Sequence record: NC_052659.1
Source of the DNA: Escherichia phage nieznany
Direction: 5' to 3' (one strand)
DNA length: 64,000 nucleotides
In this document: one piece after another, positions 1 to 64,000 of the stretch
How the letters are laid out: the number at the start of each line of letters is the position of its first letter
How positions within the stretch are numbered: the first letter of the stretch is position 1
Notes under the pieces: generated by a model
Told to the model about the DNA's origin: nothing
The model's input: the letters and a program-made list of their open reading frames with translations, nothing else
Databases searched by the model: none
Program-made: the position numbers and the translations under genes

Positions 1-99
1 CCATTTGCACGGATTCTCACTAATCATTGCACACCTCCATTCTTGTTAAGATATTTCGTACTGTACTTCATACTAATCTATAGATCAAGTATTATTTGT

Positions 100-200
100 A
101 CCTGTTTGTTAGATCTAATAATTATTTATTATTAATATTTAATAATTATTAATCTAGTACGGAGTACAGTACTTGAGTACAGAGTACTACATCAACGACC
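100..200. promoter_or_regulatory. AT-rich repeat-containing region upstream of first plus-strand gene (palindromic AATAATTATT x2, GAGTACAG/AGTACT repeats)
   Basis: Seen in sequence: 10-bp palindrome AATAATTATT at about 122 and 149; GAGTACAG twice at 166-195; no ORF. Confidence 0.3.
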
Positions 201-441
201 TAAAACCTTAACTCGCTGCGCTCGTTAATAGATTTCTAGGGTAACATACTTCGAACACAAAAGTCAAGAGTTTTATTAAAAATTATTTTCTGTGTGCAAA
301 AACCTTGCTTAAACAGGTAGCAATAGTATAGCCTATAACATAAGCTTCATAAGAGGCTGTAGAGCAAGTTTACTTACTAGGTAAGGTGATTTATCATCTT
401 ATATATAAAAAGTGCGTCAGAGACGCGTTTAGGAGGCTAGA

Positions 442-765
442 ATGAGATTTACAAGACAAGAGGTAGTTGTACTTGACGAAGCAATGACAATGATCGTCTT
501 TTACTATGAGGATATCTTCTGTGCAGCATATCATTTAAATGATATTCAGATTGAATGGAAGCAGATAGCATTCCTGTTGGACAAGAGTAATCATTTGGAT
601 GGCTTTGAGTATTTGGAGTGGGATGGTGCAAAGGAAGTTAAAATTGTAGGGTTAAATCACGATCAGATTGTTGACATGCAATGTAAGTTGTGTCATTATC
701 AGTTCTCAAACAGAGTCAAACTCGAAAGGCAATTGGAGGTGGTTAAAGATGATAGCACTAATTAG
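442..765 (+). CDS. hypothetical protein
   Basis: ATG at 442 preceded by AGGAGG; 107 aa ORF. Confidence 0.5.
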   Translation: MRFTRQEVVVLDEAMTMIVFYYEDIFCAAYHLNDIQIEWKQIAFLLDKSNHLDGFEYLEWDGAKEVKIVGLNHDQIVDMQCKLCHYQFSNRVKLERQLEVVKDDSTN

Positions 766-861
766 TGAGAACCCAATCCTGGCAACAATTGTTCTGATTT
801 TTGCCATGTGTGTGGTTCACGATGTTCTGGTAAGCTACTTTGACAACAAAGGAGGTAAGAA

Positions 862-1056
862 ATGAAAGACGTTATTCAAATGGTATTCCGTGTAACGCTA
901 GATGGTATACACGTTGTTAAAGGCACACAGAACTACACAGAAGCTAAAGAACACTTCTTAGAGTGGATTGATACATTGAAGACACAAGATGTGTCCTACA
1001 GCCGTGTTACGCTTACTGGCGACCATACCCCAATCATGGAGTACGTAAAGAAATGA
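862..1056 (+). CDS. hypothetical protein
   Basis: GGAGG RBS then ATG; 64 aa. Confidence 0.4.
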   Translation: MKDVIQMVFRVTLDGIHVVKGTQNYTEAKEHFLEWIDTLKTQDVSYSRVTLTGDHTPIMEYVKK

Positions 1057-1292
1057 GCAACTATCCAATTACAGGCGTAACCTATTCTTGTGTAGCAAAA
1101 GGTGGTTTATATACAGTAGTGGAATTTCCAAAACCTGCCGGAATATCTAAAGTGTTTGATCCTGTGGTTATCTATGAAGATCTTAGAACAGGTCAACGTT
1201 ACTGGAGATTTGTGAATGACTTTTTAGATCGTATGGAGGTAGTAAGTGGCGAAAACACCGAAGAAGTTATCAAAGCCAAAGGACGTTACTAA
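1053..1292 (+). CDS. hypothetical protein
   Basis: ATGA overlap with upstream gene; 79 aa. Confidence 0.4.
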   Translation: MSNYPITGVTYSCVAKGGLYTVVEFPKPAGISKVFDPVVIYEDLRTGQRYWRFVNDFLDRMEVVSGENTEEVIKAKGRY

Positions 1293-1593
1293 GAAACCGA
1301 AAAACGAGGTTCTCAAAGTAGCCAAATCAGTTCCTAAGAAAGATAAATTTGATACGGAGGCATTCGTCTTTGACACACCAATCGAGAAGATTGAAGAAGC
1401 GTTGCAACGTCTTGAGGAGCAGGAGGCAGATCCAATGGCTGAACCACTCACGCAGGATCAACTCTACTGGTGGGGATGGTGGGAATTGCACATGCCAGAT
1501 GCAAAAAGACGTGGCATGACTACAGTTCCAATCTGTGCGAAAGAGTCTGCGGTATTGGGACTTTATGAGAAACCGAGAGGCAGGAAGAAATGA
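1246..1593 (+). CDS. hypothetical lysine-rich protein (GTG start)
   Basis: GGAGG at 1236-1240 then GTG 1246; basic N-terminus. Confidence 0.4.
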   Translation: MAKTPKKLSKPKDVTKKPKNEVLKVAKSVPKKDKFDTEAFVFDTPIEKIEEALQRLEEQEADPMAEPLTQDQLYWWGWWELHMPDAKRRGMTTVPICAKESAVLGLYEKPRGRKK

Positions 1594-2261
1594 GGCTAGT
1601 TCATGGCATAGGTATAAATGATGCAGATCATAGAATAACCGTAAATGAGACGATAGGTGGCAAATTAAAACAAACTTGGATTTGTCCTTACTACTCAACT
1701 TGGAAAGGTATTTTAATGCGCACAAAAGAATCATTTTGGTTAAAGAATCCTACCTATCATGGGTGTAAAATAAATAAAGACTGGTTAAGATTTTCTAACT
1801 TCGAAACCTGGCTAAAGGAACAACCTAGCCATGCCGAGTGGTTAGCCAATCCTAAAGATTGGGCTGTGGATAAAGATTTTGTATTTCCTGGAAATAAGAC
1901 TTATTCCGCAGAAACTTGTTGCCTTTTGCCGCGCTATGTGAATAATGCACTCTTAGATAGTTCCTCTATTCGTGGAGAGTATCCGCTTGGTGTTTCTTAT
2001 CACAAGCAACATAAAAAATTATACAGCTCTATAAAGATAGAGGGTAAACAACATTTCCTTGGCTTACATTCTGATACTAAAGAAGCTCATAAGGCTTGGC
2101 AAGTAGCTAAGATAGACGCGCTGAAAGGTATCCTTACAAGATACAGAAAGGAGAATCATTATGATAATCGTATTTGTCTAAGATTGTTGGATGAAATTTA
2201 CTTAATTGAAGAGGATGTTAAGAATGCAAGAGAAACAAAAAGGTTTGGTCGTATGGCTTGA
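1590..2261 (+). CDS. putative homing endonuclease (AP2-like DNA-binding domain), paralog of 16883..17539
   Basis: Shares WLRFSNFETW / AWFTFSNFDNW and KQHFLGLHSDTKEAHKAW / GKHLGYFATEEEAHFAW motifs with the nrdA-nrdB intergenic ORF. Confidence 0.5.
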   Translation: MRLVHGIGINDADHRITVNETIGGKLKQTWICPYYSTWKGILMRTKESFWLKNPTYHGCKINKDWLRFSNFETWLKEQPSHAEWLANPKDWAVDKDFVFPGNKTYSAETCCLLPRYVNNALLDSSSIRGEYPLGVSYHKQHKKLYSSIKIEGKQHFLGLHSDTKEAHKAWQVAKIDALKGILTRYRKENHYDNRICLRLLDEIYLIEEDVKNARETKRFGRMA

Positions 2262-2586
2262 CGATTTACGTGATCCTAAAGACTACGGCTACCCAGAGGC
2301 TATCTGGGTTAAATCAGCACAAGAGATCTGGAGTTTGTATATGACGCTTCAGGTGAAGAGCATGACGAATGAAGTGACTGAAATTCACTTTGACAATGAC
2401 CTCGGCCCTGGGTACGATGGATATTATGTATTCACCAGACTGGAGAGCATGATTGCTGCTGGAGGTTTTAAAGGTTTGCAGAGTATCTATGTGCATACAT
2501 CCAATCCGGCGGCTGCACAGAAATTCATGCTGGCAAAAGAGCATCTTGCTCGTTACGGTATTGAACTGATTCGTAAACACTATTAA
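2224..2586 (+). CDS. hypothetical protein
   Basis: ATG 2224 with GAGGA upstream; 120 aa. Confidence 0.4.
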   Translation: MQEKQKGLVVWLDDLRDPKDYGYPEAIWVKSAQEIWSLYMTLQVKSMTNEVTEIHFDNDLGPGYDGYYVFTRLESMIAAGGFKGLQSIYVHTSNPAAAQKFMLAKEHLARYGIELIRKHY

Positions 2587-2597
2587 GGAGAGAAAAC

Positions 2598-2813
2598 ATG
2601 AAAATCAAAGATCTGCCAGTAGGCACTAAGTACAAACTAGCTCAAGCCCCACGTATGGATACGACCAGTACGTTTATCGTCGTGGATATTAAGTACATGC
2701 AGGATACTTTCGGCATCCTTGAAGATGAAGTTGGTATGAGCTATTGTATTGACAAGAACGAAATCGTTCCGTGGCGAGGTCACGAACTTTGTGAATGCAT
2801 CATTGTAGAGTAA
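2598..2813 (+). CDS. hypothetical protein
   Basis: AGGAGAG RBS; 71 aa. Confidence 0.4.
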   Translation: MKIKDLPVGTKYKLAQAPRMDTTSTFIVVDIKYMQDTFGILEDEVGMSYCIDKNEIVPWRGHELCECIIVE

Positions 2814-2829
2814 AACAGAAGGGGGGGCT

Positions 2830-2961
2830 ATGTACGTTATCTGGGTAGATGAAGGTGATGGGTGGTATATCTATAAAGAAACAGGCCATTGGCCTGATGT
2901 GCAGAAAGCCCTTGACAGTTTCGATTATTGTTACTATGATTCACACTTTGAAGACGAATAG
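2830..2961 (+). CDS. small hypothetical protein (43 aa, below ORF-track cutoff)
   Basis: GGGGGG RBS then ATG 2830; in-frame to TAG 2959-2961. Confidence 0.3.
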   Translation: MYVIWVDEGDGWYIYKETGHWPDVQKALDSFDYCYYDSHFEDE

Positions 2962-2975
2962 ACAGGAGAAATAAC

Positions 2976-3143
2976 ATGTGGAATAAACCCGCACAAGGTC
3001 AACTTCCTTACCCACATCAGGTGGTGATTGCCATCACACCAGAAGGAAAAGAAGTAGAGATGTATCGTGTCGGTAATCTTTGGTTCCCTGCTGGGGACAG
3101 ATGTTATGTCTACTGGACACCTGAAATGTGGAGGGCTAAGTGA
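2976..3143 (+). CDS. small hypothetical protein (55 aa)
   Basis: AGGAGAAATAAC then ATG 2976; stop TGA 3141-3143. Confidence 0.3.
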   Translation: MWNKPAQGQLPYPHQVVIAITPEGKEVEMYRVGNLWFPAGDRCYVYWTPEMWRAK

Positions 3144-3490
3144 AGGATAATATTTGCTACCAACATCTCTATTGGATTCATGACGAAGAGACTTACGCTC
3201 AACGTGTTATCGTATGTGCGGCTAATAAATACATCCTGACAACTGGGGAAGAACTGGTCGTACCTTGTGTCAGACACGCAAATCCGGTATTATCCCAGCA
3301 GATAAAACTTCTAATGGACGCTGGTTTGTTGTCTAAGTCCTATTGTCATCCAGATGATCAAGGGTTTATTGACCAATATTATAATTGGTGGAATCGTGTA
3401 GATGCATTTATTATTGCAGATCATGCTAATCAAATTGATTATGACAGAAATGGTCATTATCGTGAGTTATTTAGTGAGGGGCTATATTAA
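3140..3490 (+). CDS. hypothetical protein
   Basis: 116 aa ORF, GTGA overlap with upstream. Confidence 0.4.
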   Translation: MKDNICYQHLYWIHDEETYAQRVIVCAANKYILTTGEELVVPCVRHANPVLSQQIKLLMDAGLLSKSYCHPDDQGFIDQYYNWWNRVDAFIIADHANQIDYDRNGHYRELFSEGLY

Positions 3491-3984
3491 TGAGAGATAT
3501 TCTTACAGAACTTGGAGTAAACCACTGTAGTCATAAGCTTGAAGATGACTGGTTAGATTTTTATGCTATTAATTACGCTCAAGCACGTAAGAGCTTTAGT
3601 GAAGCTTTATCTCATGTTCAAGAGTTATTTAATGTAAAAGAAGATAAGGTATTGGCTAAAACATACACAATCAGTTCTTATGATTACACTAACCCTGAGT
3701 TTATGTTAAAATTTTGGAGAGATGTTAATCAGTTCATTAAAGAAAATACATCAAAGGACTGGAGTTTTTCCTATATTACTATTGAAGATACTGAAAAATT
3801 CCTAGACCAATATGATGATTTTGGTGAAGATTGTAAAGAAATTAGCGTTTATGCTTATGTTAAAAGCTTTGACCAGTTTACATCACAAGAGCAAAAAGAT
3901 GCAATCAATACAATGAGGTATTATGAGATGAAGCTGAAAGAAGCAAAAGAAGATTTAGATCGCTATAAAAGGGTGGCATATTAA
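3490..3984 (+). CDS. hypothetical protein
   Basis: 164 aa ORF; TAATG overlap. Confidence 0.45.
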   Translation: MRDILTELGVNHCSHKLEDDWLDFYAINYAQARKSFSEALSHVQELFNVKEDKVLAKTYTISSYDYTNPEFMLKFWRDVNQFIKENTSKDWSFSYITIEDTEKFLDQYDDFGEDCKEISVYAYVKSFDQFTSQEQKDAINTMRYYEMKLKEAKEDLDRYKRVAY

Positions 3985-4538
3985 TGTTTGTGACGAGTGA
4001 CCGCCATTTCTGGCACGATAAAGTTCTTGATTTTCAGGCGCATACCCGCCCATTTTCTAGCTTGGAAGAAATGCACGAGGCGTATATTAAAGAGTGGAAC
4101 GCCTGTGCAACTAAACCTGGTGTTAAAATGTATCACTTGGGAGATTTCAGTTTTGGTCTTGAAGAACAGACAGAAGAGATCTGCAAGCGTTTGCAAGGTG
4201 ATATCACCTTCATCGTGGGGAACCATGACCGCAGCTATACCCGTTCCGTAATGGAGAAGTACGGGCGTGTTGTTTGGTACGACGAAGTGAAATACCAGAA
4301 ACATTTCTTTGTATTGAGTCATTATCCTATGCTTACTTGGAACAAATCTCATAAAGGAAGTATTATGCTTCATGGTCATGAACATGGGAATCTTGTTCAT
4401 TTAGAGCACGAACGTGGAAAAACTATGGATGTTGGTGTAGATGTTCATGGTCGTTTCTTACATTTTGATGAAATCATTGAAGTGATGAAAGACCGTCCTA
4501 TGCGTATGGATCATCGTAAATTTAGATCGGAGGAATAA
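3984..4538 (+). CDS. calcineurin-like metallophosphoesterase
   Basis: Motifs DRHFWHD, GNHD, GHEH typical of metallophosphatase fold. Confidence 0.6.
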   Translation: MFVTSDRHFWHDKVLDFQAHTRPFSSLEEMHEAYIKEWNACATKPGVKMYHLGDFSFGLEEQTEEICKRLQGDITFIVGNHDRSYTRSVMEKYGRVVWYDEVKYQKHFFVLSHYPMLTWNKSHKGSIMLHGHEHGNLVHLEHERGKTMDVGVDVHGRFLHFDEIIEVMKDRPMRMDHRKFRSEE

Positions 4539-4680
4539 TAATGGTAACAATGTATGTACTGTTTGCAATTTTTTATTCTGGTAATGGTAATTCAACTTAT
4601 CAGGCAGAGTTTAACTCGCAAGGGGCTTGCATTATGGCGTTAGAGGAAGGTAAGCGTGTGAAGATTTTTGACCGTGGCAT

Positions 4681-4944
4681 GTGTGTGCCGAAGGGGTGAA
4701 AATGAATATTCCAGATGATTTTTATACCCACGAGAACTCGTGGAGAAAGGCTCTTGAACGTCTTATCGAACTGGAGCCTGTAACTGGTGAACCTGACGAA
4801 GATAACCGTGGGTTTTGGGAACATGAATTACGTGCATTCAATCACGCTTATGAGCAACTTCATAAGGGTTGTCCCCATGATGGTGCTACCTACTATGATA
4901 TGAGTGGGCGTGAACGCTGTGGAATGTGTGGAGGTGATATTTGA
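4681..4944 (+). CDS. hypothetical protein (C-terminal CxxC)
   Basis: 87 aa ORF. Confidence 0.35.
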   Translation: MCAEGVKMNIPDDFYTHENSWRKALERLIELEPVTGEPDEDNRGFWEHELRAFNHAYEQLHKGCPHDGATYYDMSGRERCGMCGGDI

Positions 4945-5126
4945 GAAAACTTATTGTACCATGGCTCTATTGCCCTTGTGGGAGCAGTAAGATTGAAGTA
5001 GAGACTGAAAAAGGTGATGAGTTATACCTCTATTATGGCGACAAAGTGAAATGCCTTGTTTGCGGAAATGAAGGTGAAATCGAAACAGATGATTGCTGCG
5101 CGTATGCAGTGTGGGAGGATGAATGA
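4941..5126 (+). CDS. small zinc-ribbon-like protein
   Basis: CPCG...CLVCG cysteine pairs; 61 aa. Confidence 0.35.
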   Translation: MRKLIVPWLYCPCGSSKIEVETEKGDELYLYYGDKVKCLVCGNEGEIETDDCCAYAVWEDE

Positions 5127-5347
5127 GTACAGCTATTTATGTAAGAGGCGTGAGTGAACACGAGCAATGTCTTTTCTCTTTTGGGGAAGGTGTAGAGATT
5201 GAGGATATGTATCAAGAGATTTGCGAAGTCTTGGATAATGAAGGATTCACTATTGTAAACTCTTTTCTTGTTACATCATCTGAATATTTAGAGGTTGATT
5301 TAACACAGATGATGTTTAGTGTCCAAGAAACAGTTTTTGATTGGTAA
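5123..5347 (+). CDS. hypothetical protein
   Basis: 74 aa ORF with ATGA overlap. Confidence 0.35.
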   Translation: MSTAIYVRGVSEHEQCLFSFGEGVEIEDMYQEICEVLDNEGFTIVNSFLVTSSEYLEVDLTQMMFSVQETVFDW

Positions 5348-5356
5348 GGAGAAATA

Positions 5357-6472
5357 ATGCTGCAATTAAATCCTACATTGTATGGTAAAGACACCAAAGG
5401 TAATATTAAAGAATGGTCTGTCTATACGGATGGTGCAACTGTTACAGTTGGTCATGGTCGTCTTGGTGGGAAGATTACTACGAAATCCTATGAAGCTGAA
5501 GCAAAAAACATTGGTCGTTCCAATGAAACAACACCGGAAGAACAAGCTGAACTTGAAGCTTTTGCCAAATGGACAAAACAGTTAAAGAATGGCTATTATA
5601 AAACAAAAGAAGAAGCTGAAAACCATGTTCCTTCCACACCAATGAAATGCCAGGATTATAAAGATTATCCTGAAAGGGTTGTGTTCCCTGGTTATGCACA
5701 ATACAAACTGAACGGGTTACGTTCTATGATTAACATGAAAGGGGAGTGTTTATCAAAAGCTGGGGAAGTGTACAACCTGCCACCTCATTGGAAAGGTATT
5801 CCAAACTTTATTAGTGAAGTTGTTGGTCATCCTCTTGATGGTGAAGTGTTTGCTGGGTTAGGTGTCCTTAGTCTGCAACAAATTAACAGTGCTTGGAAGA
5901 AGCATAATGCAAATACACCTTTGCTGAATTATTACGTATACGATATTCCAGTTCCAGGTCTACCGTTTGAAAAACGTGTTGATGCTCTTGCTGCTCTTAA
6001 GGCAGTAGTTGAAGATTATGGTCTTGACGAGCTTATTTGTGTAGTTCATACAGAGTATATTGAAAACCAAGAACAGTTTGATGCTTTCTATGAAAAAGCT
6101 TTACTTGAGAAAGCTGAAGGTGTAGTATATCGTAATGCTCACGGAGTTTACGAATTTGATAAACGTTCTTATGACGTTATTAAACGTAAGCCTCGCCACA
6201 CCCTTGAAGTTAAAGTAATAAATTCAAAAAGTGATAAAAATGGTGATGGAGTGTTGACAGGTGAGATGGAAAATGGTAAAGTAGTCGAATTCTTAATGCG
6301 TAAAGATGCTCATGAGACTATCAATTATCGTAAAGCAGAGAATGCTTCTACCTTGATTAATCAGTTCGTTGAAATAGAGTATGAAGAATTTTCAGATGAA
6401 GGTATTCCAACAAAACCTGTTGGTGTTCGTATTCGAGAAATGATCCCAGGCACTTGGGAACCAGCAGAATAA
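5357..6472 (+). CDS. ATP-dependent DNA ligase-like nucleotidyltransferase
   Basis: Motif I variant KLNGLR (KxDGxR with D->N), motif III LDGEVF, motif V EGVVYR, KRK near motif VI; 371 aa like small phage ligases. Confidence 0.6.
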   Translation: MLQLNPTLYGKDTKGNIKEWSVYTDGATVTVGHGRLGGKITTKSYEAEAKNIGRSNETTPEEQAELEAFAKWTKQLKNGYYKTKEEAENHVPSTPMKCQDYKDYPERVVFPGYAQYKLNGLRSMINMKGECLSKAGEVYNLPPHWKGIPNFISEVVGHPLDGEVFAGLGVLSLQQINSAWKKHNANTPLLNYYVYDIPVPGLPFEKRVDALAALKAVVEDYGLDELICVVHTEYIENQEQFDAFYEKALLEKAEGVVYRNAHGVYEFDKRSYDVIKRKPRHTLEVKVINSKSDKNGDGVLTGEMENGKVVEFLMRKDAHETINYRKAENASTLINQFVEIEYEEFSDEGIPTKPVGVRIREMIPGTWEPAE

Positions 6473-6525
6473 GGAGGAAAAATGTTCTTAGCTTATCATT
6501 GTGCAAAATACCTGGAGGCATTTTT

Positions 6526-6708
6526 ATGATAATTTTAGCAACAATTATTATGATGTTGATAGCAATTGCTATTATAATTCTGGCATCTTTTCCGGCGGAT
6601 AAATGGTATTTCAATATTCCACGTATGCTTGTTTTCGGTTTCGCAGGGATTTACATGGGTGAGTCTGTAGTAAATATTAGCAACTTTCTAGAAAGCTATT
6701 TTAAATAA
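6526..6708 (+). CDS. small membrane protein
   Basis: GGAGG then ATG 6526; strongly hydrophobic MIILATIIMMLIAIAIIILA. Confidence 0.4.
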   Translation: MIILATIIMMLIAIAIIILASFPADKWYFNIPRMLVFGFAGIYMGESVVNISNFLESYFK

Positions 6709-6717
6709 GGAGTTATA

Positions 6718-7443
6718 ATGATCGAGAATTTTTTTAAAGATATTAAATTCGATACTGAATTTTTCAAAAATGCAGCAAAGCACGTAATTGATTGGAATGC
6801 CAAAGCACGAGGTGGTGAACAACCTGAATTCACTCAAGAGCTATTTATGTCCCAAATCGGGTTCGTTCGTGAAGAGCTTAAAGAGTATGAAACAGCCGCG
6901 AAAGTAAACGATCATGTAGAACTCTTGGATGCAGCAGCGGATATTTTTGTAGTATCCAGTTATCTTACTTACATGTTCTTTGGTGAAGAACATACGATGA
7001 ATTTCTTGGACTATGCTGTAGGCGATGTTTTTACTCCAACTGTGTATACTGATTTTGATGCTTTGGAACAAACATTTACAGAGCCAGTTCAAATGGCACT
7101 AATGGCTGCTGGTATTATGCGTATGTCTCGTGACACTCTAATCCGTTCAAAATATCCAGAAAAGAAAGTTATTAAAGAGGTATTGAAAAGTAATGATTCC
7201 AAGTATCCAACTAAACAACAGTTGCTGAAAACTTGGAAAACTTCGGATATCGATTCAGCCATTGCACAAGAATGCGCTGCAATTGAAGAACGAAATGCCA
7301 ATCGTCCAGAAGGGGCATACACTGGTGTTCATGCTGTTTATAATGAAAAACAGAAAGTGTATGTGTTCTTTGATGATAAAGGTAAGATCATGAAACCATC
7401 GACCTTTGTCAAACCTAATATTGCAGGTATTATTAATAAGTAA
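6718..7443 (+). CDS. MazG-like nucleoside triphosphate pyrophosphohydrolase
   Basis: EE-x-E...ELLDAAADIFVV helical motif typical of MazG/dUTPase-like all-alpha NTP-PPase. Confidence 0.5.
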   Translation: MIENFFKDIKFDTEFFKNAAKHVIDWNAKARGGEQPEFTQELFMSQIGFVREELKEYETAAKVNDHVELLDAAADIFVVSSYLTYMFFGEEHTMNFLDYAVGDVFTPTVYTDFDALEQTFTEPVQMALMAAGIMRMSRDTLIRSKYPEKKVIKEVLKSNDSKYPTKQQLLKTWKTSDIDSAIAQECAAIEERNANRPEGAYTGVHAVYNEKQKVYVFFDDKGKIMKPSTFVKPNIAGIINK

Positions 7444-7499
7444 TGTTGTAAGCCGCCCTTTATGGGCGGTAATGTGAGATGTATTAAATAGGAGGAAAC

Positions 7500-8378
7500 A
7501 TGTTTGTAAAATCTTTTAAATCCGCTCTGCCTATGGTTGTTGGTGACAATGCTTCTGTAGCATCCCTTAACAGCATTACAGATATTCCTCTGGAATTTGT
7601 AACAGCAGAAGGCTCCCAGTCACACACTATCGGTCTTGTTCGTTTCGAAGATGACTCTAAATTTGTAAAAGAGTTTTCAGATCTTGAACTGCTTAATGTA
7701 GGTCAATCTGTGAAGAAGGTAGATAAAAAGAAAGTTAAACGTATTCTGAATGAACGGCTAGAAGAAATGCGTCAGGACATGGAGAGCGAAGGTAAAGAGT
7801 TTTATGTCGATAAAGAAGTAGTCAAAGCAATGAAGGAAGATATTGAATTTGCACTATTGCCTGAAACAGAACCTGAAGATTTCTTTAACTATGTTGTCTT
7901 GGATAAAACTACGAATCTTCTTTATGTTCTTAATGGAAGTAAAAAGGTTGCAGAAGAGATTACTTCTTTCCTCCGTTCCGTTCTGGGGACTTTCCCTTCG
8001 GTAGGTTTTAGTGTGCATGAAGAAGCTATTGTAAAAGGTTTTGGTGAATTGCTGGAGAATCACGAAGCAGATCGTATTACTCTCGGAAATTATATCAAAA
8101 TGGAGGATAGCGAGGGCGTTGTTGTTTGGAGTAAAGAATCCCTATACGAGTCTAAAGCTGTCGAACTAAAAGAAGATGGTAAAGATGTTGTTGCAATCGG
8201 TCTTGAATATGACGGTGTTGTAGATTTCGTAGTGGATAAAGAGTTTAAACTTTCTAAACTACGTTTTCCGAAATATTTTGCAGACGAAGAAGGCAGTATT
8301 GAAGCTTCAGTCCTTCTGTGCTTCAATGAGATTCGAGGTCTGATGGAAGATTTAACCAAAGCAACAATCCTTAAATAA
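7500..8378 (+). CDS. hypothetical acidic protein
   Basis: 292 aa ORF, GGAGGA RBS. Confidence 0.5.
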   Translation: MFVKSFKSALPMVVGDNASVASLNSITDIPLEFVTAEGSQSHTIGLVRFEDDSKFVKEFSDLELLNVGQSVKKVDKKKVKRILNERLEEMRQDMESEGKEFYVDKEVVKAMKEDIEFALLPETEPEDFFNYVVLDKTTNLLYVLNGSKKVAEEITSFLRSVLGTFPSVGFSVHEEAIVKGFGELLENHEADRITLGNYIKMEDSEGVVVWSKESLYESKAVELKEDGKDVVAIGLEYDGVVDFVVDKEFKLSKLRFPKYFADEEGSIEASVLLCFNEIRGLMEDLTKATILK

Positions 8379-8380
8379 GT

Positions 8381-8440
8381 TCTTGACTTGCGGGATTAGT
8401 TATGATATTATGCCTACCTACTTAATGAGGTAGGCTTTTT
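8381..8440 (+). promoter_or_regulatory. sigma70-like promoter (TTGACT-17-TATTAT) followed by stem-loop GCCTACCT..AGGTAGGC + T-tract
   Basis: Seen in sequence; same promoter plus stem-loop architecture as the minus-strand cassettes at 50-57 kb. Confidence 0.45.
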
Positions 8441-8450
8441 AGGAGGCGTT

Positions 8451-8660
8451 ATGAAAAAGATTCTGACAGTCGTTCTTTTAGCTTTTAGTTTCACAGTAGC
8501 AGCAGGTCAAATTACTTTAATCTTGTCTGATTCTGAAGTTAATGGCAATACAAAATATTGCTACTATTCTAACGCTAACCAAGATGAAGTTATAGCAATC
8601 CCGAAAAGTCGTCAATGTCCGTATACTAAAACATTCTCAACAGAGGATGACGATGAATAA
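8451..8660 (+). CDS. small secreted protein (signal peptide)
   Basis: N-terminal MKKILTVVLLAFSFTVAAG hydrophobic signal; 69 aa. Confidence 0.45.
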   Translation: MKKILTVVLLAFSFTVAAGQITLILSDSEVNGNTKYCYYSNANQDEVIAIPKSRQCPYTKTFSTEDDDE

Positions 8661-8672
8661 TTAGGGGGAAAT

Positions 8673-9791
8673 ATTAGCGGTTATATTTTAATTAAACCTG
8701 AAGATCTTCATTTATATGTCAACGAAGAAACAATAGCTGCAATTGATTATGATCAGATCGCTTTCCAAGCAGCGTCTGCATTAGAGAAAAGAACAATCAT
8801 TGCGAAGCACATCCCTTCAGGTGCTCAAAAGGAATTTAAAAATAAGACAGAGTTTTGGGGTAAAAGCAAGACTAAAATTGGAGGTTGGCTAGGAGATACA
8901 AATGCAGAAAGAGCCTCCAAAAACAAACGTCCCTTCACAAAGGAAGAGTTCGAAATCATTGATAAGCAATACCCGCCAGAAGATATCGGACACACCTTCC
9001 AAGCAGCTAAAACAAAAGTCTTAGGTATTCTAAAACATCTACGTTTAGAAAAATATTGCGGAGTTATTGGCGTAGGAAAAACTTTCAGACACGCCTTCAA
9101 AATGCCTGTAGAATATAAATCTGAACGATTAGATATCAAACCACTTCAGCTTTCAGAAACCAAAGATTATCTTGTGGAGTTCCACAATGGTGATGTTGTT
9201 ACTGTAATAGAAGCTGATGATGAGTTAGAGAAGTATGGTTTCCAAGGTTATAAAGATTATAAAAGGACGGGTAAATTTTCTTATATCGTAGTATCTATAG
9301 ATAAAGATAGTTTACATACTCCTAGTATCCTTTTTAATTTCTACAAAGAGGATGGAGTATTTAAAAATCCAGATATAATTCTTATTGACGAGTCTATTGG
9401 CGATATATGGATCGTAGATAAAGGTAAAAAGAAAGAAGTTAAAGGTTGGGGCAGTTACTGGTTAGCATATCAGATGCTAATGGGAGATAAAACAGATAGT
9501 ATCCGACCTTATCAAGATTTTGATATTAAGTTCGGAGATATTACTTGTTTTAATCTTCTTTCAGCTTGTAAAACTCAAGCAGAACTTTTCCAAACAGTTA
9601 AAGATACTTACTACTCATGGTTCCCAGAGGGTGTTAATTTTACTTCTTGGGATGGAGAAGAAGTCCATATGACAACAGATGAATGGATAGAAACAATTTT
9701 CCAGTTGGTATACATGAAACGCTGGGATAATGACGATACAACATTTGAGAGTATGCTTCAGTCATACATCTCACAACAGGAGGCAGAGTGA
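8673..9791 (+). CDS. rnh: RNase H / 5'-3' exonuclease (FEN family, T4 rnh-like); start codon uncertain (no in-frame ATG/GTG/TTG between 8661 and 9101)
   Basis: IAAIDYDQIAF, IEADDEL, VVSIDKD, LMGDKTDSI match the FEN/T4 RNase H motifs recalled from memory; N-terminal catalytic region lies upstream of the first ATG (9102); ATT at 8673 after GGGGG is a candidate start. Confidence 0.55.
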   Translation: MSGYILIKPEDLHLYVNEETIAAIDYDQIAFQAASALEKRTIIAKHIPSGAQKEFKNKTEFWGKSKTKIGGWLGDTNAERASKNKRPFTKEEFEIIDKQYPPEDIGHTFQAAKTKVLGILKHLRLEKYCGVIGVGKTFRHAFKMPVEYKSERLDIKPLQLSETKDYLVEFHNGDVVTVIEADDELEKYGFQGYKDYKRTGKFSYIVVSIDKDSLHTPSILFNFYKEDGVFKNPDIILIDESIGDIWIVDKGKKKEVKGWGSYWLAYQMLMGDKTDSIRPYQDFDIKFGDITCFNLLSACKTQAELFQTVKDTYYSWFPEGVNFTSWDGEEVHMTTDEWIETIFQLVYMKRWDNDDTTFESMLQSYISQQEAE

Positions 9792-10747
9792 GCAGATTAA
9801 CAGAAGAGCAGAAAGCAGATATCCTTAGTATGAGTGCAGAGGGTATGTCTTCTCGTAATATTGCAGCAATTGTTTTAGGTAGTCCAACAAGAAAAAGCAC
9901 AGTGAACGATTTCCTTGCACGATTTGGAGCAAGTAAACAAGAGCCAGTTAAAAAGAAACAACCCGTTATTAAAATTATTGATGTTGAAACTGCACCAGAG
10001 ATTGCATATACTTTCCGTCGATTCAAAGCCTTCATTTCTCCAGATCAAGTAATTCGTAGGGGTTATTTGTTATCTTACTCTTCTGCTGACCTATATACTG
10101 GTGAAGTGGAAGGTAAGAACTTGTCTTCTTATCCTCTTTTTGATATTGATCATACAGATGATTGGGAGCTTTGCCAAGATCTTTGGAACCTTCTGAATGA
10201 GGCAGATGTAGTTGTGGCACACAACGGGTATAAGTTTGACCGTGCATACATTAACCAACGATTTGCATATCACGATATGGCTCCTCCTTCTAATTATGTA
10301 GTTGTTGATACATTGAAGGCAGCTAAGAAACAATTTGCACTTCCTTCCAACTCCCTTAAAGAAATGGGAGCATATTTCGAAACAGAAAGTGAAAAACTGG
10401 ATAACGAGGGGTTCCCTTTATGGAAAGCATGTTGTGAAGGTGATCGTGATGCTTTTGAACGTATGCAGATTTACAATGATGGTGATGTTGTTTCACTCCG
10501 TGATTTGTATATGAAAATCCTTCCGTGGATTCCACAGCATCCTAACTTATCCGCTTATTACCCAGATGAGAAGGTCCGTTGTTCTCGTTGTGGCAGTGAT
10601 CACGTTCACGTTGTTACTGGTAAACAATACCACACTGCGGTAAGTTCTTTCGATATCATTCGTTGTGAATCTTGCGGAGGTTTGTCACGTAGTAGAGCAA
10701 ACACCAGATCCAAGGATAAACGAGCAGCAACTATCATTGGAATCTAA
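9788..10747 (+). CDS. DnaQ-like (DEDD) 3'-5' exonuclease with N-terminal HTH-like region and C-terminal Cys4 cluster
   Basis: Exo motifs IIDVETA, VAHNGYKFD, YNDGD; CSRCG...CESCGG; GTG start overlapping rnh stop. Confidence 0.5.
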   Translation: MSRLTEEQKADILSMSAEGMSSRNIAAIVLGSPTRKSTVNDFLARFGASKQEPVKKKQPVIKIIDVETAPEIAYTFRRFKAFISPDQVIRRGYLLSYSSADLYTGEVEGKNLSSYPLFDIDHTDDWELCQDLWNLLNEADVVVAHNGYKFDRAYINQRFAYHDMAPPSNYVVVDTLKAAKKQFALPSNSLKEMGAYFETESEKLDNEGFPLWKACCEGDRDAFERMQIYNDGDVVSLRDLYMKILPWIPQHPNLSAYYPDEKVRCSRCGSDHVHVVTGKQYHTAVSSFDIIRCESCGGLSRSRANTRSKDKRAATIIGI

Positions 10748-10753
10748 TAATCA

Positions 10754-10806
10754 GGGAGCTTATTGCTCCCTTTTTTATTGACAAAAATTTGATATTAGTG
10801 TATACT
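10754..10806 (+). promoter_or_regulatory. terminator hairpin (GGGAGCTTATTGCTCCC + T6) immediately followed by promoter TTGACA-17-TATACT
   Basis: Seen in sequence. Confidence 0.5.
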
Positions 10807-10833
10807 CTGCTAACCACAATAAAAGGAGGAAAT

Positions 10834-11061
10834 ATGAGCATTACATTAACAGGTAACGAAATTTTCGAACTGTTTGAAATGTTAGGTTTGAACTATACCA
10901 TCAATAAAGATCCAGATCTTCTTGACGTTGAAATAACAATCCAAGAAGATACAGCAATTTATAATGACGATGGTGATATTATCTATCAAGGTAGGGTAGC
11001 TTATTATGCAGACTACCCAGAAGAAGGTGCAGTAGGAATTCAGGAGGAAAATTATGTCTAA
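10834..11061 (+). CDS. hypothetical protein
   Basis: AAAGGAGG then ATG 10834. Confidence 0.4.
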   Translation: MSITLTGNEIFELFEMLGLNYTINKDPDLLDVEITIQEDTAIYNDDGDIIYQGRVAYYADYPEEGAVGIQEENYV

Positions 11062-11455
11062 TGCTTTTGATAATCAGGTTGACGGTGATCACTACACAAA
11101 AATGGCAATGCAACCTATTGAACTAGCTTATTTGGTTGGTGGCACACCTTGTTTTTGCAAATTGGCAAAATATGCAACACGTATTAAAGGTGAACGTCAG
11201 ATTAACCTAGATAAAGCTATTCATTGTATTGAACTAGAAAGAACCCTTATGCAAAATAACACGTATATGGTTCGTGAAAATTATCCATCTATGACAAATG
11301 CAGCTAAACATGATCAAGCTATGCTTCTTATTGATTTCTTCACAAAAGATCCTTTAATACGAGTAGCACTGAAACACATGTATAACTCTTCTTATGTAGA
11401 TGCAATCGAAGCTATTAAACAACTTAAGGAACGTATTAGTGGCGAGCAATACTAA
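11054..11455 (+). CDS. hypothetical protein (DUF3310-like, tentative)
   Basis: GDHY...MQPIE motif resembles phage DUF3310 family from memory. Confidence 0.3.
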   Translation: MSNAFDNQVDGDHYTKMAMQPIELAYLVGGTPCFCKLAKYATRIKGERQINLDKAIHCIELERTLMQNNTYMVRENYPSMTNAAKHDQAMLLIDFFTKDPLIRVALKHMYNSSYVDAIEAIKQLKERISGEQY

Positions 11456-11543
11456 ACAATATGGAGCAGGAGAAGTTTATAAAATATTCAACCGAAAAGG
11501 TGATAAACTTTTACTAACTTTGACTATTCCAGAAACAATGTGC

Positions 11544-11572
11544 AAGGCGGGGTTAGACCGCCTTTTGTTTTT
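11544..11572 (+). terminator. intrinsic terminator-like hairpin AAGGCGGGGTTAGACCGCCTT + T-tract
   Basis: Seen in sequence. Confidence 0.5.
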
Positions 11573-11622
11573 TAAACATAATATCCCACCAGGGGAATAT
11601 ACAGCTAAAAAGGTGAGCAATA

Positions 11623-12198
11623 TTGGCAGGTGAACCAAAAATAATGTGGGGTGAAGGAACACCCTGGAAAACACAAGCTGAATTTTATACTTATCTTAGG
11701 GGATGTTTTAGAAAAGCATGGATGAGACACCCTAATAAAATTAAGGTTATCAATGCAAGGCGTTTTAAAGTTGATCGCGTAGATAAAGACGGCAATGTAA
11801 TGATAGACAAGAAAACTGGAAAACCAAAACAAGTTTGGAATTGTGAGTGCGAAATATGTGGACATAGAGGAGGAATGAAAGACTTCCAAGTGGATCATAT
11901 TCACGCAGCAAAACAACTTCAATGTTTTGAGGATATTCCCCTTTTTGTTTTCCGTTTAATCTATGTGAAAGAAGAAGATTTGCGCATGGTTTGTAAATTG
12001 TGCAACTCTATTCTTGCTTATGCAGATAAACAAGGTATATCTTTTGAAGAAGCGAAAGCTGAAAAAGAAGCAATAGCTTTGTGTAGAGCTAAGAAAGATA
12101 AAGCTTGGTTGAAGAAGCGTAAAATAGAACCTGAAAGCACAGTAGCGAAACGCCGCAAACAAATAGTCAAAATCCTATTGCAGGAAATTGAAAGTTAG
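11623..12198 (+). CDS. HNH-like nuclease domain protein
   Basis: CECEICGH...QVDHIH...KLCN pattern compatible with HNH/EndoVII zinc-binding nuclease. Confidence 0.35.
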   Translation: MAGEPKIMWGEGTPWKTQAEFYTYLRGCFRKAWMRHPNKIKVINARRFKVDRVDKDGNVMIDKKTGKPKQVWNCECEICGHRGGMKDFQVDHIHAAKQLQCFEDIPLFVFRLIYVKEEDLRMVCKLCNSILAYADKQGISFEEAKAEKEAIALCRAKKDKAWLKKRKIEPESTVAKRRKQIVKILLQEIES

Positions 12199-12234
12199 TA
12201 TAAGATAACTATACTAAAAGAGAGAGGAGGTTTT

Positions 12235-12843
12235 ATGCAGATAGTATGTGATTGGGATTTAGTTGTGGCTCCATTAGATGTTGCTTGGTTAGAATGGTTG
12301 AATAAGATTAGTGGACTTGGTGTTAAGATAGACACATTCACAAAAAATGCAGACTATGATCTTACCAACTACTTTCCTGGTTTCAGGGAGGAGTTCAATA
12401 TAGATCCTTACGGATTTCTGGATAATCCTCATCTCTATGATACAATGGGTTTTGTTCCAGGTATGCCAGATTTCTTAAAGTATGTTTCAAGGAAAGGTAG
12501 CAATCTTTTGATCGCAAGTGTGACAAAAGGTGGTCACTTAAGTTCTAAACATAAGCATGTTTTAAGAACATTAGATACGATTGATTTTAGCAAAGGATCT
12601 GGTAACGGCTTTTTTGCTACGAAAGAAAAATACTTATTGCCTTGTGATATAGCAATAGATGACAGGGCTGATAACCTACTATATTTTCCAGATGAAGTGG
12701 TTAAAATATATTTTAATACGCCTTATAAAGATAACCATCTAGAAGAACTAAAGAAAAAACCAAATGTTGTGATCACAGGTTTAGAAGATCAGTGGCTAAC
12801 ATGTTTGGATGTTTTTAACACTTTGAACAATTTTAAAAACTAA
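12235..12843 (+). CDS. HAD-family 5'(3')-deoxyribonucleotidase-like protein
   Basis: N-terminal CDWDLVV (DxD) and IAIDDRADN resembling NT5C-type nucleotidases. Confidence 0.4.
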   Translation: MQIVCDWDLVVAPLDVAWLEWLNKISGLGVKIDTFTKNADYDLTNYFPGFREEFNIDPYGFLDNPHLYDTMGFVPGMPDFLKYVSRKGSNLLIASVTKGGHLSSKHKHVLRTLDTIDFSKGSGNGFFATKEKYLLPCDIAIDDRADNLLYFPDEVVKIYFNTPYKDNHLEELKKKPNVVITGLEDQWLTCLDVFNTLNNFKN

Positions 12844-12852
12844 GGAGAAAAA

Positions 12853-13851
12853 ATGACAAAACAGATTTCGGCTAGTATTATTGCGCATTCCATCACTGAA
12901 GACGGAAAAGAGATTGTAACTTTTGAACTAGAATATCCACGTATTATTCATTCAGAATTGATGACTCACCGCCTGTTCAGTCGTAATGCTGCTTCTAGCC
13001 GTGCTATACCTGTTAAAACACTGATTGAAATGGTGCGAAATCAACCTGCTCGTCCTTATCGTTTTGGGGCTAACCAACCTGGTATGCAGGATAAAGGTGT
13101 TGATCATGACGCTCTTATTGATGCAGGTTATACTGCTCAAGAGTGGTGGGATCTTGCCGCGCTTAGTGCAGCACGTTTTGCAGAAGAATTCTCTTTGGCA
13201 GGGTACCACAAACAAGTTGCAAACCGTCTTCTGGAACCTTTCCAACGAATTAAAACAGTTCTGACAGCAACAGAATATGAAAATTTCTGGTGGCTACGTG
13301 ATGACAAAGAAGCCGATCCTACTATCGAAGCTTTGGCTAAAGAGATGCACAAAGAGTATGAAGGATCTACACCAGAAGTGCTGAAACCAGGGCAATGGCA
13401 CACACCTTATGTAGACCATTTCTATGATACTATTGGCACAGAAGGTGACGATCATTTTGTTTTTGGTGGATACTACGTTCAAGATGAATCTGGAGAAGTC
13501 GTTGTGCTTACTTTGGAAGAAGCCAAAGCTATTTCAGCTTCGTGTTGTGCACAGGTTAGCTATCGTCGTTTAAATGCAACTAAAGATAAAGCTTTAGATA
13601 TCTATGGTCGCTTGCTGACTGGGCGCAAGGTTCATGCTTCTCCGTTTGAACATCAAGCCACTCCAATGCAAGAAACATGCGAACAATATGGAGAGAACTG
13701 TTTTGAAGATTTGTTTATCAATGCTCCTTGGGATTTTAACTCTTGGGAACCAGGTATTACCCATGTAGATCGTAATGGTAAGTTTTGGTCTGGCAATTTC
13801 AAAGGCTGGATTCAACATCGTCAACTTTTAACAAATCATACTAAATGGTGA
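12853..13851 (+). CDS. thyX: flavin-dependent thymidylate synthase ThyX
   Basis: ThyX-type signature HRLFSRNAASSRA (RHR-x7-S-like); 332 aa. Confidence 0.7.
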   Translation: MTKQISASIIAHSITEDGKEIVTFELEYPRIIHSELMTHRLFSRNAASSRAIPVKTLIEMVRNQPARPYRFGANQPGMQDKGVDHDALIDAGYTAQEWWDLAALSAARFAEEFSLAGYHKQVANRLLEPFQRIKTVLTATEYENFWWLRDDKEADPTIEALAKEMHKEYEGSTPEVLKPGQWHTPYVDHFYDTIGTEGDDHFVFGGYYVQDESGEVVVLTLEEAKAISASCCAQVSYRRLNATKDKALDIYGRLLTGRKVHASPFEHQATPMQETCEQYGENCFEDLFINAPWDFNSWEPGITHVDRNGKFWSGNFKGWIQHRQLLTNHTKW

Positions 13852-13865
13852 TCTGTTTAAATAGT

Positions 13866-13940
13866 TATTGACTTTAGTATTAGTTTTAGTATAATATAGC
13901 ACAATACTGGGAGGAGGTGAGTCCTCCCATTCAAAATGAA
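13866..13940 (+). promoter_or_regulatory. promoter TTGACT..TAATAT followed by 5' stem-loop GGGAGGA..TCCTCCC
   Basis: Seen in sequence. Confidence 0.4.
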
Positions 13941-13949
13941 GGAGAAAAT

Positions 13950-14360
13950 ATGTCATTAGTAAATACTACAACTTGGGCTACCGTAAGCATGTCTACTGTA
14001 ATGTCTACCCCTATCTGGAAACTAGAATCAAATAAACACAATGGCAATATCCCACACGAGAAACAAAATGCTGTTATTAGAGCGTCGCTTGTAATGCTGG
14101 GTATGGCTGAAGATTCACACTATTCTGTTGAGCGTAATGTGAATATCAGAAGCAATAACGATAAGCGAGTAGTGTTTGCAAATACAACGCTTTTCACTTT
14201 CCCTGTTTCACCTAATTGTGGTTTTAAACGAATCTATCAAGAAAATGATATTTTTCATTTTGGTGATGAAGAATTTACAGGTTGGGGTGCGTCACATATT
14301 AAGATGGATGATTTCGGTAACTCTTATGATCCTGCGAAAGCAGATGATACTAATCAATGA
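13950..14360 (+). CDS. hypothetical protein
   Basis: AAGGAG then ATG 13950. Confidence 0.45.
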   Translation: MSLVNTTTWATVSMSTVMSTPIWKLESNKHNGNIPHEKQNAVIRASLVMLGMAEDSHYSVERNVNIRSNNDKRVVFANTTLFTFPVSPNCGFKRIYQENDIFHFGDEEFTGWGASHIKMDDFGNSYDPAKADDTNQ

Positions 14361-14611
14361 GAGGGACAATGACTGATAATAAATATGAAGGCTGTGAAAT
14401 CGAAGTCTATTTTGATGAAACTGTTGGTTGTAATGTAACTGTAATTCTAGACACTTCAAAACGTTTATCTCCTAAAAGACAAGAAGCAGACCGTCGAGCA
14501 AAAGCAAAAGGGTTTGATGACATAACTCATTTTGAAGGTTTTCTATATGCTAATGGACTTTTTAATGAAATGAAGTTCGGTTATGATGTAGATGTTTTGA
14601 ATATGCATTAA
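14357..14611 (+). CDS. hypothetical protein
   Basis: 84 aa ORF, ATGA overlap. Confidence 0.4.
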   Translation: MRGTMTDNKYEGCEIEVYFDETVGCNVTVILDTSKRLSPKRQEADRRAKAKGFDDITHFEGFLYANGLFNEMKFGYDVDVLNMH

Positions 14612-14627
14612 TAATAGGGAGGAGAAG

Positions 14628-16871
14628 TTGATTCGTTTTGTAACTAAATCTAATGGTAAGACAGAGGAGTTTAATCCAGAAAAACTTCGCAAGTGGTCTG
14701 AATTTGCAGCAGGTAAACTAAACTGGTCTGAAATTGAATTAGAAGCTGTGAAGCGGTGTTATGACGGTGTGTCTACACGTGATCTGCATAAAGCAATGAT
14801 TGCAGCGTGTATTGACAAGAAAACACAAGCTTATAGTGATATGGCAGGAAGACTTCTTCTGGGTATGATTTACAAACAGGCTCATGGGGGATACCACAGT
14901 ATCCCTTCACTGAATACCTTTTATCATGATATGGTAGAACGTGGACATTGGGCTAAAATGGATTATACTGATGAAGAGATCAAAGAAATCGGTAAGATTG
15001 TAAAGCATAATAAAAATCTAACTTATGGTTATTCTGTTTTACGTCAGATGGTAGATAAATATCTTATTCGAGATGCAGTAAACGATGTGGTGCATGAGTC
15101 TCCACAATTTCTTTTCATTGGTATCGCAATGAAGGTTATGGAGATCCAACCAAAAGAACGCCGTATAGAAGATATTAAAAAACTTTATACTTATGTTAGC
15201 GATCTTAAGATTAATCTGCCATCGCCGTATCTGACAACTCTACGAACTCCAATCAAAGGAAGTGCGTCTTGTTGTTTATTCCGTGCAGACGATACGGCAG
15301 AGTCTTTAGCCATTGCTAATTACTTAGCTCATGAGTATACGTTGAATAACGCAGGTATTGGTGTTAATCTTCAAACTCGTGCCACAGGTCAAGGTGTTAA
15401 GAATAATCGTATTATTCATGGTGGTCTTCTTCCGTATCTGAAATGGATGGAAGATAGTGTTGGAGCTTCGAAGCAAGCAAGCCGTGGAGGTAGTGCTACA
15501 GTTACCTTCACCATACTTGAACCAGACTTCGACGATCTGATTCGACTGAAGAATCCAACAACACCTATAGATAAACGAGTAGACAAACTGGATTATTCTA
15601 TTGTTGTTAACCGTTCGTTCTTGCGTCGAGCAGCAAAAAACGAAGATTGGATGTTAGTTAGTTGTGATGATGCTCCTGAACTTTATGAAGCTTTGTATAA
15701 AAGTGAAGAAGAGTTTGATGCAGTTTATGACAAAGTAAGCCGTCGTCGCATTAAGAAAAAATTTGTTAAGGCTCGTGATCTTCTGACAGAGATTATTGTT
15801 CAACGTGCAGAAACAGGACGTATTTACATGTTCTTTGCTGACAACGTTAACAACCATACACCTTTCTTGGATACGGTGTATCAATCAAACCTGTGTCAAG
15901 AGATCTTCTTACCAACTAAAGCTTTCCACAGTATGCCGGATCTCTTTACTGGTGAGAATACAGAAGATCAAGAATTGGCTTTATGCTTCTTATCTTCTAT
16001 TGTTGCTGGTCGTGTCTTACCTGAAGAATATGAGGATGTTGCATACTACACTGTATTGACAATTGACAACGTTATTGAAACAATGGATTATCCATTTAAA
16101 CATAACGAAATAACTGCTAAAGCACGTAGATCTATTGGTGTAGGTATTACAAACTTAGCGCATTATTTGGCAAGTAATTTTGTAAATTATTCAGATGCTT
16201 ATGCTAAAAAATTAATGCATGAACTTGCAGAACGTCATTACTTTTGGTTGGCAAAAGCCTCTCTGCGTCTGGCTAAGGAAAAAGGTAATGCGGAATGGAT
16301 CGATAAGACCAAATGGCCTCAAGGTTGGCTACCAATTGACACTTATGCTAAAACAGTAGATAGTATCGGTAATTTTGATCTTAAAATGGACTGGGAAGGC
16401 TTACGTGCTGAAATCATTGAACAAGGTGGTATCCGTAACAGTGTCTTGGCTGCTATTGCACCTAATGAGTCCAGCAGTTTGGTAAGCAATACTACTAACT
16501 CTCTGTACCCTGTTCGTGATACTATTATGTATAAACAAAGTCAGAAAGGTAGCGTATTATTTATTGTTCCAGACTACGAAAAACTGAAAATGTTTTACCA
16601 GTCTGCCTGGGATACTCCGGCTAAAGATCTTGCAGAAATGTATGGTATCTTTACCAAATTCACGGACCAAGGAATTTCTTGTGATTCTTGGCTAGATTAT
16701 TCTAAATTGGTAGGTGGACGTTTATCAGTGAAAGCTGAGATGCAGTTTATTCTGAATTTTGCTAGATTGGGTGGCAAGTCGTTGTATTACCTTAATAGTA
16801 GAACAAAATCAGCAGATTCTTTAGCACAAGAAGATTCTGAAGACGAAGGGTGTAGTGCCTGTAAAATGTAG
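14628..16871 (+). CDS. nrdA: ribonucleoside-diphosphate reductase large subunit (class Ia NrdA), TTG start
   Basis: 747 aa; N-terminal ATP-cone-like region and overall NrdA architecture; GGGAGGAG RBS. Confidence 0.9.
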   Translation: MIRFVTKSNGKTEEFNPEKLRKWSEFAAGKLNWSEIELEAVKRCYDGVSTRDLHKAMIAACIDKKTQAYSDMAGRLLLGMIYKQAHGGYHSIPSLNTFYHDMVERGHWAKMDYTDEEIKEIGKIVKHNKNLTYGYSVLRQMVDKYLIRDAVNDVVHESPQFLFIGIAMKVMEIQPKERRIEDIKKLYTYVSDLKINLPSPYLTTLRTPIKGSASCCLFRADDTAESLAIANYLAHEYTLNNAGIGVNLQTRATGQGVKNNRIIHGGLLPYLKWMEDSVGASKQASRGGSATVTFTILEPDFDDLIRLKNPTTPIDKRVDKLDYSIVVNRSFLRRAAKNEDWMLVSCDDAPELYEALYKSEEEFDAVYDKVSRRRIKKKFVKARDLLTEIIVQRAETGRIYMFFADNVNNHTPFLDTVYQSNLCQEIFLPTKAFHSMPDLFTGENTEDQELALCFLSSIVAGRVLPEEYEDVAYYTVLTIDNVIETMDYPFKHNEITAKARRSIGVGITNLAHYLASNFVNYSDAYAKKLMHELAERHYFWLAKASLRLAKEKGNAEWIDKTKWPQGWLPIDTYAKTVDSIGNFDLKMDWEGLRAEIIEQGGIRNSVLAAIAPNESSSLVSNTTNSLYPVRDTIMYKQSQKGSVLFIVPDYEKLKMFYQSAWDTPAKDLAEMYGIFTKFTDQGISCDSWLDYSKLVGGRLSVKAEMQFILNFARLGGKSLYYLNSRTKSADSLAQEDSEDEGCSACKM

Positions 16872-16882
16872 TAGGAGAACAG

Positions 16883-17539
16883 ATGAAGAAGGGTAAACGT
16901 AAAGTTACCGTTCTCACAGAGAGGGGAGAAATCCCCTTGATTGTGGATGTTGAACGTAGATTGTGGGAAGGTGGTGTTATCAATGGAAAAAGGGTTAATA
17001 CATTCATAGATCCTTCCTATGCAGCTTGGAAAGGCATGTTTAATCGTGCATATCGTATGGAAAACATTAGACCAGGTTATAAAGATGTTACCGTGTGTGA
17101 TGCTTGGTTCACCTTTTCAAACTTTGATAACTGGTATCAAGAACATAACGTGGAAGGCTTTGTTTTAGATAAAGATCTTGTTCTTGAAGGAAATACTGTT
17201 TACTGTCCTGAATATTGTAGGTTTGTTCCTCCTTACATAAATACACTTTTAAGTTATGCTAAGAGGTATGAAAGAAAATACTTACTAGGAGCACATGTTA
17301 GGAAAGATGGTAAGATTTATGCCAAAGCTTCTGGGAGCAAAGGTAAGCATTTAGGTTACTTCGCTACAGAGGAAGAGGCACACTTCGCTTGGCTAAAGGA
17401 TAAAGCTAAGTCAATCAGGGAAACAGCGGATCGTTACAAAGAGGAAGAACATTTTTATCAAGAGGTGTACAACACTCTTGTAAACAAGGCGGATTTCTAT
17501 TGGCATCTGGCTGAAACAAAAACAGTGTTTCGAGGCTAA
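16883..17539 (+). CDS. homing endonuclease-like protein inserted between nrdA and nrdB (AP2-like domain)
   Basis: Paralog of 1590..2261; position equals that of mobE in T4 (established knowledge). Confidence 0.55.
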   Translation: MKKGKRKVTVLTERGEIPLIVDVERRLWEGGVINGKRVNTFIDPSYAAWKGMFNRAYRMENIRPGYKDVTVCDAWFTFSNFDNWYQEHNVEGFVLDKDLVLEGNTVYCPEYCRFVPPYINTLLSYAKRYERKYLLGAHVRKDGKIYAKASGSKGKHLGYFATEEEAHFAWLKDKAKSIRETADRYKEEEHFYQEVYNTLVNKADFYWHLAETKTVFRG

Positions 17540-17545
17540 ATATAA

Positions 17546-17567
17546 AGGGGCTTCGGCCCCCTTTTTT
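17546..17567 (+). terminator. UUCG-tetraloop hairpin GGGGCTTCGGCCCC + T6
   Basis: Seen in sequence. Confidence 0.55.
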
Positions 17568-17584
17568 ATCGAGGAGAATTTTAA

Positions 17585-18673
17585 ATGGCAGCAATTAATT
17601 TACACAATGAAGTTTACAAAACAGGAAAATATCCAGTATTTTTAGGGGAACAATTAGGGATCTTTGATTCTGTTAACGTAACTTATCCAGAAATGCACAA
17701 ACTCTACAAACTTCAAAAAGCACAAGATTGGGATGAGAATGAAGTCAATCTGGATCAGACACGTAAAGATTTCGTAGCTTGTTCTAAAAACAACTATGAT
17801 GTTATGATTAAAAACTTATCTTTCCAATGGGAAAATGATTCTCTTGCAAAATCAATCATCACTTTGTTCTCTCCATTCTTGAGTAACAATGAAGCCTGTG
17901 CTATGATGATGAAGCAGAGTGAAATGGAAGTTCTCCATGCGTTAACGTATTCTGAAATAATCCGTCAATGTACTCCAGATCCAATCGAAGTCATCAATCA
18001 GATTATGATTAATGATAAAATTTTCAATCGTATGGGTATCATTGCTGATATCATGGGTCAGTTGGAAGAAGCTGGTCATAAGTATGCTCTAGGATTGATT
18101 GAAGCTAACGATGAACTTCGACTGCTGATTCTTAAAGGGATGGTAGCCCTGATTGGGTTAGAAGGTATTCAGTTTATATCTTCCTTCTCTGCTACTTTTG
18201 CTATGGCAGAACAACAACTGTTTGTTGGAGCTTGTAAACTGATCCAGAAAATTATGCTAGATGAAATCTTGCATGTTAAGATGGATTATGCTGTAATTGA
18301 TGCATTGATGCATGACCCAATTTGGCGTAAAATTTACGAAGACAACATTGAAGAGTTGACTTTGATTCTTGACACTGTTGTTGAACAAGAGGAACAGTGG
18401 TGTGACTACCTGTTTAGTGAAGGGCGTTTTATTGTAGGTCTTAACGCCGAATTGTCTAAACAATGGGTTTATTTCAATGCTGCTCCTATTTATCGTCGAT
18501 TGAAAATGAAAGCCAAGTTTAAAGCACCTAAACATAGTCCTTTAGCTTGGATGGAAAAATGGTTGAATCCTGATTTGATTCAGTCAGCAGCCCAAGAGAT
18601 TCAGTTAACTAACTACAAATTAAATTCAGCTAACAAAGATCTCTCTGATGATGAGGAGCTTGACTTCGAATGA
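17585..18673 (+). CDS. nrdB: ribonucleoside-diphosphate reductase small subunit NrdB
   Basis: 362 aa, ferritin-like di-iron protein immediately downstream of nrdA. Confidence 0.85.
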   Translation: MAAINLHNEVYKTGKYPVFLGEQLGIFDSVNVTYPEMHKLYKLQKAQDWDENEVNLDQTRKDFVACSKNNYDVMIKNLSFQWENDSLAKSIITLFSPFLSNNEACAMMMKQSEMEVLHALTYSEIIRQCTPDPIEVINQIMINDKIFNRMGIIADIMGQLEEAGHKYALGLIEANDELRLLILKGMVALIGLEGIQFISSFSATFAMAEQQLFVGACKLIQKIMLDEILHVKMDYAVIDALMHDPIWRKIYEDNIEELTLILDTVVEQEEQWCDYLFSEGRFIVGLNAELSKQWVYFNAAPIYRRLKMKAKFKAPKHSPLAWMEKWLNPDLIQSAAQEIQLTNYKLNSANKDLSDDEELDFE

Positions 18674-18879
18674 TTTTGAAATGTGTTGGTATAATCGACA
18701 CATTCAAAGACGTTTTTGATAAAGGGGCTTCTTATGAAGCCTCTGAAATGAAGAATGGTTTTTGTGATGTATTCGGTAAACGCCTGAAGAAAAACGGCGA
18801 TCCTTGGCTAGGAGTTATGTCTTGTGGTCATATTATTGTAAATGGTGTTGCCAAGTTTGAAATAATTAAGGAGGAATAG
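18670..18879 (+). CDS. hypothetical protein
   Basis: 69 aa ORF, ATGA overlap with nrdB. Confidence 0.4.
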   Translation: MILKCVGIIDTFKDVFDKGASYEASEMKNGFCDVFGKRLKKNGDPWLGVMSCGHIIVNGVAKFEIIKEE

Positions 18880-19031
18880 TGGCTGAAAAACTTATTTTTT
18901 GTCCTGTGTGCGGTGGGACGGGACAGATGGAAGTGGAAATTATGGTAACATTTCCTTGCCTGAATTGTCATGGTGAGGGACGAGTAGTAGTCTTTGAAAA
19001 AGGAGGGTTGGAGGTAGAAGATGGAGAGTGA
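18879..19031 (+). CDS. small zinc-ribbon protein (50 aa, GTG start)
   Basis: AGGAGG then GTG; CPVCGG...CLNCHG. Confidence 0.4.
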   Translation: MAEKLIFCPVCGGTGQMEVEIMVTFPCLNCHGEGRVVVFEKGGLEVEDGE

Positions 19032-19185
19032 AAAAGAGTATGTCCGCATTCCACGAGAATTAACAGATCACATTGCAGAAGCAATAGCTTTCGAAGCTAG
19101 ATGTTGTGGAGGTATTGCTTACGATATTTATGAAGCAATTATTAAAGCTGCTCAAGAAGAGGAGGAGATGAATAATGGGTATTGA
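19021..19185 (+). CDS. small hypothetical protein (54 aa)
   Basis: Manual translation MESEKEYVRIP...; below ORF-track cutoff. Confidence 0.3.
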   Translation: MESEKEYVRIPRELTDHIAEAIAFEARCCGGIAYDIYEAIIKAAQEEEEMNNGY

Positions 19186-19501
19186 TATCGAATGGCGTAT
19201 GTTACAGGGTGCACCATATGATAAATGGAAAGAAATATTTGGAGACGACCCACAAGTTGAAGACCAGTTCGATGGGGACTTTAATTGGTTTCTCTGTGAA
19301 GGTTTGGGCTTGGAAAACATTTCCCCGTGGTACGATGCAGATCCTGAAGATTGTGTCTTCGGTGTCAAGCTGTGTAGCGGCTGTGGTGCTTGTGCCATAG
19401 ACCTCACAAGCTTAAATAAAAAAGCAAATGAGATCTATTTTGAACTACTTAATAAGTATAATATTGAAACTGAAACATTAGTGTCACAAAACGTCTGGTA
19501 A
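19175..19501 (+). CDS. hypothetical protein
   Basis: 108 aa ORF. Confidence 0.4.
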   Translation: MGIDIEWRMLQGAPYDKWKEIFGDDPQVEDQFDGDFNWFLCEGLGLENISPWYDADPEDCVFGVKLCSGCGACAIDLTSLNKKANEIYFELLNKYNIETETLVSQNVW

Positions 19502-19510
19502 GGAGAACTG

Positions 19511-20503
19511 ATGCGCTATCTGGTAACAGGTGGTCTTGGTTTTATTGGGAGCGCCGTGGTGCGCTCTCTTTGTCAAGATCCTAATAACGAAGTTTTTGTC
19601 GTTGATAAGATGGGCTATGCAGCAGATATTGAGAATGTAGGCGATATCACTCACGTTAAACTAAGCATGACAGATTTGGCAAACGAAACCCAGGTCAAAA
19701 GTTTAGTAGTAGAGTGCAATCCTGACTTCATCATTCACTTAGCGGCAGAAAGTCATGTGGATAATTCTATCAAGAATCCACGAGTTTTCATCGACTCCAA
19801 TATTATCGGTACATACAATTTATTGGAAGCTGCAAGGCTCCTCCCAAAAAATAAACTGAAGATGTTCGTACACGTCTCCACAGACGAAGTGTACGGCGAT
19901 ATGGCAGACTCTGGCGTTCCCTTTACCGAAGAGACAGCTTATGCCCCTTCAAGCCCGTACAGTGCGTCTAAGGCAGCATCTGACCATCTTGTGAAAGCTT
20001 GGCACCGCACCTACGATTTGCCTGTTGTGATAACCAACTGCTCCAATAACTTTGGGCCTTATCAACATCCAGAAAAGCTGATCCCAAAAATCATCACAAG
20101 TATCTTGACGAATAAAGAGATTCCGGTGTATGGTAAAGGCGACCAGGTGCGAGACTGGCTTTTTGTTGAGGATCATGCGCGAGCTATTCTTCAAGTGGCA
20201 ACAGGTGGAGAACCAGGTCAAACGTATAATGTTGGAACACGTAATCCCAAAACCAATATGGAGATCATCTATATGGTTTGTGACTATATGGATACTGTAC
20301 ATCCAGAAGCAGTAACCTACCCTTCTTCCAACTTGATAACTTTTGTTGAAGATCGTAAAGGACATGACTTGCGTTATGAAATCAATCCTTCTAAGATAGA
20401 GTCTGAACTGGGCTGGAGTGCAAACTCTACATTTGAACAAGATCTCTACTCAACGATTGAATGGTACTTAAACAACCCTCAATGGTGGAGTGAGAAAATT
20501 TAA
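19511..20503 (+). CDS. rmlB: dTDP-glucose 4,6-dehydratase (RmlB)
   Basis: N-terminal [11 protein letters not shown] Rossmann motif; SDR-type dehydratase; first gene of rml cluster. Confidence 0.85.
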
Positions 20504-20511
20504 GGAGGGTT

Positions 20512-21390
20512 ATGAAAGGTATTATTTTGGCGGGAGGAAGTGGAACCCGCCTTCATCCGGTAACACGCAGTGTGAGCAAGCAATTGCTCCCTGTGTATGA
20601 CAAACCCATGATCTACTACCCTTTATCGGTATTGATGTTGGCTGACATTAAGGATATTTTAATCATCACCACACCAGGTGATCAGGAAGACTTTGAGTAT
20701 CTTCTCGGAGATGGGTCTATGTTTGGGATAAAACTCACTTACGCAATCCAATCCGAGCCACGAGGTCTTGCGGAAGCTTTCATCATAGGTAAAGATTTTA
20801 TCGGAGAAGACTCTGTTGCTCTTATTTTAGGTGACAACCTATTCTTCGGACAAAGCTTTGGTAAACTACTGATTAACGCCAGTGAGATGGTAGATGTTTG
20901 GGGAGGAGCTTGTATTTTCGGGTATTTGGTGAAAGATCCTGAACGATTCGGTGTGGTTGAATTTGGGAGTAATCGTCAAGCTATTTCTATTGAAGAGAAA
21001 CCTGAAAATCCTAAATCAGATTATGCTGTCACAGGTTTGTATTTCTATGATAACTCTGTTATTCAACGTGCATTAGAAGTAACCCCTTCCGCGCGTGGAG
21101 AACTGGAGATCACTGATATCAATCGCAGCTACCTAGAAGACAGGAAGTTACAAGTGGAAGTTCTCGGACGAGGATTTACTTGGCTTGACACAGGAACACA
21201 CGCCAGTCTGATGGAAGCTGGTCAATTCGTGCAGACTATTGAGAACTGTCAAGGATTGAAGATTGCGTGCCTGGAAGAAATTGCTTTCAAAAAAGGGTGG
21301 ATTTCTTTAGAGACTTTGGTGTATCATGGAAACTCACTGAAGAAAACAGAGTACGGGCAATACCTACTCAAATTAGCGGAGAGAAAATGA
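20512..21390 (+). CDS. rmlA: glucose-1-phosphate thymidylyltransferase (RmlA)
   Basis: N-terminal [18 protein letters not shown], near-identical to the RmlA signature. Confidence 0.9.
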
Positions 21391-21953
21391 AAGTAGAAAA
21401 AACAAAAATTGAAGGTGCGGTAATTATCAAACCAGACGTTTATAAAGATGATCGTGGTTTCTTTCTAGAAACATATAATGAACAAAAATACGAAGATATT
21501 ATTGGTAGACAAACTTTCGTTCAAGATAACATGTCTAAATCAAACTTCGGTGTTTTGCGAGGAATGCACTTTCAAACAAATAACCCGCAAGGTAAGCTAG
21601 TTCGTTGTGTAAGTGGGGAAGTATTGGATTTCGCTGTAGATTTACGTAAAGATAGTCCAACTTACGGTGCTTGGGACGGTGTTGTTCTTCGTGCACGACA
21701 CCATACGCAGTTTTGGCTTCCGCCTGGTTTGGCTCATGGTTTTATAGTTTTGAGTATGGATGCTATCTTTGAATACAAATGCACAACTCCATACGACCCT
21801 TCTAGTGAACAAAGTTTACGTTGGGATGATCCTGATATAGGGATCGATTGGGGCTTCGATATGATTTTTGACGAAGGTTTTAAACCTATTCTATCAACAA
21901 AAGATGCAATGGCTAAATCTTTTCAACAGTTACGTAGCGAGGGTGTATGCTAA
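21387..21953 (+). CDS. rmlC: dTDP-4-dehydrorhamnose 3,5-epimerase (RmlC)
   Basis: ATGA overlap with rmlA; cupin-type epimerase motifs [14 protein letters not shown]. Confidence 0.8.
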
Positions 21954-22789
21954 CATATCTGGTATTGGGCGGTAATGGACAACTGGGACAAGCTTTACGT
22001 AAAGTGGCTCCTTCAAATGTATCTTTAATTTATCCTAAAGAACGTGTAGATATTACAAATTTTGAAGCTGTGCGAAACGCTATTATTGAAGATTATGTAG
22101 ATGGTGTTATTAATTGCGCCGCTTATACGGCTGTAGATAAAGCAGAACATGATTTTGCTACTGCTTTGGCTGTTAATGCGTATGGACCTGCAAATATTGC
22201 GGCAGTGTGCAGCAAACTTAAAATTGATTTTGTGCATATTTCTACAGACTATATTTTTAATTATTCTCATCCTATTTTTGAAGATACTACACCTAACCCA
22301 ATAAACAATTATGGGTATACGAAAGAACTTGGTGAAAAAATGGTGCGAGGAGTTAACCCAAATGCATATATTATTCGAACAGCCTCGGTATATAGCGAAT
22401 TTGGAAATAACTTTCTAAAAACCATGTTGTCTCGCTATAATGATGGACAACGTGATTTTATTATTGTTGCTGATCAGTTCTCTTGTCCAACATATGCTCC
22501 AGATTTAGCAGAAGCTATTTTTGAAGTATTAAAAACAGGTTGGTCAAGGTCTATTAAGACTTACCATTTTGCAGGAAGCCATCTTATTTCTTGGGCGGAG
22601 TTTGCGGAAAAGATCTTGACACAGATGCCAGAACCTGTTAAGATATCGGCGGTATCAGCTTCAACCTATAATGCTCCAGCAGCACGTCCGGTGAAGTCAC
22701 AACTAGTAACCAGTCACTATCTTACAAAATCAGATTTAAATAAAGGTATTGAACAGTCTTTAGCAGTATTACTTAATAAGGAGAGGTAA
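21947..22789 (+). CDS. rmlD: dTDP-4-dehydrorhamnose reductase (RmlD)
   Basis: N-terminal LVLGGNGQLG; completes the four-gene rml cluster. Confidence 0.8.
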   Translation: MLTYLVLGGNGQLGQALRKVAPSNVSLIYPKERVDITNFEAVRNAIIEDYVDGVINCAAYTAVDKAEHDFATALAVNAYGPANIAAVCSKLKIDFVHISTDYIFNYSHPIFEDTTPNPINNYGYTKELGEKMVRGVNPNAYIIRTASVYSEFGNNFLKTMLSRYNDGQRDFIIVADQFSCPTYAPDLAEAIFEVLKTGWSRSIKTYHFAGSHLISWAEFAEKILTQMPEPVKISAVSASTYNAPAARPVKSQLVTSHYLTKSDLNKGIEQSLAVLLNKER

Positions 22790-23049
22790 TGGAATTTGTA
22801 ATTTTTGGTAAACCTAACTGTCAATTTTGTGAAATGTCAAAACAACTATTAACCATGCGCAATAAACAGTTTGAATATTTAAGTCTTGATCAAGACTATG
22901 ATTTAGAATCAATGACTAAAACAGTTGTTGATCTTACCGGAGTTCCTCCACGCACATTTCCACAAATTCTGTCCGAAGTGAACGGGGAGGTAACATACGT
23001 AGGCGGTTTTACCGAACTGCGTGATCTCATGGCTCAAATTGCGGAGTAA
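22789..23049 (+). CDS. glutaredoxin/NrdH-like thioredoxin-fold protein
   Basis: GKPNCQFC active-site CxxC; 86 aa. Confidence 0.6.
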   Translation: MEFVIFGKPNCQFCEMSKQLLTMRNKQFEYLSLDQDYDLESMTKTVVDLTGVPPRTFPQILSEVNGEVTYVGGFTELRDLMAQIAE

Positions 23050-23054
23050 CAATT

Positions 23055-23204
23055 ATGAAAAGTAAACAGAAACGTAAGATCTTTTCTCGTGCTTTGGCAA
23101 ATGAGCTGAAGTCCAACATAAAGAAAACGAAACCAAAACGTGAAACTTCTCCAGAACATCTGTTGTTTAACGAGTTGGATCACGGAGTAGGAGACGACGA
23201 ATAG
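23055..23204 (+). CDS. small basic protein (49 aa)
   Basis: Manual translation MKSKQKRKIF... Confidence 0.3.
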   Translation: MKSKQKRKIFSRALANELKSNIKKTKPKRETSPEHLLFNELDHGVGDDE

Positions 23205-23211
23205 GAAGTAA

Positions 23212-23712
23212 ATGGCTAAAGTAGTAGATGAGTTTGATATGCTACGAGTCGATGAAGGACTGAAGCTTACTGTTTATCAAGACCATCTTGGTTATTGGAC
23301 AGTCGGCATAGGACACCTTCTGACTAAAATAAAAGATAAAGCAAAGGCTATTCAAATCTTAGATAATCTTCTTGGTCGTAAGACTAATGGAGTTATCACA
23401 GAAAAAGAAGCCCGTCAAATCTTTGCTGATGATGTTGCAAAAGTGAAGAGAGACATAAAAAACAGTGCTATCTTATCACCAATCTATGATAAGGTTAGTG
23501 ATACTCGTAAATTGGGAATAATCAACATGGTTTTCCAGTTGGGGTTAAAAGGTGCTGAAGGGTTTCAAAATAGCTTGACTTTAATCAGCAATGCATATTA
23601 TACTCAAGCAGGTAAAAACATGCGTAAAAGCCGATGGTATAGCCAGACGCCAAACCGTGCTGAACGAGTAATTAAAGTTCTGACTTCTGGAACTTTAGAT
23701 GCTTACAACTAA
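23212..23712 (+). CDS. e: T4-type lysozyme (endolysin e)
   Basis: MLRVDEGLKLTVYQDHLGYWTVGIGHLLTK and SRWYSQTPNRAERVI closely match T4 lysozyme as recalled. Confidence 0.85.
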   Translation: MAKVVDEFDMLRVDEGLKLTVYQDHLGYWTVGIGHLLTKIKDKAKAIQILDNLLGRKTNGVITEKEARQIFADDVAKVKRDIKNSAILSPIYDKVSDTRKLGIINMVFQLGLKGAEGFQNSLTLISNAYYTQAGKNMRKSRWYSQTPNRAERVIKVLTSGTLDAYN

Positions 23713-23713
23713 T

Positions 23714-23731
23714 AAAGGGGCTTCGGCCCCT
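23714..23731 (+). terminator. UUCG-tetraloop hairpin AAGGGGCTTCGGCCCCTT
   Basis: Seen in sequence; no long T-tract. Confidence 0.4.
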
Positions 23732-23749
23732 TCTAAAAGGAGTGCTACT

Positions 23750-24508
23750 ATGGGAAATAAAACCGCAGCTAAAACACAACGGCAGAAACTGGCTAATTCA
23801 GCAAAGATTGAAAGCCGTTATGCAGCAAAAGCGGTAGGTAATGACGATTACCGTTTAGATGAATTTATGCCTGAAGGGGACCAAAATAAGATTGTTCAAA
23901 GCATGATTTGGAATGATCTGACTGTTGTAAATGCTCCGGCAGGGACTGGTAAAACCTCTGTTGCTTTATGGAAAGCTTTGCAGATGCTTCGTTCAGGAGA
24001 CTTCCGTAAACTACTTTTTATCAAGAACCCTACTGAAGTCGGAGATGACCAGATTGGTTTCTTGTCTGGAGATAAAACAGATAAACTAGCAGCACACTAT
24101 GAATCTACAAAACGTATTTTCCAGCAATTCATGACAGCCAACAAATTGGAAAACGACATTGGATCAGGTAAGATCGAATTGAATATTCCTAACTATTTGT
24201 TGGGGGCCACCCTGGATAATACAATCGTCATTATTGACGAAGCACAACTTATGTCAACAGAAACACTTAAACTTCTTATTGAACGTGCAGGTATTAATAC
24301 GCATGTTATTGTATTAGGCGATGTTCGCCAGACATATGCAATTAAAAAACGTAGCAATGGTCTGCATCAAATTTTGGAACTTTTATATCCAGAAAATGAA
24401 GAAGGTGTTCGTGAGCCAATTGTAGATTTTATTGGATACGTTGAACTGACAACGGACGATAATAAACGTGGACGTTTGTCTAAACTGATTACTGAAGTGT
24501 TTATTTAA
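23750..24508 (+). CDS. phoH: PhoH-like ATPase
   Basis: Walker A GTGKTSVAL, PhoH-like architecture; start placed at ATG 23750 after hairpin and AAGGAG RBS. Confidence 0.75.
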   Translation: MGNKTAAKTQRQKLANSAKIESRYAAKAVGNDDYRLDEFMPEGDQNKIVQSMIWNDLTVVNAPAGTGKTSVALWKALQMLRSGDFRKLLFIKNPTEVGDDQIGFLSGDKTDKLAAHYESTKRIFQQFMTANKLENDIGSGKIELNIPNYLLGATLDNTIVIIDEAQLMSTETLKLLIERAGINTHVIVLGDVRQTYAIKKRSNGLHQILELLYPENEEGVREPIVDFIGYVELTTDDNKRGRLSKLITEVFI

Positions 24509-24540
24509 TAACATGGCAGGGAAGCCATTTATAAGGAGGA

Positions 24541-25044
24541 TTGATGGGTGTAGCAACAATAGCTATCGGAAGAAGCGGTATAGATGAGTGCTATCAAACG
24601 GGACTCGTAAAACCTAACGAATTTCGTCAAATTTGTGTAAACCATATTGAAAAAGAGATTGCTCTTACTTTAGAGAATATGACCCTCCGAGATAAACTGG
24701 AAATGTTTAAATGTTGGTGTCTAGGAGAAGATTGGCTTTTAAACCATTTTCAAGAACTTTCTGATAGTAAAGAAAGCTTGTTTGATTGTATAATAGGAAT
24801 AGCTGGCTCCGATCCTAGCCTTCTGCACATAACAGAAGAAGAGGCGAAGTTACTGTTCTTAAGTAATTTGTTTAATAAGAAAGCACTGCTTGTTCGTGAT
24901 TGCAGTGATCTTCTTAATAACCCGCTCGCAACGTCTGATCAAATTTTTGTTGACAAAGAGACACTACGTGCGATAGAATACATCTGCAAATATGTGAATG
25001 GCGGGAAAGCGGTTCTTAAAACATTAACAGAGGAGGAAGAATAG
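24541..25044 (+). CDS. hypothetical protein
   Basis: 167 aa ORF directly upstream of, and overlapping, the HslV-like gene. Confidence 0.45.
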   Translation: MMGVATIAIGRSGIDECYQTGLVKPNEFRQICVNHIEKEIALTLENMTLRDKLEMFKCWCLGEDWLLNHFQELSDSKESLFDCIIGIAGSDPSLLHITEEEAKLLFLSNLFNKKALLVRDCSDLLNNPLATSDQIFVDKETLRAIEYICKYVNGGKAVLKTLTEEEE

Positions 25045-25736
25045 TGACGACAATTATTGCAACCAAAAATAAGATTTTGAGTGACGGTAAGGTAACTTTT
25101 GGTGGACGTGTAGATTCTATTAATTTCAAAAAGGTCCGAAAAATTGGAGATTACCTTGTGGGTGGTGCTGGTCGTCTGACCTCCGTGCTTTCTTTCTTTC
25201 AATGGTTTGAACAAAATCTACAGTGCGAAGCAGCACGTGATGCTGTCCCTGGTTTGATGATTCACTCTGATCCAGATAAAGAAGATGAAGAGTTTATTGC
25301 ACTTGTTGTTCATCCAGACGGACGTATTTTCCTGCACGAAGGTAACAACCCAACACGTGCATATCCGATTGATGAAGAATATTATGCGGTAGGAAGTGGG
25401 TCAGACTTTGCTTTAGCTGCTCTTGATGCAGGGGCAACACCAGAACAGGCTATGGAAGTAGCTAAAAAGCGAGATGCTTTTTCTGGTGGTGAAACATTTA
25501 TTGAAGAACAAGACGAGATTATTGAATTAACAGACGATGATTTAGAAAACTTCTCCAAAGAAGAATTGATCAATCTTTTGAAATTCGGTAATCCCTACGG
25601 TGAAGAAGAACCTCGTAACGTGGCAGGCAACGAGGCGGATACTGAAGAAAAATATGTTGCAGAAAACAACTTGACTTCTAAATCTGAAAATATTAATCTC
25701 GTAAATGTGGCGGATTTCGAAGGAACCGCTATTTAA
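25044..25736 (+). CDS. HslV / proteasome beta-subunit-like Ntn-hydrolase peptidase with acidic C-terminal extension
   Basis: GTG start; M-TTIIA N-terminus (catalytic Thr after Met removal), KKVRK, VGGAG and YAVGSGSDFALAA match HslV TTIV...KKVRR...AGGTADA...GSGG as recalled. Confidence 0.7.
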   Translation: MTTIIATKNKILSDGKVTFGGRVDSINFKKVRKIGDYLVGGAGRLTSVLSFFQWFEQNLQCEAARDAVPGLMIHSDPDKEDEEFIALVVHPDGRIFLHEGNNPTRAYPIDEEYYAVGSGSDFALAALDAGATPEQAMEVAKKRDAFSGGETFIEEQDEIIELTDDDLENFSKEELINLLKFGNPYGEEEPRNVAGNEADTEEKYVAENNLTSKSENINLVNVADFEGTAI

Positions 25737-25742
25737 CAAACT

Positions 25743-25756
25743 GCCCCTTCGGGGGC
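25743..25756 (+). terminator. hairpin GCCCCTTCGGGGGC
   Basis: Seen in sequence. Confidence 0.4.
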
Positions 25757-25781
25757 ATTTCTTAAACATAGGAGATTAATA

Positions 25782-26216
25782 ATGTTACAAGTTCCTGCTA
25801 AGTTTGTTGAAGGCGCTATCCACTCTTACCGTCAAACATGTAAGAGGGCAAGAAACTGTTTAGATGGTCTGGTGGCAAAAACCTATACTGTTGAAAAGAA
25901 AAAACGTTGGTTTGGCAAAGATGTTTACGAAGTTAATATTTTTGGTGAACATAAACTAAACCACGATACTCCTGAAAACATGTTAGAAATATTTCTAAGA
26001 GATGACAAAATATCTCCTATGGATTACCAACTTTTAAAATTTTATGATTCTTCTTTAGCTATTGATAAGTTTGTTGAAGATATTCTGTCTAGAAAAACAG
26101 ATAAAAACACTTATCCTCTAGAGGCTGATCAAATAGGATTATTAAACGAGATTTCATCCTTTAAAGAGTTGGATAATATTACAAAAGAGGAGATTTTAGA
26201 TGGCATTAGATTATGA
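25782..26216 (+). CDS. hypothetical protein
   Basis: 144 aa ORF. Confidence 0.45.
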   Translation: MLQVPAKFVEGAIHSYRQTCKRARNCLDGLVAKTYTVEKKKRWFGKDVYEVNIFGEHKLNHDTPENMLEIFLRDDKISPMDYQLLKFYDSSLAIDKFVEDILSRKTDKNTYPLEADQIGLLNEISSFKELDNITKEEILDGIRL

Positions 26217-26709
26217 TCGCCCAACGAGCGATTATTATCCGACACCGCAAAAAGCAATCAACAGTTTGTTTAGTGTTATAGATTTCAAAAATCTAAAGGA
26301 AGAAGGTTGGGTTTTTGCAGAACCTTGTAGAGGTGAAGCTGAAGCGATTTATCGCCATTTTCCTGAAGGTTCAGAATATTGTGAACTTGAAGAAGGTAAA
26401 GATTATTTTAGTCATGAATGGGAAAATCGTCCCGACATTATAATCACAAATCCTCCATTCAAGTTAGCAATGGAGTTCTTGGAAAAGAGCTTAAAAGAGG
26501 CGGATGTTTGTATTTATCTTCTTCGGTTGGGCTTCTTGGAGTCAAAGAAACGACGAGAGTTCCATCAAAAGAATCCACCAACAAACCTTATAGTCCTTTC
26601 AGAACGGCCTTCGTTTGTTGCAGGTGGAACAGATAAGACAGCATACGCTTGGTATGTATACGACCCAAAGAATCGTTTGGGCCTCTCTCAACCATTTTAT
26701 TTTGTTTAA
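26200..26709 (+). CDS. phage Dam-like N6-adenine DNA methyltransferase (small form)
   Basis: IITNPPF motif IV; size about 170 aa typical of small phage Dam family. Confidence 0.5.
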   Translation: MALDYDRPTSDYYPTPQKAINSLFSVIDFKNLKEEGWVFAEPCRGEAEAIYRHFPEGSEYCELEEGKDYFSHEWENRPDIIITNPPFKLAMEFLEKSLKEADVCIYLLRLGFLESKKRREFHQKNPPTNLIVLSERPSFVAGGTDKTAYAWYVYDPKNRLGLSQPFYFV

Positions 26710-26721
26710 GGAGTGTGAACT

Positions 26722-26958
26722 ATGGGTAAACTAATTATGACAGTGGCTATTGATTTTGATGAAGTAGATGAAAGCCTCAACCTTTCACTTTCTACTGACG
26801 TAGATGGCGAAATGGATAATATTGAAGCAGCTACTGCTCTTTTCTTCAAAAAAGCCATTGAAGTTTATGCCGAACATGCTGCAAATCAGGCAGTAGATTA
26901 CGGTGGTATCGTGCGAGCTTTGGTTCACTCTACCGAGGACAATGACTGGGAAGACTAA
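26722..26958 (+). CDS. hypothetical acidic protein
   Basis: 78 aa ORF. Confidence 0.4.
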   Translation: MGKLIMTVAIDFDEVDESLNLSLSTDVDGEMDNIEAATALFFKKAIEVYAEHAANQAVDYGGIVRALVHSTEDNDWED

Positions 26959-27161
26959 TGGCTTACAATTATTACTGCATTTATGCACATGAAAAGAAGA
27001 AAGGTGACACTGGGACTAACGTTTATGCGGAGTCTGAATCTCATGCAAAAGAGATTGGTGCTATCCTTTTATCACGCTGGACTGGAAATAATTACAGTGC
27101 AGAAGATATGTTTGCAGAAGTGGATTCTAGTATCCAAGAAGGCAACATAACAACTACGTGA
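26958..27161 (+). CDS. hypothetical protein
   Basis: 67 aa ORF. Confidence 0.35.
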   Translation: MAYNYYCIYAHEKKKGDTGTNVYAESESHAKEIGAILLSRWTGNNYSAEDMFAEVDSSIQEGNITTT

Positions 27162-27180
27162 TATACTTATACTCCCTTCT

Positions 27181-27206
27181 CGGAGGGAGTATTTTTAAGG
27201 AGGGAT
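27181..27206 (+). terminator. hairpin ACTCCCTTCTCGGAGGGAGT + T-tract
   Basis: Seen in sequence. Confidence 0.5.
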
Positions 27207-27207
27207 T

Positions 27208-27402
27208 ATGCAGAGCGGAGAAGAACTTTTAGAGAAACAATTCTCAACGCGTCAACAAGCTTTAAGTTATATGGTTTTTCTAAGCAATCTTGATGTGAAT
27301 GAGATACTTTTACGGCGCGAAGGTAATTTCTGGAGCGTTAAATATCATGCAACAAGGTCTGTAATCTACCTGGAAGAGGCGGAATTCTCTTTGGTAGAAT
27401 GA
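27208..27402 (+). CDS. hypothetical protein
   Basis: 64 aa ORF. Confidence 0.35.
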   Translation: MQSGEELLEKQFSTRQQALSYMVFLSNLDVNEILLRREGNFWSVKYHATRSVIYLEEAEFSLVE

Positions 27403-27416
27403 TCCGAGGAGTAGTT

Positions 27417-27830
27417 ATGCGTTCAACTTTCACTGGCAAAATAAATGCTGGTTTGATTTTTACAGCAGTAAGCATTCTTAGCAAAAAGTTTAAAGTTGTT
27501 AACCTACCTGTGTGTGTCGATTTTGATCATGTTTTTGATCCTTCGAACCCCACTCGTTGCATAGTAAGGAGTAATGTTGAAAACCCAACAGAAAATCTTT
27601 TTTATGTAACAAAACCATCTCAAAGCATACTTAACCAGGTTGAGGCGAAATTGATACCTAACGGTAAATATTACTCCTTTTTACCTTGTAAGTCGGTTGA
27701 AGTAGAGAATAGCAGTACTTTCGCTAACAACTTGTCTGTATTCGTTTTCTTTGTTTCGCACGAAGATGAAACAGATGAAATGGTAGCAACAGTGAGATCA
27801 CTTTATGACTCTTTAGGGGGTTGTTTATAG
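27417..27830 (+). CDS. hypothetical protein
   Basis: GAGGAG then ATG 27417. Confidence 0.4.
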   Translation: MRSTFTGKINAGLIFTAVSILSKKFKVVNLPVCVDFDHVFDPSNPTRCIVRSNVENPTENLFYVTKPSQSILNQVEAKLIPNGKYYSFLPCKSVEVENSSTFANNLSVFVFFVSHEDETDEMVATVRSLYDSLGGCL

Positions 27831-28000
27831 TCAACAAGTGTGCGAAAATAATAAAGCCTGTGTAGATTTCATTATCAACGGTATTTGTGTTTGTAGAGTA
27901 GAATCTTTTTGGCTGCACGATACATATGTGACTGTAGCAGAGGTTATATCTGAACCAAAATTTAGTCATGCGGTTTCGTTAATAATTTGAGGAGGAAGGA

Positions 28001-28330
28001 ATGGAAATTACTACAGAACAAGCCCTTATCGACGAGGGTCGTAAAATCTTAGAAAAGCATTTAGGGGAGATTCATAAAACTCCTGGCTATTTGGGTTGGA
28101 GAATTGTTGAAGCTGTAGATTTCCTTCCTCGTAACAGTAAAAGCGTCGAAATGCGATCTCTTTTCTTATTAGTAAAGGTGGATGGGGATACACCTTTTAA
28201 AGATGCCGCAGAGCATATTGAAAAAGTTGAAGAGAAAGCTTATGCAGAATTTGCAGATCTTGTTTTAGAACAAGAGATTGAAGGAAAGGTAAATATTTTT
28301 ATTTTCTTAGATTTTGAGGAGGATAAGTGA
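28001..28330 (+). CDS. hypothetical protein
   Basis: GGAGGAAGGA then ATG. Confidence 0.45.
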   Translation: MEITTEQALIDEGRKILEKHLGEIHKTPGYLGWRIVEAVDFLPRNSKSVEMRSLFLLVKVDGDTPFKDAAEHIEKVEEKAYAEFADLVLEQEIEGKVNIFIFLDFEEDK

Positions 28331-29070
28331 TCATACATAGAGAAATTACTGTTAAAAGCGATCAAGATCTTTTTATAATTGGAGATCTACATGGTTGTTA
28401 TAATTTGTATGAAAAAGGAAAGGCAAAGTTAGGTATCCGAGATACAGATGTGGTTGTATCTTTAGGAGATCTTACTGACCGTGGAAAGCAAAACTTTCGT
28501 TGTGTTTTAGAATTTACTCGTAAACACAATCGCTACGCTATTCGTGGAAATCATGAAGACATGATGATTAAAGGTATGCTGGAAGGAGATCGTAGCTACT
28601 TCGAGTGTTGGTATCAAAATGGAGGATATACAGTCCTTGAAGAATGTGGTGAAGAAGGAGCTACAGCCTTAGCAATGATGACAGAAGATTTACCTGTTGT
28701 TCTCATTGTTAACTACAGAGGCATGAAACTTGCGTTTATTCATGGTGGGTATCCATCTTCTTTGGAATATCTCCCTATAACAGATATTCCAGAATACACT
28801 TTGAAGATGACAAAAACACAAGAAAACCGTTTTGCTGAAGCACTTATGTGGGACAGAGATATGGTGGACTGTGCTAAAGAGGGAATGAAACTTCCTGTTG
28901 TGATGGGTGTGGACTATGTGTTTCATGGACACTCTTATGTAAAAACACCTATTATCAATGCGAATCGTGTTTATATGGATACTGGATCTGTGTTCAATAA
29001 TAACTTAACATTTGCTTATTTCGATATGGACGGTGGTCTTCAATTTTATTCAACTCTTGAGGAGGATTAA
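28327..29070 (+). CDS. Ser/Thr protein phosphatase (PPP-family metallophosphatase, lambda-phosphatase-like)
   Basis: GDLHGC, GDLTDRG, RGNHED motifs. Confidence 0.7.
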   Translation: MIIHREITVKSDQDLFIIGDLHGCYNLYEKGKAKLGIRDTDVVVSLGDLTDRGKQNFRCVLEFTRKHNRYAIRGNHEDMMIKGMLEGDRSYFECWYQNGGYTVLEECGEEGATALAMMTEDLPVVLIVNYRGMKLAFIHGGYPSSLEYLPITDIPEYTLKMTKTQENRFAEALMWDRDMVDCAKEGMKLPVVMGVDYVFHGHSYVKTPIINANRVYMDTGSVFNNNLTFAYFDMDGGLQFYSTLEED

Positions 29071-29378
29071 TGTATAAGATTACAATTATTCAAAGTGTAG
29101 GTAATATCCGTAAAGAAGTTATCTTAGAAACAGAAGATGTTAATCTTGTTCGTGAGATTGTTTTTAAGGAAGATAACCTGCAAGCTGTAGAATCGGATGC
29201 ACCGAATCTTATGGTGGATCAAGAATATTCTGAACTTCGTCGTATTTTTGAAGAGATTCAGAAGAAAGAAACACAACCTACCATAAAACCTTTTGGTCCT
29301 TATGATCCGAGCAATCCTAGCAGTCCTTGGATCATGAGAAATACAGAACCATATACACCTTTTGAAATTACTTGCTGA
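29070..29378 (+). CDS. hypothetical protein
   Basis: 102 aa ORF. Confidence 0.4.
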   Translation: MYKITIIQSVGNIRKEVILETEDVNLVREIVFKEDNLQAVESDAPNLMVDQEYSELRRIFEEIQKKETQPTIKPFGPYDPSNPSSPWIMRNTEPYTPFEITC

Positions 29379-29385
29379 GGTGTTT

Positions 29386-29967
29386 ATGGCAGAATTGTTT
29401 TATACGGGAGTTGGAAGTAGAGACATCTCCGAAGAAGAGTGGGCTTTGATGGTAGGCATAGGGAAATGGCTTTCCAACCTTGGATTTAAATTAAGGTCTG
29501 GGAAGGCAGAGGGTAGTGATTCTGCTTTTGAAACAGGTGTCCAAGAGTCTGAAAATCCTACCAACAAGGAGATTTATGTACCTTGGGAAAATTTCAAAGG
29601 TAATCAGATTCCAGGTGATGTTATTGTTCTTGCAAAACCAGATACAATGAACTATGCTATCTCTGTGCAATGGATCAAAGATGTTCACCCAGCTTATGAA
29701 AAGCTTAAGCAGGGCGCTAGAAAATTGCACCAACGTAATGTGCATCAGGTGTTAGGTAAAGATTTGGAGAATCCTGCTCCATCATGTTTCTTGTTGGCTT
29801 GTGCCGATACTGATAAACACGGAGATGCAAAAGGCGGAACAGCTACGGCTTGGAAGATAGCTAAAGCAAATAATGTTCCTTGTTTAAACATTCGTGGGAA
29901 AACAAAACAAGAGATTTACGATTTTCTACGACCTTTGGTAATGAGGGCAATAACAAGTGATTCCTAA
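29386..29967 (+). CDS. DprA/SLOG-like Rossmann-fold protein (tentative)
   Basis: TGVGSRDIS and SGKAEGSDSAFETG resemble DprA GTR...SGxAxGID motif. Confidence 0.35.
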   Translation: MAELFYTGVGSRDISEEEWALMVGIGKWLSNLGFKLRSGKAEGSDSAFETGVQESENPTNKEIYVPWENFKGNQIPGDVIVLAKPDTMNYAISVQWIKDVHPAYEKLKQGARKLHQRNVHQVLGKDLENPAPSCFLLACADTDKHGDAKGGTATAWKIAKANNVPCLNIRGKTKQEIYDFLRPLVMRAITSDS

Positions 29968-30469
29968 ACGTAAACGTGGTGAACAAAGAACAAACTTGGC
30001 AGAAATCTTAGATTACAACATGGTTAATGATGTGACAAAAGAAATTCTCCCTGTTGTAGAAGATATTCTTCATAGAGGGTTACGATTCTGCTTTGATCGG
30101 GTGCATTTCATGTGGACACATAAAAGTGACTCCGCTTTGAATTTCTATCCTTTGGACTATACTCTGAACAATACAGAGATGAAAGATATCAACAAATACT
30201 TAATGGGATATAAAGATATAACCGAAACTGTTCTTGGAGAATTAGCAGAAATCTTGGCTAACGATATCCTTAGAAATATTAATAAGGCTCTTGACAGAAG
30301 CCCAGCAGGAGTAGTAGTATCTTTTGCTGTGCCAGATATGGTTAAATATGAGTCTACAATACCTAATAAAGCTTATGCCTTTCTTCGGAGAGACGTTCGT
30401 GGAAATGTGTTGGAGATGGAGTCAAACTACAAAATTGAGGAGGTTTTATGGCAGAGTTCGGATCAGTAA
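29957..30469 (+). CDS. hypothetical protein
   Basis: 170 aa ORF. Confidence 0.45.
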   Translation: MIPKRKRGEQRTNLAEILDYNMVNDVTKEILPVVEDILHRGLRFCFDRVHFMWTHKSDSALNFYPLDYTLNNTEMKDINKYLMGYKDITETVLGELAEILANDILRNINKALDRSPAGVVVSFAVPDMVKYESTIPNKAYAFLRRDVRGNVLEMESNYKIEEVLWQSSDQ

Positions 30470-30738
30470 CAAGTTTTGAAAGTAACTTCGTTACCGCTTG
30501 GGAAGCTTGGGATGAAATGGGTGTTGGTGAACTTTATTTTTACAATGTAACACTACGCCCAGAGTATGCTTACCTGGTACCAGAAGGTACAGTTCAAATT
30601 GGTATGTATTTGTCTTCTCAAGACGGTGTTGTTCAATTTGAGTTTTATTCAAACACAACGGACAACGAATTTACATATCGTGCATTTCATGTCACCATGT
30701 CTTTAGGAGAGGAGAAATTTTATGACGACCAAGTTTAA
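30448..30738 (+). CDS. hypothetical protein
   Basis: 96 aa ORF. Confidence 0.4.
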   Translation: MAEFGSVTSFESNFVTAWEAWDEMGVGELYFYNVTLRPEYAYLVPEGTVQIGMYLSSQDGVVQFEFYSNTTDNEFTYRAFHVTMSLGEEKFYDDQV

Positions 30739-30919
30739 AACAGTAGAAGAAGCCGTAAAAGCAGCTTATGATGCTTTAGCGGAAGCAGAGCAGTTAGCAG
30801 ACGAGACTGGAGAAGGTTTCCGTTTCTCCCCTGAATATGGGATGGGTGGTTATTATGATCCAGAAGATGAAAATGAGAATACTGGGACAAATTGGCATCC
30901 ATCTTCTTTAAGTTGTTAA
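30722..30919 (+). CDS. small acidic protein ending in WHPSSLSC (paralog family, C-terminal Cys)
   Basis: Shares C-terminal motif with 31206..31424 and 31434..31706. Confidence 0.4.
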   Translation: MTTKFKTVEEAVKAAYDALAEAEQLADETGEGFRFSPEYGMGGYYDPEDENENTGTNWHPSSLSC

Positions 30920-30930
30920 TAGGAGGTAAA

Positions 30931-31206
30931 GTGGGAATCGAAGATATCAAAGGTTATAAGGCGCATACTGACGATAAGATTGGCAAGGTTAACGCTATTA
31001 AAGATGCAGAAGAGCGTTTAGGTTTAATCTTCAAAGCTTTAGAGGAAGAGTATTGTGAAGCATATCATGGGTCTTTTGACGGCACAGAAAAAGAATTAGA
31101 TGTTGCATACGAGCGTATTGATCAAATCCGTTGTGCTATTAAACATTTAAAAGAAGCTAGTATGTGGGCTTGTCGTTCAGTTTTCCAACCGGAGGAGAAA
31201 TACTAA
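30931..31206 (+). CDS. hypothetical protein (GTG start)
   Basis: AGGAGG then GTG 30931. Confidence 0.35.
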   Translation: MGIEDIKGYKAHTDDKIGKVNAIKDAEERLGLIFKALEEEYCEAYHGSFDGTEKELDVAYERIDQIRCAIKHLKEASMWACRSVFQPEEKY

Positions 31207-31424
31207 TGAGTGATCGTAATGTTGAAGAATTAACTGAAAAAGCCCAAGCTATTATGGCTTTAGTGGACGAACTTACAAAAGAAGCTGAAGATGCTGGTTT
31301 TGGTCTTAGTTTAGAAGATAACGCAATCTGTTTTGAGGATTGGCAATCCTCTTCTTGTTATGGTGAAGGTGATGATGGTTTCGTCGTTAATTCTCAAGGC
31401 GTTTGGCACAGTAGTAGCTGTTAA
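31206..31424 (+). CDS. small acidic protein ending in WHSSSC (paralog family)
   Basis: GGAGGAG then ATG 31206. Confidence 0.4.
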   Translation: MSDRNVEELTEKAQAIMALVDELTKEAEDAGFGLSLEDNAICFEDWQSSSCYGEGDDGFVVNSQGVWHSSSC

Positions 31425-31433
31425 GGAGAGATT

Positions 31434-31706
31434 GTGGAGTCTGAAGGCGAACTGCTGATAAAAAAGAAAGTTAAAGAGATGGAACAAGCACAAAGAAAGT
31501 TTCGTAAGGAAATCGAAGAACTTTGTGAACAGTTTCAGGAACAAGCTTGGATAGGTGACTACGGTAACGGAGAAACTTATTACCCTACAGGAACGCCAGC
31601 CGCAGATCACTATATTGATTTCATTTGTGAAGATTATGGTGTAGAGTTGGATGAAAATGGTTTAACCACAAGAGGTGTTTGGATCTCTTCTTCCTCAATG
31701 TGTTAG
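31434..31706 (+). CDS. small acidic protein ending in WISSSSMC (paralog family)
   Basis: 90 aa ORF. Confidence 0.4.
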   Translation: MESEGELLIKKKVKEMEQAQRKFRKEIEELCEQFQEQAWIGDYGNGETYYPTGTPAADHYIDFICEDYGVELDENGLTTRGVWISSSSMC

Positions 31707-31726
31707 TAAATAATAACCCGCTTCGG

Positions 31727-31776
31727 CGGGTTTTTTATTGACAGAAATCTGGAAGCTTGATAAACTTAACCTATCA
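31727..31776 (+). promoter_or_regulatory. terminator hairpin CCCGCTTCGGCGGG + T6 followed by promoter TTGACA-17-TAAACT
   Basis: Seen in sequence. Confidence 0.5.
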
Positions 31777-31796
31777 ACCAATAGAGGAGAAATATT

Positions 31797-32738
31797 ATGG
31801 TGTTAATTGGTAGCCGTGCATTACAAATTCATGCTATGGATATGGGAAAAGACTTGTATCGCCCTTGTGTAGATTTAGATTACCTCTGTACAGAACAAGA
31901 ATGGGAAGAATTATCAAAAATGTTCTCTCAAGATGAGTTTGTTGAACTTGTAGAGCGTAAAGGGAACAAGGGCCATGTCAAAATGATAGCTGGTGCACAT
32001 TTGGAATACGATATTGCTTCTCAAGGAGATAGCACAGAAGCTTTGATTAGTTATTGTGAAGACTCTGATGATATTCGTCGAACTTACGCTGGACACGTTG
32101 TTGCTCCTTTAGATGTGCTCTACCTTCTTAAAATGAGTCATCGTTTTAAAAAGGATAGTCCTCACTTCTTTAAAACTATGAAAGATATTCATTTCATGCG
32201 ATCACTAGGCGCAAAGATCCCAGAAAATCTTAAGAGTATTTATGAGTTGCGTGAGAAAGAAACATACACTTACTCTCATCCAAACTTAAACGTGAGAAGT
32301 AAAGACTTCTTTAAAGGTGATGAGGTTCCGTATGTTTATGATCATGACTCTATTCATGAAGCAATCGCAGTAATGGATGCTCCAGCATATAAATCTTATA
32401 TGAAAGATGGAAGTGAAGTTATGACCAGCAAAGAAAAGTTTTTTGCTCAACCAAAACATGTGCGCCTGTTAGGTGTTTATGAAGAAGCGTGTGTTTTGGC
32501 TTTGGAACGTTCACAAATTCCTTTCGGTGAAGAGATCGGAGGTCCAACCCCTAAGCAAAGTTTTATGATGGCTTTATCTAAAGTTTGCACATCTATCACT
32601 AGTGGTTGGTTTAGGGAATATGCTTGGGAGAACTTTTATATTGTTACTAAACTATATGAAAACATGGGTGAAAACGACTATGTTGAACGTTTTAAAGCTA
32701 ATCGACATGTAGTTAAGCCTTTTGAAGGAGGTTATTAA
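31797..32738 (+). CDS. hypothetical protein; possible nucleotidyltransferase-fold (GS...DxD) - weak
   Basis: N-terminal LIGSRALQ...CVDLDYL loosely resembles a minimal NTase motif; 313 aa. Confidence 0.4.
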   Translation: MVLIGSRALQIHAMDMGKDLYRPCVDLDYLCTEQEWEELSKMFSQDEFVELVERKGNKGHVKMIAGAHLEYDIASQGDSTEALISYCEDSDDIRRTYAGHVVAPLDVLYLLKMSHRFKKDSPHFFKTMKDIHFMRSLGAKIPENLKSIYELREKETYTYSHPNLNVRSKDFFKGDEVPYVYDHDSIHEAIAVMDAPAYKSYMKDGSEVMTSKEKFFAQPKHVRLLGVYEEACVLALERSQIPFGEEIGGPTPKQSFMMALSKVCTSITSGWFREYAWENFYIVTKLYENMGENDYVERFKANRHVVKPFEGGY

Positions 32739-32739
32739 T

Positions 32740-33135
32740 ATGTGTGGATATCTTTCAGAAAGTTATTTCAAAGTGACGCATGAGGATTTAGAAAAAGCAC
32801 GATTGAAATTGACAGCTATTATTGAATACTCTAATACTGTTGATCACAGATTAAAGACTACTAAAGTATCTGTTCCTTGTTGGTTAGGTTTACGGCATAA
32901 AACAATGTCTCAACATGATCATGTTGTTCGAGAGATGCATGGTTGGTGTTGGTTTCACGATGTGGCTTTGCATTTTGGTTATATTACAGAAGAAGAACAT
33001 AGATTCTGTGAACTAACGTATCGTATTCCAACCCTTCACGATCTAGATTTGTGGAAGAAAGCAAACGAGATTTTTCTTACAGAAAGTGATTGGCGTAAAG
33101 TTATGGCTTGTCTTGAATGGAGGGGTAATGAGTAA
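32740..33135 (+). CDS. hypothetical protein
   Basis: GAAGGAGG then ATG 32740. Confidence 0.4.
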   Translation: MCGYLSESYFKVTHEDLEKARLKLTAIIEYSNTVDHRLKTTKVSVPCWLGLRHKTMSQHDHVVREMHGWCWFHDVALHFGYITEEEHRFCELTYRIPTLHDLDLWKKANEIFLTESDWRKVMACLEWRGNE

Positions 33136-33811
33136 AACAGTTTTGTCTATGTTTGACGGATCTGGGATCATGGTGTTACGTTATGCTGAAGCAGGTCACA
33201 AGTGTTTTTGTGTAAACGCTGATGAAGGGGACCACGGTAAATACGAGGTTAGGATGGAGCACCCAAACATAACCTATGTGAATGCTTGGATAGATTCTAC
33301 ATTCAACCCTGAAGATCATGGAATACCTAAACCCGATATTATTTTTGGATTTCCACCTTGCACTATGTTAGCAGGTAGTGGTAGCAAACACGAACGCAGC
33401 ACAGAGGAATTAGATGAAGCTTTAGCTAATATTCGTGTAGTGGAAGCTTTGGGTAACAAATACAATGTTCCTTGGATGATTGAGAACCCAGTAGGTAAAC
33501 TTTCAACCTTATGGCGTAAACCCGATTTTTACTTTGATCCTTATGAGTATGGTGGGTATTTGTTTGAAGAGGAAGGAAGCTTTCATCCTAAAATGCCTAC
33601 CCGCGATGGGTATACAAAGAAAACTTGTATTTGGCACGGGAATGGTTTTGTTCAACCAGTGAAGAAACCAGTAGATCATATAGGCTGCTTCTGGGGTTGG
33701 AAAAGCTTAGGCGGAGCTAGTGCAAAAACAAAACAACTTAGATCACTAACCGCACGTGGTTTTGCTCGTGCAGTGTTTTTGTCTAACAATCTTCTAGATA
33801 AGGAGAAATAA
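33128..33811 (+). CDS. minimal C5-cytosine methyltransferase-like protein (catalytic core motifs, no obvious target-recognition domain)
   Basis: Motif I FDGSG, motif IV GFPPC, motif VI ENP(V)G in canonical order within about 130 aa; total only about 227 aa. Confidence 0.45.
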   Translation: MSKTVLSMFDGSGIMVLRYAEAGHKCFCVNADEGDHGKYEVRMEHPNITYVNAWIDSTFNPEDHGIPKPDIIFGFPPCTMLAGSGSKHERSTEELDEALANIRVVEALGNKYNVPWMIENPVGKLSTLWRKPDFYFDPYEYGGYLFEEEGSFHPKMPTRDGYTKKTCIWHGNGFVQPVKKPVDHIGCFWGWKSLGGASAKTKQLRSLTARGFARAVFLSNNLLDKEK

Positions 33812-34464
33812 TGTCAAATTCCAAACCAGTAGTTGCTTATCAAGTAGATCGTAATGATGGTGAAGGAAGTGTTGTTATTTTCAGTACACACGGTCTTGAG
33901 GCTCGTCGAAAAGGTGCGTATCGTTTAGAATGTGAGTTTGAAGACTGCACAAGCCACCGTGTCAAACAATTTGATCAATATGCAGATAAAGGTTTTGTCC
34001 CTATCAAAGCCTTGCTGGAAGATGGTTGGTGGGTATATTCCGCTTTTGACTACTCAAAGTTGGAGGAGTCAGCTTCGTGCGCATCCGAGATCGAATATGA
34101 TGATTACTATGACACTCTCTACCTTCCAGAATGGCTTGTCTTTTCCCCTGATGAGAGAAGCGTCTGGAAAACTTGGGAAGAAATGGAGAGACATGCATAT
34201 AGCATCAATGAAGCCTTAGATCGTAAAGCTTGGTTTATTGAGGCAGTAAAGGCGGCATACCCTCAATTTTCATTCTGTGATTTCACTGGTGGCCCAGGGT
34301 ACATTACACATACAGCCTCTTTTGAGTTCCCTGGTTCACGTTATAAAGGTAACGTTTATTGGGATTGGGATGAAAATAAACAACCTTCGGCTCAAGACTT
34401 CCGTTGCTATGTTTGCCAAGGTGATCAAGAAGCCCTTGACAAATACCTACAAAGTCTGGTATAG
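33811..34464 (+). CDS. hypothetical protein
   Basis: 217 aa ORF, TAATG overlap. Confidence 0.45.
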   Translation: MSNSKPVVAYQVDRNDGEGSVVIFSTHGLEARRKGAYRLECEFEDCTSHRVKQFDQYADKGFVPIKALLEDGWWVYSAFDYSKLEESASCASEIEYDDYYDTLYLPEWLVFSPDERSVWKTWEEMERHAYSINEALDRKAWFIEAVKAAYPQFSFCDFTGGPGYITHTASFEFPGSRYKGNVYWDWDENKQPSAQDFRCYVCQGDQEALDKYLQSLV

Positions 34465-34522
34465 TGCCAACATCTGAACAAAGCCTCCTGTTTCAGGGGG
34501 CTTTTCTTTTATAGGAGGGAAT

Positions 34523-34996
34523 ATGTTTCAAGTAAATGTCAATGTGCATAATAGTTACTCTGATTGTGAGACGTGTGGCTATAATTCATCTAATGTTGTT
34601 CGTATTAGTGGCGATTTAGGAGAAGCTTCTTTTGGAGAAGAAGCAAGTTGCTTTAGTGGTATGGATGCAGAATGGAACGATATTGCACATTGGTTGGTGA
34701 GCAAACTAAAAGAAAAAGAGAAACCATTTCCTACTCTGCTTGATCGTTCTCTTGTAGAAGATGCAGGTAAAGCATATGCAGACTATGCGTATGCAGACGG
34801 GAAATATTTGGAAGATGATAAGGCTAACCATTTGCTTTATGTTTACTATGAAGCTGAATCTGCCTACGATAATTATTATAGCATGTCTAACATCCTACGT
34901 CTGTTTGCAGAGTTTGATATTTATTTCGAAGTAGAATTTTCAGAAGATGATACTTACGAATATGATTCTTATGATCCATTTGAGGAGGACGAATAA
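34523..34996 (+). CDS. hypothetical highly acidic protein
   Basis: 157 aa ORF, D/E/Y-rich C-terminus. Confidence 0.45.
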   Translation: MFQVNVNVHNSYSDCETCGYNSSNVVRISGDLGEASFGEEASCFSGMDAEWNDIAHWLVSKLKEKEKPFPTLLDRSLVEDAGKAYADYAYADGKYLEDDKANHLLYVYYEAESAYDNYYSMSNILRLFAEFDIYFEVEFSEDDTYEYDSYDPFEEDE

Positions 34997-35796
34997 TGCC
35001 AAGACGTGTATATTTTATTAGTGGTGCGGGACTAAGTGCTGACAGCGGAATCCAAACATTTCGCACAGAAACAGATTCTGGAAAGGCATTATGGGATGAA
35101 TACGATTTAACAGAAGTCTGTGACATTTTCAACTTCCGTGACGGTTATCAGCAAGAACAGGGTATTCCTGATGCTATGGGTGGCTTAGATGTGGAAGGAT
35201 ATAACCTCTACCGTAAAACTCACGACTTCTACAATAAACGTCGCGTGGAATTAGAGAAAGTTGACCCGAATCCAGCACATCTTCAGATTGGAGAATGGTT
35301 CGAAAAATACGGTGCAGAAAGGATTATTAACATTACTACTAACGTTGACGATCTATTAGAACGCGCTGGAATCGATAGAGAAGAAATATTGCACGTTCAT
35401 GGTTTCTTGCCAGAAGTTGTTGTTGATAACAAAATTATCAAAGATGTGGGTTACGCAGCTATTGATGTAGACGATTACAAATATGTGAAGCCTAATGTGG
35501 TGTTTTTTGGTGAGAATGCACCACTCTACACAGACATGTATCACAAACTGGATCAACTAACATCACAAGATATGGTTATCGTTGTAGGCTGCTCTAACCA
35601 AGTAATCAACTTCAACTGGGAACTCTTCCCTGCCCTGAATATTGGGGTTAAGATGGTTGTAGTTAACCCAGGTTTGAATTTTGTAGAACAAACTCTCTAC
35701 GAAGAACGTGGAGTGCTTGTCTACCGAGAGAAAGCAGGAACAGTCTTCAGTGATGAAGGCTTTATCAAAATGGTTGAAGACCATTTAAACAAATAA
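34996..35796 (+). CDS. Sir2 (sirtuin)-family NAD-dependent protein, lacking the zinc-ribbon cysteines
   Basis: GAGLSADSGIQTFR (GAGIS..GIPxFR), TTNVDDLLERAG (TQNID), catalytic HVHG, VVFFGE, VVGCS. Confidence 0.7.
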   Translation: MPRRVYFISGAGLSADSGIQTFRTETDSGKALWDEYDLTEVCDIFNFRDGYQQEQGIPDAMGGLDVEGYNLYRKTHDFYNKRRVELEKVDPNPAHLQIGEWFEKYGAERIINITTNVDDLLERAGIDREEILHVHGFLPEVVVDNKIIKDVGYAAIDVDDYKYVKPNVVFFGENAPLYTDMYHKLDQLTSQDMVIVVGCSNQVINFNWELFPALNIGVKMVVVNPGLNFVEQTLYEERGVLVYREKAGTVFSDEGFIKMVEDHLNK

Positions 35797-35804
35797 ACCA
35801 CTCA

Positions 35805-35822
35805 AGGGGCTTCGGCCCCTTT
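35805..35822 (+). terminator. UUCG-tetraloop hairpin AAGGGGCTTCGGCCCCTT
   Basis: Seen in sequence. Confidence 0.45.
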
Positions 35823-35839
35823 CTTATTAGGAGAATAAA

Positions 35840-36112
35840 ATGACTGAAGAAATCCGTGATTACTACCTTGCACATTACGTTTACTACTTTGCTAATGCTA
35901 CACAAAAAGGGGAAGGTAATCTTTACTTGGCAACAGGACATGGAACAGGTGTTAGGAAATCAAATATTGATAATGCCTTGGCTCAAGTAGCTGCGGGGCT
36001 AGAAGATAAACTTCAAACACCTGTAGTTGCAGTGATGCAAAATATAAGTTACCTAGCAAGTTGTACTGAAACCGAATTTAACGCATCTGAAACGCAATCT
36101 AACGAAGAATAA
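35840..36112 (+). CDS. hypothetical protein
   Basis: 90 aa ORF. Confidence 0.4.
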   Translation: MTEEIRDYYLAHYVYYFANATQKGEGNLYLATGHGTGVRKSNIDNALAQVAAGLEDKLQTPVVAVMQNISYLASCTETEFNASETQSNEE

Positions 36113-36115
36113 AAC

Positions 36116-36140
36116 AAAGGCACCCAAGTGGGTGCCTTTT
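36116..36140. terminator. bidirectional terminator hairpin AAAGGCACCCAAGTGGGTGCCTTTT at the convergence of plus and minus blocks
   Basis: Seen in sequence; flanked by A/T tracts on both sides. Confidence 0.6.
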
Positions 36141-36181
36141 CTATTTTAGAGCGTCTCTGTTCGATTTAGGTGGGTTCTAGC

Positions 36182-36412
36182 TTACTTGTGCAGTGCTCTC
36201 TCGTATAACTCAACAATCAATTCATCCTCTACTGTAATACGCGCCATTTGATCCGTCTTAAGAATTGTTGGTTGGTAGTGATGCATTTCACTATTAATAC
36301 TACAATCCCATTCATCATTACCTAAATACTCTCCTACATGAATCTTAACCATAAACGGAAACGGGTTATCTACCAAAAATGCCATACAACCTTCTTCGAT
36401 TTTATTTAACAC
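36182..36412 (-). CDS. hypothetical protein
   Basis: 76 aa ORF. Confidence 0.4.
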   Translation of the reverse strand: MLNKIEEGCMAFLVDNPFPFMVKIHVGEYLGNDEWDCSINSEMHHYQPTILKTDQMARITVEDELIVELYERALHK

Positions 36413-36503
36413 ACGACCTCCTATTGCTACAGATATGAAAAAACCCGCCGAAGCGGGTTCTATTGCTACGATAGAATCACTATCCTATAGTATTGTTTCT
36501 GTG

Positions 36504-36785
36504 TCAAGCCTTAGCGTAGAAAAACTTCTCATATTCAGCTTTTGTTACGATTGTGGGGCAACCTTTTGTTCCATCCTCGATAACAGGGGCTTCTACCATT
36601 CTGGTGTTGAATAAGCAATAAGTTCCACGCATATAAATACCCAGTTTTGTTTGTACAATGTGCTCTTTACTTACGCTTGAAAACTTAATCTCACCATCGG
36701 AGTCTCTTATAGCAATAAGCGCATGTTCGGGCCAATCTTTTCCTTTTGCTCCTAAAGCATTATACAGTTCTTGAACGAGTTCCAT
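36504..36785 (-). CDS. hypothetical protein
   Basis: 93 aa ORF. Confidence 0.4.
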   Translation of the reverse strand: MELVQELYNALGAKGKDWPEHALIAIRDSDGEIKFSSVSKEHIVQTKLGIYMRGTYCLFNTRMVEAPVIEDGTKGCPTIVTKAEYEKFFYAKA

Positions 36786-36797
36786 ATTACCTCCTTA

Positions 36798-36971
36798 TTA
36801 AATAACAAATTTTTCTTCTTCTGGTTTATCGTAATCTGGAGAATAAACATGTGCAGGATTAAAACCTTTAAAATTTCCGCGACCTTTACGTGGACAATTG
36901 AATGTGCGAGCTTGATGATCCCCAAAAGATTTCCCACAATGCATACATTTAAAATCAGTGCGTTTAGTCAT
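36798..36971 (-). CDS. small zinc-finger protein
   Basis: AAAGGAG then ATG; CMHCG...CPRKG. Confidence 0.4.
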   Translation of the reverse strand: MTKRTDFKCMHCGKSFGDHQARTFNCPRKGRGNFKGFNPAHVYSPDYDKPEEEKFVI

Positions 36972-37134
36972 GCCGTATCTCCTTTTAAAAGGCTGCACCT
37001 ATTGAAGATGCAGCTTTGATAGATTATTTAGATGAGTCTAAAATGTCTTTTACTTTTGCCGTGATAACGTCTTGATATTTGTTAATAAGATAGCCTACAA
37101 CTACACCTACGATAAATGAAACCATTATTTCTCC

Positions 37135-37743
37135 TTACTTAAGTGGTGAGAGAACAATCTCTCGGTTTTTTAAGAACCAAAGCATGTCATCTTGATCATA
37201 ATCTGATCCCTCTGTAGTAGAATTTTTGATAGAATCAAAAAACCAACGAGGTATACCAAAACAACTTCCAGATGACTGCACGTCTTTCTGTGACATTTTA
37301 AATGTGATTGGAAAATCACAATTATCAATCTCTCGAATATCTGCTGAAGATAAGATTGTAACTTCAACCAGTTCGTCGTTAGATGTAGTATCGTTGTCTT
37401 CCTGAATAATGTCAAATGCTTTTTGCACATCTTTTGCATCTAATGTTAAACCTGTGGCTTTCTGAAAAGCCGAAACAAAAATGAGAGCTTCTTCAGAGCA
37501 AGGGGCTTCCAGCAAATGAGCCATAATAGGTGACAAGCAAATGTTAAGATTTTTGTCATACCAACGAACAATCCACACAGGTGTTGATCCGTTTTGTTTG
37601 TCACGAGCCAAAATTGTAACGTGCTGACCCTCTTCTGGTATATGATACAAACCAGAAAAACCAGGGCCTGTAGTAGATTTTTTGACACGTGCTACATGTC
37701 CCACTTCTAAAGGATCTTTACCATCCCAAATCTTCTCTTCCAT
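37135..37743 (-). CDS. hypothetical protein
   Basis: 202 aa ORF. Confidence 0.5.
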   Translation of the reverse strand: MEEKIWDGKDPLEVGHVARVKKSTTGPGFSGLYHIPEEGQHVTILARDKQNGSTPVWIVRWYDKNLNICLSPIMAHLLEAPCSEEALIFVSAFQKATGLTLDAKDVQKAFDIIQEDNDTTSNDELVEVTILSSADIREIDNCDFPITFKMSQKDVQSSGSCFGIPRWFFDSIKNSTTEGSDYDQDDMLWFLKNREIVLSPLK

Positions 37744-37751
37744 ATAACCTC

Positions 37752-38015
37752 CTAAATAACATCTTTGAAATAGTGAATCACTTCAATATTATGATACAAA
37801 GTGCTTCGCTCTTTTGTGTACTCTGTTTTAGTAACAAACACTTTTGCAATACCGTACTTATGTGCTGGTAGGTTTGGATTAGTTTGCATAATTTCTTTCA
37901 CTACGCTTATAGTTTCGTGCTCGGATTCCCAATAAGTGAAGTAACCCTCACTATCAACGATTAAAGACTCGTTTTCAAGATCTACAAAACAGAAAAATAT
38001 TGACGGATGGCTCAT
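37752..38015 (-). CDS. hypothetical protein
   Basis: 87 aa ORF. Confidence 0.4.
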   Translation of the reverse strand: MSHPSIFFCFVDLENESLIVDSEGYFTYWESEHETISVVKEIMQTNPNLPAHKYGIAKVFVTKTEYTKERSTLYHNIEVIHYFKDVI

Positions 38016-38175
38016 TCTTTTTCTTCAACCTTCCTCAAAGCTTTTTGATCGAATATGGCGTGTTGCAATTCCCCGTTTTCATCGAACCAAGTTACTTTAC
38101 AAGATTCACCATAACTTTCTATTACTGTCATTTGTTTGTTTGCACCTTTAAGGCAAACCACATCACCTACTTGCA

Positions 38176-38625
38176 TCATGATTGAGTTCCTTTTTGTTTT
38201 TCAATAGCTGCACGAATTTCTGCTAAAGGTTCTGCTACCAAGTCTTCAACTTCTTGGATTTGTTCATTCATCACATCACGAACCATTTGAATACGCTCTT
38301 CAAGGGAAACAGCAAGTTCATCTGCATAAGCCATATTAAGAACGTGGTAGAAATTTTCTTGTGCACTTAAAGCACCAGATAACAAATAATCCTGATCTTC
38401 CTCTGGTAAAAGCATGTGTTGCTCATATTCAGCAAAAGTGTTTTTGTTAATCTCAAGCAAAGCACCCATCATAACATCATACTGATAATCTTTATGACCA
38501 GGATTGTTTAAAATAATATCTTCAAAGATATTAAGAAGAATCTTAGTAACAAAAGCATTGTTTTCGGCACCTTCCATCTGACGGATTACCGTGATTACTT
38601 CTTTTTCTTTAGCGTTTTGGCTCAT
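38176..38625 (-). CDS. hypothetical protein
   Basis: 149 aa ORF. Confidence 0.45.
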   Translation of the reverse strand: MSQNAKEKEVITVIRQMEGAENNAFVTKILLNIFEDIILNNPGHKDYQYDVMMGALLEINKNTFAEYEQHMLLPEEDQDYLLSGALSAQENFYHVLNMAYADELAVSLEERIQMVRDVMNEQIQEVEDLVAEPLAEIRAAIEKQKGTQS

Positions 38626-38815
38626 AGTGTTTCTCCTCTGATTCTATTTCGATATAGCCTGTGGTTTTGCACGGGTTACACTCGTAAATTTGACCTACAT
38701 CCGCCATAACATATCCTGCACCACCACAATAGGGGCAAGGCATAGGAGGACAAGGTATGGACGTAGTGATTGTTACGACATTATCAATTTCCAACATTTT
38801 CGCCATTATTACCAT
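38609..38815 (-). CDS. small zinc-ribbon protein
   Basis: CPPMPCPYCGG...CNPCK. Confidence 0.35.
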   Translation of the reverse strand: MVIMAKMLEIDNVVTITTSIPCPPMPCPYCGGAGYVMADVGQIYECNPCKTTGYIEIESEEKHYEPKR

Positions 38816-39057
38816 TCCGCTATTAACGTCAAACCAAGTGCATCGTTAAAACGCTCAACATTTGAGTATAGGTATGGAGGGGTTATTTGCTCTAAAATTT
38901 GTGCTGCTTCCACTTGGTGTTCTATGTTTTGAGAAGTTCGGGCATAAACTAAGACACCCATTTTATTCAAAATAAAAACAGAATCAGACCCATCCAGCTT
39001 ATCAACGGCTGCATACATTTTAGTCATATTTTCTCCTGGATTACCATTCAGCAACAA
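38809..39057 (-). CDS. hypothetical protein
   Basis: 82 aa ORF. Confidence 0.4.
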   Translation of the reverse strand: MLLNGNPGENMTKMYAAVDKLDGSDSVFILNKMGVLVYARTSQNIEHQVEAAQILEQITPPYLYSNVERFNDALGLTLIAEW

Positions 39058-39256
39058 GACTAGGATTCATAGCAAAAGCTTTGAAAGTTGTTATGTCATG
39101 ACTAACATTAAAACTAACACCTTTTACTTTCTCTAATATTTGAACTTTCGTCTCTCCGTCCCACGGTAGGATGATAACACCATCTTCTGTGATCAACCAC
39201 CAATGGTTCTCTCCATCTCGTGAATCTTTTGCTTTGTATAGAAAATTGGAACTCAT
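39041..39256 (-). CDS. hypothetical protein
   Basis: 71 aa ORF. Confidence 0.4.
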   Translation of the reverse strand: MSSNFLYKAKDSRDGENHWWLITEDGVIILPWDGETKVQILEKVKGVSFNVSHDITTFKAFAMNPSLVAEW

Positions 39257-39616
39257 TCTTCCTCCTGTTCGGTATTATTCACCTGTGAGACACAATGTAA
39301 CACAAGTTTTGTGAGTTTGTCAAGGATCTAATTACATTCTACAGAAGAAGAGGGTTAATAACTATAGGAATAGTCTTACTATAGGTGCAATACTAGTTAA
39401 GAGTTAGATTGATAGGTAAGACTTATCTTAAACAGATAATTGATAGGTGAGTCACCATTGACTTTTTCAAAAAAGTATGGTACCCTAAACATATGTTTAC
39501 GAGCGATAGCGAGTAGTAGATTTCTATATAATAATGTTTCATGTTACTCACGATAGTGAGGTATGAAACGTAAGTGAAGGTAGATAAACTATGATCATCT
39601 ATCTACCATCTATTAA

Positions 39617-39826
39617 TCAATATAGATCTAATGTTAGACTAACAGTTATCCAACAAACAATAGCAGTCCATATAACAAGTAATGATCTACAAACTACATC
39701 CCATTCGAATACATTGTATGTTAACCATTCTCCCATCACAACACAAGAACCTAACCAACATCCGACAATAACTATAATCCAATAAAAGAATCCTACAGTA
39801 GAGTATACAGCAAAAGCTTTTAACAT
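39617..39826 (-). CDS. small membrane protein
   Basis: GGAGGAAAG then ATG; hydrophobic with Trp-rich TM segments. Confidence 0.4.
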   Translation of the reverse strand: MLKAFAVYSTVGFFYWIIVIVGCWLGSCVVMGEWLTYNVFEWDVVCRSLLVIWTAIVCWITVSLTLDLY

Positions 39827-40053
39827 CTTTCCTCCAGAAGTTGTTCAACAGTTTGACGAGTATGATTGTCCCAGTAAACCTTAGTGAAGTCAAGAGTTCC
39901 TTGTTCGTTTCTCTTAGTTTCGAAGAAGTATCCGCCTTCTCTTTCTACTCTGTCTCTAATGTGCTCTATGAGGTGCTTTTTACAAGATGCTGATAAACAA
40001 TAGTCATACTCCCCACGAAGTAACGCTATAGCTGCAAGTCTGTTATCACCAAC

Positions 40054-40239
40054 TTAAGATATTGTCCAAGAAAGCATACTACCTTCTATACCTAAAGGTG
40101 TTTGTCGAATGGAATATCCACCATGCCGACTGATAGAAATTATGGCAAGTGGTTCTCCTGTTAGAGATCTTCCTAATGCACCTTCTGTTGGACTTCCTTC
40201 AACAATACGTTTGAAAAAAGCTTTGATCTTACCTAACAT
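40054..40239 (-). CDS. hypothetical protein (followed in-frame, after one TAA, by a 77-codon start-less open frame 39823..40053)
   Basis: AGGGGGA then ATG 40239. Confidence 0.4.
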   Translation of the reverse strand: MLGKIKAFFKRIVEGSPTEGALGRSLTGEPLAIISISRHGGYSIRQTPLGIEGSMLSWTIS

Positions 40240-40256
40240 AAGTCCCCCTTAAAAAC

Positions 40257-40391
40257 TTACTTGTTTAAAGTATCTCTTACTTGTTCTGCTTGACGTTTAG
40301 TAATAAAAGTCCCAACCGAAACGTTAAACTCATTGACTACAGAGAACGATCCATCACGGTTCTCACGAATATTAAACAATTTCTTACTCAT
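40257..40391 (-). CDS. small hypothetical protein (44 aa)
   Basis: GGAGGAGG then ATG; manual translation MSKKLFNIREN... Confidence 0.35.
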   Translation of the reverse strand: MSKKLFNIRENRDGSFSVVNEFNVSVGTFITKRQAEQVRDTLNK

Positions 40392-40587
40392 TTCTACCTC
40401 CTCCGATGCTTTGTGCCGTACCATCCCAAGCCATTAGAATATTTGCCAATAGTTCACGAGGCTCTTTAAACCAAACTTCCATTTCATCAAGAATCTCGTC
40501 CGTGTCGTAAGTATAACCTGGAACACCAAGTTCACATTTCTTAAGATAGCTTTCTAACCAGCGGTGATAATTCTTAACCCCATTCAT
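40384..40587 (-). CDS. hypothetical protein
   Basis: 67 aa ORF. Confidence 0.4.
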   Translation of the reverse strand: MNGVKNYHRWLESYLKKCELGVPGYTYDTDEILDEMEVWFKEPRELLANILMAWDGTAQSIGGGRNE

Positions 40588-40912
40588 ACTGTGCTACCTT
40601 TTCTTTTACCCAATCTACACGATCTTTATCATAATGTTGAGTGCCAAGGAAAAGACCATTGTGGAAACTTTCCTCACCGAAAGGATAAATCGGATCTAAA
40701 CCATCTTCTTCAAATAACATTTTTAGTCTCTGTGATGTAGATTTCTTAGTTTCTGAGTTGTAGCTTGTGGTTATAAGCCAATCTTCCAAACAACGACACA
40801 AACCTTGACGAGAATCCCAAGGAAAAACACAATCTCCGACAGGAGCTTGTTCAGCCCATTTCAACCAGCCTTTAAAAAAGTTATACAGTATGTAGTCTTC
40901 AGTGTAATACAT
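40574..40912 (-). CDS. hypothetical protein, member of 3-copy paralog family (GLC..PF..RVxWVKxRV)
   Basis: AAGGAGGAG then ATG 40912; motif RVDWVKEKV. Confidence 0.45.
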   Translation of the reverse strand: MYYTEDYILYNFFKGWLKWAEQAPVGDCVFPWDSRQGLCRCLEDWLITTSYNSETKKSTSQRLKMLFEEDGLDPIYPFGEESFHNGLFLGTQHYDKDRVDWVKEKVAQYEWG

Positions 40913-40963
40913 TATCTCCTCCTTTACGTATACAATAACACCCCGAAGAACGGGGTGCAACTG

Positions 40964-41575
40964 TTATTTAATCTGTTTGAAAATTTCGTTTGGAACGGTA
41001 CCGTTTAAAATACCTTCTACGATCTCCTGTGCAGATGTGTAAGAGAGTCCAAAAGAAGCTACGCCTAAAATTGCCTCCTTCAAAGGATCTGGCAGGGGTT
41101 CAAAATTACCTGCAACAAAGCCACCTGCACAAGCAGCGCCTTCATCATCCCAGAAAACAACTGCTACATCGTTACCATGCGAAGTTGTGCGATGTGCAAT
41201 AACTTCAACTTCGGTGCCTTCTTTAGGAACAGAATAAGAACTGTCCCAAGAATATCTTTCCAAATCAGGAACAAAGATAACCTTTTCACCTACTGGCGGC
41301 AGTTCACAACGATAATACCAAGAATTTTTTTCGTTCATTGTTTTATTTTCCTCCACGTCTTCAAAAGTAACGATCCAATCGTAGCCGTAAGAAAACGGAT
41401 ATTTTAGATCTAAAGAATAAGTTTGACCTAGATCGTCCTCAACAAGAACCATCCTGTCAAAGTTTGCGATGTTAGGATTATGTTTAATGATAGGGTATGT
41501 TTCCCCTACAGTAAATTGTCCCAAATGGTAAAGTTCATCTCTCCAAGTAATTTGGATATGAGTGCATTGAATCAT
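40964..41575 (-). CDS. hypothetical protein
   Basis: 203 aa ORF. Confidence 0.5.
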   Translation of the reverse strand: MIQCTHIQITWRDELYHLGQFTVGETYPIIKHNPNIANFDRMVLVEDDLGQTYSLDLKYPFSYGYDWIVTFEDVEENKTMNEKNSWYYRCELPPVGEKVIFVPDLERYSWDSSYSVPKEGTEVEVIAHRTTSHGNDVAVVFWDDEGAACAGGFVAGNFEPLPDPLKEAILGVASFGLSYTSAQEIVEGILNGTVPNEIFKQIK

Positions 41576-41579
41576 AAAA

Positions 41580-41852
41580 TCACCCCCAAGAAATATTTAT
41601 ATATCTTACAATGTTTGCACTGTCTAAAGCCATGTTTGCACCACACCCACGCTCGCGCCAGTAACTAACAATACCTTCACAGATACTTTCTTGTATCTTC
41701 TTATCACTTGGCATTTCTAGTATAAGACTTGGGTTGTGGATGTTTATGTTATAATATCCTTCCTCTGCGGCTTGAGCTACCAATTTACTTACTTTTTCAA
41801 AGTACGGGGAATTAGTGGCATCTGCCATTGTTTTTAAGGTTTGTCTATCCAT
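41580..41852 (-). CDS. hypothetical protein
   Basis: 90 aa ORF. Confidence 0.4.
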   Translation of the reverse strand: MDRQTLKTMADATNSPYFEKVSKLVAQAAEEGYYNINIHNPSLILEMPSDKKIQESICEGIVSYWRERGCGANMALDSANIVRYINISWG

Positions 41853-42217
41853 TATTCTGCCTCATCATAGAAGAAATCCAACTCTTGTTCCAGTTGTTTA
41901 ACTCGATCCTTAACCCACTGTACACGTTTTTCATTAAACATGCAACGTTTTTCCTTACACTCTTGCTCAAAAGATTTTGCTGTGTTAAATGGGAAAGTTG
42001 TATCTAAGCCAGCGTTTTCAAAACTGGCTAATTGCATACCATAAACAGAATATGCTAAAGAATGATCGGCTCGAAATTCATCACTTATATACATACGTAG
42101 ACCTCGGCATAAGCCAACATCAGCGTAACCACTTTCTCGTGGAAAGAGACGGAGGTGTTCTAACCAATTATTATAGAAATCTAAAAGAATCCTTTTACAC
42201 TTCAAATCAATTGTCAT
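41852..42217 (-). CDS. hypothetical protein, paralog family member (RVQWVKDRV)
   Basis: AAGGAG then ATG 42217. Confidence 0.45.
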   Translation of the reverse strand: MTIDLKCKRILLDFYNNWLEHLRLFPRESGYADVGLCRGLRMYISDEFRADHSLAYSVYGMQLASFENAGLDTTFPFNTAKSFEQECKEKRCMFNEKRVQWVKDRVKQLEQELDFFYDEAE

Positions 42218-42617
42218 AAAAAGTTTCTCCTTCGTCGAACAAGTTGGCAAGATTGTTCACGGCAATCTGCGTGGAAAGAAGACAACTGTTTGCAGACACA
42301 TAAGCACGAGCTATTTTGTAAACATAGGCTTTCGTATTACAATTGTCCAGGATCGGAAGACTTTCGTCGATAGCATCTATAACACTAAACATCACATCTA
42401 AAACTTTAATGGTGAGTGTTGTATTTGTATCTTCGTAACCTTTTTCAATCCGACCTGAATAGAAAGCATAGTCCTCAACAGTTCGTCGTTTAAACTGCCG
42501 CATAAAATCGGAACCATCTGTAGCAGAATTGAACAAATTTTCAAAAAATACGTCCCATCCGGCAAAAAGGGCTGACAGCATGATTAAGTGATCTACAGAT
42601 TCATTTTCTTGTTTCAT
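42207..42617 (-). CDS. hypothetical protein
   Basis: 136 aa ORF. Confidence 0.45.
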   Translation of the reverse strand: MKQENESVDHLIMLSALFAGWDVFFENLFNSATDGSDFMRQFKRRTVEDYAFYSGRIEKGYEDTNTTLTIKVLDVMFSVIDAIDESLPILDNCNTKAYVYKIARAYVSANSCLLSTQIAVNNLANLFDEGETFYDN

Positions 42618-42625
42618 ATCCTCTC

Positions 42626-43303
42626 CTATTTAATGTTAAGTCTGGCACACAAACGAGAAACAGTTTTAGCATCCCATTTACCACCACGTGCTGTTGCTAT
42701 TTTCTTACTATTGAATTTTTCAGCAATAGTTTTGTAAGGTGTATTTAAATCTCTAAGGATCTCCAAGCGTTCACGGAATGTCTCTGCAAAAGCGTCTGCT
42801 TTAACAGAGTTGTATTCCATTTTTCCTTTTCTACGTGCAGCGGCAGTTTTAGGATTAGCACTACCTAATAAAACACCTTTACTTTTTGCTACAGCAAGAC
42901 CCTTTTTAATGCGATCAGCAATGCCTCTAACTTCTTGTTCAGCCAGAACAGATAGAAGTTGTATAACCATTTTATCTGCGTCTGGCATGATGGCTATCTT
43001 AACATCGATCATTTCTAGAAGAGTTGCTACGGAGGCGTTGTTACGACCCAAGCGGTCAACTTTAGCTACCAATAAAGTTGCTCCGGTAGCTTTACACATT
43101 TCAACCGCTTTAACCAGTTCCTTACGTTGCTTCCAATCGCCCTTACCCGAATAGTATTCAGAAAATTGACCAATAACTTCAGCATCAGGCACAGAGTCTA
43201 AGAAGTAACGGATATCGTTCTCTTGGCTCTCCATACCATATTGTGCCTCACCTTTTTTCTGTTTAGAAAGACGACTGTAAACAACAAACTTTTTCATAAC
43301 CAC
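42626..43303 (-). CDS. serine recombinase (resolvase/invertase family) with C-terminal HTH
   Basis: VYSRLSKQKK (catalytic Ser region), VAKVDRLGRN, C-terminal HTH-like KTIAEKFNSKKIATARGG; own TTGACA-17-TAAAGT promoter. Confidence 0.75.
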   Translation of the reverse strand: MVMKKFVVYSRLSKQKKGEAQYGMESQENDIRYFLDSVPDAEVIGQFSEYYSGKGDWKQRKELVKAVEMCKATGATLLVAKVDRLGRNNASVATLLEMIDVKIAIMPDADKMVIQLLSVLAEQEVRGIADRIKKGLAVAKSKGVLLGSANPKTAAARRKGKMEYNSVKADAFAETFRERLEILRDLNTPYKTIAEKFNSKKIATARGGKWDAKTVSRLCARLNIK

Positions 43304-43367
43304 TCCTAAACCATTGCTGTATTCTCACTTTACAAAACGAATAAACACTTGTCAAGGTATTTATTAT

Positions 43368-43580
43368 TTACAGCCATTCTACTCTTAAGCAGTATTCCTC
43401 GACATGTTGTTTACGCTTGTTTTTATCTATGTAAGTGTATTCAACAAATGTTCCAAGATAGTCCTTGTCTACATTGTGTGGGCTATTGATTGGACATTTA
43501 GTACGACAAACCCGTTGCCACTGACGAAGAATTACGGCTTTGTTTTTAGGATCAAAGGGATGAGGGTAATGTACCTTCAT
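43368..43580 (-). CDS. hypothetical protein
   Basis: 70 aa ORF. Confidence 0.4.
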   Translation of the reverse strand: MKVHYPHPFDPKNKAVILRQWQRVCRTKCPINSPHNVDKDYLGTFVEYTYIDKNKRKQHVEEYCLRVEWL

Positions 43581-43904
43581 TCACGCCTCCTGTTTTAGTC
43601 GAAAAATATTTTGAATAACTAGAGATGTATAGTTATCACTTAGTCCCATAAGTTCTACTTCCAAGTTTCGAATATCTTCTACTGTAGGAGGATATGTTGG
43701 TAAAAATGCTTGAGCATTACCAGATCCAACCTCATTGCTGTAAGCAGTTGTAAAATTGTAAGATACAAAACATGAAACACCTTTTTGTCGGTACCCGATT
43801 AATCGACGAATACACCAGATAAGAGCCAAACCTATGAGAACACCTCCTAAACCAGCTAACAAGAAGGATAAGTTCATAATAGCTTCGTTAACAACTGCTT
43901 GCAT
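43581..43904 (-). CDS. membrane protein (one N-terminal TM helix)
   Basis: LSFLLAGLGGVLIGLALIWCI hydrophobic segment. Confidence 0.4.
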   Translation of the reverse strand: MQAVVNEAIMNLSFLLAGLGGVLIGLALIWCIRRLIGYRQKGVSCFVSYNFTTAYSNEVGSGNAQAFLPTYPPTVEDIRNLEVELMGLSDNYTSLVIQNIFRLKQEA

Positions 43905-43914
43905 TCTTTTCTCC

Positions 43915-44214
43915 TTAGTTATGTAAACCCAAATGTGCTACAACTTCTCTACGATAAGATAACTGCATAGCAATTTTATAGCCAGGATGAAAACCATTTA
44001 CATCAATGTCATCAAACCAAACCTCAAACGAACCGTGCTTAAGAGTCATTAAGTTGATATACCATTCGATAATATAATGATCGTCAGCAATACCTTCGAT
44101 GTAAAATTCTCGGCAACAGTGAGATAGGTCTTCACTTGTTTCACGTTTCCAGTCCTTGATAGCACCTTTCTCTTTGGCTTCATTCAAAATTTTGATCAGG
44201 TCTTCAACTTGCAT
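43915..44214 (-). CDS. hypothetical protein
   Basis: 99 aa ORF. Confidence 0.4.
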   Translation of the reverse strand: MQVEDLIKILNEAKEKGAIKDWKRETSEDLSHCCREFYIEGIADDHYIIEWYINLMTLKHGSFEVWFDDIDVNGFHPGYKIAMQLSYRREVVAHLGLHN

Positions 44215-44267
44215 ATCTATCTCCTTTGTGGTTAATCTTTATATTTTAAATATTGTACCGTCTTCTA

Positions 44268-44681
44268 TCAAATAGCCTCTTTCTCTAAAACAACTCTTTG
44301 GATCACAACATCTTCAATGTTTGCCAAACAATGACCCAAAGTCAATCCTGCCTTGAAAGGTGCTTGTAGTTTGGACTCGGCTTCTACGCGAATAGAATGT
44401 TCCGCTCCACACATCGTGTAATCTACACGGTAAACGTTTAAACCTAAGAACATAGATTCTTCTTCCTCACAACAAGGATTGAGTTCAGCCCATTCCCAAG
44501 CATCTCCTTCTAAAGCAAATGGAGTGTTGTAATTGAAGAAAGTGCAGCGCGGATACTCCCCGTTGAAAGAATCTTTCAACAAGATATATTTCTTACCGTT
44601 TGCGTGGAAGAGTTCTCCTTTGATAACCTTGCCTACAAGGATATCACTGTTAGTAGAACGGGTGCAGATAAACTTTTTCAT
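44268..44681 (-). CDS. hypothetical protein
   Basis: 137 aa ORF. Confidence 0.45.
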   Translation of the reverse strand: MKKFICTRSTNSDILVGKVIKGELFHANGKKYILLKDSFNGEYPRCTFFNYNTPFALEGDAWEWAELNPCCEEEESMFLGLNVYRVDYTMCGAEHSIRVEAESKLQAPFKAGLTLGHCLANIEDVVIQRVVLEKEAI

Positions 44682-44743
44682 GATTTTCTCCTCTTTGTTT
44701 TGATGAGATGATTATGACAAAGACAGATCCTTCTGTCAACGAT

Positions 44744-44965
44744 TTATTTCCACTCGCCTTGATGTTCTTTGATCTCGTAAGAGTAGTATTCGAACATGCT
44801 CATACAAACCACACCTGCCATTTCTAAACAAAGAGGTTTGTCATTATAGAAGGCACTTACTGCTCTTCCTGCTTTATGTGCTGCTTCTTCGGAATCACAA
44901 CCGCAAACGTTATGCACCCAAGGATCAGGGCCATCATATTTAAGACGTACAATCCACATGATCAT
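44744..44965 (-). CDS. hypothetical protein
   Basis: ATGA overlap with upstream gene. Confidence 0.35.
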   Translation of the reverse strand: MIMWIVRLKYDGPDPWVHNVCGCDSEEAAHKAGRAVSAFYNDKPLCLEMAGVVCMSMFEYYSYEIKEHQGEWK

Positions 44966-45189
44966 TCTTCCATCTCGAACCATTCAGGGAACACTTTGTG
45001 GAAGACACGTGTTGTTTCTAAGAGAAATTCCAACTCTTTTTCCAAATCTGCGTTCCAACCGTTTATTTTAACACGGATTGCCAATGCACTTGCACGGCGA
45101 CTCAATTCTTGACAGATTGGATCACGCAGAACTATTGAGTCATAAAACTGACAAACAGCCTCAAGTTCATACCAGTTATAATCCGACAT
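44962..45189 (-). CDS. hypothetical protein
   Basis: 75 aa ORF. Confidence 0.4.
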   Translation of the reverse strand: MSDYNWYELEAVCQFYDSIVLRDPICQELSRRASALAIRVKINGWNADLEKELEFLLETTRVFHKVFPEWFEMEE

Positions 45190-45515
45190 TATTCATCCTC
45201 CTCTGCAATACGATCTCTTACCCAATTAATCCTGTCCACGTTCAGGTGACATACCTTTGCATCTGATTCTAAGACATATGCATCGTAGTTCTCATTGAAA
45301 GGGAGTTCTTGACTCAACCCTTTGTGGTAAAACTGTGCGTGCATTTCATCTGACAAGGTTGTTATAATGGGGTTGTAATTACCTCTGTGCACATAATCGA
45401 ACAAGTTGGCACACAAACCACAATCCCGCCGAAAAGGTTTACCATCAGGAGCACCAACATCAATCCATGCTAGATAAATTTTATAAAACTCCATCAAATC
45501 TTTACTTGTTTTCAT
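45189..45515 (-). CDS. hypothetical protein, paralog family member (RINWVRDRI)
   Basis: 108 aa ORF. Confidence 0.45.
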   Translation of the reverse strand: MKTSKDLMEFYKIYLAWIDVGAPDGKPFRRDCGLCANLFDYVHRGNYNPIITTLSDEMHAQFYHKGLSQELPFNENYDAYVLESDAKVCHLNVDRINWVRDRIAEEDE

Positions 45516-45859
45516 TATTTTACCTCGATCACGTTGATAAATACATCTTCACGACAATCTTTATCGTCCCCGTAGATTTGACCTAATCGTACACATGCGT
45601 TAAAGGCGGATTTTGCGGGAATTTGATATTTACGGACAGGACCATTGTCTTTTGTGTAGGAAACCTCAAAGAGACGAATAGTGTCATCCTCAATTACATG
45701 AAACCGACCACAATCCATAATCAAAGAGATACACAGGGTATCCCCTTCTTCGTCTGTAATATAAAACAAACCTGGATTATCTATAACTTGGGAAGCTAGA
45801 TACTGCTTACCCTCTTTAAGGAACTCGACAGAAGACTCTGCACATAAAAGTTTAATCAT
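45515..45859 (-). CDS. hypothetical protein
   Basis: 114 aa ORF. Confidence 0.45.
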   Translation of the reverse strand: MIKLLCAESSVEFLKEGKQYLASQVIDNPGLFYITDEEGDTLCISLIMDCGRFHVIEDDTIRLFEVSYTKDNGPVRKYQIPAKSAFNACVRLGQIYGDDKDCREDVFINVIEVK

Positions 45860-45920
45860 TTTTCTCTCCTTATCTGTGTTGATAATGTATGTATACCATA
45901 CATAAAAGAAATGTCAAAGT

Positions 45921-46121
45921 TTATCGACACAGATAGTTGTAACGATCCGCTTTATCCTCTGCTTCAGCAAAGTCAGCAATCAAGGAAGTTTTGAGTTCTT
46001 CCAACTCTTTCACCCAAGAGTCGTAATCGTTCTGTGTTTCTCCAATAGTTTGGAGAAAACAATCGTCGTAGCCAATAGACATGGCTAACTCGATAATACG
46101 TTCCAGTTTTTCTTCCATCAC
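45921..46121 (-). CDS. hypothetical protein
   Basis: 66 aa ORF. Confidence 0.35.
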   Translation of the reverse strand: MMEEKLERIIELAMSIGYDDCFLQTIGETQNDYDSWVKELEELKTSLIADFAEAEDKADRYNYLCR

Positions 46122-46480
46122 TTCTCTCCTTCTACAGACTTCTGTTTAACATAAAAGTAAGCACCACGAGCAAGATACAAATCATGTTCAATATCGCTCA
46201 CAGGAAAACCATCTGGATTTTTAAAACCGTCTTCTACAGCCAAAATGAGAGATCGTAAACTGATAGCTAACAACTCCATTTGATCTTGTAGTTTTCTATT
46301 TTCTGCATAAAGGTTTTTGCATTTTTGTTCTGCATTTTTCCATTGTTCTAATGCATGATCATAGTTTCGCATAAGGATAGCTTTTTCTTGTTCACGTTTA
46401 AAAGTTTCTTCACAAATGAAACCTGTGCCTAAACCAGTTTCTTCATCTTTGACAAACACTTCAACAAAATCTTTAGACAT
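46118..46480 (-). CDS. hypothetical protein (coiled-coil-like)
   Basis: AGGAG then ATG 46480. Confidence 0.4.
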   Translation of the reverse strand: MSKDFVEVFVKDEETGLGTGFICEETFKREQEKAILMRNYDHALEQWKNAEQKCKNLYAENRKLQDQMELLAISLRSLILAVEDGFKNPDGFPVSDIEHDLYLARGAYFYVKQKSVEGEK

Positions 46481-46481
46481 A

Positions 46482-46745
46482 TTATCTCCTATTTGCTTTT
46501 GGATACTCCCAACCTTCTGGGAGATCTTCTTTACACATCCACTCAAAAGGCCAGCGACAATAACTATGCCACTTTCCATCGAGATATAAGCAATCTTCAT
46601 CCACTGGTCCACAAGGATTGATAACTACAACACACCCTTTTGCTCGCCAATATTGAACTATTTCGGGGTAAAAACAAGAAACGTCGGTCCACTCCCAGAT
46701 ACGTTCATCATTCAAACGATATGCTGCTGGCAATGTTTCTTCCAT
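46482..46745 (-). CDS. hypothetical protein
   Basis: 87 aa ORF. Confidence 0.4.
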   Translation of the reverse strand: MEETLPAAYRLNDERIWEWTDVSCFYPEIVQYWRAKGCVVVINPCGPVDEDCLYLDGKWHSYCRWPFEWMCKEDLPEGWEYPKANRR

Positions 46746-46749
46746 ATTA

Positions 46750-47196
46750 TTAAACCTCTGTCAAAGAGAAACGCCAATCCTTACTACTACCTACACCAAG
46801 GAAGATATAGTCTCCGGTACTAACGGAATATCCCCCAGCGGGAATCCAATCAGGAATCTCTGGCTTATGGCTGTAGCCATAACGCTCGCCACTCGAATCT
46901 GTTGCAATATAATTAACAAATTCAGGAACCTCTAAAGTTTCACCTTGATACTCTACACGCTTGAAGCCATCTTCCACTTCTTTCTCACCTTCTACCAGAG
47001 AAGCAAGAAGTTTGATGTGAGGGCAAGTGAAATCTTGTCCTGGATAACGTGAACGGATATCAGTTAACAATGCGATCACAGCATCAGATAACTCTTTATA
47101 ATCCTCATATCTTACAAATGTGCCTTCTGTCGGATCATCAGGACACAAACGCCAAACATCATTGCAGTTTACAGCATAATGTCGCACTTTAGTCAT
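46750..47196 (-). CDS. hypothetical protein
   Basis: 148 aa ORF. Confidence 0.45.
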   Translation of the reverse strand: MTKVRHYAVNCNDVWRLCPDDPTEGTFVRYEDYKELSDAVIALLTDIRSRYPGQDFTCPHIKLLASLVEGEKEVEDGFKRVEYQGETLEVPEFVNYIATDSSGERYGYSHKPEIPDWIPAGGYSVSTGDYIFLGVGSSKDWRFSLTEV

Positions 47197-47206
47197 AAAT
47201 ACCCCC

Positions 47207-47605
47207 TTATCGTTGCGTACAATCAGCTTCTAGAGTAAGAACATTCGTTATTGTTTTATCATTTTTTAGAAATGCAAACCAAGCTAAAGTGTCCCGATAT
47301 TCTGTGCGTAGCATAACCACTTCAGTAGTGCCAATAAATTGTTGTGAACCGTACATAGCACTACCATCTTTACTTTTTTCTCCTGTGTATTGCAGAATGC
47401 CACTCATCAAAGCACCACCTGAATTTTTAAGGATAAAGGAGTTATCTTTATTAATGACAACAGAAGCCATTTTCTTAGGACCAGAAATCACTTCACCTTT
47501 CAGATTTTTAACAACCACATCTGACACACACTCATAAACTTGAGACGCATTTGCTGTTCCAAGTGATGCAATGAGTAACAAGAAACCTACGATGATCTTT
47601 TTCAT
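47207..47605 (-). CDS. secreted/periplasmic protein (signal peptide)
   Basis: MKKIIVGFLLLIASLGTANA signal. Confidence 0.45.
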   Translation of the reverse strand: MKKIIVGFLLLIASLGTANASQVYECVSDVVVKNLKGEVISGPKKMASVVINKDNSFILKNSGGALMSGILQYTGEKSKDGSAMYGSQQFIGTTEVVMLRTEYRDTLAWFAFLKNDKTITNVLTLEADCTQR

Positions 47606-47701
47606 ATAAACTCTCCTCTTTGTTTACCCGATGCGCCCCCTGTTGGGCAGAAAGGGTTGTACGCAAAATTTTTAGCTCCAATCGTCGGGTGTCCCGACTC
47701 C

Positions 47702-47908
47702 TTACGCTTTTAATGTTTTAACAGAATGACAAGCTTTGCAAACAATAACCGGAACAAGTTCATCTCCATTATCCGCATAAATCACTGTTTTCTTCATTCT
47801 GCCACCGCATGAACAATACTCTGTATGATCCGCAGGAATATTAAATATTCCGTAATCACTTTCATACTGTTTCTTACATATGGACACTGCTTTCGTAAAA
47901 CAAGACAT
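47702..47908 (-). CDS. small zinc-ribbon protein
   Basis: CSCGG...CKACH. Confidence 0.35.
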   Translation of the reverse strand: MSCFTKAVSICKKQYESDYGIFNIPADHTEYCSCGGRMKKTVIYADNGDELVPVIVCKACHSVKTLKA

Positions 47909-47910
47909 GC

Positions 47911-48132
47911 CTACTCCGCAAGAACCTTCACTTCGTCAGAGAAGAATACGTAATCACAACCTTCCCAAACATCTTCTTCAAACCACTCCCATCCCTCGAC
48001 TTTGGACATTTCTTCTATCGTAACAAAGAATGTTGTCATATCCTCACTAACAAGATGTGCTTCAACAACAAAAGGAATCTGAACATTCTCAAAACCAACA
48101 TAACCCAATACATCACAAACTCTAATTTTCAT
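47911..48132 (-). CDS. hypothetical protein
   Basis: 73 aa ORF. Confidence 0.4.
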   Translation of the reverse strand: MKIRVCDVLGYVGFENVQIPFVVEAHLVSEDMTTFFVTIEEMSKVEGWEWFEEDVWEGCDYVFFSDEVKVLAE

Positions 48133-49780
48133 ATTATGCTCCTTTGTAGATTATGTTGGTGCGTTCACACTCTGCCACCAGCAAGCCAAGCTTTGTAAAA
48201 CTTCATTAGACGTAAGCTACTCAACGGAACATTTTTACTCTCTTGCATGATAATCTCCTCTCATCGTTAGCCATCTTTCATGGCAATCATCAATCACCAA
48301 CATCATACGATCAATCTTAGGGAATTACAATCGAATTATCATAGGGGATTCCTATCAATTATCCCCTATATACCGATTATTTTTGACACCCCACTCTTGT
48401 ATAAAAAGTAACCCAAAATATCTACGGGGAGAGATTATTTCGGGACACCCTGTTTCATGGCAATCATGGCAAGAATATCTAATAGAATCAATATCATATG
48501 GCAAAAATCATGGCGCATACGTAAGAAGTGCTTAACGCGAATTTTCGGGCCGTCAGGTCCACGCAGCGACAATTCCCAAATATCATGCGAATGAGAATAA
48601 TTATCATTCGTATTCAATGACTTATGCAAAGCTCATGCCAACGTAGCGACAAGGTGGGCCACTTGATTATAAATCACACAAACACTTATTTATCAATGGT
48701 TTGGCAACCTCATCATATGACGGAACAATGTCAACTAATCCCGCTCATGACAAGCAGACTATTATTTATATGAGAATGATTATTATTTAAACGTTTATTA
48801 ATATAAAAACTAGAATAAATCAAGATTATTCTGATTTTATTTACGTTTAAGAGAAGGTGCTCAACATATCGCGTAGCGATAGTATTCGCCCCCCAAAAGA
48901 TTAGCCTTTATTTTCTTGTATGTTTATACACTATGTGCACACTATGCAACCTGTCGCTATTCGCTCATGTTGCTACGTGCAATTATTCATCTTGCTAATG
49001 ATGATCACACTGAACGATAGTGATAACTCTTGTAATTACCACAATGATTATTGTTATTGCGCTAATGTTATGATCTTGGTAATTACATATAATGCTAATA
49101 ATAAGCCAGCGCAATAAGTGTAAGCGTCATTACGCTTGCAATTATTGCAAGCTACGCAGTAACAAGAAATAACCGTCACCGATGGTTATGATTGTTGGGG
49201 TGTAGTTGGCTTATTATTAGCTCGCTATGTGTCCGGCATAGCGTGCTAATGATGACTCTGTGAATGATTAGTTTTGTAATGATTTCATTCAGGCACTATT
49301 TTGCTAATAGTTATTATTTTAATGGTTTCGTTTGTTATTGTTCGTTAGTTGGTTGTTTTGTCATGTTATCGTTATTTTGCTTAGTATTCATCATGGTTTG
49401 ATTGTTTGTCGTTATCAATCATCTTGCTATTATTCCTTTGATTATGATTAGTTTGCTTATTGTTTTATGTTGTTTGTTGGTTAGTTGTTGCGAACTATTA
49501 TCAACATTATAGTTATGCACTTATATTGCATAGATAAACATGGATAGATGATAATGGTTATCATTGCACCAGAAAGGAGGTAAAAGGGTGTTTTTGATGG
49601 TTTGTTGTTGGTTGTTGATCGATTTTAACCGCTTTAAATGGCTCTCTAACAGCCTGTAACCCTGGGATGTATGGTTATTCGTTTGCTGGTTGATTAGCTC
49701 GATACCACGATTTATTCAGTTTTGTTCTGTGTCGGTTTTTCATAGGCGAAAGCTATCAACATTGTTCGGGCAAAAAGAAA
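48133..49780. other. 1.65 kb noncoding, repeat-rich, strand-compositionally skewed region (G/T-rich tract 49300-49520; repeated GCTAAT(G/A)(A/T)T and CGTAGCGAC motifs)
   Basis: No convincing ORF; low-complexity GT-skew; at least five GCTAATGATGA-like copies (about 48991, 49058, 49092, 49243, 49303) and CGTAGCGAC-like copies in both orientations. Confidence 0.5.
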
Positions 49781-49797
49781 GGGCGCTTGGTGCGCCC
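49781..49797 (-). terminator. terminator hairpin GGGCGCACCAAGCGCCC followed by U-tract on minus strand (same element repeated at 52132)
   Basis: Identical 17-nt hairpin with AAAGAAA/TTTCTTT flanks at 49781 and 52132. Confidence 0.55.
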
Positions 49798-49813
49798 CTT
49801 GTTTTGTTGTCGA

Positions 49814-50047
49814 TTATAACGCTTCATAGATTGAGTAGATCCGGTTTGCCAGGTCATTACGAAAGCGGAATTTTTCATCACGTTTGATCATCAGATCCTT
49901 AAAACCATATTCTTTCAATGCTTCATTAACTTTATGGCGGCAAACGTTCATATTATCCTGCGCGTCACCAATAAACTTATTACTGTGATGCATTGCTTTG
50001 ATCTCTTCCTCTAATACCAGGGCAACTACTGCGATCATCTTTTTCAT
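49814..50047 (-). CDS. hypothetical small protein (PeSL-array gene)
   Basis: ORF preceded by stem-loop and promoter cassette. Confidence 0.4.
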   Translation of the reverse strand: MKKMIAVVALVLEEEIKAMHHSNKFIGDAQDNMNVCRHKVNEALKEYGFKDLMIKRDEKFRFRNDLANRIYSIYEAL

Positions 50048-50101
50048 GCGTCTATCCTCTTCCTATTGCGTTTAATGGGGCGTTACCGCCCCGCTTATGG
50101 T

Positions 50102-50338
50102 TTATTGATTGATGTTATGATGAAAGTTATTTTCTTCAATAGCTTTTAAAATAAAAGCCGTGATCGCTTTCGTGTCTACTTGTTCGAACGTATCAGAATA
50201 AGCCCAATAATAATCATCCCCTACTTTCGGCGGGTAAACCTGGACAAGGAGATCGCCACCTGGTTGATCTATAAGCTCAACATGCAAGCCGGATGATTCA
50301 GCGGTTTTAACGGCGTTTAATACTGTTGCAATACTCAT
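50102..50338 (-). CDS. hypothetical small protein
   Basis: 78 aa ORF. Confidence 0.4.
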   Translation of the reverse strand: MSIATVLNAVKTAESSGLHVELIDQPGGDLLVQVYPPKVGDDYYWAYSDTFEQVDTKAITAFILKAIEENNFHHNINQ

Positions 50339-50382
50339 AATCTTTTCCTTTCTGATGTGGGGCGTTGCCGCCCCTTTGTTGA

Positions 50383-50682
50383 TTAGATCGCTGTTTCCAG
50401 TAGTTCGGCTAACGTCTTACCGCCTGATAGTTGGTCTAACGTTTGCTCTTCTGGCAAGAAATTAGCTGATATTAAACCGACTTGATTCCCTTTGTGCCAG
50501 TTAGCCTGGCGGATGATTCCATCCTTTAAGGATTTTACCGCCATTGTGCAACCGTCGCCAAATGATTCATTTTTATGGTCCATCACTTCATAAGCGCCCA
50601 GTTTGCTGCTGTTAGGCACCATTAACGCGAACACATCACCAACAACCAGTTTTTCTACGGTAACAATAGCGATAGTTTCCAT
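50383..50682 (-). CDS. hypothetical small protein
   Basis: 99 aa ORF. Confidence 0.4.
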   Translation of the reverse strand: METIAIVTVEKLVVGDVFALMVPNSSKLGAYEVMDHKNESFGDGCTMAVKSLKDGIIRQANWHKGNQVGLISANFLPEEQTLDQLSGGKTLAELLETAI

Positions 50683-50758
50683 TTTATTTTCCTCATTATC
50701 GGCGGCACCATTGCCGCCCTACAAGATACATATTACCAGACTAAGCCGACTTGTCAAA

Positions 50759-50869
50759 CTATTTTTTCTTTTTCTTTGCTTCCAACCGTCTAAGGTTACG
50801 GCTGGACTTATTACGCAAGGCGCTCAGATCGTCGTACCCTTTCCATGCTTGCATATCTTTCGGATTCAT
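50759..50869 (-). CDS. small basic peptide (36 aa)
   Basis: AGGGGGTAAC then ATG; manual translation. Confidence 0.25.
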   Translation of the reverse strand: MNPKDMQAWKGYDDLSALRNKSSRNLRRLEAKKKKK

Positions 50870-50878
50870 GTTACCCCC

Positions 50879-51079
50879 TTACTTGTTAGCCGGATCATAT
50901 ACCAGGACCGCGCCACTTGCTTTCACGCTTTCCGCTTCATAGTTGCGCAAATCGTTTTCTGTAAGATTGAGCGCGATCACTTCCTCGATCTCGATACCAG
51001 TGGCAAGGGCGATCTCTTTGATAATGTCTGCTATTTTCATGGTGTGTACCTTATAAGATGATTGATAAGATAGTGACAA
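50879..51079 (-). CDS. hypothetical small protein
   Basis: 66 aa ORF. Confidence 0.4.
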   Translation of the reverse strand: MSLSYQSSYKVHTMKIADIIKEIALATGIEIEEVIALNLTENDLRNYEAESVKASGAVLVYDPANK

Positions 51080-51267
51080 CGAAAGCGATTATACTGATGG
51101 CAAATGTCATCTTTTTACCTTCGGATACTGCCGGATTCTCTACCGTGTATTCTACTGTGTACTTGCTCATCGTGTAATCCTCTCGTTTGCTTTGGGGACT
51201 ATTCCCGCCGCCCTATGAATTAAATATACACTATCTCAAAATGATTGCAAGCCTTTTTCTAAATTAT

Positions 51268-51582
51268 TTATGCAGTAAACAAACCATCATTTACAACGGC
51301 GGCGATGATCTCCCGTGCCATTGATTCAGGGAAAGGGGCGCTATAGTCCTGGCTTGTCTCGTCGGTGTCAGTGATACAATGATAAGCTAACGAGTAAAAG
51401 CCTTTACTAACTGTTTTCAGTGAGACGATGATCACTCGGTCAAGCTTATTGGTGAATGTTGCCGTTAATGTGTTACCCTCCTGCGTCATGTTGGACAAGT
51501 AAGCGAGATCATTAATCAGGGAAAACATTAGCACGGTGTTAGCTTTACTCATGATTGCATCCTCAAAGGGGCGCGGCACCAT
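51268..51582 (-). CDS. hypothetical protein
   Basis: 104 aa ORF. Confidence 0.4.
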   Translation of the reverse strand: MVPRPFEDAIMSKANTVLMFSLINDLAYLSNMTQEGNTLTATFTNKLDRVIIVSLKTVSKGFYSLAYHCITDTDETSQDYSAPFPESMAREIIAAVVNDGLFTA

Positions 51583-51623
51583 TGCCGCCCTACACGATAA
51601 CTATAACACAATGTAAAACAGGA

Positions 51624-51830
51624 TCAACCTTTATTTTTCCACGGTGTCAGCTTGTTAATCATTGGTGATAAATAGCGTTTACCAACGTAAAACAGTACGC
51701 CAACTGATGCAACGGCGGCGACCTCATGCATAGCCGACGGGAAACGGGTATCATAATAAGATCCAATAATAGCGATAGCGGCAACGGCTGCAACGTCGAT
51801 AATGATTTTTTCTTGTTTTGCGGTGATCAT
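51624..51830 (-). CDS. small membrane protein
   Basis: hydrophobic segments VAAVAAIAIIGSY. Confidence 0.4.
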   Translation of the reverse strand: MITAKQEKIIIDVAAVAAIAIIGSYYDTRFPSAMHEVAAVASVGVLFYVGKRYLSPMINKLTPWKNKG

Positions 51831-51915
51831 AATATTTACCTTTTTGTATGGTGGGGAACTATTCCCCGCCTGATGTAATACAGTTTAACAGGTCCGGTTA
51901 TGGTGTCAACCGTTT

Positions 51916-52101
51916 TTAAAGATATTTTATGCTAATAACGTTTTCCGGTTTAACCTTGTTATAATGTGCATCAACATAGATCAAACCATCGTCAGAAAAG
52001 CCCAGGATCACGCCCTGCGCAATAAAACCGTATTCGTCACGGTAACGCACGGCTATTTTTAATGTTGCGCTGTACGCTGTTTTAAGCTCGTTTAAAATCA
52101 T
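51916..52101 (-). CDS. hypothetical small protein
   Basis: 61 aa ORF. Confidence 0.35.
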   Translation of the reverse strand: MILNELKTAYSATLKIAVRYRDEYGFIAQGVILGFSDDGLIYVDAHYNKVKPENVISIKYL

Positions 52102-52156
52102 TTTTGTTTATCCTCTACATGTAAAAAGAAAGGGCGCTTGGTGCGCCCTTGTTATG

Positions 52157-52303
52157 TTAATCCTCTAAATCCATCCAATTATATTTGTCACTCTTCCCGC
52201 GCTTTGTTTTATTACGCTTGTCGCCTTTGCGGATCACTTCCTCGTTCCAGGCCTTGCGGATCTTGGAAGATTGAATTTTTTCTGCGCGATTAGATGTATT
52301 CAT
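52157..52303 (-). CDS. small basic protein (48 aa)
   Basis: Manual translation MNTSNRAEKIQSSK...; terminator hairpin immediately downstream. Confidence 0.3.
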   Translation of the reverse strand: MNTSNRAEKIQSSKIRKAWNEEVIRKGDKRNKTKRGKSDKYNWMDLED

Positions 52304-52382
52304 TTTGTTTCCTCTTCATATGAGCGGCACCATTGCCGCTATATTGTTAATTTAAACTGTTTTGTAAAATTGTCAAGGTTTA

Positions 52383-52736
52383 TCATTCATAAGAGCAAGC
52401 AAGGATCACGCCTGCAATATAAAGCCAATAATTTTCCCTTTCTCGTTGGATTTTATCATCGCGGCTATTCTCTTTAATGTATCCCCAGGATGTTAACAGG
52501 CGATCAATTTCCCAATATTCGAAAGCGATATTGATATCTGATGGCAAACCTTGTAACCATGATGCAAGTGCTTTAACAATACTATAATTAAAACGTGATT
52601 GGTTATCAGGGTACCAGTACTCGGAATTAAAACGGCGCATCAATTCCGCGATCTTCTCTTTTTCGGTTGTAATACCGTAATCATTAAAATCGATAGCGGC
52701 AAGGATGTACTCTTTAATTGCATTTTGTGCTTTCAT
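52383..52736 (-). CDS. hypothetical protein
   Basis: 117 aa ORF. Confidence 0.4.
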   Translation of the reverse strand: MKAQNAIKEYILAAIDFNDYGITTEKEKIAELMRRFNSEYWYPDNQSRFNYSIVKALASWLQGLPSDINIAFEYWEIDRLLTSWGYIKENSRDDKIQRERENYWLYIAGVILACSYE

Positions 52737-52815
52737 GGTCTTTCTCTCTTTTTGAGCGGGAGCTATTCCCGCCCTACGTGTAACAGTTTACTGAAAATTA
52801 AATCCGTGTCAAGCT

Positions 52816-53037
52816 TTATTTTGTTACTACCATTTGGTACCCTGTTTCAATGTTAGTAAATACTGTTATCCCGTCCTGGCGTTCACTCATTAGCATACAA
52901 GGCGCTAACATCCTTTCTACTGCCTTGCACTCGTTGTAAACGGCGGTTATATCTCCTGCGGCCTTGTCTTCTGTAGTAAATGTCTCGTTTACGTAAACCT
53001 GACCAGCAACAACGGCGACAATAGCAAAAGTGATCAT
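52816..53037 (-). CDS. small secreted/membrane protein
   Basis: MITFAIVAVVAGQVYV hydrophobic N-terminus. Confidence 0.35.
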   Translation of the reverse strand: MITFAIVAVVAGQVYVNETFTTEDKAAGDITAVYNECKAVERMLAPCMLMSERQDGITVFTNIETGYQMVVTK

Positions 53038-53116
53038 AATGTTTTTTCTCTTTATGTGTTTCGTTTCAATTAGTTGATAATACAGCAATTTGCAGATTAG
53101 TCTTTAGCAATTCATG

Positions 53117-53335
53117 CTATTTACTCACAACAATATCGAAAACAAATTTTTCTTTGTTGTCTAAGCTCACGTATCCGATTCGACCACGCAATCCGAGAGT
53201 AGTGCCGTATTCGTAACCATCAAGACCTTTAACCTTCCAATCCATGCCCATTAAAACCGCATTATATTTCTGACCAACTACAAAAGCGCCACCAGTTGAT
53301 TCAATGCAAACAACTTTAATTTTACGGATTGCCAT
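53117..53335 (-). CDS. hypothetical small protein
   Basis: 72 aa ORF. Confidence 0.4.
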   Translation of the reverse strand: MAIRKIKVVCIESTGGAFVVGQKYNAVLMGMDWKVKGLDGYEYGTTLGLRGRIGYVSLDNKEKFVFDIVVSK

Positions 53336-53413
53336 TTTCTTTCTCTCTTTCTGGTGATTGGTTTCTCTTCTCTATAGCGCCCATTATAAGGCGCTATAAC
53401 GAAAAGTCAACGA

Positions 53414-53581
53414 TTATTTTTTAAGGCTTAAAGTACCTAACTTGTCAGCATGACGTAGACCAGGGAAGATCCATTTTCCTGATTCATCTTTTACAGGGGC
53501 TTTAAGCGTAGCGCCCAGGTTGGCGGCGTTAACTTTACGTGCAACGTTGCGAGCGGCTTCACGGGTAGCGAAAGTGATCAT
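53414..53581 (-). CDS. small hypothetical protein (55 aa)
   Basis: GAGGAAA then ATG; manual translation MITFATREAARN... Confidence 0.3.
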   Translation of the reverse strand: MITFATREAARNVARKVNAANLGATLKAPVKDESGKWIFPGLRHADKLGTLSLKK

Positions 53582-53676
53582 GATATTTTCCTCTTCTCTT
53601 TGTTAGGCGGTGGACCATTCCGCCGCCTTGATGTAATACAGTTTACTCTTTTTCTTTCCCGTGTCAACAATCTTTT

Positions 53677-53904
53677 TCAGATTAATTCATCCAGGCATAA
53701 CAGGCGATCAACGTTGAGATCGGTCAGGCTGATGGTTGGCACCTGGTAGGATTCGATGTACTCGACGCTTGCATATTCCCCAAAATTAGCAATAGCCCAC
53801 TTATTCAAGATCTCACATACATCATTAATCTTTTTGTTTGTTACAACTGCAATAACCTGGGAAGTGCCAACGGTGCCGGATACGCGAACAATATTGATAG
53901 CCAT
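53677..53904 (-). CDS. hypothetical small protein
   Basis: 75 aa ORF. Confidence 0.4.
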   Translation of the reverse strand: MAINIVRVSGTVGTSQVIAVVTNKKINDVCEILNKWAIANFGEYASVEYIESYQVPTISLTDLNVDRLLCLDELI

Positions 53905-53995
53905 AATCTTTAATCTCTCTGTTGTTGGCGGGAAACCACTTCCCGCCCTATGTGATACATCTTACACTAATTTTAAACGTTGTCAACTGTTTTTA

Positions 53996-54235
53996 TTACA
54001 TTCCAACCATCGCGGCGCGGATCGCTGTAGTGCTATACTTGAAACCGTCTGGAGTTTTATCTTGTCCAGTTTGTTCCAGGAATAACATCATATCACGGGC
54101 AGCATCATTACGATTAGTATTAGCGGCGATAAATTCTTTCGCCAACCGATATAATGATTCATCGTTATTAATCCAAAGGCTTACATTCCAGTGAGTTTTA
54201 TTTTTGTGACCTAAGAACATTTTTGATTTAGCCAT
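53996..54235 (-). CDS. hypothetical small protein
   Basis: 79 aa ORF. Confidence 0.4.
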   Translation of the reverse strand: MAKSKMFLGHKNKTHWNVSLWINNDESLYRLAKEFIAANTNRNDAARDMMLFLEQTGQDKTPDGFKYSTTAIRAAMVGM

Positions 54236-54324
54236 GATATTAATCTCTTTTTCAGTGAGGCGGGAAGTATTCCCGCTCTCTATGTAATACAGTTTACTCT
54301 TTTTATTCGTGCTGTCAATGCTTT

Positions 54325-54690
54325 TTATAAATCTTTTTTACGTTTAACATCGCTCGCATGACTGTATACAGTGATCCCATTGTCACGGCAAAAACGGGAA
54401 AGATACGCGCCGCGTGAAAACTCTTTACCTTCCATATTAATAACCTTGCTAAATTCTTCCAGGGCGACGGTATCAAAATGATCACCATAGCCATATTGAA
54501 ACGGAACGTTAACCACCTCGATCAGTTTACCGCCGATCTCAACGTCAACCATTAAAGAAAAATATGTGTTACCGTAAGACTGTTGAAACCAGCGACGGGC
54601 GCTAATGTGCACCGCTTCAATGCTGGATAATTCAATTTTAGCCGTGTTAGCCAGGGTAGCATAAGCGGAAACATTGATATTAATAGCCAT
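54325..54690 (-). CDS. hypothetical protein
   Basis: 121 aa ORF. Confidence 0.4.
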   Translation of the reverse strand: MAININVSAYATLANTAKIELSSIEAVHISARRWFQQSYGNTYFSLMVDVEIGGKLIEVVNVPFQYGYGDHFDTVALEEFSKVINMEGKEFSRGAYLSRFCRDNGITVYSHASDVKRKKDL

Positions 54691-54787
54691 GATGATAATC
54701 TCTCTTTTTGGTTAGTGGGAAGTATTCCCGATAAAAGTTATTATGCTTATACTATCACTCATTGTCAATAGTATAAGACTAAAACTT

Positions 54788-54967
54788 TTAACGATAATCG
54801 TTATAGGCTTTATTGACCTGGCGAATGTAACATTCGAAAGCAAGATCAATGTATTCGTATTCACGCACATAATCACCATAGGTCACTACATACATTTTTA
54901 AAGTTTCCTCATAAGCCAGGAGGATCGAATCTAAACCTATAATCTCAGTTTTTGCAATGATAGCCAT
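54788..54967 (-). CDS. small hypothetical protein (59 aa)
   Basis: Manual translation MAIIAKTEIIGLDS... Confidence 0.3.
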   Translation of the reverse strand: MAIIAKTEIIGLDSILLAYEETLKMYVVTYGDYVREYEYIDLAFECYIRQVNKAYNDYR

Positions 54968-54987
54968 GATGTTAACCTTTTATTGTT

Positions 54988-55044
54988 GGCGGCACCATTG
55001 CCGCCCTACGTGATAAACTATACCAGAAGTTTAAACAGTGTCAA
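54988..55044 (-). promoter_or_regulatory. exemplar PeSL cassette: -35 TTGACA (55044-55039), -10 TATAGT (55023-55018), hairpin GGCGGCAATGGTGCCGCC (55005-54988)
   Basis: Seen in sequence. Confidence 0.6.
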
Positions 55045-55050
55045 CCGTTT

Positions 55051-55413
55051 TTATTCGTAAATTTTACCGCTTTCGGCCCATACCATAACGCGGCGCATAC
55101 TATCCCAAGTGTTTTGATCCAAGTTTAAGCCGTGCAACTCTTCGGTACTTCCCAGACCAGGTACCGCTTTGTTGTAAGTCGCATATAAGCGCCCTTGATA
55201 CTCATACGCCAGAGTAAGATCCGTTTGAATCATCTTTTTAAGCATAGCATTAAGCATCATATTAGCGGCATGTTGATCACGTTTTAGCGGTAACATGTCA
55301 ATAAGGGCGCGATAAGCTGAAACATGAATATCAACCGTTTCACGTGGTAAATTTTTCATATCATCGCGGAAAGATACCAGATTAAACATGATAGTATTGA
55401 TTTGCTTGCTCAT
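55051..55413 (-). CDS. hypothetical protein
   Basis: 120 aa ORF. Confidence 0.4.
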   Translation of the reverse strand: MSKQINTIMFNLVSFRDDMKNLPRETVDIHVSAYRALIDMLPLKRDQHAANMMLNAMLKKMIQTDLTLAYEYQGRLYATYNKAVPGLGSTEELHGLNLDQNTWDSMRRVMVWAESGKIYE

Positions 55414-55681
55414 TGTGTTACCCTTTTTTGTTTTGGCGGGGAAGTATTCCGCCGCCCTATGTGATACATCTTATCAGATTAAAAAACGTTGTCAAGAATA
55501 TTTTTAGAAAATAATAGCCGCTACTACAACCCAAAATGGAACGGCTAGAATGATAGCGTTAATCGTTCCAACCGTCAAGCTATTTTCTTTATTAATCATT
55601 GTAAGCCTCTTGCATAATTTCACTATGAGCGGCACCATTGCCGCCCTACGTGGTAAATATTATGCCAGTGGCGGCGATATG

Positions 55682-56248
55682 TCAAAGACTATTTTCAAAG
55701 TTTTCTAGTGCGATCCTTTTTTCTTCCTCTGTCGGCTGATAATCAGGAAAAGCATCAACACACAACAACGGCGGGATCTCTTCGTACTCTTCCTCTTCCG
55801 TTGTCTCCTCGTCTTCCTCCTGGGCTATGGCTGCAATTTTGGCTAATTTTCTTTCAGCTTGAATCAATTTACCATCAAGTACGTTTTTTGCCATGTTGTA
55901 AGCGGTCCAGGTGATGCGCTTACTTTCCAGGGCCTGATCGAGCGCCGCTATCTTGCTGGGGTATTCATCCAGGACACGAAAAGCTGGATCAACTTTGTAC
56001 AAAGGATTATCTTTCGCGCCGTCGCTCGCATCTTCCGCACTGGATAAATCAGCGTTACCATTTGCCAGCCAGCCAGGGCGCACATAACGCGCTTTTACGT
56101 TGCCGTTACTACGTGCTAATCTGTTACCTATTTGCTCACCACTATATCCCGTGGATTCATCGATAAGATGATCGGGAATGATGCGCGGATCATCTGCTTC
56201 ATGTTTTACCCAAGACTGGATCACATATTCGCGGCCCATATTAACCAC
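55682..56248 (-). CDS. hypothetical protein with acidic C-terminal region
   Basis: 188 aa ORF. Confidence 0.45.
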   Translation of the reverse strand: MVNMGREYVIQSWVKHEADDPRIIPDHLIDESTGYSGEQIGNRLARSNGNVKARYVRPGWLANGNADLSSAEDASDGAKDNPLYKVDPAFRVLDEYPSKIAALDQALESKRITWTAYNMAKNVLDGKLIQAERKLAKIAAIAQEEDEETTEEEEYEEIPPLLCVDAFPDYQPTEEEKRIALENFENSL

Positions 56249-56498
56249 CTTTTTTCAACAATTGGCATACTTTAAAAAGACTTGCTGAATCCTTGCAAGG
56301 GTAGAAAGATGTACGATAATCACGTACGCCAACCTTGAGGATCTCGATGTTCTCGCATGTTGTTTGATCAAAGATATTTATTTCATCACGCCCCCTTATA
56401 TAAACATAGTGGGGATGTATTAACGCATATTTTGCTAATCTGTAAAAAGCGTTATCTTTGAACGCGATCACGTGACCTTTTAATTTGATGTAAAACAT
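56241..56498 (-). CDS. hypothetical small protein
   Basis: 85 aa ORF. Confidence 0.4.
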   Translation of the reverse strand: MFYIKLKGHVIAFKDNAFYRLAKYALIHPHYVYIRGRDEINIFDQTTCENIEILKVGVRDYRTSFYPCKDSASLFKVCQLLKKGG

Positions 56499-56574
56499 TC
56501 TACCACCTTACAAATAGCGGGAACTATTCCCGCTTTATGTAACATATTAACAAATTATTCGTTAATGTCAAGCC

Positions 56575-56847
56575 TTAAAGCAAAAACGCTACATCTTGCG
56601 CTTTTAATGTAGTGTCAACCATTTTCGGGCTTTTATAATCAACAAAGCGCGCGGTTTTTTCAATAGCAAAACCGAGATAATCTTGTTTATTGAATTTACA
56701 TTCTTTCTTAAATGTTTCCCGCGCCACGGTGATCGCTGCGTCCAGGGATAAACGCCCGTCAATATTGATATTAGCGAAAGATCCGCCACCGCTCATAGGT
56801 TTACCAGTTGTGCCAGCTACGATCATTGTTGCGCTATATGATGCCAT
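56575..56847 (-). CDS. hypothetical small protein
   Basis: 90 aa ORF. Confidence 0.4.
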   Translation of the reverse strand: MASYSATMIVAGTTGKPMSGGGSFANINIDGRLSLDAAITVARETFKKECKFNKQDYLGFAIEKTARFVDYKSPKMVDTTLKAQDVAFLL

Positions 56848-56937
56848 GATGATAATCTCTCTTCTGTTACGAGCGGGAAACCACTTCCCGCCCTATGTGA
56901 TACATCTTATCAGGTTGTTGTTTGTTGTCAATAGTTT

Positions 56938-57135
56938 TTATTCTATTCCTGCAATTTGATTAACGCGCTTGCATTTTGTAGCGTGCTGGTCTTCTGTAAT
57001 GACTCCCATTTCTAACAGGGAATCAATGAAAGATAAAACCGTTTCATGATCATCCTGGGGGTGACTGAACTCAGTAAAACCGTTTACCACTACGTTGATT
57101 TGTCCAGCTTTCGCCACAATGTGCAATGTTGCCAT
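56938..57135 (-). CDS. hypothetical small protein
   Basis: GGAG then ATG 57135. Confidence 0.35.
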   Translation of the reverse strand: MATLHIVAKAGQINVVVNGFTEFSHPQDDHETVLSFIDSLLEMGVITEDQHATKCKRVNQIAGIE

Positions 57136-57321
57136 GATCTTAACTCCAAATAGTGAGCGGCACCATTGCCGCCCTACAAGATGAATACTACGCCGCCGTC
57201 TGGTTAACGTCAACCATTTTTCAATCTTTTTTATTTTCTTTTTGCTTGCTATATATAAAGAAAAGGGCTATTATCTTTCTACCGCGCCAACCAGGGCGCA
57301 CAACAAAGAAAGGGCGATACC

Positions 57322-57585
57322 ATGACAACTACATTACACCTTATGCACTCATTGGGCTGGCAAGGCGGCACGGTGCACCAGGTAGCAAGCGCAACGGGCT
57401 TAAAGGTTGAAACAGTTCTCAACCTGGGCGATCATAGGGTGGAAGAAATAGATCATTTTGATACGTTCGCAAATGGTTATCTATGGGCTTGCAGTGGCGG
57501 CGGGGAAAGCAAGATACCACCAGGGGCGCGGGGCGATATGTATTTTTGGTTAGGTGTCCTATCCTGGCAAGAAAACAAAAAATAA
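57322..57585 (+). CDS. hypothetical protein in GC-rich island (plus strand, opposite to neighbours); coding status uncertain
   Basis: 87 aa ORF with AAGGG upstream; local GC content visibly higher than surrounding phage DNA. Confidence 0.3.
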   Translation: MTTTLHLMHSLGWQGGTVHQVASATGLKVETVLNLGDHRVEEIDHFDTFANGYLWACSGGGESKIPPGARGDMYFWLGVLSWQENKK

Positions 57586-57587
57586 TC

Positions 57588-57616
57588 TTGACAAGCCCAG
57601 GGATCGGGCTTATACT
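57588..57616 (+). promoter_or_regulatory. near-consensus sigma70 promoter TTGACA-17-TATACT on plus strand
   Basis: Seen in sequence; spacer AGCCCAGGGATCGGGCT is itself an inverted repeat. Confidence 0.5.
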
Positions 57617-57845
57617 GTTTTACATACAGAAGAGGAAGCGCCACCCCCACGGCGTAAAGGCGGGGCTAACATACCAGGGGGCACTGGTTGGAAGGTTGAT
57701 CGCCGGTAGGCTGGGCGCTATATATTTGTAAAGAAATGTAAAGATAAAATAATCGCTTGCTTTCCTAGCTGGATCTGTTATTCTTATTACATGGCGAGGG
57801 GACACGGGAGCGCGAGACAAACACCGCCCCTGCGCGTCATTCTCT

Positions 57846-57953
57846 AAATGAGATTGATTCTTATTTAATAAGGTAAATGACAATCATTCTCATTTATAAA
57901 CTTAAATGCGAATCATTATCATTTGCATTTCCATATGAGAACTCTTCTCATTT
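57846..57953. repeat. four 21-bp palindromic sites (AAATGAGA-N5-TCTCATTT type) at exact 29-bp periodicity: iteron/operator-like array
   Basis: Sites begin at 57846, 57875, 57904, 57933. Confidence 0.6.
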
Positions 57954-57975
57954 TCACCTGCATAAAAATTTTTGT

Positions 57976-58152
57976 AAACTTTAAATTTTGCTTTTGTACT
58001 TTCATTTTTGTAAAAGCAAAAAAACTTTAAATACTGTGGGCGCGCAAAATTTTTAAAATTTTCCTTGACTTTTGAGTTTTGTTTTGTATCTAACATTTTA
58101 AGATAATTTTCCTAAACTTTAAATTTTGGTTTTCAACTTTCACTTTTGTAAA
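57976..58152. repeat. two copies of a 39-bp direct repeat AAACTTTAAATTTTG(C/G)TTTT..ACTTTCA(T/C)TTTTGTAAA (57976-58014 and 58114-58152) in an AT-rich noncoding region
   Basis: Seen in sequence. Confidence 0.55.
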
Positions 58153-58394
58153 TTCTTAAAAAGTTTAAATAATTTGAGGGATTTTTGAGATAAAAGATAG
58201 TGGGAATTTGATATAACCTTTAATCTTATTGGTAAACCTTCAGGAACCCACTCAGATCGAATCCTAGTGATGCAAACTGAAAAAGACAAGGGTTTGTATA
58301 GGACAAAATAACAGGCTCTCTACGGTGCTGTAGGAGCCTTATTTCTGGGCTACAAAGTGACACCTTTGTTCTAAAAATGAAAAAAGTTAAAATA

Positions 58395-58937
58395 TCACAA
58401 ATATCGTCTTTGCGGTATTTTGTCTGGGAAAAGTATTTCGATCAGTTTATTATGATATTTGCCTAAAAGATTCTGCCCTTTCCAGGTAGCAGGGTTTAGC
58501 ACCCCTGGTTCATACATTCCCATTCCAATACCGTAAACCTTATCGTAAGGACTTGCTTCAACAAACGTTTTGTATTGGTAAAGGTGTAAGTCTGCATACA
58601 AATCTGGATTCTGTACATATTTCAAGCATAAGCCTCGCATAACAATACGCTCACGGTTCTCTTCCCACATATCATTATTAAAACCAGATACCGCTCGACC
58701 CATACGTTTGTAGTATGCTTGTTTCCTCTCGTTGTCACGTATAGTTGAGTGATCAAGGATAGCTGCTGCAATCGCATGATCCTTGAACAGCAAAGCCTTA
58801 CGCCACATCATATATTGCTCAACACAACAGAAAGTCTCATTGTAACCTGGTTCAGTTTCTGTAAAGGGTGCAATATACCAATTACTAAACACATCTTTAT
58901 GTGAAAAGAAGAATACATATTCATCAGTTATTCTCAT
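58395..58937 (-). CDS. NADAR / YbiA-like (DUF1768) domain protein
   Basis: N-terminal YVFFFSHKDVFSNWYIAPF and EQYMMWRKALLFKD resemble the NADAR family signature. Confidence 0.5.
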   Translation of the reverse strand: MRITDEYVFFFSHKDVFSNWYIAPFTETEPGYNETFCCVEQYMMWRKALLFKDHAIAAAILDHSTIRDNERKQAYYKRMGRAVSGFNNDMWEENRERIVMRGLCLKYVQNPDLYADLHLYQYKTFVEASPYDKVYGIGMGMYEPGVLNPATWKGQNLLGKYHNKLIEILFPDKIPQRRYL

Positions 58938-59149
58938 TTTTTCATGCCTTCTAAAACTTTAGCTTGCCCGTCTTGAAAAGCTTTCATCAGAACTATCTTA
59001 AGATTGACTTCCAAACGTTCTTCATCCTCTCTATAACAATCCAACACTGCTTTAAGTTCATCATAGTGGTTCAGAATAGGTTTAAAGATTTCATGATCTG
59101 CTAAACGTGCCATAGTTTCTCCTTTGTTAGTCCATCCACCAGTAGCCAT
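58934..59149 (-). CDS. hypothetical protein
   Basis: 71 aa ORF. Confidence 0.4.
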   Translation of the reverse strand: MATGGWTNKGETMARLADHEIFKPILNHYDELKAVLDCYREDEERLEVNLKIVLMKAFQDGQAKVLEGMKK

Positions 59150-59492
59150 AAACTGCGTCTGCGTCGATGAGTTTGTGTTTGTTGTTCCGCATGTAGTCTA
59201 AGATAAGTAGACGTTTATTGTATCTGGAGAGATTATGACCCTCTTTTCCGCCATAGTCAAAATATTTTGCAAGATCTTTACACTCAAACAAAATCAGTTC
59301 GGGAGTTTCTTCACACTGGTCTGTCTGGTACACTTGACGAATGATCATGTATACATCGTCGTCTTCCGCTAAATGCTCTACTGGTCCACATCCAGCAGGA
59401 ACAAATTCATAGTCCCATCTGATCAGATGTTTCTCTACTGCTTCAAAGAAATCCATCCTTTCATTGCGCATAATTTGAACGTCAACTAACAT
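59127..59492 (-). CDS. hypothetical protein
   Basis: 121 aa ORF. Confidence 0.4.
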   Translation of the reverse strand: MLVDVQIMRNERMDFFEAVEKHLIRWDYEFVPAGCGPVEHLAEDDDVYMIIRQVYQTDQCEETPELILFECKDLAKYFDYGGKEGHNLSRYNKRLLILDYMRNNKHKLIDADAVYGYWWMD

Positions 59493-60946
59493 GTTTCCTC
59501 CTCTCTCATTATTCCACCTGCTTGGTTGATAGCACTTAAGACGATAGCCAAATCCTCGCGCAGGAAGGTTTCACTATGACCATCTTTCATGTGCAAGCGT
59601 TCTACACAGCCAATAGACGGTAGAATCTGATCAGTCTTAGACTTTAGCTTACTCTCTAACGCCCTGCAAGCTTGGTAGGACGGCAGATCGAACAATGCTA
59701 TACGGCGCATAGAGTAATTGTTGTTTGCATTCTGCCCTTTGATCCTGATATCACTGTCCTTTGCAATCCCCAACTTGTAAGCTCCCGTGTCTTCTCCGTA
59801 CTCATCAAGAATAATATTGATGTAAAATTCTTGCATATTTCTGTTCTTACAGCCTGGACAACCTTTCCCATTGAGATAATCGGTAGGTGTGATCGTTTGC
59901 TCTCCATGCTCCCTACATAGATATTTAAACTTGCTGTTATTGCTTACCTTATCAATGAATCCTATAAATTGATCCCCTCGTTCCTGGCAAGCTTTGGTCA
60001 TACGGTAGGCCCATTGTTCAGGAGTGTAATGATAATATTTAGAACAACGGCAAGGAAGGCCACCCCTTTTCAAATGACTCATCTTCATCTCAAATTTATT
60101 ATCGCATAAGCCTTCTTTACAATAATCATCCTCTGCACATATAGGACATTCTACAATCCAGTAAACCTGACGACCTAATCTATCTACTCTATCGCTACGA
60201 TAATATTTACGCTCTACATTATCAGGACAAGCTTTTATAAAATCTTCAACATGTTGTTTATCCTCCATAGTATTCCTTTGTTTCGTCATTTCTCTTTGAC
60301 AACTGTAGCATCCAGTCCCTTGTTTAGCACTGTTTACAGTGGTAGTGCACCATTGACCATGAACCTTACACTCACAAATCAACTTAGTGCGGGAACCGTT
60401 CCACGGTTCCACATAGCCTCTAACAATCCAGGGTTTTTCTTTATAAGCTTCTTCTACTTCTTCTTTATGTTTCTCCCATGCAATCGATGTTCTTTCTCTG
60501 TTTGCTTCTCCCATACACTTCCTGCATCCACTCCCGTTTTTCGCAGAAGATATAGAAGTAGACCTCCACTCCCCATGTAAAGCACAACAACAAACCAGTT
60601 TAGTATTCCATCCTTTCCATTCTCCGTGCCATCCTGTAACAGTCCAAAACTTACCTGCCTGATTGTAAGTGGTTTGCACTTCTTCTTTATATTGCTCCCA
60701 GGTTTTTGATTTGTTTATAGATACTGCTTTACTTATAATCTCCCTACCGCATTCTGGACAACCCCTCCCTAGTTTAGCGGTATTTATGCTTGTTGTTTTC
60801 CATTCTCCATGCAGAGCACAGATGCATCTAAGTTTAGTTTTATTGCCGTTCCACGGCTCAATATAATCTACAACAGTCCAAGACTTACCTTGATAAGCTT
60901 GTTTTATATCTGTTTTATATTGTTCCCAAGTGACTATTTTTGGCAC
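59486..60946 (-). CDS. zinc-finger repeat protein (three or four about 65-aa Cys/His modules) with possible C-terminal GIY-YIG-like nuclease domain
   Basis: Repeated W..Y.EPWNG..TKL.C.C..HGEW.T....AK.G.GC..C modules; C-terminal FYINIIL-x9-YKLGIA-x6-R resembles GIY-(10)-YIG-R. Confidence 0.35.
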   Translation of the reverse strand: MPKIVTWEQYKTDIKQAYQGKSWTVVDYIEPWNGNKTKLRCICALHGEWKTTSINTAKLGRGCPECGREIISKAVSINKSKTWEQYKEEVQTTYNQAGKFWTVTGWHGEWKGWNTKLVCCCALHGEWRSTSISSAKNGSGCRKCMGEANRERTSIAWEKHKEEVEEAYKEKPWIVRGYVEPWNGSRTKLICECKVHGQWCTTTVNSAKQGTGCYSCQREMTKQRNTMEDKQHVEDFIKACPDNVERKYYRSDRVDRLGRQVYWIVECPICAEDDYCKEGLCDNKFEMKMSHLKRGGLPCRCSKYYHYTPEQWAYRMTKACQERGDQFIGFIDKVSNNSKFKYLCREHGEQTITPTDYLNGKGCPGCKNRNMQEFYINIILDEYGEDTGAYKLGIAKDSDIRIKGQNANNNYSMRRIALFDLPSYQACRALESKLKSKTDQILPSIGCVERLHMKDGHSETFLREDLAIVLSAINQAGGIMREEETC

Positions 60947-61034
60947 ACCTCCCCCTTTAGCTATTAGTGCGAGCCTACAACAAAAGAATAACTAAAATCC
61001 CTCCATAACAAATGCCCCTTGCGGGGCATCTTTA

Positions 61035-62174
61035 TTAGAACACGCTACCAAGTGTAGTGGAACGTTGTGTTACAGGCTCCAGCACCACTCGCAAAGTGTT
61101 TCCTGGTGTAGTGCTCATAACCAGAATCTTACCACCTTCAATCAGATCACAAGTTAGACCATCAGCCGTTGCACATAGATCAATATGTGGATCACCATCT
61201 TCATCCAGGATAACATAACTGTTGGTTTCCATTGCTTCCACTTCATCATCTTTCAAACTTTGTAGATAGATGTTCAGGGAACAAGCACCCGACAAAAACT
61301 TAGTAGGGGTGAAGTCGTGCCAGTTATTGATCCAATTCACCTTCAAGGTTTTGCCATTAGCTACGATAGAAGCCACATTCCATTTAGCATCGTTCCCTAA
61401 AGAAATACCCATCATTTCAAGACATTCTTTAAAAGTCATTTTTGGATAGAAATTCAATTCTTCTACAATGCCTTGAATAACATCGAAAGACAACTCTGTG
61501 CTAACATCCCATAAACGTTGGAAGTTATCTACGTGCTTTTTATTTACCAAGTTCTTATCCAAGTAATCTAACATAGTTTCACTAGACAGTTTATCGTAAT
61601 TGAAACTGTAGTAGATACGACTAGGACGGTTTACAAAATATTCCGAGATATAACCACTATTTTTAGTGAGGATGTAAAGTTTATTCCCACTTCCTGTTCC
61701 ATCCAACAAGGTCAACAGTGCTTCCTGATCTTCTTTCTTAGCGTACACTTTATCAAATTCGTCAAATAAAACAACAGCACGATCTGTAATTTTACTCATA
61801 AATTCTAAGAAGCCAGCATCTGTGTAAGGCTGTGTAACCAAAATGGTTGGAATACCTAAACCTTCTGTGGACATTAGAGACATGCTAATCAGTTTAGCTA
61901 ACATCGTCTTACCACTGCCTTTTGTCCCTGTCAGTAACACCCCAGTATTTTTACCTTCTTTACTACGACGAGCAAATGTTTTAATAACATGTGCGGCGCG
62001 ATTTTTAGTTTCCCCATAAAGAGTGTTCGGAAGAGAGAAACTTTCACCACGCACTAAAGAGTAGTTACCGTGCGGATCGCAGTTGACAACCCAAACTCCA
62101 GCAGGAAGTTTATTAGCTTCAACGCCATATTCCTTATTTACAACAGCTACATCTCCAAAAATAGTGTATTTCAT
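61035..62174 (-). CDS. AAA-family ATPase
   Basis: Walker A GTKGSGKT, Walker B VVLFDEFDK, sensor-1-like ILTKN and RPSRI. Confidence 0.6.
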   Translation of the reverse strand: MKYTIFGDVAVVNKEYGVEANKLPAGVWVVNCDPHGNYSLVRGESFSLPNTLYGETKNRAAHVIKTFARRSKEGKNTGVLLTGTKGSGKTMLAKLISMSLMSTEGLGIPTILVTQPYTDAGFLEFMSKITDRAVVLFDEFDKVYAKKEDQEALLTLLDGTGSGNKLYILTKNSGYISEYFVNRPSRIYYSFNYDKLSSETMLDYLDKNLVNKKHVDNFQRLWDVSTELSFDVIQGIVEELNFYPKMTFKECLEMMGISLGNDAKWNVASIVANGKTLKVNWINNWHDFTPTKFLSGACSLNIYLQSLKDDEVEAMETNSYVILDEDGDPHIDLCATADGLTCDLIEGGKILVMSTTPGNTLRVVLEPVTQRSTTLGSVF

Positions 62175-62530
62175 TAGAACGTTTCTCCTTTTAAAATAAT
62201 TACTGTAAACTTTGCAGTTTTTTCACTCTTAATATTCTTGACTAATAAGTATTCTCCTCCAGGGGCATCTTTGTATTGTTTAATAGCTACTATTTCATTT
62301 TTGCAAGTAGCTATAATCGAATAAAAAGGACGTTCCGTGTTATCTTCTTTTCCCGTATATGCCTCAACATCTTTACACTCTTCTAGAACACCATTCCCAG
62401 GTGTATAGTAAAACTTGTTGCCTGTGATCACAACATCTTTACCAATATCTGTTTTAACTGCTACAAATTTTTGAGCGTAAGTGGTGAAGCTTACGGTAGC
62501 CAGCAATGTGGCTAAGATTAGTTTTTTCAT
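62174..62530 (-). CDS. secreted protein (signal peptide)
   Basis: GGAGGGAAG then ATG 62530; MKKLILATLLATVSFTTYA signal. Confidence 0.45.
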   Translation of the reverse strand: MKKLILATLLATVSFTTYAQKFVAVKTDIGKDVVITGNKFYYTPGNGVLEECKDVEAYTGKEDNTERPFYSIIATCKNEIVAIKQYKDAPGGEYLLVKNIKSEKTAKFTVIILKGETF

Positions 62531-62541
62531 AAACTTCCCTC

Positions 62542-62706
62542 CTATTCCCACAACATACAAATCGCAGCGACAAACATATTAGCAATAGCCGCACCAAGAA
62601 CTATAAACATCGCCAGTTCAGAACAATATTCACCAACCAAAGGGGATACTATTGCACAGAGTAACCCCAATGTCAAACACAAGTTGATGATGAAGTTTAA
62701 AATCAT
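62542..62706 (-). CDS. small membrane protein (54 aa)
   Basis: AAGGAGAGAAT then ATG; hydrophobic manual translation MILNFIINLCLTLGLLCA... Confidence 0.3.
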   Translation of the reverse strand: MILNFIINLCLTLGLLCAIVSPLVGEYCSELAMFIVLGAAIANMFVAAICMLWE

Positions 62707-62715
62707 ATTCTCTCC

Positions 62716-62907
62716 TTACAACCAACCTTTTGCCTGATAGCCTTTAGAAAATCCATCTTCCCATTCTTCGAATTCCTTTTTGTGTGTCATTGGACAATAT
62801 GGATTTACTTTATTAAACATACCAAACTTGAACCCTGCGGTATACCCCTTCTTAAAAGCTATTGATTCTAAAGAGATCATATTCTTTCTCCTCTTAGAAC
62901 TCGACAA
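62716..62907 (-). CDS. hypothetical small protein
   Basis: 63 aa ORF. Confidence 0.35.
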   Translation of the reverse strand: MSSSKRRKNMISLESIAFKKGYTAGFKFGMFNKVNPYCPMTHKKEFEEWEDGFSKGYQAKGWL

Positions 62908-63145
62908 TGATTTTGTCTAAGTGTTCTGCTTCAACTTGGGATAATGTTAACACCTGCACCAAACCTCTGTCAATACCAATTTTAATGACTTGCAAATAAT
63001 CACCAAAAAGATCTGATAAAGAAATAGCATGTTCCGTAACTACAATAACTTCATTACCTTTAGTGTATTCTTTCCACACCCGACCACATTTATAAATGTA
63101 ATCTTTTTGATCTTCAGTAATCATTTTAGGTTTGATACTTAGCAT
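62894..63145 (-). CDS. hypothetical protein
   Basis: 83 aa ORF. Confidence 0.4.
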   Translation of the reverse strand: MLSIKPKMITEDQKDYIYKCGRVWKEYTKGNEVIVVTEHAISLSDLFGDYLQVIKIGIDRGLVQVLTLSQVEAEHLDKIIVEF

Positions 63146-63483
63146 TAAAGACTCCCGTATTCTGGTTCAATATTATGTTTACGACAAATAGTATCCCAAC
63201 GTTCATTACCAAAACTTCTTCCATGTAGAGCGTTAAATGCGAAATGCTCTGCCAACCACAATACTACATCATCAGGATCTGTGTCAAGAGGAATTCTAAA
63301 CTCTCGATCATAACGCATACGCAGAATAAAATCCTTATCATCTTCAAGGAGATACATGTGACTTTTAGCCCGTGATGCCAAATCAAAGAAAGGAGGCTCG
63401 TCTTTCCAAACGTGACGCTCAACTTCAACACCATGATCAACTACCAGAGTAGCGATCACCTCTCTCATTTCTTTACTAAACAT
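63145..63483 (-). CDS. hypothetical protein
   Basis: GGAGG then ATG 63483. Confidence 0.4.
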   Translation of the reverse strand: MFSKEMREVIATLVVDHGVEVERHVWKDEPPFFDLASRAKSHMYLLEDDKDFILRMRYDREFRIPLDTDPDDVVLWLAEHFAFNALHGRSFGNERWDTICRKHNIEPEYGSL

Positions 63484-63493
63484 ATTACCTCCA

Positions 63494-63682
63494 TTAACCA
63501 ATTAGTTCAACCGATTTGCAAATGTAGATCCAAACTGGAGTGAGCATAAGAGCTATACCGAATGCACAATTCCACTTAATTCCCATTTCCTCTATTAGAG
63601 ACATGATTAAGCCAACAGCACTAATAATCAGATAGATCCCTAAGAAAGCCATTGTGAAGAATTCAGACATATTTAGCTCCAA
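63494..63682 (-). CDS. small membrane protein
   Basis: hydrophobic MAFLGIYLIISAVGLIMSLI. Confidence 0.35.
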   Translation of the reverse strand: MELNMSEFFTMAFLGIYLIISAVGLIMSLIEEMGIKWNCAFGIALMLTPVWIYICKSVELIG

Positions 63683-63984
63683 AGATTATCAAAATAATTA
63701 GCGAATAAAAGACGGCCTTCTAATCGTGCCTTCCTTTGATCTTCAGCATACACGATTTCTGGATTACCACTATCAATAAAAGCATTCTCCATCTTTTCTA
63801 AAATATTTAACCACTCTCTTCTACCTGTCTCCTCTTCTTCATCTGTATACGGCGCACTTCTATTTGGATACAAAACACGCATCAGTTTAGTTGGGATCAT
63901 GACAAACGTGCTATTGTTTGCCTTCTCACGGAAGGCTTTAATTCCTGCATAGATTACCTTCCCCAAAGCTGCATCCAAATCCAT
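63673..63984 (-). CDS. hypothetical protein
   Basis: 103 aa ORF. Confidence 0.4.
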   Translation of the reverse strand: MDLDAALGKVIYAGIKAFREKANNSTFVMIPTKLMRVLYPNRSAPYTDEEEETGRREWLNILEKMENAFIDSGNPEIVYAEDQRKARLEGRLLFANYFDNLWS

Positions 63985-64000
63985 CAGGTCACTTTCTTCT

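Follow-up and report, generated by a model that had tools for sequence, protein, structure and literature searches.

A gene-free stretch of 1.65 kb in the genome of Escherichia phage nieznany (48133-49780 of the 64,000-nt stretch of NC_052659.1 that was analysed, here called the window) can be identified with high confidence as the place where the genome ends and their direct terminal repeat (DTR) are located. Both physical ends very likely meet in this stretch as the junction of the concatemer; the virion genome would then, with the same likelihood, be linear with short direct terminal repeats, and the region would be its terminal (concatemer-junction) part. An earlier note on this DNA had offered three roles, namely a replication origin, a long structured non-coding RNA, and a packaging or recombination site; the last is the one backed by evidence, because the physical ends and the terminal repeat fall within the region. 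DTRs are already known in this subfamily, and the new details are a candidate cut motif at the repeat boundaries and a folded element upstream of the repeat, of neither of which was a published description found in the literature examined (the phi92 genome paper lying outside its scope).

Identity and gene content of the region

The sequence of the window belongs to a Phapecoctavirus (phAPEC8-like) genome, with 95-97% identity to phAPEC8-like phages. All genes that flank the region have minus-strand sense. Along that strand the last gene is followed by the terminator (49800..49778), a non-coding right arm of about 0.9 kb, the 329-bp DTR (48861..48533), a non-coding left arm of about 0.3 kb with promoter-like sites, and then the first gene (Table 1). 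The same place is annotated as gene-free in phAPEC8, phi92, muut, KKP_3264, phiWec181, phi1_175008 and KP13-26. The earlier claim that there is no credible ORF here stands for 48249-49777, where no ORF is conserved, no frame being preserved across genera; it fails for the left 116 nt, which are ancestrally coding and hold a gene remnant (48248..48165). In other genera, stops or frameshifts interrupt each of the ORFs of 45-65 aa in the region, while the DNA itself is conserved: alignment to relatives, as the earlier note had proposed, gave blocks about 70-85% identical between genera, with invariant motifs. The small ORFs 48435-48629(-), 48920-49117(+), 49264-49401(+), 48624-48773(+), 48355-48504(-) and 48383-48535(+) were rejected, none being kept in other genera. 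ARAGORN found no tRNA or tmRNA. A terminase was absent among the ten window ORFs scanned (the largest and those flanking the region), which proved to be nucleotide-metabolism and small early genes. Pattern scans returned only four loci from IMG/VR and six from metagenomes.

Table 1. Features of the concatemer-junction region of phage nieznany (window positions; ^ marks an inferred cut)
Feature	Position	Strand	Basis or remarks
Intrinsic terminator	49778..49800	-	closes upstream minus-strand gene block
Operator-like palindrome TTGATAG-N7-CTATGA, right-arm copy of 28-nt element	49732..49759		repeat search; conserved across genera
Fur-box-like 7-1-7 palindrome TGATAAnnnTTATCA	49549..49563		one mismatch from TGATAATnATTATCA; conserved in all lineages
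G-poor, A-rich tract	49260..49640	-	composition; predicted unstructured (fold z = -1.2)
Structured core element, 168 nt	49091..49258	-	RNAalifold, pair counts, fold z, covariance model
Hairpin A, 7-bp stem CGCTATG/CATAGCG, loop CCGGACA	49223..49243	-	3 of 7 pairs covary; 100% of cells pair
P1 5' arm GCTAATAATAAGCCA	49207..49221	-	15-bp stem; 3 covarying pairs; 100% paired
Hairpin B ATAACCATC / GACGGTTAT	49169..49189	-	5 of 8 pairs covary
Palindrome C GCTTGCAAT-A-ATTGCAAGC	49134..49152		invariant, perfect; competes with longer imperfect hairpin D
P1 3' arm TGGCTTATTATTAGC	49094..49108	-	pairs with 5' arm
Small hairpin TATCGC-GTA-GCGATA	48867..48881	-	directly upstream of left cut site
Left-end boundary motif GTTG^AGCAC (plus strand GTGCTCAAC)	48857..48865	-	inferred cut between 48862 and 48861
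Direct terminal repeat, 329 bp	48533..48861	-	homology to deposited and annotated termini
Fur-box-like palindrome in DTR	48771..48785		2 mismatches; homologous phi92 site is a perfect TGATAATCATTATCA
Fur-box-like palindrome in DTR, near right end	48592..48606		1 mismatch; conserved across genera
Right-end boundary motif GTTA^AGCAC (plus strand GTGCTTAAC)	48528..48536	-	inferred cut between 48533 and 48532
Repeated motif GGGTGTnnnnAAATAAT, first copy	48434..48450	-	overlaps promoter-like site TTGCCA-18-AATAAT
GGGGTGTCAAAAATAAT, second copy	48376..48392	-	repeat of motif at 48434..48450
Operator-like palindrome TTGATAGG-N4-CCTATGA, left-arm copy	48339..48358		repeat search
Sigma-70-like promoter TTGTAA-17-TATGAT	48302..48330	-	about 55 nt upstream of first gene's start codon
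27-codon remnant of ancestral first gene (phAPEC8 gp18 homologue)	48165..48248	-	GAGGAG ribosome-binding site

The direct terminal repeat and its boundaries

The first 329 nt of the Schickermooser record (MK373788) are identical to its last 329 nt and map to the window DTR; the terminal repeat of this phage was reported as 328 bp by Korf et al. (PMC6563267). An exact start or end on the DTR segment is found in 12 distinct phage records from several laboratories, of which some starts may be copies of reference genomes rather than measurements, and seven or eight records bear the segment at both ends. The annotated 343-bp DTR-L and DTR-R of phi92 align with the window DTR and have homologous boundaries. 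The relatives combine a repeat at both ends with fixed, non-permuted ends, as T7-type DTR termini do. In the window the DTR is present as a single copy with contiguous flanks, as in a concatemer or a circularised assembly, and no second copy occurs within the 64 kb. The ends of nieznany itself are predicted from these relatives, 95-98% identical in the repeat, and we regard the prediction as highly probable. Elsewhere in the literature the DTR of BME3 is given as 342 bp by PhageTerm, and Stephanstirmvirinae genomes are described as ending in direct terminal repeats (PMC12695924).

Both DTR boundaries carry GTTR^AGC on the gene-sense minus strand, and the motif is invariant in about 20 relatives. 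At the left end about 20 loci share TGTTG^AGC without variation, and the Schickermooser record starts at this boundary; at the right end TCGCGTTA^AGCA hardly varies among about 19 loci, and the phi92 and Schickermooser records finish there. Within the window the 9-mer GTGCTYAAC occurs at the two DTR boundaries only. GTTR^AGC is a good candidate for the cleavage motif, and on balance probably is that motif. The small hairpin beside the left cut site includes one of the CGTAGCGA motifs listed in the earlier note; in most lineages a hairpin of differing sequence occupies its position.

A folded element upstream of the repeat

The 168-nt core element lies upstream of the DTR and ends 229 nt from it. 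Hairpin A comes first, followed by a closing stem, P1, around hairpin B and palindrome C (or the alternative hairpin D). RNAalifold and pair counts showed compensatory change at 11 of 38 pairs, with 98.8% of cells paired, a result matched by none of 500 shuffles. Hairpin D is 82% paired, with one covarying pair, and a junction-wide scan for further covarying helices returned A, P1 and B only. The inverted pair CGCTATG/CATAGCG remarked on previously is present, as the stem of hairpin A (49223-49229 and 49237-49243). Folding of the minus strand detected structure in the core element, which as single-stranded DNA has a fold z of -7.0 (-9.2 for the plus strand), and none in the G-poor tract (z = -1.2). 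G-U pairs fill only 1 of 569 cells in the core helices and A-C pairs 2, so that the strand is not assignable from G-U asymmetry; this near-absence of G-U pairs suggests pairing at the DNA level.

With a covariance model, Gotham, LL12 and rV5 were found to share this architecture, which in them lies about 200 nt upstream of an annotated repeat of 459 bp. An inverted repeat shortly upstream of the right-end repeat, as T7-type hairpin-mediated duplication of the repeat would call for, is present here, and at about 200 nt in Gotham and LL12; the T7 inverted-repeat distance is about 190 bp. It is a real possibility, and one we put slightly short of probable, that the folded element works as DNA, either in packaging or in the processing of the DTR.

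The arms and their repeated motifs

The terminator, correctly recognised earlier as bounding the region, was found at 49778-49800; its hairpin also scores on the plus strand (49781-49797), and in nine relatives its stem is conserved and its loop variable. The strand skew noted earlier is likewise real, GC skew reaching +0.36 and AT skew -0.54 at 49200-49500. The description of 49300-49520 as almost purely G and T has to be given up, however, since the composition is T 53%, G 18%, A 19% and C 10% (G+T = 71.5%); what had been seen is the G-poor, A-rich tract viewed from the plus strand. Depletion of G on the minus strand of this tract (7-13% G) is conserved in all lineages. AA/TT helical phasing, indicative of bent DNA, was no higher than in random windows.

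The motif GCTAATRWT was counted, as had been stated, in five copies (48994-49253), with nine in the whole window against 3.0 expected. The hexamer ATTAGC occurs eight times in the right arm (0.93 kb), its density over the whole window being 0.64 per kb. CGTAGCGAC-like motifs, also pointed out before, have four copies in 48562-48977. Several of the motifs listed at that time are genus-specific. A T4-type late promoter, hinted at by TATAAATA at 48763-48770, finds no support: the sequence exists as a single copy in the region and is not enriched, with three copies in the window against 5.4 expected, and no gp33/45/55 homologues are reported in rV5, of a related subfamily (PMC3606486).

In the left arm, ATAATTGATAGG within the operator-like palindrome is almost invariant across genera, and the sigma-70-like promoter is conserved in Phapecoctavirus and muut. 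Residues 1-24 of the gene remnant are identical to the N-terminus of phAPEC8 gp18, and homology to relatives stops at about 48176.

Fur-box-like palindromes occur both within the DTR and in its surroundings. The only sites in the 64 kb with one mismatch to the 7-1-7 consensus TGATAATnATTATCA are 48592-48606 and 49549-49563, and 6 of the 23 sites with at most three mismatches to the Fur consensus lie inside the region; matches at 13/19 or better number 19, against 1.3 +/- 1.5 in shuffles. A motif related to the palindrome at 48592..48606 is present in the DTR region of rV5/LL12. The resemblance is to the consensus, and these palindromes might instead be targets of a phage protein. A Fur-box-like array at 57860-57945, searched against E. 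coli genomes, gave no match, and searching the literature on lytic phages for Fur boxes produced nothing relevant. When the multi-stem DNA structure and the Fur-box-like array are read together, a more speculative proposal arises, which as a whole we consider rather unlikely. In two myovirus subfamilies the structure, about 200 nt upstream of the repeat, would be the cis-acting signal that guides the terminase to cut at GTTR^AGC and brings about duplication of the repeat by hairpin priming, so that the packaging signal would be specified by its fold and not by its sequence; the palindromes would in addition couple early events, or titration of host Fur, to the genome ends.

Alternative roles

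The folded element could equally act in replication priming or be transcribed. An origin or priming site made up of the element and the adjoining AT-rich skewed tract is improbable in our estimate, and the same holds for its more explicit form, in which hairpins in unwound DNA recruit the phage primase-helicase and the A/T-rich tract is the unwinding element, the position of the genome ends here being compatible with this. The tract has about 70% A+T and a strong strand skew, ATTAGC hexamers are repeated in the right arm, on either strand the hairpins form stable structures as single-stranded DNA, and the scarcity of G-U pairs is as expected of DNA; T7, too, has a secondary origin close to its right end. 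Yet DnaA boxes are not enriched and no perfect box occurs in the region, and the skew is local, without a genome-scale switch; in rV5 skew changes track the direction of transcription, according to its authors (PMC3606486). The distance (about 200-230 nt) and orientation of the element relative to the DTR are fixed in two subfamilies; this favours a role in end processing over an origin, for which any position would do. The origin with an unwinding element envisaged in the earlier note consequently finds no positive support.

Slightly less probable again is a structured non-coding RNA, in which the 168-nt element would be transcribed from either strand and lie in the terminal non-coding region by chance. 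Compensatory covariation in three helices and conservation of the architecture across subfamilies would suit an RNA, but the element matches no Rfam family at any threshold (Rfam 15: none at E <= 1 in 46000-52000, none at gathering score window-wide), inspection recognised no flanking conserved promoter or terminator on either strand, and the element lies downstream of a strong terminator. Moreover, both strands fold equally well, and a single G-U cell in 569 is unusual for RNA helices. The long structured RNA first suggested is not supported over the full 1.65 kb, given the unstructured tract and the lack of an Rfam match; the 168-nt sub-element is clearly structured, as DNA or RNA. Finally, decayed or junk DNA, consisting of dead genes and chance repeats without cis function, has the gene remnant and the genus-specific motifs to commend it but is extremely unlikely in the face of blocks conserved between genera, invariant motifs and covarying stems where no frame is preserved.

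Proposed mechanism and comparison with known systems

We infer that the region is a T7-like maturation and packaging region. The cis-elements recognised by the terminase during maturation would be the folded element and the recurring ATTAGC hexamers of the right arm, and sequence-specific cutting of the DNA would take place at the GTTR^AGC motifs that flank the lone DTR copy. That copy would be duplicated in the manner of T7 and T3, through repair or strand-displacement synthesis. Once the DNA has been injected, the host RNA polymerase would begin early transcription at promoters of the left arm or the DTR. The terminator and, as a guess, the G-poor tract may block read-through transcription into the junction.

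The closest parallels are phi92 (Justusliebigvirus) and Schickermooser (Phapecoctavirus), whose homologous sequence has the same boundary motifs, GTTG^AGC and CGCGTTA^AGCAC, matching gene-free flanks, and the same order of terminator, right arm, DTR, left arm and first gene. The phi92 repeat is 343 bp against 329 bp in nieznany, and the first gene is truncated in nieznany, unlike in these two phages.

T7 and T3 resemble nieznany in their short non-permuted DTR and fixed ends, and in a non-coding right-end region with inverted repeats upstream of the repeat, although there is no sequence homology and the nieznany element is multi-stem where theirs is a single palindrome. In T7 and T3 the pac signals of the concatemer junction lie in the right-end region. 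The lone repeat copy per junction needs duplication (PMC4281155; reportedly also Chung, Nardone and Hinkle 1990), and a report cited in PMC4281155 describes a hairpin intermediate containing the terminal repeat in T7 concatemer processing. T7 couples transcription pausing to packaging; phAPEC8-like phages lack a phage RNA polymerase, so that this coupling cannot hold for them in the same form.

The V5-like phages rV5, LL12 and Gotham carry a 459-bp DTR inside a 2.6-kb ORF-free region (PMC3606486, PMC6658697), that of LL12 being described as within a non-coding region (PMC6658697). By the covariance model they share the arrangement of hairpin A, P1, hairpin B and a long hairpin about 200 nt upstream of the repeat; the right part of their DTR has GATATTTGRGAATTGT and AT-rich palindromes common to both groups. 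No significant similarity emerged when the region was compared by blastn with the non-coding gap of rV5, the related element being found by the covariance model alone. The flanking genes of rV5 and LL12 converge on the gap, whereas those of nieznany are co-directional, and GTTR^AGC was not found in rV5. Lambda cos and the pac sites of SPP1 and P22 follow the same logic, in that a recognition region with repeats or bends adjoins a specific cut site, but they have cohesive ends or headful packaging rather than a DTR, there is no homology, and the nieznany region shows no A-tract phasing signal of bent DNA.

Implications

Recognition, cutting and duplication of short terminal repeats are, to our knowledge, understood in some detail for T7 and T3 only. 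The Stephanstirmvirinae and Vequintavirinae are studied for phage therapy. Both are among the most often isolated E. coli phage groups (PMC8594841). Fixing the true genome ends makes correct orientation and annotation possible and allows spurious tiny ORFs in the gap to be avoided. It also carries a warning: where a circularised phage assembly shows a large non-coding region that is skewed and rich in repeats, this is often a collapsed terminus. The cleavage motif proposed here is precise and testable. The folded element is backed by covariation and keeps a set position relative to the repeat, and with it the mechanism of repeat duplication and of recognition for packaging becomes directly testable.

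Location of the genome ends

The gene-poor region at 48133-49780 is matched by 74 phage records, 43 of them covering at least 80% of it, and the closest matches (95-97% identity) belong to Phapecoctavirus (phAPEC8-like, subfamily Stephanstirmvirinae). Records labelled as Campylobacter phages (B15, C3, C7, A150 and others), as Acinetobacter phage ABPW7 or as Pseudomonas phage PsgM04F share 78-97% identity with these coliphage regions; such host labels look doubtful or may stem from contamination. All the genes flanking the region are on the minus strand, which is therefore its natural reading direction and the order of the table below. Among ten window ORFs scanned for family matches, those in the plus-strand block at 1-36 kb include nucleotide-metabolism genes, no family matched the three small ORFs adjoining the region, and CapR and AAA ATPase domains were recognised in two large ORFs near 59-62 kb.

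Phage Schickermooser has been reported to possess a 328-bp terminal repeat (Korf et al., PMC6563267). The first 329 nt of its deposited linear genome are identical to the last 329 nt, and both map to the segment 48861..48533 of the window, on the minus strand. A search with this segment revealed 12 distinct phage records that begin or finish exactly on it (WPEC1, 2, 4 and 6, Mt1B1_P17, BI-EHEC, Schickermooser, three NWU phages, Ro121lw and KKP 3954), and in seven or eight of these phages it is present at both record ends. The RefSeq record of phi92 is annotated with left and right direct terminal repeats (DTRs) of 343 bp, which align with the same segment and have homologous boundaries. Members of the Stephanstirmvirinae are stated to "terminate with direct terminal repeats" (PMC12695924), and a 342-bp DTR was assigned to BME3 by PhageTerm (PMC12210895). 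The window therefore contains a collapsed junction, comprising the right end, a single copy of the repeat and the left end. The genome ends lie inside the region, whose main identity is that of the terminal-repeat region of a DTR phage, as is already known for the subfamily; the packaging site suggested in the earlier note was thus the right choice among its candidate roles.

Features of the junction, in minus-strand order
Feature	Coordinates	Strand	Remarks
Last gene	50047..49814	minus	followed by terminator
Intrinsic terminator	49800..49778	minus	after last gene
Operator-like palindrome, copy 1	49759..49732		TTGATAG-N5/7-CTATSA
G-poor, A-rich tract	49640..49260	minus	predicted unstructured (z = -1.2)
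Fur-box-like palindrome	49563..49549		within G-poor tract; conserved
Structured core	49258..49091	minus	after G-poor tract
Spacer, core to DTR			229 nt; poorly conserved; small hairpin at its end
Small hairpin	48881..48867		before left cut site; hairpin of different sequence here in most lineages
DTR, between left and right cut sites	48861..48533	minus	
GGGTGTnnnnAAATAAT, two copies			left arm (DTR to first gene)
Operator-like palindrome, copy 2	48358..48339		left arm; TTGATAG-N5/7-CTATSA
Sigma-70-like promoter	48330..48302		left arm; TTGTAA-17-TATGAT
First-gene remnant	48248..48165	minus	27-codon ORF; GAGGAG ribosome-binding site; followed by this phage's genes

Sequence motif at the repeat boundaries

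The comparison of boundaries covered 20 loci, which represent at least three genera together with metagenomic relatives. The left boundary, TGTTG/AGC (the slash marks the putative cut, in minus-strand sense), is invariant in all 20, and the right boundary, TCGCGTTA/AGCA, is present in all but one, which differs by a single substitution. It follows from these readings that GTTR/AGC, with the cut in the same place, is common to both. Cuts at these points imply a repeat of 329-332 bp in Phapecoctavirus and one of 343 bp in phi92, in agreement with the annotated values, and the 9-mer GTGCTYAAC occurs twice in the 64-kb window, only at the two boundaries. We infer that GTTR/AGC is the site of terminase cleavage; this conserved motif appears to be undescribed in the accessible literature. 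In Klebsiella-type and some metagenomic relatives (loci L011 of FKP3, L024 of KP13-26, L015, L018 and L023) the spacing of the boundary motifs implies longer repeats, of 398-480 bp, so repeat length varies with lineage; FKP3 has an additional copy of TTGTTGAGCAC about 70 nt upstream.

Coding capacity and composition

The absence of any credible gene, as originally proposed, was borne out over most of the region. The equivalent gap of about 1.5-2.0 kb is gene-free by annotation in seven relatives (phAPEC8, phi92, muut, KKP_3264, phiWec181, phi1_175008 and KP13-26), and the ORFs of 30-60 aa annotated inside it in PsgM04F and FKP3 look like over-prediction. In an alignment of the region that took in 14 phages belonging to several genera, none of its six longest mechanical ORFs, once translated, kept its frame outside the closest relatives, despite conservation of the DNA. 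The truly non-coding part is 48249-49777; at the left edge the gene-free reading fails. The first 24 residues of the remnant there are those of the N-terminus of the 114-aa gp18 of phAPEC8, and homology to relatives ends at about 48176, so the ancestral first gene has been truncated. A different 73-aa ORF without a Pfam match follows (47911-48132), and 47911-48248 is a gene replacement at the extreme left genome end.

The features noted earlier (terminator, GCTAAT repeats, CGTAGCGAC-like motifs, inverted pair) were all found, and are locally enriched. Three of the five GCTAAT motifs are arms of stem P1 and the flank of hairpin A in the folded element described below; ATTAGC hexamers are enriched about 13-fold in the right arm (the non-coding stretch of about 0.9 kb between terminator and DTR), the number of extra copies differing between lineages. 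The description of one tract as almost purely G and T was overstated (G+T is 71.5%, and T 53%): what is conserved across genera is depletion of G on the minus strand (7-13% G), even where the balance of A and T differs. TATAAATA is not enriched, and its reading as a T4 late promoter is unsupported.

The two operator-like palindromes lie near opposite outer edges of the non-coding region and are conserved across genera. Fur-box-like 7-1-7 palindromes cluster within the terminal repeat and near it (48592-48606, 48771-48785, 49549-49563, and also at 49040 and 49088). Throughout the 64 kb only two sites match TGATAATnATTATCA with a single mismatch, both of them located there, and the phi92 repeat contains a perfect match (L008, 79-93). 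The palindromes may serve as sites for host Fur or as operators for a phage protein. A second apparently non-coding stretch, at 57560-57960 on the minus strand, houses two adjacent Fur-box-like sites (57873-57926) and then a G+C-rich segment. Conservation of this stretch extends well outside the subfamily, to 390 phage records; T5-like phages match the Fur-box-like part too, in one case at a feature annotated 'Left Repeat 1'. Among E. coli genomes the stretch had no match. Two near-identical G+C-rich hairpins (GGGGCGTTRCCGCCCC; 50077-50092 and 50359-50374), without a T-run on the gene strand, occupy the short intervals that separate consecutive small genes of the minus strand; similar hairpins in phAPEC8 are annotated as PHIRE 'promoters'.

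A covarying folded element beside the repeat

The structured core was sampled from 20 loci (GenBank phages, four IMG/VR loci and six metagenome loci), giving an alignment of 15 non-redundant sequences, whose RNAalifold-predicted structure comprises hairpin A, closing stem P1 (15 bp, with arms 113 nt apart), hairpin B and an invariant palindrome C. Pairing is kept in 98.8% of 569 cells; 11 of the 38 pairs show changes on both sides, and one-sided variation occurs in none. None of 500 shuffles reached the covariation score of 0.219 (0.070 in shuffles), and the pairing measures collapse once partners are slid by 1-3 columns. Across the whole junction alignment no covarying helices were found beyond hairpin A, P1 and hairpin B. 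As single-stranded DNA, either strand of the core gives a much better fold than shuffled sequence (z = -7.0 and -9.2). Only one of the 569 cells is G-U, which does not assign a strand, and this scarcity, across some six independent lineages, is a weak pointer to a role for pairing in the DNA itself.

When this alignment was turned into a covariance model, the non-coding gaps of the V5-like phages rV5, LL12, APCEc02, Gotham and YP-6, of another subfamily, scored 22-27 bits (rough E 1e-5 to 5e-4); blastn found no match there. The primary sequence differs from that of the core, but the layout is the same: hairpin A (with GGA in its loop), a closing stem (a perfect 17 bp, AT-rich), a C-rich linker, hairpin B and a long hairpin. 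The annotated 459-bp repeat_region of Gotham follows the end of the element by 197 nt, and the PhageTerm repeat of LL12 follows it by about 210 nt; the corresponding spacing in the window is 229 nt, with element and repeat in the same relative orientation. In its right part the V5-like repeat also has GATATTTGRGAATTGT and AT-rich palindromes in common with the window's repeat. LL12's 459-bp repeat is located in a non-coding region (PMC6658697) whose counterpart in rV5 is a stretch of 2.6 kb free of ORFs (PMC3606486). The covarying folded element, whose position is tied to the repeat in both subfamilies, appears to be undescribed in the accessible literature.

Proposed role and alternatives

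In T7, turnaround takes place some 190 bp upstream of the right-hand repeat. If this phage resembles T7 and T3, its replication would yield concatemers in which each junction has a single repeat, and maturation would involve cuts on both sides of the repeat together with its duplication; a hairpin intermediate that includes the repeat is reported for T7 (cited in PMC4281155). On the same analogy we propose that the right arm is a cis-acting maturation and packaging region, in which the folded element and ATTAGC repeats would act as a recognition or processing signal and GTTR/AGC as the cut site, while the left arm and repeat would supply early promoters. These roles are putative, whereas the position of the ends, the motifs, the covariation and the synteny are established. 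In C-type extrusion an AT-rich flank aids formation of the cruciform, and the AT-rich tract could do so here; alternatively it could be a Rho-loading backstop, since read-through RNA would be G-poor.

That the folded element and AT-rich tract are an origin, one of the roles initially entertained, or a priming site seems unlikely: DnaA boxes are not enriched, and the fixed distance to the repeat would go unexplained. That the element is a structured non-coding RNA also seems unlikely, given the lack of an Rfam match, of a conserved flanking promoter or terminator (by inspection) and of more than that single G-U cell; the long RNA raised at the outset is unsupported. Junk DNA is excluded by the pattern of conservation. 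The region is a real feature, and for the maturation role preferred here, the cut motif and the repeat-locked covarying element make the mechanism testable.

Follow-up and report, generated by a model that had tools for sequence, protein, structure and literature searches.

Gene shuffling by promoter-bearing cassettes has previously been reported only for T4-like phages, in which PeSL cassettes exchange whole genes by recombination. The position of the stem-loop within these PeSLs is variable (PMC2839356). When the GC-rich stem-loop of PeSL211/210 was interposed between a promoter and lacZ, expression was cut in a similar way as by rrnB T1; the authors regard this one tested stem-loop as an effective terminator and speculate that a helper protein recognises the stem-loop (PMC2839356). 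Our literature search on Phapecoctavirus-type phages found no earlier description of such cassettes, and it returned no mapped start sites of transcription, transcript ends or half-lives for this phage group.

An array of small genes, most with individual promoters

The window (the whole 64-kb stretch of DNA that was analysed) is derived from a Phapecoctavirus (Stephanstirmvirinae), a phAPEC8-like E. coli myovirus, and across the whole interval it is 96-97% identical to Phapecoctavirus genomes. For its 7.4-kb array of small genes (Table 1), counterparts of 9-13 kb exist in phi92 as well as in nine relatives from Phapecoctavirus. The preliminary description had proposed about 25 genes, each preceded by its own promoter and hairpin. 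The dense minus-strand array and the repeated unit of promoter, hairpin and RBS are indeed present, but among the 24 genes only 17 have a sigma-70-type promoter, while seven (start codons at 56239, 53037, 52101, 51040, 50869, 50338 and 50047) have none, and a hairpin follows the promoter in 16 of the 17 units. The observation is thus partly confirmed, being real yet overstated. Most of the small ORFan genes appear, as judged from their sequence, to be separate expression cassettes.

All 24 array proteins, proposed earlier as candidates for host takeover or anti-defence, were assigned to PHROG families of unknown function, one of them labelled 'membrane protein', and a Pfam run on ten of the 24 gave a single match (DUF7249). 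To call several of them membrane or secreted proteins was generous: a hydrophobic helix is clear in two and borderline in two others.

We consider it fairly probable that the locus represents a PeSL-like hyperplastic array of early-gene cassettes in a new phage lineage, in which the core of the cassette recombines, the promoters act early and the hairpin stabilises the transcript. The suggested likeness to PeSLs holds for the recombination behaviour, but not for the host genome, which is a Phapecoctavirus and not a T4-type phage. Using the c53986 cassette as a blastn probe, we obtained matches to Stephanstirmvirinae, along with a few rV5-like records, but none to T4-like phages, indicating that the units are analogues and not homologues of the RB49/phi1 PeSLs. 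Furthermore, in contrast to the variable stem-loop position in T4-type PeSLs, the hairpin starts about 10 nt (9-11) past the -10 in 16 of the 17 units.

Table 1. Features of the cassette array, listed from the upstream end (positions in the window; promoters as -35, spacer length in bp, -10)
Feature	Position	Strand	Promoter	Hairpin or stem	Remarks
Whole array	49778..57213	-			24 small genes, 17 promoter units, 2 promoterless hairpins, 2 intrinsic terminators
c57213	57136..57213	-	TTGACG-17-TAGTAT	type A, GGCGGCAATGGTGCCGCT, 57156-57173	RBS, ATG at 57135; ΔG -15.5, z -2.6; relatives diverge at 57148-57168
c56931	56848..56931	-	TTGACA-16-TAAGAT	type B, GGGCGGGAAGTGGTTTCCCGCTC, 56870-56894	
c56571	56499..56571	-	TTGACA-16-TAATAT	AGCGGGAATAGTTCCCGCT, 56514-56536	alignment boundary vs divergent relatives at 56573
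c55685	55600..55685	-	TTGACA-17-TAATAT	type A, 55628-55645	predicted to drive 31-aa hydrophobic peptide
c55495	55414..55495	-	TTGACA-16-TAAGAT	GGCGGcGGAATACTTCCCCGCC, 55433-55458, single bulged C	
c55044	54968..55044	-	TTGACA-16-TATAGT	exact GGCGGCAATGGTGCCGCC, 54988-55005	one partner in L009 deletion joint; bounds replacement block at 55052
c54768	54691..54768	-	TTGACA-17-CATAAT	weak, GGGAATACTTCCC, 54717-54729, ΔG -5.5	joints at 54701 (L007) and 54721 (L009)
c54318	54236..54318	-	TTGACA-16-TAAACT	54257-54279	upstream partner in L006 deletion joint
c53986	53905..53986	-	TTGACA-16-TAAGAT	type B, 53925-53949	
c53667	53582..53667	-	TTGACA-16-TAAACT	type C, GGCGGCGGAATGGTCCACCGCC, 53606-53627, C.A mismatch	recombinant of two cassettes held apart in relatives; partner in L006 deletion
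c53410	53336..53410	-	TTGACT-16-TATAAT	inverted repeat ATAGCGCC/GGCGCTAT across -10	no downstream hairpin; ΔG -1.0 downstream of -10
c52812	52737..52812	-	TTGACA-16-TAAACT	52753-52775	entire cassette missing from L007
c52376	52304..52376	-	TTGACA-16-TAAATT	AGCGGCAATGGTGCCGCT, 52323-52340	
Intrinsic terminator	52130..52150	-		AAGGGCGCACCAAGCGCCCTT	followed by TCTTTTT; inside array
c51909	51831..51909	-	TTGACA-16-TAAACT	core GGGGAATAGTTCCCC, 51854-51866	partner in L008 deletion joint
c51627	51553..51627	-	TTGATC (degenerate), TATAGT	type A, 51572-51589	-35 overlaps stop codon of upstream gene
c51250	51171..51250	-	TTGCAA-16-TATATT	decayed, GGGAATAGTCCC	predicted to drive 39-aa membrane peptide and two coupled genes
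c50757	50683..50757	-	TTGACA-16-TAATAT	exact 18-mer GGCGGCAATGGTGCCGCC, 50701-50718	recombinant joint; ~1.5 kb found in relatives absent from window
Promoterless hairpin	50360..50375	-		GGGGCG-GCAA-CGCCCC (GGGGCGGCAACGCCCC)	intergenic; GNRA-type tetraloop
Promoterless hairpin	50077..50092	-		GGGGCG-GTAA-CGCCCC (GGGGCGGTAACGCCCC)	intergenic
Intrinsic terminator	49778..49800	-		core as in AAGGGCGCACCAAGCGCCCTT	followed by CTTTTT; marks array end; L007 junction beside it at 49802

Conserved architecture of the promoter-hairpin unit

At its upstream end, the unit consists of a short A-rich stretch holding the stop codon of the preceding gene and a near-consensus sigma-70 promoter, frequently with an extended -10 TG. 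A 10-nt block, GTATCACRTA, joins the -10 to the GC-rich hairpin with its GGCGG...CCGCC arms and AAT[A/G]G apex, and an A-rich leader, which is free of structure and contains the RBS, leads to the start codon. The 10-nt block is a further shared element of the unit, in addition to those listed in the preliminary description. The -35 box is degenerate in units 51627 and 51250 and the hairpin weak in units 54768 and 51250. The pattern TTGAC-N15-19-TAnnnT-N5-12-GGCGG was found 11 times in 64 kb, compared to 0.05 matches expected, and ten of these fall within 50.7-57.2 kb. Matches to the hairpin model in the window are restricted to 51.8-57.2 kb, plus one weak match; in the close relative MH051333, such matches and the family units are confined to the 11 kb array, apart from a single isolated unit that precedes a TerC-like gene.

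The spacer between the hexamers, described as about 17 bp, has this length in three of the 15 detected units but measures 16 bp in the other 12. Likewise, five identical hairpins had been reported, whereas the exact 18-mer GGCGGCAATGGTGCCGCC is present only twice, rising to six copies at ≤2 mismatches. Per position, conservation amounts to 0.3 bits in the spacer, ~1.3 in the -10, ~1.0 in the initial transcribed block and 1.2-1.8 in the 5' arm of the hairpin. This patterned conservation argues for a function beyond mere repeat age.

Folding, pairing and strand preference of the hairpin

Over the first 45 nt past the -10, 13 of the 15 detected units fold with ΔG ≤ -12.5 kcal/mol and z-scores of -2.5 to -4.7 against dinucleotide shuffles. 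At pair 3, C-G (45) and G-C (38 unique sequences) alternate with zero mismatches; pair -2 is G-C in 39, G-U in 37 and A-U in 6, and pair -3 is paired in 71/84 (types GC, AU, UA, GU, UG and CG). At one internal position, the window has C.A, the relative L005 C-G and phi92 U-A. In a formal count based on a model-fitted alignment with antisense rows included, paired cells (91.4% vs 87.7% in shuffles), pairs with two-sided changes (7 vs 2.4) and the covariation score (0.160 vs 0.095; slid registers 0.011-0.108) all exceeded the shuffles (0/500 each), although independent covariation events are few because the rows are paralogous copies exchanging segments. The proposed compensatory covariation is therefore upheld with respect to two-sided changes, but does not extend to the four core pairs, which never vary. 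Selection on hairpin pairing is supported by these data. Sense RNA is also supported as the favoured strand, since 62 of the 83 unique segments are more stable as sense than as antisense RNA (reverse in 18; mean -1.3 kcal/mol) and G-U pairs number 39 vs 11 A.C 1x1 mismatches.

Could the repeats nevertheless be functionless beyond the promoter, as remnants that hitch-hiked while one ancestral cassette underwent serial duplication and gene conversion? The many near-identical copies, the mosaics revealing continuing exchange between cassettes, the decayed copies (51250, 54768) and the ~19% of promoter units without a stable hairpin (37/194 in ten genomes) would fit this assumption. However, duplication alone would not yield an almost unconserved hexamer spacer next to conserved segments, pairing survives two-sided changes, arm insertions and two genera, and there is the strand bias toward sense RNA, so that we regard it as very unlikely.

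Conservation also exceeds what stability alone requires: among 98 unique hairpins with different stem types, 67 have the AAT[A/G]G apex, where ~3% would be expected by chance, and the GGCGG/CCGCC arms are invariant and the initial transcribed block is kept while the spacer is free. This might point to a recognition site, formed by the hairpin and the initial transcribed block, of a phage or host factor (RNA-binding regulator, nuclease or DNA-binding protein), by which ~16 early genes would be co-regulated as one set, for example for early shut-off. Common ancestry and segment exchange could, however, keep these bases without any factor. Moreover, the gap from GGCGG to CCGCC varies by 6 nt (8 to ~14 nt), which fits a hairpin and argues against a dimer site of fixed geometry in double-stranded DNA. 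As neither a candidate binding protein nor an Rfam match for the hairpin was found, we judge such a site to be improbable.

Hairpins, terminators and predicted fate of the transcripts

The hairpins were said to lack a U-tract, and this was borne out: the 10 nt on their 3' side contain 60% A and 11% T, with 0-3 T among the first 8 nt. A terminator scan of this strand inside the array flagged nothing besides the two true terminators in Table 1, whose T-runs indicate that the phage employs standard terminators where needed. By these sequence features, the hairpins do not resemble canonical intrinsic terminators. Because of the PeSL lacZ result (PMC2839356), the absent U-tract alone is insufficient to dismiss a role as terminator or attenuator, and the earlier view of a stabiliser instead of a terminator contradicts the conclusion of the PeSL authors. 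In such a role, the hairpins would stop or damp transcription coming from the upstream gene, leaving the cassettes insulated and expression not accumulating along the array, as 17 strong same-direction promoters might plausibly require. The hairpin of c53410 lies over the -10 and hence cannot be the 5'-terminal element of its own transcript, being containable only in upstream transcripts; promoterless hairpins, too, persist between genes. Against this stands, besides the A-rich flanks, the fixed distance to the -10: a pure terminator would be free to lie anywhere from the stop codon to the RBS and would be more logical before the promoter. Overall, we see termination as possible but rather unlikely.

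The two GGGGCGG(C/T)AACGCCCC hairpins, previously counted as part of promoter units, constitute a separate promoterless class. The phi92 counterpart of the hairpin at 50360-50375, matched via the common RBS, is part of a full promoter cassette. The persistence of hairpins without promoters also counts against the early-cassette reading, as does the share of promoter units without a stable hairpin.

Following the reading as an array of stabilised early cassettes, host RNA polymerase would fire all promoters as infection starts, giving rise to many short transcripts. With start sites expected 6-8 nt past the -10, the hairpin would lie 2-5 nt from the 5' end, and we infer a position at about +3. 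RppH and RNase E require single-stranded 5' ends (review PMC3997798), which explains how secondary structure at the 5' end stabilises transcripts: a 5'-terminal hairpin would impede attack by RppH and by 5'-end-dependent RNase E and thereby prolong mRNA life. In read-through transcripts from the upstream gene, this hairpin would serve as a 3' block against exonucleases.

Recombination at the cassettes

The preliminary description had proposed a comparison of gene content across related phages. We compared indels between the window and nine relatives and found that junctions recurrently lie inside cassettes, with the longer genome carrying the cassette as a direct repeat on either side. Overlapping HSPs revealed single window cassettes that match both ends of extra DNA in relatives (50702-50768, 67 bp; 53577-53653, 77 bp), and reciprocal deletions in relatives span 53657-54232 (L006), 54721-54960 (L009) and 51599-51866 (L008). 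In three-way alignments at the nucleotide level, the hybrid cassettes take the -35 and spacer from the upstream copy and then switch to the downstream copy. The crossover falls in the -10/initial-transcribed block at c53667 (AGTAAACTGTATTAC, alignment A4) and at the L006 deletion joint (AAAAAGAGTAAACTGTATTACAT, A6) and in the hairpin at c50757 (GTAGGGCGGCAATGGTGCCGC, A5), while the L009 hybrid (A8) is a three-way mosaic. The cassettes thus serve as sites of gene deletion, insertion and swapping.

The ~45-nt core (-10, initial transcribed block and hairpin), present as direct repeats every 300-650 bp, is thus a substrate for short-homology recombination. Crossover in identical stretches of 15-23 bp leads to loss, gain or swapping of whole genes, each time restoring the promoter-hairpin-RBS unit.

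Site-specific, integron-like shuffling, in which a phage recombinase would act on the folded hairpin, was considered as well; a protein with a Resolvase N-terminal domain is encoded at 42626-43303, ~6.5 kb from the array, and the helper protein speculated for PeSLs (PMC2839356) would be in line with it. However, the crossover sites differ between the joints, and each falls within the longest run of identity, which is what homology-driven exchange should produce. Further indels use microhomology beyond cassettes, and the array cassettes, unlike those of integrons, each have their own promoter. Such shuffling is therefore disfavoured, and we give it hardly any credence.

Since selection keeps genes intact, junctions should to some extent be enriched in intergenic DNA anyway. 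Outside the cassettes, the indel at 50016-50029 involves 14-bp microhomology within ORFs, the junction at 50880/50881 coincides with an RBS, and the indel at 53045-53358 is not flanked by cassettes.

Architecture of the array

The minus strand between positions 49778 and 57213 carries 24 short genes of 31–185 codons each. In-register reading of every intergenic stretch yielded 17 predicted sigma-70-type promoters, of which 13 have an exact TTGACA; their -10 elements fit TAnnnT, and several have an extended -10 TG. Among the 15 units found by the detector, the -35/-10 spacer is 16 bp long in twelve and 17 bp long in three. A GC-rich hairpin starts 9–11 nt 3' of the -10 element in 16/17 units and is followed by an A-rich leader with a ribosome binding site (RBS) and the start codon; in the seventeenth (promoter unit c53410), an inverted repeat (ATAGCGCC/GGCGCTAT) straddles the -10 element itself. 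All intergenic units read show an A/T-rich stretch with an upstream stop codon 5' of the -35 element and a Shine-Dalgarno sequence and start codon at the 3' end, and the consensus of the unit has AAAAAAA upstream of TTGACA.

The preliminary description had spoken of about 25 tiny genes, each with its own promoter and hairpin. The array is real, but this description was rounded up, as 24 genes share 17 promoters and 16 downstream hairpins. Likewise, of five hairpins described as identical, we found two exact copies (GGCGGCAATGGTGCCGCC), although six copies lie within two mismatches of this sequence. Seven genes are promoterless: four start 1–10 nt after the preceding gene, one comes after the internal terminator, and two come after promoterless hairpins with GNRA-type loops, which had wrongly been pooled with the promoter units.

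We found 11 matches to the composite pattern TTGAC-N15-19-TAnnnT-N5-12-GGCGG in the 64 kb window, where 0.05 would be expected, and 10 of the 11 fall inside the array. For 13 of the 15 detected units, the first 45 transcribed nucleotides fold with a predicted dG of -12.5 to -17.7 kcal/mol, corresponding to z-scores of -2.5 to -4.7 against dinucleotide shuffles. Conservation is unevenly distributed along the unit, with about 0.3 bits per position in the -35/-10 spacer, about 1.3 in the -10 element, about 1.0 in the 10 nt that separate the -10 element from the hairpin (GTATCACRTA) and 1.2–1.8 in the 5' arm. Since a recent simple duplication would conserve the spacer equally, something maintains the segment from the -10 element to the hairpin.

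The two intrinsic terminators of the array have a common core (AAGGGCGCACCAAGCGCCCTT) and are thus themselves a dispersed repeat. A junction with one relative (array locus L007) lies at the edge of the terminator that closes the array.

Features of the array and its surroundings (window positions; L006, L008 and L009 are array loci of relatives)
Feature	Position	Strand	Content	Evidence or context
Intrinsic terminator	52130-52150	minus		Terminator scan; inside array
Intrinsic terminator	49778-49800	minus		Terminator scan; second copy, closes array
Missing from window	50702-50768		~1.5 kb absent	HSPs overlap by 67 bp
Missing from window	53577-53653		One 213-nt ORF absent	HSPs overlap by 77 bp
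Deletion in L006	53657-54232		Two genes	
Deletion in L009	54721-54960		One gene	
Deletion in L008	51599-51866		One gene	
Promoterless hairpin	50360-50375			
Promoterless hairpin	50077-50092			
Deletion outside cassettes	50016-50029		~1.85 kb	14 bp microhomology inside two ORFs
Insertion outside cassettes	50880/50881		One gene	RBS junction
Insertion outside cassettes	53045-53358			No flanking cassettes
Chimeric ORF	49814-50047		77 aa	
Resolvase-domain ORF	42626-43303	minus	225 aa	Pfam PF00239, E 5e-18; ~6.5 kb from array
Palindrome set	57845-57953		Four copies of ~21 bp, 29-bp spacing	Gene-poor 1.2 kb just upstream of array
Related half-sites	48579-48796		TGAGAATGATTATTATT	Gene-poor 47.6-49.8 kb stretch
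Gene-poor stretch	47600-49800		~2 kb	No ORF of 90 codons or more
NADAR-domain protein	58395-58937	minus		Upstream of array
Protein with CapR homology domains	59486-60946	minus	486 aa	Upstream of array
AAA-type ATPase	61035-62174	minus		Upstream of array

Recombination between cassettes

The array occupies 7.4 kb in the window and 9–13 kb in its relatives. In a blastn comparison with nine relatives, many junctions fell inside cassettes, and the single cassette of the window aligned to two places in the longer genome of the relative. At the level of genome comparison, recombination at the cassettes is demonstrated by chimeric units and by indel or replacement joints within units between close relatives, with a minority of indels located elsewhere.

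Three-way alignments allowed us to locate individual switch points. Cassette c53667 corresponds to the relative's upstream copy through the -35 element and spacer and to the downstream copy from the hairpin on, with the switch within the shared AGTAAACTGTATTAC (alignment A4), while c50757 switches within the shared hairpin GTAGGGCGGCAATGGTGCCGC (A5). The joint in L006 lies in a 23-bp shared block spanning the -10 element and the initial transcribed region (A6). In L009, positions 6140–6270 form a mosaic whose promoter resembles c55044, whose hairpin resembles c53986 and whose RBS and gene are those of c54768 (A8), which indicates exchange of sub-segments between cassettes beyond whole-gene indels.

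Three events map outside cassettes, namely two insertions and a deletion within two ORFs that left a chimeric gene. In the chimeric ORF, residues 5–77 match residues 67–139 of phrog_12277, a family of 139-aa proteins, and its first codons derive from a different gene.

The crossover points vary, and each lies in the longest identical stretch, so that short-homology recombination fits these data and a site-specific reaction does not. Integrons resemble the present array in their tandem small-gene arrays with imperfect inverted repeats between the genes and in the gain and loss of cassettes. Integron cassettes are promoterless and recombine at a fixed point in the folded attC site, with a tyrosine integrase encoded next to them, whereas the present cassettes each have their own promoter, lack an adjacent integrase and recombine at variable, homology-dependent positions. 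An integron-like site-specific model was rejected on account of these variable crossover points. The sole recombinase-like gene noted near the array encodes a protein with a Resolvase N-terminal domain, annotated as “serine recombinase gin” in one relative; the variable crossover points likewise argue against its involvement in cassette shuffling.

Evidence for selection on the hairpin structure

Pair counts were obtained from 194 promoter units of ten genomes (127 unique 45-mers), with stems anchored on the GCGG motif and RNAfold structures, an approach that is biased because it scores pairable positions only. Under this approach, the four core pairs of the stem are invariant, pair 3 is C-G in 45 and G-C in 38 unique sequences with no mismatches, pair -2 is G-C in 39, G-U in 37 and A-U in 6, and pair -3 forms in 71 of 84 sequences, with six different kinds of base pair. 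The position of a C.A mismatch in c53667 is C-G in L005 (another relative's array locus) and U-A in phage phi92, and in some variants, an insertion of three bases in one arm is matched by one in the other.

These counts back up covariance-model statistics from an Infernal alignment that was model-fitted from hairpins of sequence class B and includes antisense rows, since the element is near-palindromic. Among the matches listed, which leave out many class A and class C variants, 91.4% of cells were paired (shuffled mean 87.7%), seven pairs were changed on both sides (shuffled mean 2.4) and the covariation score reached 0.160 (shuffled mean 0.095); none of 500 shuffles attained the observed value of any of the three measures. 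Slid registers scored 0.011–0.108. The compensatory covariation suggested in the preliminary description therefore exceeds chance, but the core pairs never vary and, as the copies are paralogues exchanging segments, few independent events underlie it.

Two ways of counting were set aside: a MAFFT alignment of whole cassettes (A1), in which the 3' arms of the hairpin types were out of register and which was excluded from the pair counts, and per-strand counting of GCGG...CCGC, which is uninformative as the pattern is palindromic.

An inverted repeat of this kind might also be an operator in duplex DNA to which a dimer binds. However, 8 to about 14 nt separate the GGCGG arm from the CCGCC arm, and such an operator was rejected on this variable spacing. 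In 62 of 83 unique segments, the sense RNA folds more stably than the antisense RNA, with the reverse in 18, and G-U pairs outnumber A.C 1x1 mismatches (39 vs 11). Together, the variable arm distance and the sense-strand bias favour a folded single strand of sense polarity. Searches of positions 45000–64000 against Rfam 15 gave no match at E ≤ 1 on either strand, and a tRNA search was negative.

The apex reads AAT[A/G]G in 67 of 98 unique hairpins and does so in different stem types, compared to a chance expectation of about 3%. This prevalence could be due to common ancestry or to a factor that recognises the apex.

Possible functions of the hairpin

The 3' flanks of the hairpins consist of 60% A and 11% T, with 0–3 T in the first eight bases, in agreement with the lack of a U-tract noted in the preliminary description. 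A minus-strand terminator scan of the array flagged none of the promoter units and returned only the two intrinsic terminators. Given the A-rich flanks and the scan result, the hairpins are not intrinsic terminators as far as their sequence can tell. In 16/17 units they keep a fixed distance from the promoter, which is more readily explained by an action on the transcript of that same unit than by a stop signal for the upstream gene.

If transcription starts 6–8 nt after the -10 element, the hairpin is predicted to lie 2–5 unpaired nucleotides from the 5' end. Stabilisation by 5' structures is generally explained by the requirement of both RppH and 5'-end-dependent RNase E for single-stranded 5' ends (PMC3997798). 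The units resemble the 5'-terminal stabilising stem-loops of the E. coli ompA and papA mRNAs studied by the Belasco laboratory (reviewed in PMC3997798) in having a stable hairpin a few nucleotides from the predicted 5' end, followed by an unstructured RBS leader, and in lacking a terminator tail. In contrast to ompA and papA, the present element is found about 16 times, is part of a mobile cassette and also exists in promoterless form, and its position relative to the 5' end is a predicted one.

Several observations speak against certainty on the function of the hairpin: the promoterless hairpins in the array, the hairpin over the -10 element of c53410, and a result from the promoter-early stem-loop (PeSL) cassettes of T4-like phages, where the one stem-loop tested experimentally lowered downstream lacZ as strongly as rrnB T1 (PMC2839356). 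The most economical reading, which we infer from these sequence features, would be a dual role. On the unit's own transcript, the hairpin would give cap-like protection of the 5' end, and on read-through transcripts it would act as a 3' exonuclease barrier or partial attenuator. The fixed hairpin placement, predicted at +3, makes the question of stabiliser versus terminator cleanly testable.

Alternatively, the hairpin might be a shared RNA tag, comprising the invariant GGCGG/CCGCC arms, the AAU[A/G]G apex and the conserved 5' leader, that is read by a dedicated phage or host factor switching the whole early ORFan array on or off together or processing it. We consider this unlikely. If it held, each cassette would bring a portable post-transcriptional address together with its promoter, so that any gene captured by recombination would automatically be enrolled in the early regulon. 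Processing by RNase III was rejected: the enzyme needs longer stems than the 7–10 bp present here. For Phapecoctavirus, phAPEC8, phi92 and rV5, our literature searches for promoter, stem-loop or transcript maps yielded generic promoter counts only.

Distribution of the units

The array interval is 96–97% identical to genomes of the genus Phapecoctavirus, e.g. Ro121c4YLVW, tuntematon and Mt1B1_P17, which are myoviruses of the phAPEC8-like type with genomes of about 150 kb and belong to the subfamily Stephanstirmvirinae. These are not T4-type phages. A blastn search with one 88-nt cassette matched 137 phage records, which belong to Stephanstirmvirinae (Phapecoctavirus and Justusliebigvirus, including phi92) or to a few rV5-like phages; T4-like phages were absent from these matches. 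The same architecture was found in phi92 and in a Serratia Justusliebigvirus with at least 14 units of the family, and the rV5-like phage slur12 showed one weaker look-alike unit within the 7.7 kb examined. Some near-identical genomes in the phage database are labelled as Campylobacter, Klebsiella, Pseudomonas or Acinetobacter phages; as they are 86–97% identical to coliphages of Phapecoctavirus, these host labels may be unreliable.

In the 64 kb window, units are restricted to the array. In MH051333, a close relative (150 of 151.7 kb scanned), they occur only in the 11 kb orthologous array and as one solitary copy. The neighbouring small-gene blocks of this genome are tightly packed without intergenic gaps, which makes the array architecturally distinct. 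The solitary copy is a complete cassette at position 4400 (+) of MH051333.1 (locus L011, 4400–4475; TTGACA-16-TAAGAT, ATATCACATGAAGCGGGGAATAGTTCCCCGC), far from the array and directly upstream of a gene annotated as encoding a TerC-like integral membrane protein. The gene has the appearance of an accessory gene driven by a cassette outside the array.

Comparison with known systems

PeSL cassettes have been described in the phages RB49/phi1, PST and nt-1 (Arbiol et al. 2010, PMC2839356; Comeau et al. 2014, PMC4122927). Like these, the present units are composites of about 80–100 bp with, in this sequence, the upstream stop codon in an A/T-rich stretch, a sigma-70-like promoter, a GC-rich stem-loop, a Shine-Dalgarno sequence and a start codon. 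Both cluster upstream of ORFans in a hyperplastic region, and both show indel joints inside units, with crossovers between the -10 element and the ATG or in the stem-loop. However, the present units occur in Stephanstirmvirinae and share no blastn homology with those of T4-like phages. Their hairpin position is essentially fixed at 9–11 nt after the -10 element, whereas PeSL stem-loops fall into five positional classes, with a location between the hexamers or overlapping them being the most common (PMC2839356). The arms of the present hairpins have the sequence GGCGG/CCGCC, with AAT[A/G]G at the apex, instead of polyG/polyC, and no U-tract follows. Moreover, the units form one dense array per genome, in contrast to about 50 PeSL units over several regions. 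The features of the PeSL class also include terminator or attenuator action of the stem-loop and mini-circles excised between neighbouring units.

The match to PeSLs proposed at the outset consequently holds for every testable defining feature, but extends neither to homology with the T4-like PeSLs nor to a T4-like genome. Judged by sequence, the present units are not homologous to the T4-like PeSLs and belong to a different phage subfamily. Our literature search found PeSLs reported only for T4-like phages (PMC2839356, PMC4122927), and the public records examined for the present phages contain no annotated promoters or stem-loops in the array; in the phi92 RefSeq record, RBSs are the only such annotation. 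These are therefore cassettes of a known kind that are new to this phage group. The array is interesting to phage genomicists and useful for annotation and engineering, and it is not surprising in principle.

A further likeness exists to the morons of lambdoid phages (promoter-gene-terminator), which are also autonomous small expression units with accessory genes of unknown or host-interaction function. Morons show no conservation in their flanks and are believed to integrate through illegitimate recombination. In the present units, by contrast, a conserved flanking repeat itself serves as the substrate for recombination, and the tandem units run in the same direction as the genes around them.

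These results extend promoter-hairpin cassette shuffling from T4-like phages to unrelated large coliphages of the phAPEC8-like and phi92-like groups, with a weaker look-alike in one rV5-like phage. Its presence in unrelated phage groups suggests a convergent, general way to keep fast-changing early accessory genes expressible.

Gene products and genomic surroundings

All 24 array proteins fall into PHROG families, which are of unknown function except for one 39-aa “membrane protein”. A Pfam search with 10 of the 24 gave one match (DUF7249). Two peptides of 31 and 39 aa have a clear hydrophobic helix, and proteins of 68 and 99 aa are borderline. Only their context makes roles in host takeover or anti-defence plausible.

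Phapecoctaviruses are commonly isolated for use in phage therapy. No part of their genome differs more between near-identical isolates than the array, and genes for host takeover or anti-defence would be expected there. The conserved core of about 45 nt offers a handle for promoter annotation, with none marked in current records; it also predicts sites of gene-content variation and provides natural landing sites and expression units for engineering.

Upstream of the array, the palindromes (consensus AAATGAGAATCATTCTCATTT) resemble, by eye, the E. coli Fur box (GATAATGATAATCATTATC); they could be an operator or iteron set, and the tuntematon record has a repeat_region at this site. On the other side of the array, the gene-poor stretch contains several short direct and inverted repeats, is AT-rich at 48–49.5 kb (33–37% GC) and includes a change of sign in GC skew at 49000–49999. 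It may represent a non-coding control or origin region.

Follow-up and report, generated by a model that had tools for sequence, protein, structure and literature searches.

The island at 57230-57830 is best explained, from its sequence features, as a resident plus-strand early transcription unit of phAPEC8/rV5-like phages. At its center is RNA1, a predicted structured RNA that is undescribed and has its own conserved promoter. It is quite likely that the island is no foreign DNA but a conserved cassette of these phages, and that the undescribed small-RNA gene it carries is real. The source phage is a Phapecoctavirus of the subfamily Stephanstirmvirinae, and its 57000-58400 segment is 99.9% identical to Escherichia phage vB_EcoM_Schickermooser. 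Annotated genes around the island lie on the minus strand throughout, as the sequence-only reading of this DNA had stated, and the island falls within a 1.2-kb gap (57214-58394) separating minus-strand early genes.

The island had also been described as richer in G+C than its surroundings, and sliding-window analysis bears this out. G+C is 0.4825 in 57230-57830 compared with a mean of 0.386 over the window, by which we mean the whole 64-kb stretch of DNA analyzed; among 601-nt windows (SD 0.026) this corresponds to z = 3.6, with 0.16% of windows as high. A 300-nt scan places the maximum of the whole 64 kb, 0.52, in the island. The excess is modest, and 55531-56371 also reaches up to 0.51. GC skew is positive in the island (+0.12 to +0.20) and ordinary for the window, where 38% of windows match such skew. 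The raised G+C is the composition of structured elements and ORF87.

Raised G+C alone speaks for the origin first proposed for the island, recent acquisition from host or plasmid DNA, a reading to which we give almost no credence. Sensitive blastn with 57230-57860 finds no match in 5,426 complete E. coli genomes and none in 72,556 plasmids, and the core pattern is essentially absent from the searched genomes of 185,579 species: an invariant 21-mer occurs there in only three contigs, all metagenome-assembled and one of them phage-sized (139 kb). Against acquisition also stands conservation across two phage subfamilies, the position of the island being syntenic in Vequintavirinae and Stephanstirmvirinae. 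Matches are found in 233 phage records from several genera, of which 125 show at least 80% coverage, so that a horizontally acquired island was rejected for want of both donor similarity and patchy presence. In distant genera, where the stretch is mostly unannotated, similarity starts at 57619, exactly behind the promoter P1. Such matches come from phages of Klebsiella, Cronobacter, Proteus and Erwinia, and from Salmonella PVP-SE1 and Pectobacterium phiTE. One further distant match lies in a phage listed as an Acinetobacter phage.

The upstream part of the unit comprises the following features.

57246..57274, plus strand: candidate ORF87 promoter, TTGCTA-17-TATTAT, 9 of 12 consensus positions; weak, from a consensus scan only
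57322..57585, plus strand: ORF87, a small conserved protein of PHROG 19316 with the motif LGWQGGTVHQVAxATGL...FWLGVL
57588..57616, plus strand: promoter P1, TTGACA-17-TATACT, 11 of 12 match, predicted start near 57622-57624
57593..57611, plus strand: G+C-rich hairpin in the P1 spacer, directly 3' of the ORF87 stop and flagged as terminator-like by the scan

ORF87, the 87-aa plus-strand frame that had been noted at this place, is there as described and, judged by its conservation, is a real conserved protein gene. Residues 2-87 align to positions 3-88 of the 88-position PHROG 19316 profile (E = 1.8e-57). Its 25 homologues are equal in length, with identity down to 39%, and keep both LGWQGGTVHQVAxATGL and FWLGVL. 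Nucleotide differences from two relatives (77% and 74% identity) distribute as 15/8/38 and 19/13/37 over the three codon positions; their concentration at position 3 is the pattern of a translated gene. AlphaFold2 models the protein as all-helical, with five helices and a mean pLDDT of 94. Structural searches with this fold yield no significant match beyond its own family, which is all that BFVD returned; a Pfam search gives no match, and a profile search of the PDB gives HU alone, at E = 0.7. A role as a helix-turn-helix DNA-binding protein was considered and dropped, the helix-turn-helix and HU N-terminus matches being weak and none of them significant. The slot just upstream of P1 is variable: in PVP-SE1-like and Mydovirus phages it is occupied by an unrelated 60-aa DUF7170 protein, and in one metagenomic phage by a third small ORF. 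The 60-aa ORFs at this position in PVP-SE1 and BIS47 were tried as ORF87 homologues and rejected, since they belong to DUF7170 / PHROG 4653.

P1 is the best sigma-70 match within 56500-58900, and it points outward into non-coding DNA, in keeping with the earlier description of an outward promoter. It is kept in all 33 distinct upstream sequences, with 9-12 of 12 consensus matches and a 17-18-nt spacer, and in all 33 it ends 15-22 nt upstream of the RNA1 core, a near-fixed distance despite diverged spacers. The P1 spacer of relatives usually forms a G+C-rich hairpin of differing sequence, often with a GNRA loop. The tail UAUACUGUUUU behind the hairpin is interrupted as a U-tract. From its place directly after the ORF87 stop, the spacer hairpin probably terminates the ORF87 transcript.

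The stretch behind P1, 57620-57830, had been read as one GC-rich, possibly structured leader. An RNA following the promoter stands; the single unit does not, as the stretch resolves into RNA1, a linker, a second promoter and the start of a second hairpin. The features of RNA1 are these.

57622..57720, plus strand: RNA1, a structured small RNA of ~85-100 nt (covariance-model hit 57632-57716)
57639-57642 with 57651-57654, plus strand: hairpin HP1, stem CGCC/GGCG
57644-57648 with 57662-57665, plus strand: pseudoknot, loop to tail
57666-57694, plus strand: bulged hairpin P3, with covarying pairs
57699-57709, plus strand: near-invariant single-stranded AUCGCCGGUAG, from conservation

The suggestion that a small RNA gene might lie here is supported from four sides: the conserved promoter, conservation that outlasts the flanking genes, covariation, and a distant phage that has RNA1 alone. 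An alignment of 25 RNA1 sequences from several genera has 46 invariant columns. The near-invariant blocks are ACGCC-A-CCCC-ACGGCG-NAAAGGC-GGGG-CUAA, GAAGGU and AUCGCCGGUAG, and P3, lying between them, is free in sequence and length. Its shape is kept in about 10 different sequence versions: a 2-bp closing CU/AG leads through an internal loop to a lower stem, and a single bulged nucleotide (usually A after U) separates this from the upper stem. In a MAFFT alignment of 24 sequences, all 8 P3 pairs vary on both sides, with 91.7% of cells paired. The covariation score is 0.374 compared with 0.121 for shuffled alignments (0 of 500 as high) and at most 0.145 for slid controls; on 40 model-aligned sequences it is 0.279 compared with 0.088, and the significance from shuffling is overstated in that the sequences are related and one of the two alignments is fitted to the model. 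Four G-U pairs stand against no A-C pairs, which favors the plus strand for RNA1. The folding energy of the single sequence is unremarkable (z = -1.5).

A covariance model of RNA1 finds a single copy in the window, at 57632-57716, with 82 bits (E ~1e-23). Scores of RNA1 members range over 68-100 bits. An IMG/VR scan with the 15-mer CGCCTACCAACGGCG gave mostly chance matches in coding DNA, and these, used as decoys, reach 24 bits at most. No Rfam 15 family matches 55000-60000 at E up to 1, and in nine relatives, at E up to 5, nothing falls over RNA1, the only matches being spurious miRNA ones on the downstream palindromes. ARAGORN finds neither a tRNA nor a tmRNA gene in the whole window. Literature searches found no transcriptome of this phage group, and searches with RNA1 sequence strings returned nothing relevant. 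Several other candidates were discarded. A stem that would close RNA1 by pairing its 5' leader with its 3' tail (AGCGCC/GGCGCU) is confined to the lineage of the source phage; by-eye resemblances to 4.5S RNA, the 16S 3' end or decoding site, a tRNA 5' half and type I-E CRISPR repeats found no support.

The pseudoknot is of the H-type: an A-rich linker separates the 5' hairpin from a G-run that pairs with the hairpin loop. CCCC, UCCC or CUCC faces GGGG in 39 of 55 distinct sequences and CCAA faces UUGG in 11; the remaining five form only three of the four pairs, L158 among them only when the register is shifted. Support for the pseudoknot is essentially one two-allele switch. The HP1 stem, CGCC/GGCG, is invariant in all RNA1 sequences and is therefore uninformative for covariation. 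A helix GGCGG/UCGCC proposed by RNAalifold was rejected, its 5' strand being absent from type II and KP2025 variants.

Close relatives differ in the length of the RNA1 C-run (4 or 5) and G-run (4, 5 or 7), and such single-base indels mean that the segment does not code on either strand. They bear directly on how the gap has been annotated. The Tuntematon record has a plus-strand ORF there and several other records have nothing; the phAPEC8 record has a minus-strand ORF, phAPEC8_00257, which Schickermooser splits as 00256/00257 with the remark "frameshift". The rV5 genome paper draws the region as a box labelled merely "non-coding" (PMC3606486). That 57479-57820 is a minus-strand protein gene, as the phAPEC8_00257 and Schickermooser_00256/00257 annotations have it, seems to us barely credible: annotators did call these ORFs, and minus-strand ORFs of 57 and 87 aa exist, but neither has a match in Pfam or PHROG, homopolymer indels of 1-3 bases disrupt the frame among close relatives, it shares DNA with ORF87, two promoters and the covarying RNA, and the stretch is unannotated in distant relatives. 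Phages of the phAPEC8-, rV5-, PVP-SE1- and phi92-like groups are often isolated and developed for therapy and biocontrol, and their 1-1.6-kb "non-coding" regions stand unexplained, filled by annotators with spurious ORFs. RNA1 is among the most conserved DNA stretches of these genomes. It offers an annotation fix, a candidate Rfam family and a handle on early regulation or replication control.

In other phages RNA1 looks like an autonomous gene, found also where the rest of the unit is missing. The type II RNA1 of Aeromonas phage vB_AceP_PAc (Plateaulakevirus, 124 kb) lies behind TTGCTT-17-TATAAT, with the end of a convergent gene ~70 nt downstream and with none of the second promoter, palindromes, repeats or other cassette elements. 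In Raoultella phage Ro1, the insertion of an ORF that matches PHROG HNH endonuclease families (8e-79) interrupts a type I RNA1 at AUCGCUGG, and this ORF is followed by a further promoter and an intact type II RNA1. Pectobacterium phage P7_Pc has both RNA1 copies without the HNH ORF. We read the Ro1 insertion as a putative homing-endonuclease cassette with a replacement RNA1 allele. This replacement, together with the two compensated pseudoknot alleles, suggests that the phage may need RNA1.

We tentatively favor an RNA1 made early by the host polymerase and acting in trans as a folded protein- or RNA-binding RNA; it is a leading possibility held with less than even confidence. The ORF87 message would end at the hairpin within the P1 spacer, and host RNA polymerase would transcribe RNA1 strongly from P1 immediately after infection. 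The transcript would fold into the 5' hairpin with its H-type pseudoknot, the bulged hairpin and the single-stranded AUCGCCGGUAG, and through its invariant surfaces would bind a host or phage protein or another RNA. Four features lead us to prefer such a trans-acting role: the invariant segments, the free sequence of P3, the lone copy in vB_AceP_PAc, and the replacement of RNA1 upon its disruption.

The nearest known analogues of RNA1 are purely functional. T4 species 1 and 2, or band C and D RNAs, are small stable RNAs of a lytic phage whose function is unknown. RNA1 is like them in being short, structured, non-coding, conserved within a phage group and (by prediction) early; unlike them, it has its own sigma-70 promoter and a pseudoknot, lies outside a tRNA cluster, and shares no sequence or Rfam kinship with them. 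The put RNAs of HK022 are cis-acting antiterminators just downstream of early promoters. They resemble RNA1 as conserved folded RNAs with bulged stem-loops right behind an early host-type promoter, whereas downstream of RNA1 there is neither gene nor terminator for read-through, and the lone Aeromonas copy faces a convergent gene. H-type pseudoknot aptamers of the preQ1-I type likewise pair a hairpin loop with a 3' tail after an A-rich linker; RNA1 differs from these in its larger size, its extra bulged hairpin and the lack of an Rfam match or a regulated ORF. The one ncRNA already described in the phage group of RNA1 is the pseudo-ToxI of Pectobacterium phage phiTE, at 106,714-106,772 (PMC3475682), which like RNA1 is non-coding and forms a pseudoknot. 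RNA1 was nevertheless rejected as pseudo-ToxI: the phiTE homologue of RNA1 lies near 39.7 kb, and RNA1 has neither tandem 36-nt repeats nor ToxI similarity.

An improbable alternative to trans action is a riboswitch- or antiterminator-like switch. The HP1 strand GGCG can also pair with a downstream CGCC in AUCGCCGG, and a two-state fold, HP1 versus a GGCG/CGCC helix, is possible on sequence grounds. Pairing with AUCGCCGG instead of within HP1 would then set read-through into the non-coding region. The position of RNA1 directly behind a promoter and its H-type pseudoknot with an A-rich loop fit such a device, as does the duplicated CGCC, which allows two exclusive helices; the minimum-free-energy fold takes the alternative one. 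The competing positions are invariant too, however, and so lend support to neither helix. Further against a switch, the stretch has neither a terminator nor a ribosome-site platform, Rfam yields no riboswitch or leader at E up to 1-5, and there is no downstream plus-strand ORF to regulate, none of at least 40 aa occurring between 57884 and the next minus-strand gene. RNA1 as a riboswitch or cis-regulatory leader was set aside, with both the expression platform and the regulated downstream gene absent. A scan downstream of RNA1 shows no terminator-like site, and RNA1 may therefore be just the 5' part of a longer transcript.

Downstream of RNA1, the gap continues with six further features.

57727..57744, no strand: direct repeat TGTAAAGA-N2-TGTAAAGA in the A/T-rich linker, just upstream of the P2 -35 and present in nearly all relatives
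57757..57784, plus strand: promoter P2, TTGCTT, 16-nt spacer, extended -10 TGT-TATTCT; read by eye, start near 57791
57791..57843, plus strand: RNA2, 5' hairpin of the predicted P2 transcript, outer stem 57791-57796 with 57835-57840
57846..57953, no strand: four palindromes of ~21 bp, consensus AAATGAGAATNATTCTCATTT, exactly 29 bp apart, Fur-box-like
57967..58176, no strand: A/T-rich region (25% G+C) with an iteron-like 72-nt direct repeat in two copies (57967-58038 and 58105-58176)
58313..58339, no strand: hairpin with T-rich flanks on both strands, read by eye; a minus-strand terminator in the phAPEC8 annotation

P2 falls below the threshold of the sigma-70 scan. In relatives, TTGCAA-17-TATATT and TTGATC-17-TATTAT stand at the aligned place, and its counterparts are stronger in other genera. 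The TGTAAAGA repeat is a candidate activator site or UP-like element. RNA2 carries a conserved GAGACAAACACC in its loop and a G-C to A-U covariation in its outer stem; its consensus fold is weak (-3 kcal/mol). The start of RNA2 resembles an element, ACATAGGGCGG / TATCACATAGGGCGG, of which the TATCACATAGGGCGG form has 11 minus-strand copies in the window against 0.74 expected. Ten of the 11 copies cluster at 50.7-56.9 kb, the early-gene region, and the one at 56888-56902, whose surroundings were read, stands directly behind an early promoter. By this likeness, P2 and RNA2 look like a standard early promoter-leader unit in plus orientation. At the far end of the gap, the hairpin at 58313-58339 is a probable two-way terminator closing the plus-strand unit, its use on the plus strand being inferred.

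This layout gives some room to a cis-acting reading, in which RNA1 and RNA2 would be structured heads on origin transcripts that activate a replication origin or prime it through an R-loop. Origin transcripts are familiar from ColE1 RNA II, the T7 phi1.1A/B origin and the T4 oriF/oriG R-loops, and RNA1 shares with them a G-rich structured transcript and promoters followed by A/T-rich DNA. The tandem P1 and P2 aim at four spaced palindromes and then at 25% G+C DNA with the 72-nt repeats, at whose place relatives have other repeat arrays; RNA1 is G-rich (skew +0.2) and without a terminator; and the rV5 replisome has been described with a T7-like primase-helicase, while skew gave no origin (PMC3606486). 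We still consider this reading rather unlikely, as the promoter-repeat architecture is not kept in every RNA1-bearing phage, the Aeromonas phage copy being without downstream P2, palindromes and repeats. The same palindromes also occur in an ORF-poor region at 48140-49810, so the site is not unique, and the conserved pseudoknot and bulged hairpin are not obviously needed by a primer. The early, trans-acting RNA1 stays our preferred reading, and the origin reading is its chief competitor. A bolder proposal, which we put forward as a speculation unlikely to hold in full, is that RNA1 founds a new class of early, pseudoknotted phage regulatory RNAs. Such an RNA might license the start of phage replication by a conformational switch or sequester a host protein (a defense nuclease or an RNA-binding regulator), and it would matter so much that an invading homing endonuclease would have to bring a functional allele with a compensated pseudoknot.

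The palindromes between RNA2 and the repeats number one to five in relatives. The Fur box has the consensus GATAATGATAATCATTATC, or TGATAATNATTATCA in its 7-1-7 form. Two of the palindromes, TGACAATCATTCTCA at 57878 and TGCGAATCATTATCA at 57907, are each two mismatches from the 15-nt 7-1-7 consensus, and the commonest palindrome of relatives, TGAGAATGATTATCA, is one mismatch from it. Sites with at most two mismatches number 8 in the whole window against 1.0 expected. The palindromes differ from Fur boxes in preferring the half-site GAGAAT over GATAAT, and in lying downstream of P2 and not over the promoter. A search of the literature for Fur boxes of lytic phages gave nothing of relevance. The binder could be Fur or a phage protein, and a Fur-box-like operator array this near to RNA1 hints that host iron status and phage development may be linked.

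RNA1, the predicted structured small RNA (57622-57720, plus strand) behind promoter P1, occurs as type I and type II alleles. The close relatives UPEC06 and A7_1 have nearly identical flanks, yet the former carries type I and the latter type II. Different alleles between such flanks suggest that recombination exchanges the RNA module. In Raoultella phage Ro1 (1750-2575 of its locus), a type I RNA1 is truncated by an inserted ORF of the HNH-endonuclease family, Ro1_00039, which is followed by a new promoter and then a complete type II RNA1. This arrangement looks like a homing cassette that would have brought in a replacement allele. Pectobacterium phage P7_Pc (701-974 of its locus) has both RNA1 copies without the HNH-family ORF.

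In the window (57593-57611) and in relatives, the 17-18 nt P1 spacer is almost always a hairpin rich in G+C, in many cases with a GNRA loop, and the hairpin sequence varies from lineage to lineage. In three relatives (L142-L144), the small ORF that lies upstream has its own promoter, with a hairpin of this kind in the spacer as well.

Downstream of P2, the second plus-strand promoter, four palindromes of ~21 bp each (AAATGAGAATNATTCTCATTT) occupy 57846-57953 with a spacing of exactly 29 bp, and their sequences appear closely similar to the Fur 7-1-7 box. At the equivalent place, relatives have between one and five copies; the hosts of these phages are Escherichia, Klebsiella, Salmonella, Cronobacter, Pectobacterium and Erwinia. 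The same palindrome type is found in another ORF-poor stretch of ~1.6 kb (48140-49810), at three positions:

48589, palindrome, AATGAGAATAATTATCATT
48770, palindrome, ATGAGAATGATTATTATTT
49547, palindrome, ATGATAATGGTTATCATT

This second region may explain the two matching places found in many relatives.

The palindromes are followed by an A/T-rich direct repeat of 72 nt (57967-58176), present in two copies 138 bp apart within DNA of 25% G+C. A motif, TTTGTAAA, recurs inside this repeat region and is found upstream of P2 as well. Other genera have differing repeat arrays at the equivalent position (for example, ...ATACGATCTCGATTTTGAAAAACCGATCGAGAACC...), which makes the arrangement iteron-like.

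Outside the gap that holds RNA1 and its promoters (57214-58394), TATCACATAGGGCGG has 11 minus-strand copies in the window, against 0.74 expected, at 50714-56902 and also at 1929. The one copy whose surroundings were read (56888-56902) lies directly after an early promoter and begins a G+C-rich 5' hairpin. TATCACATAGGGCGG probably corresponds to the PHIRE repeat that appears in the phAPEC8 record under the label 'phage promoters'. It also gives rise to GNHFPPYVIHL, a spurious ORF text that recurs. Immediately right of the gap, on the minus strand (58395-58937), lies the gene for a NADAR-domain protein (Pfam E = 3e-35); in several records this gene is called GTP cyclohydrolase II.
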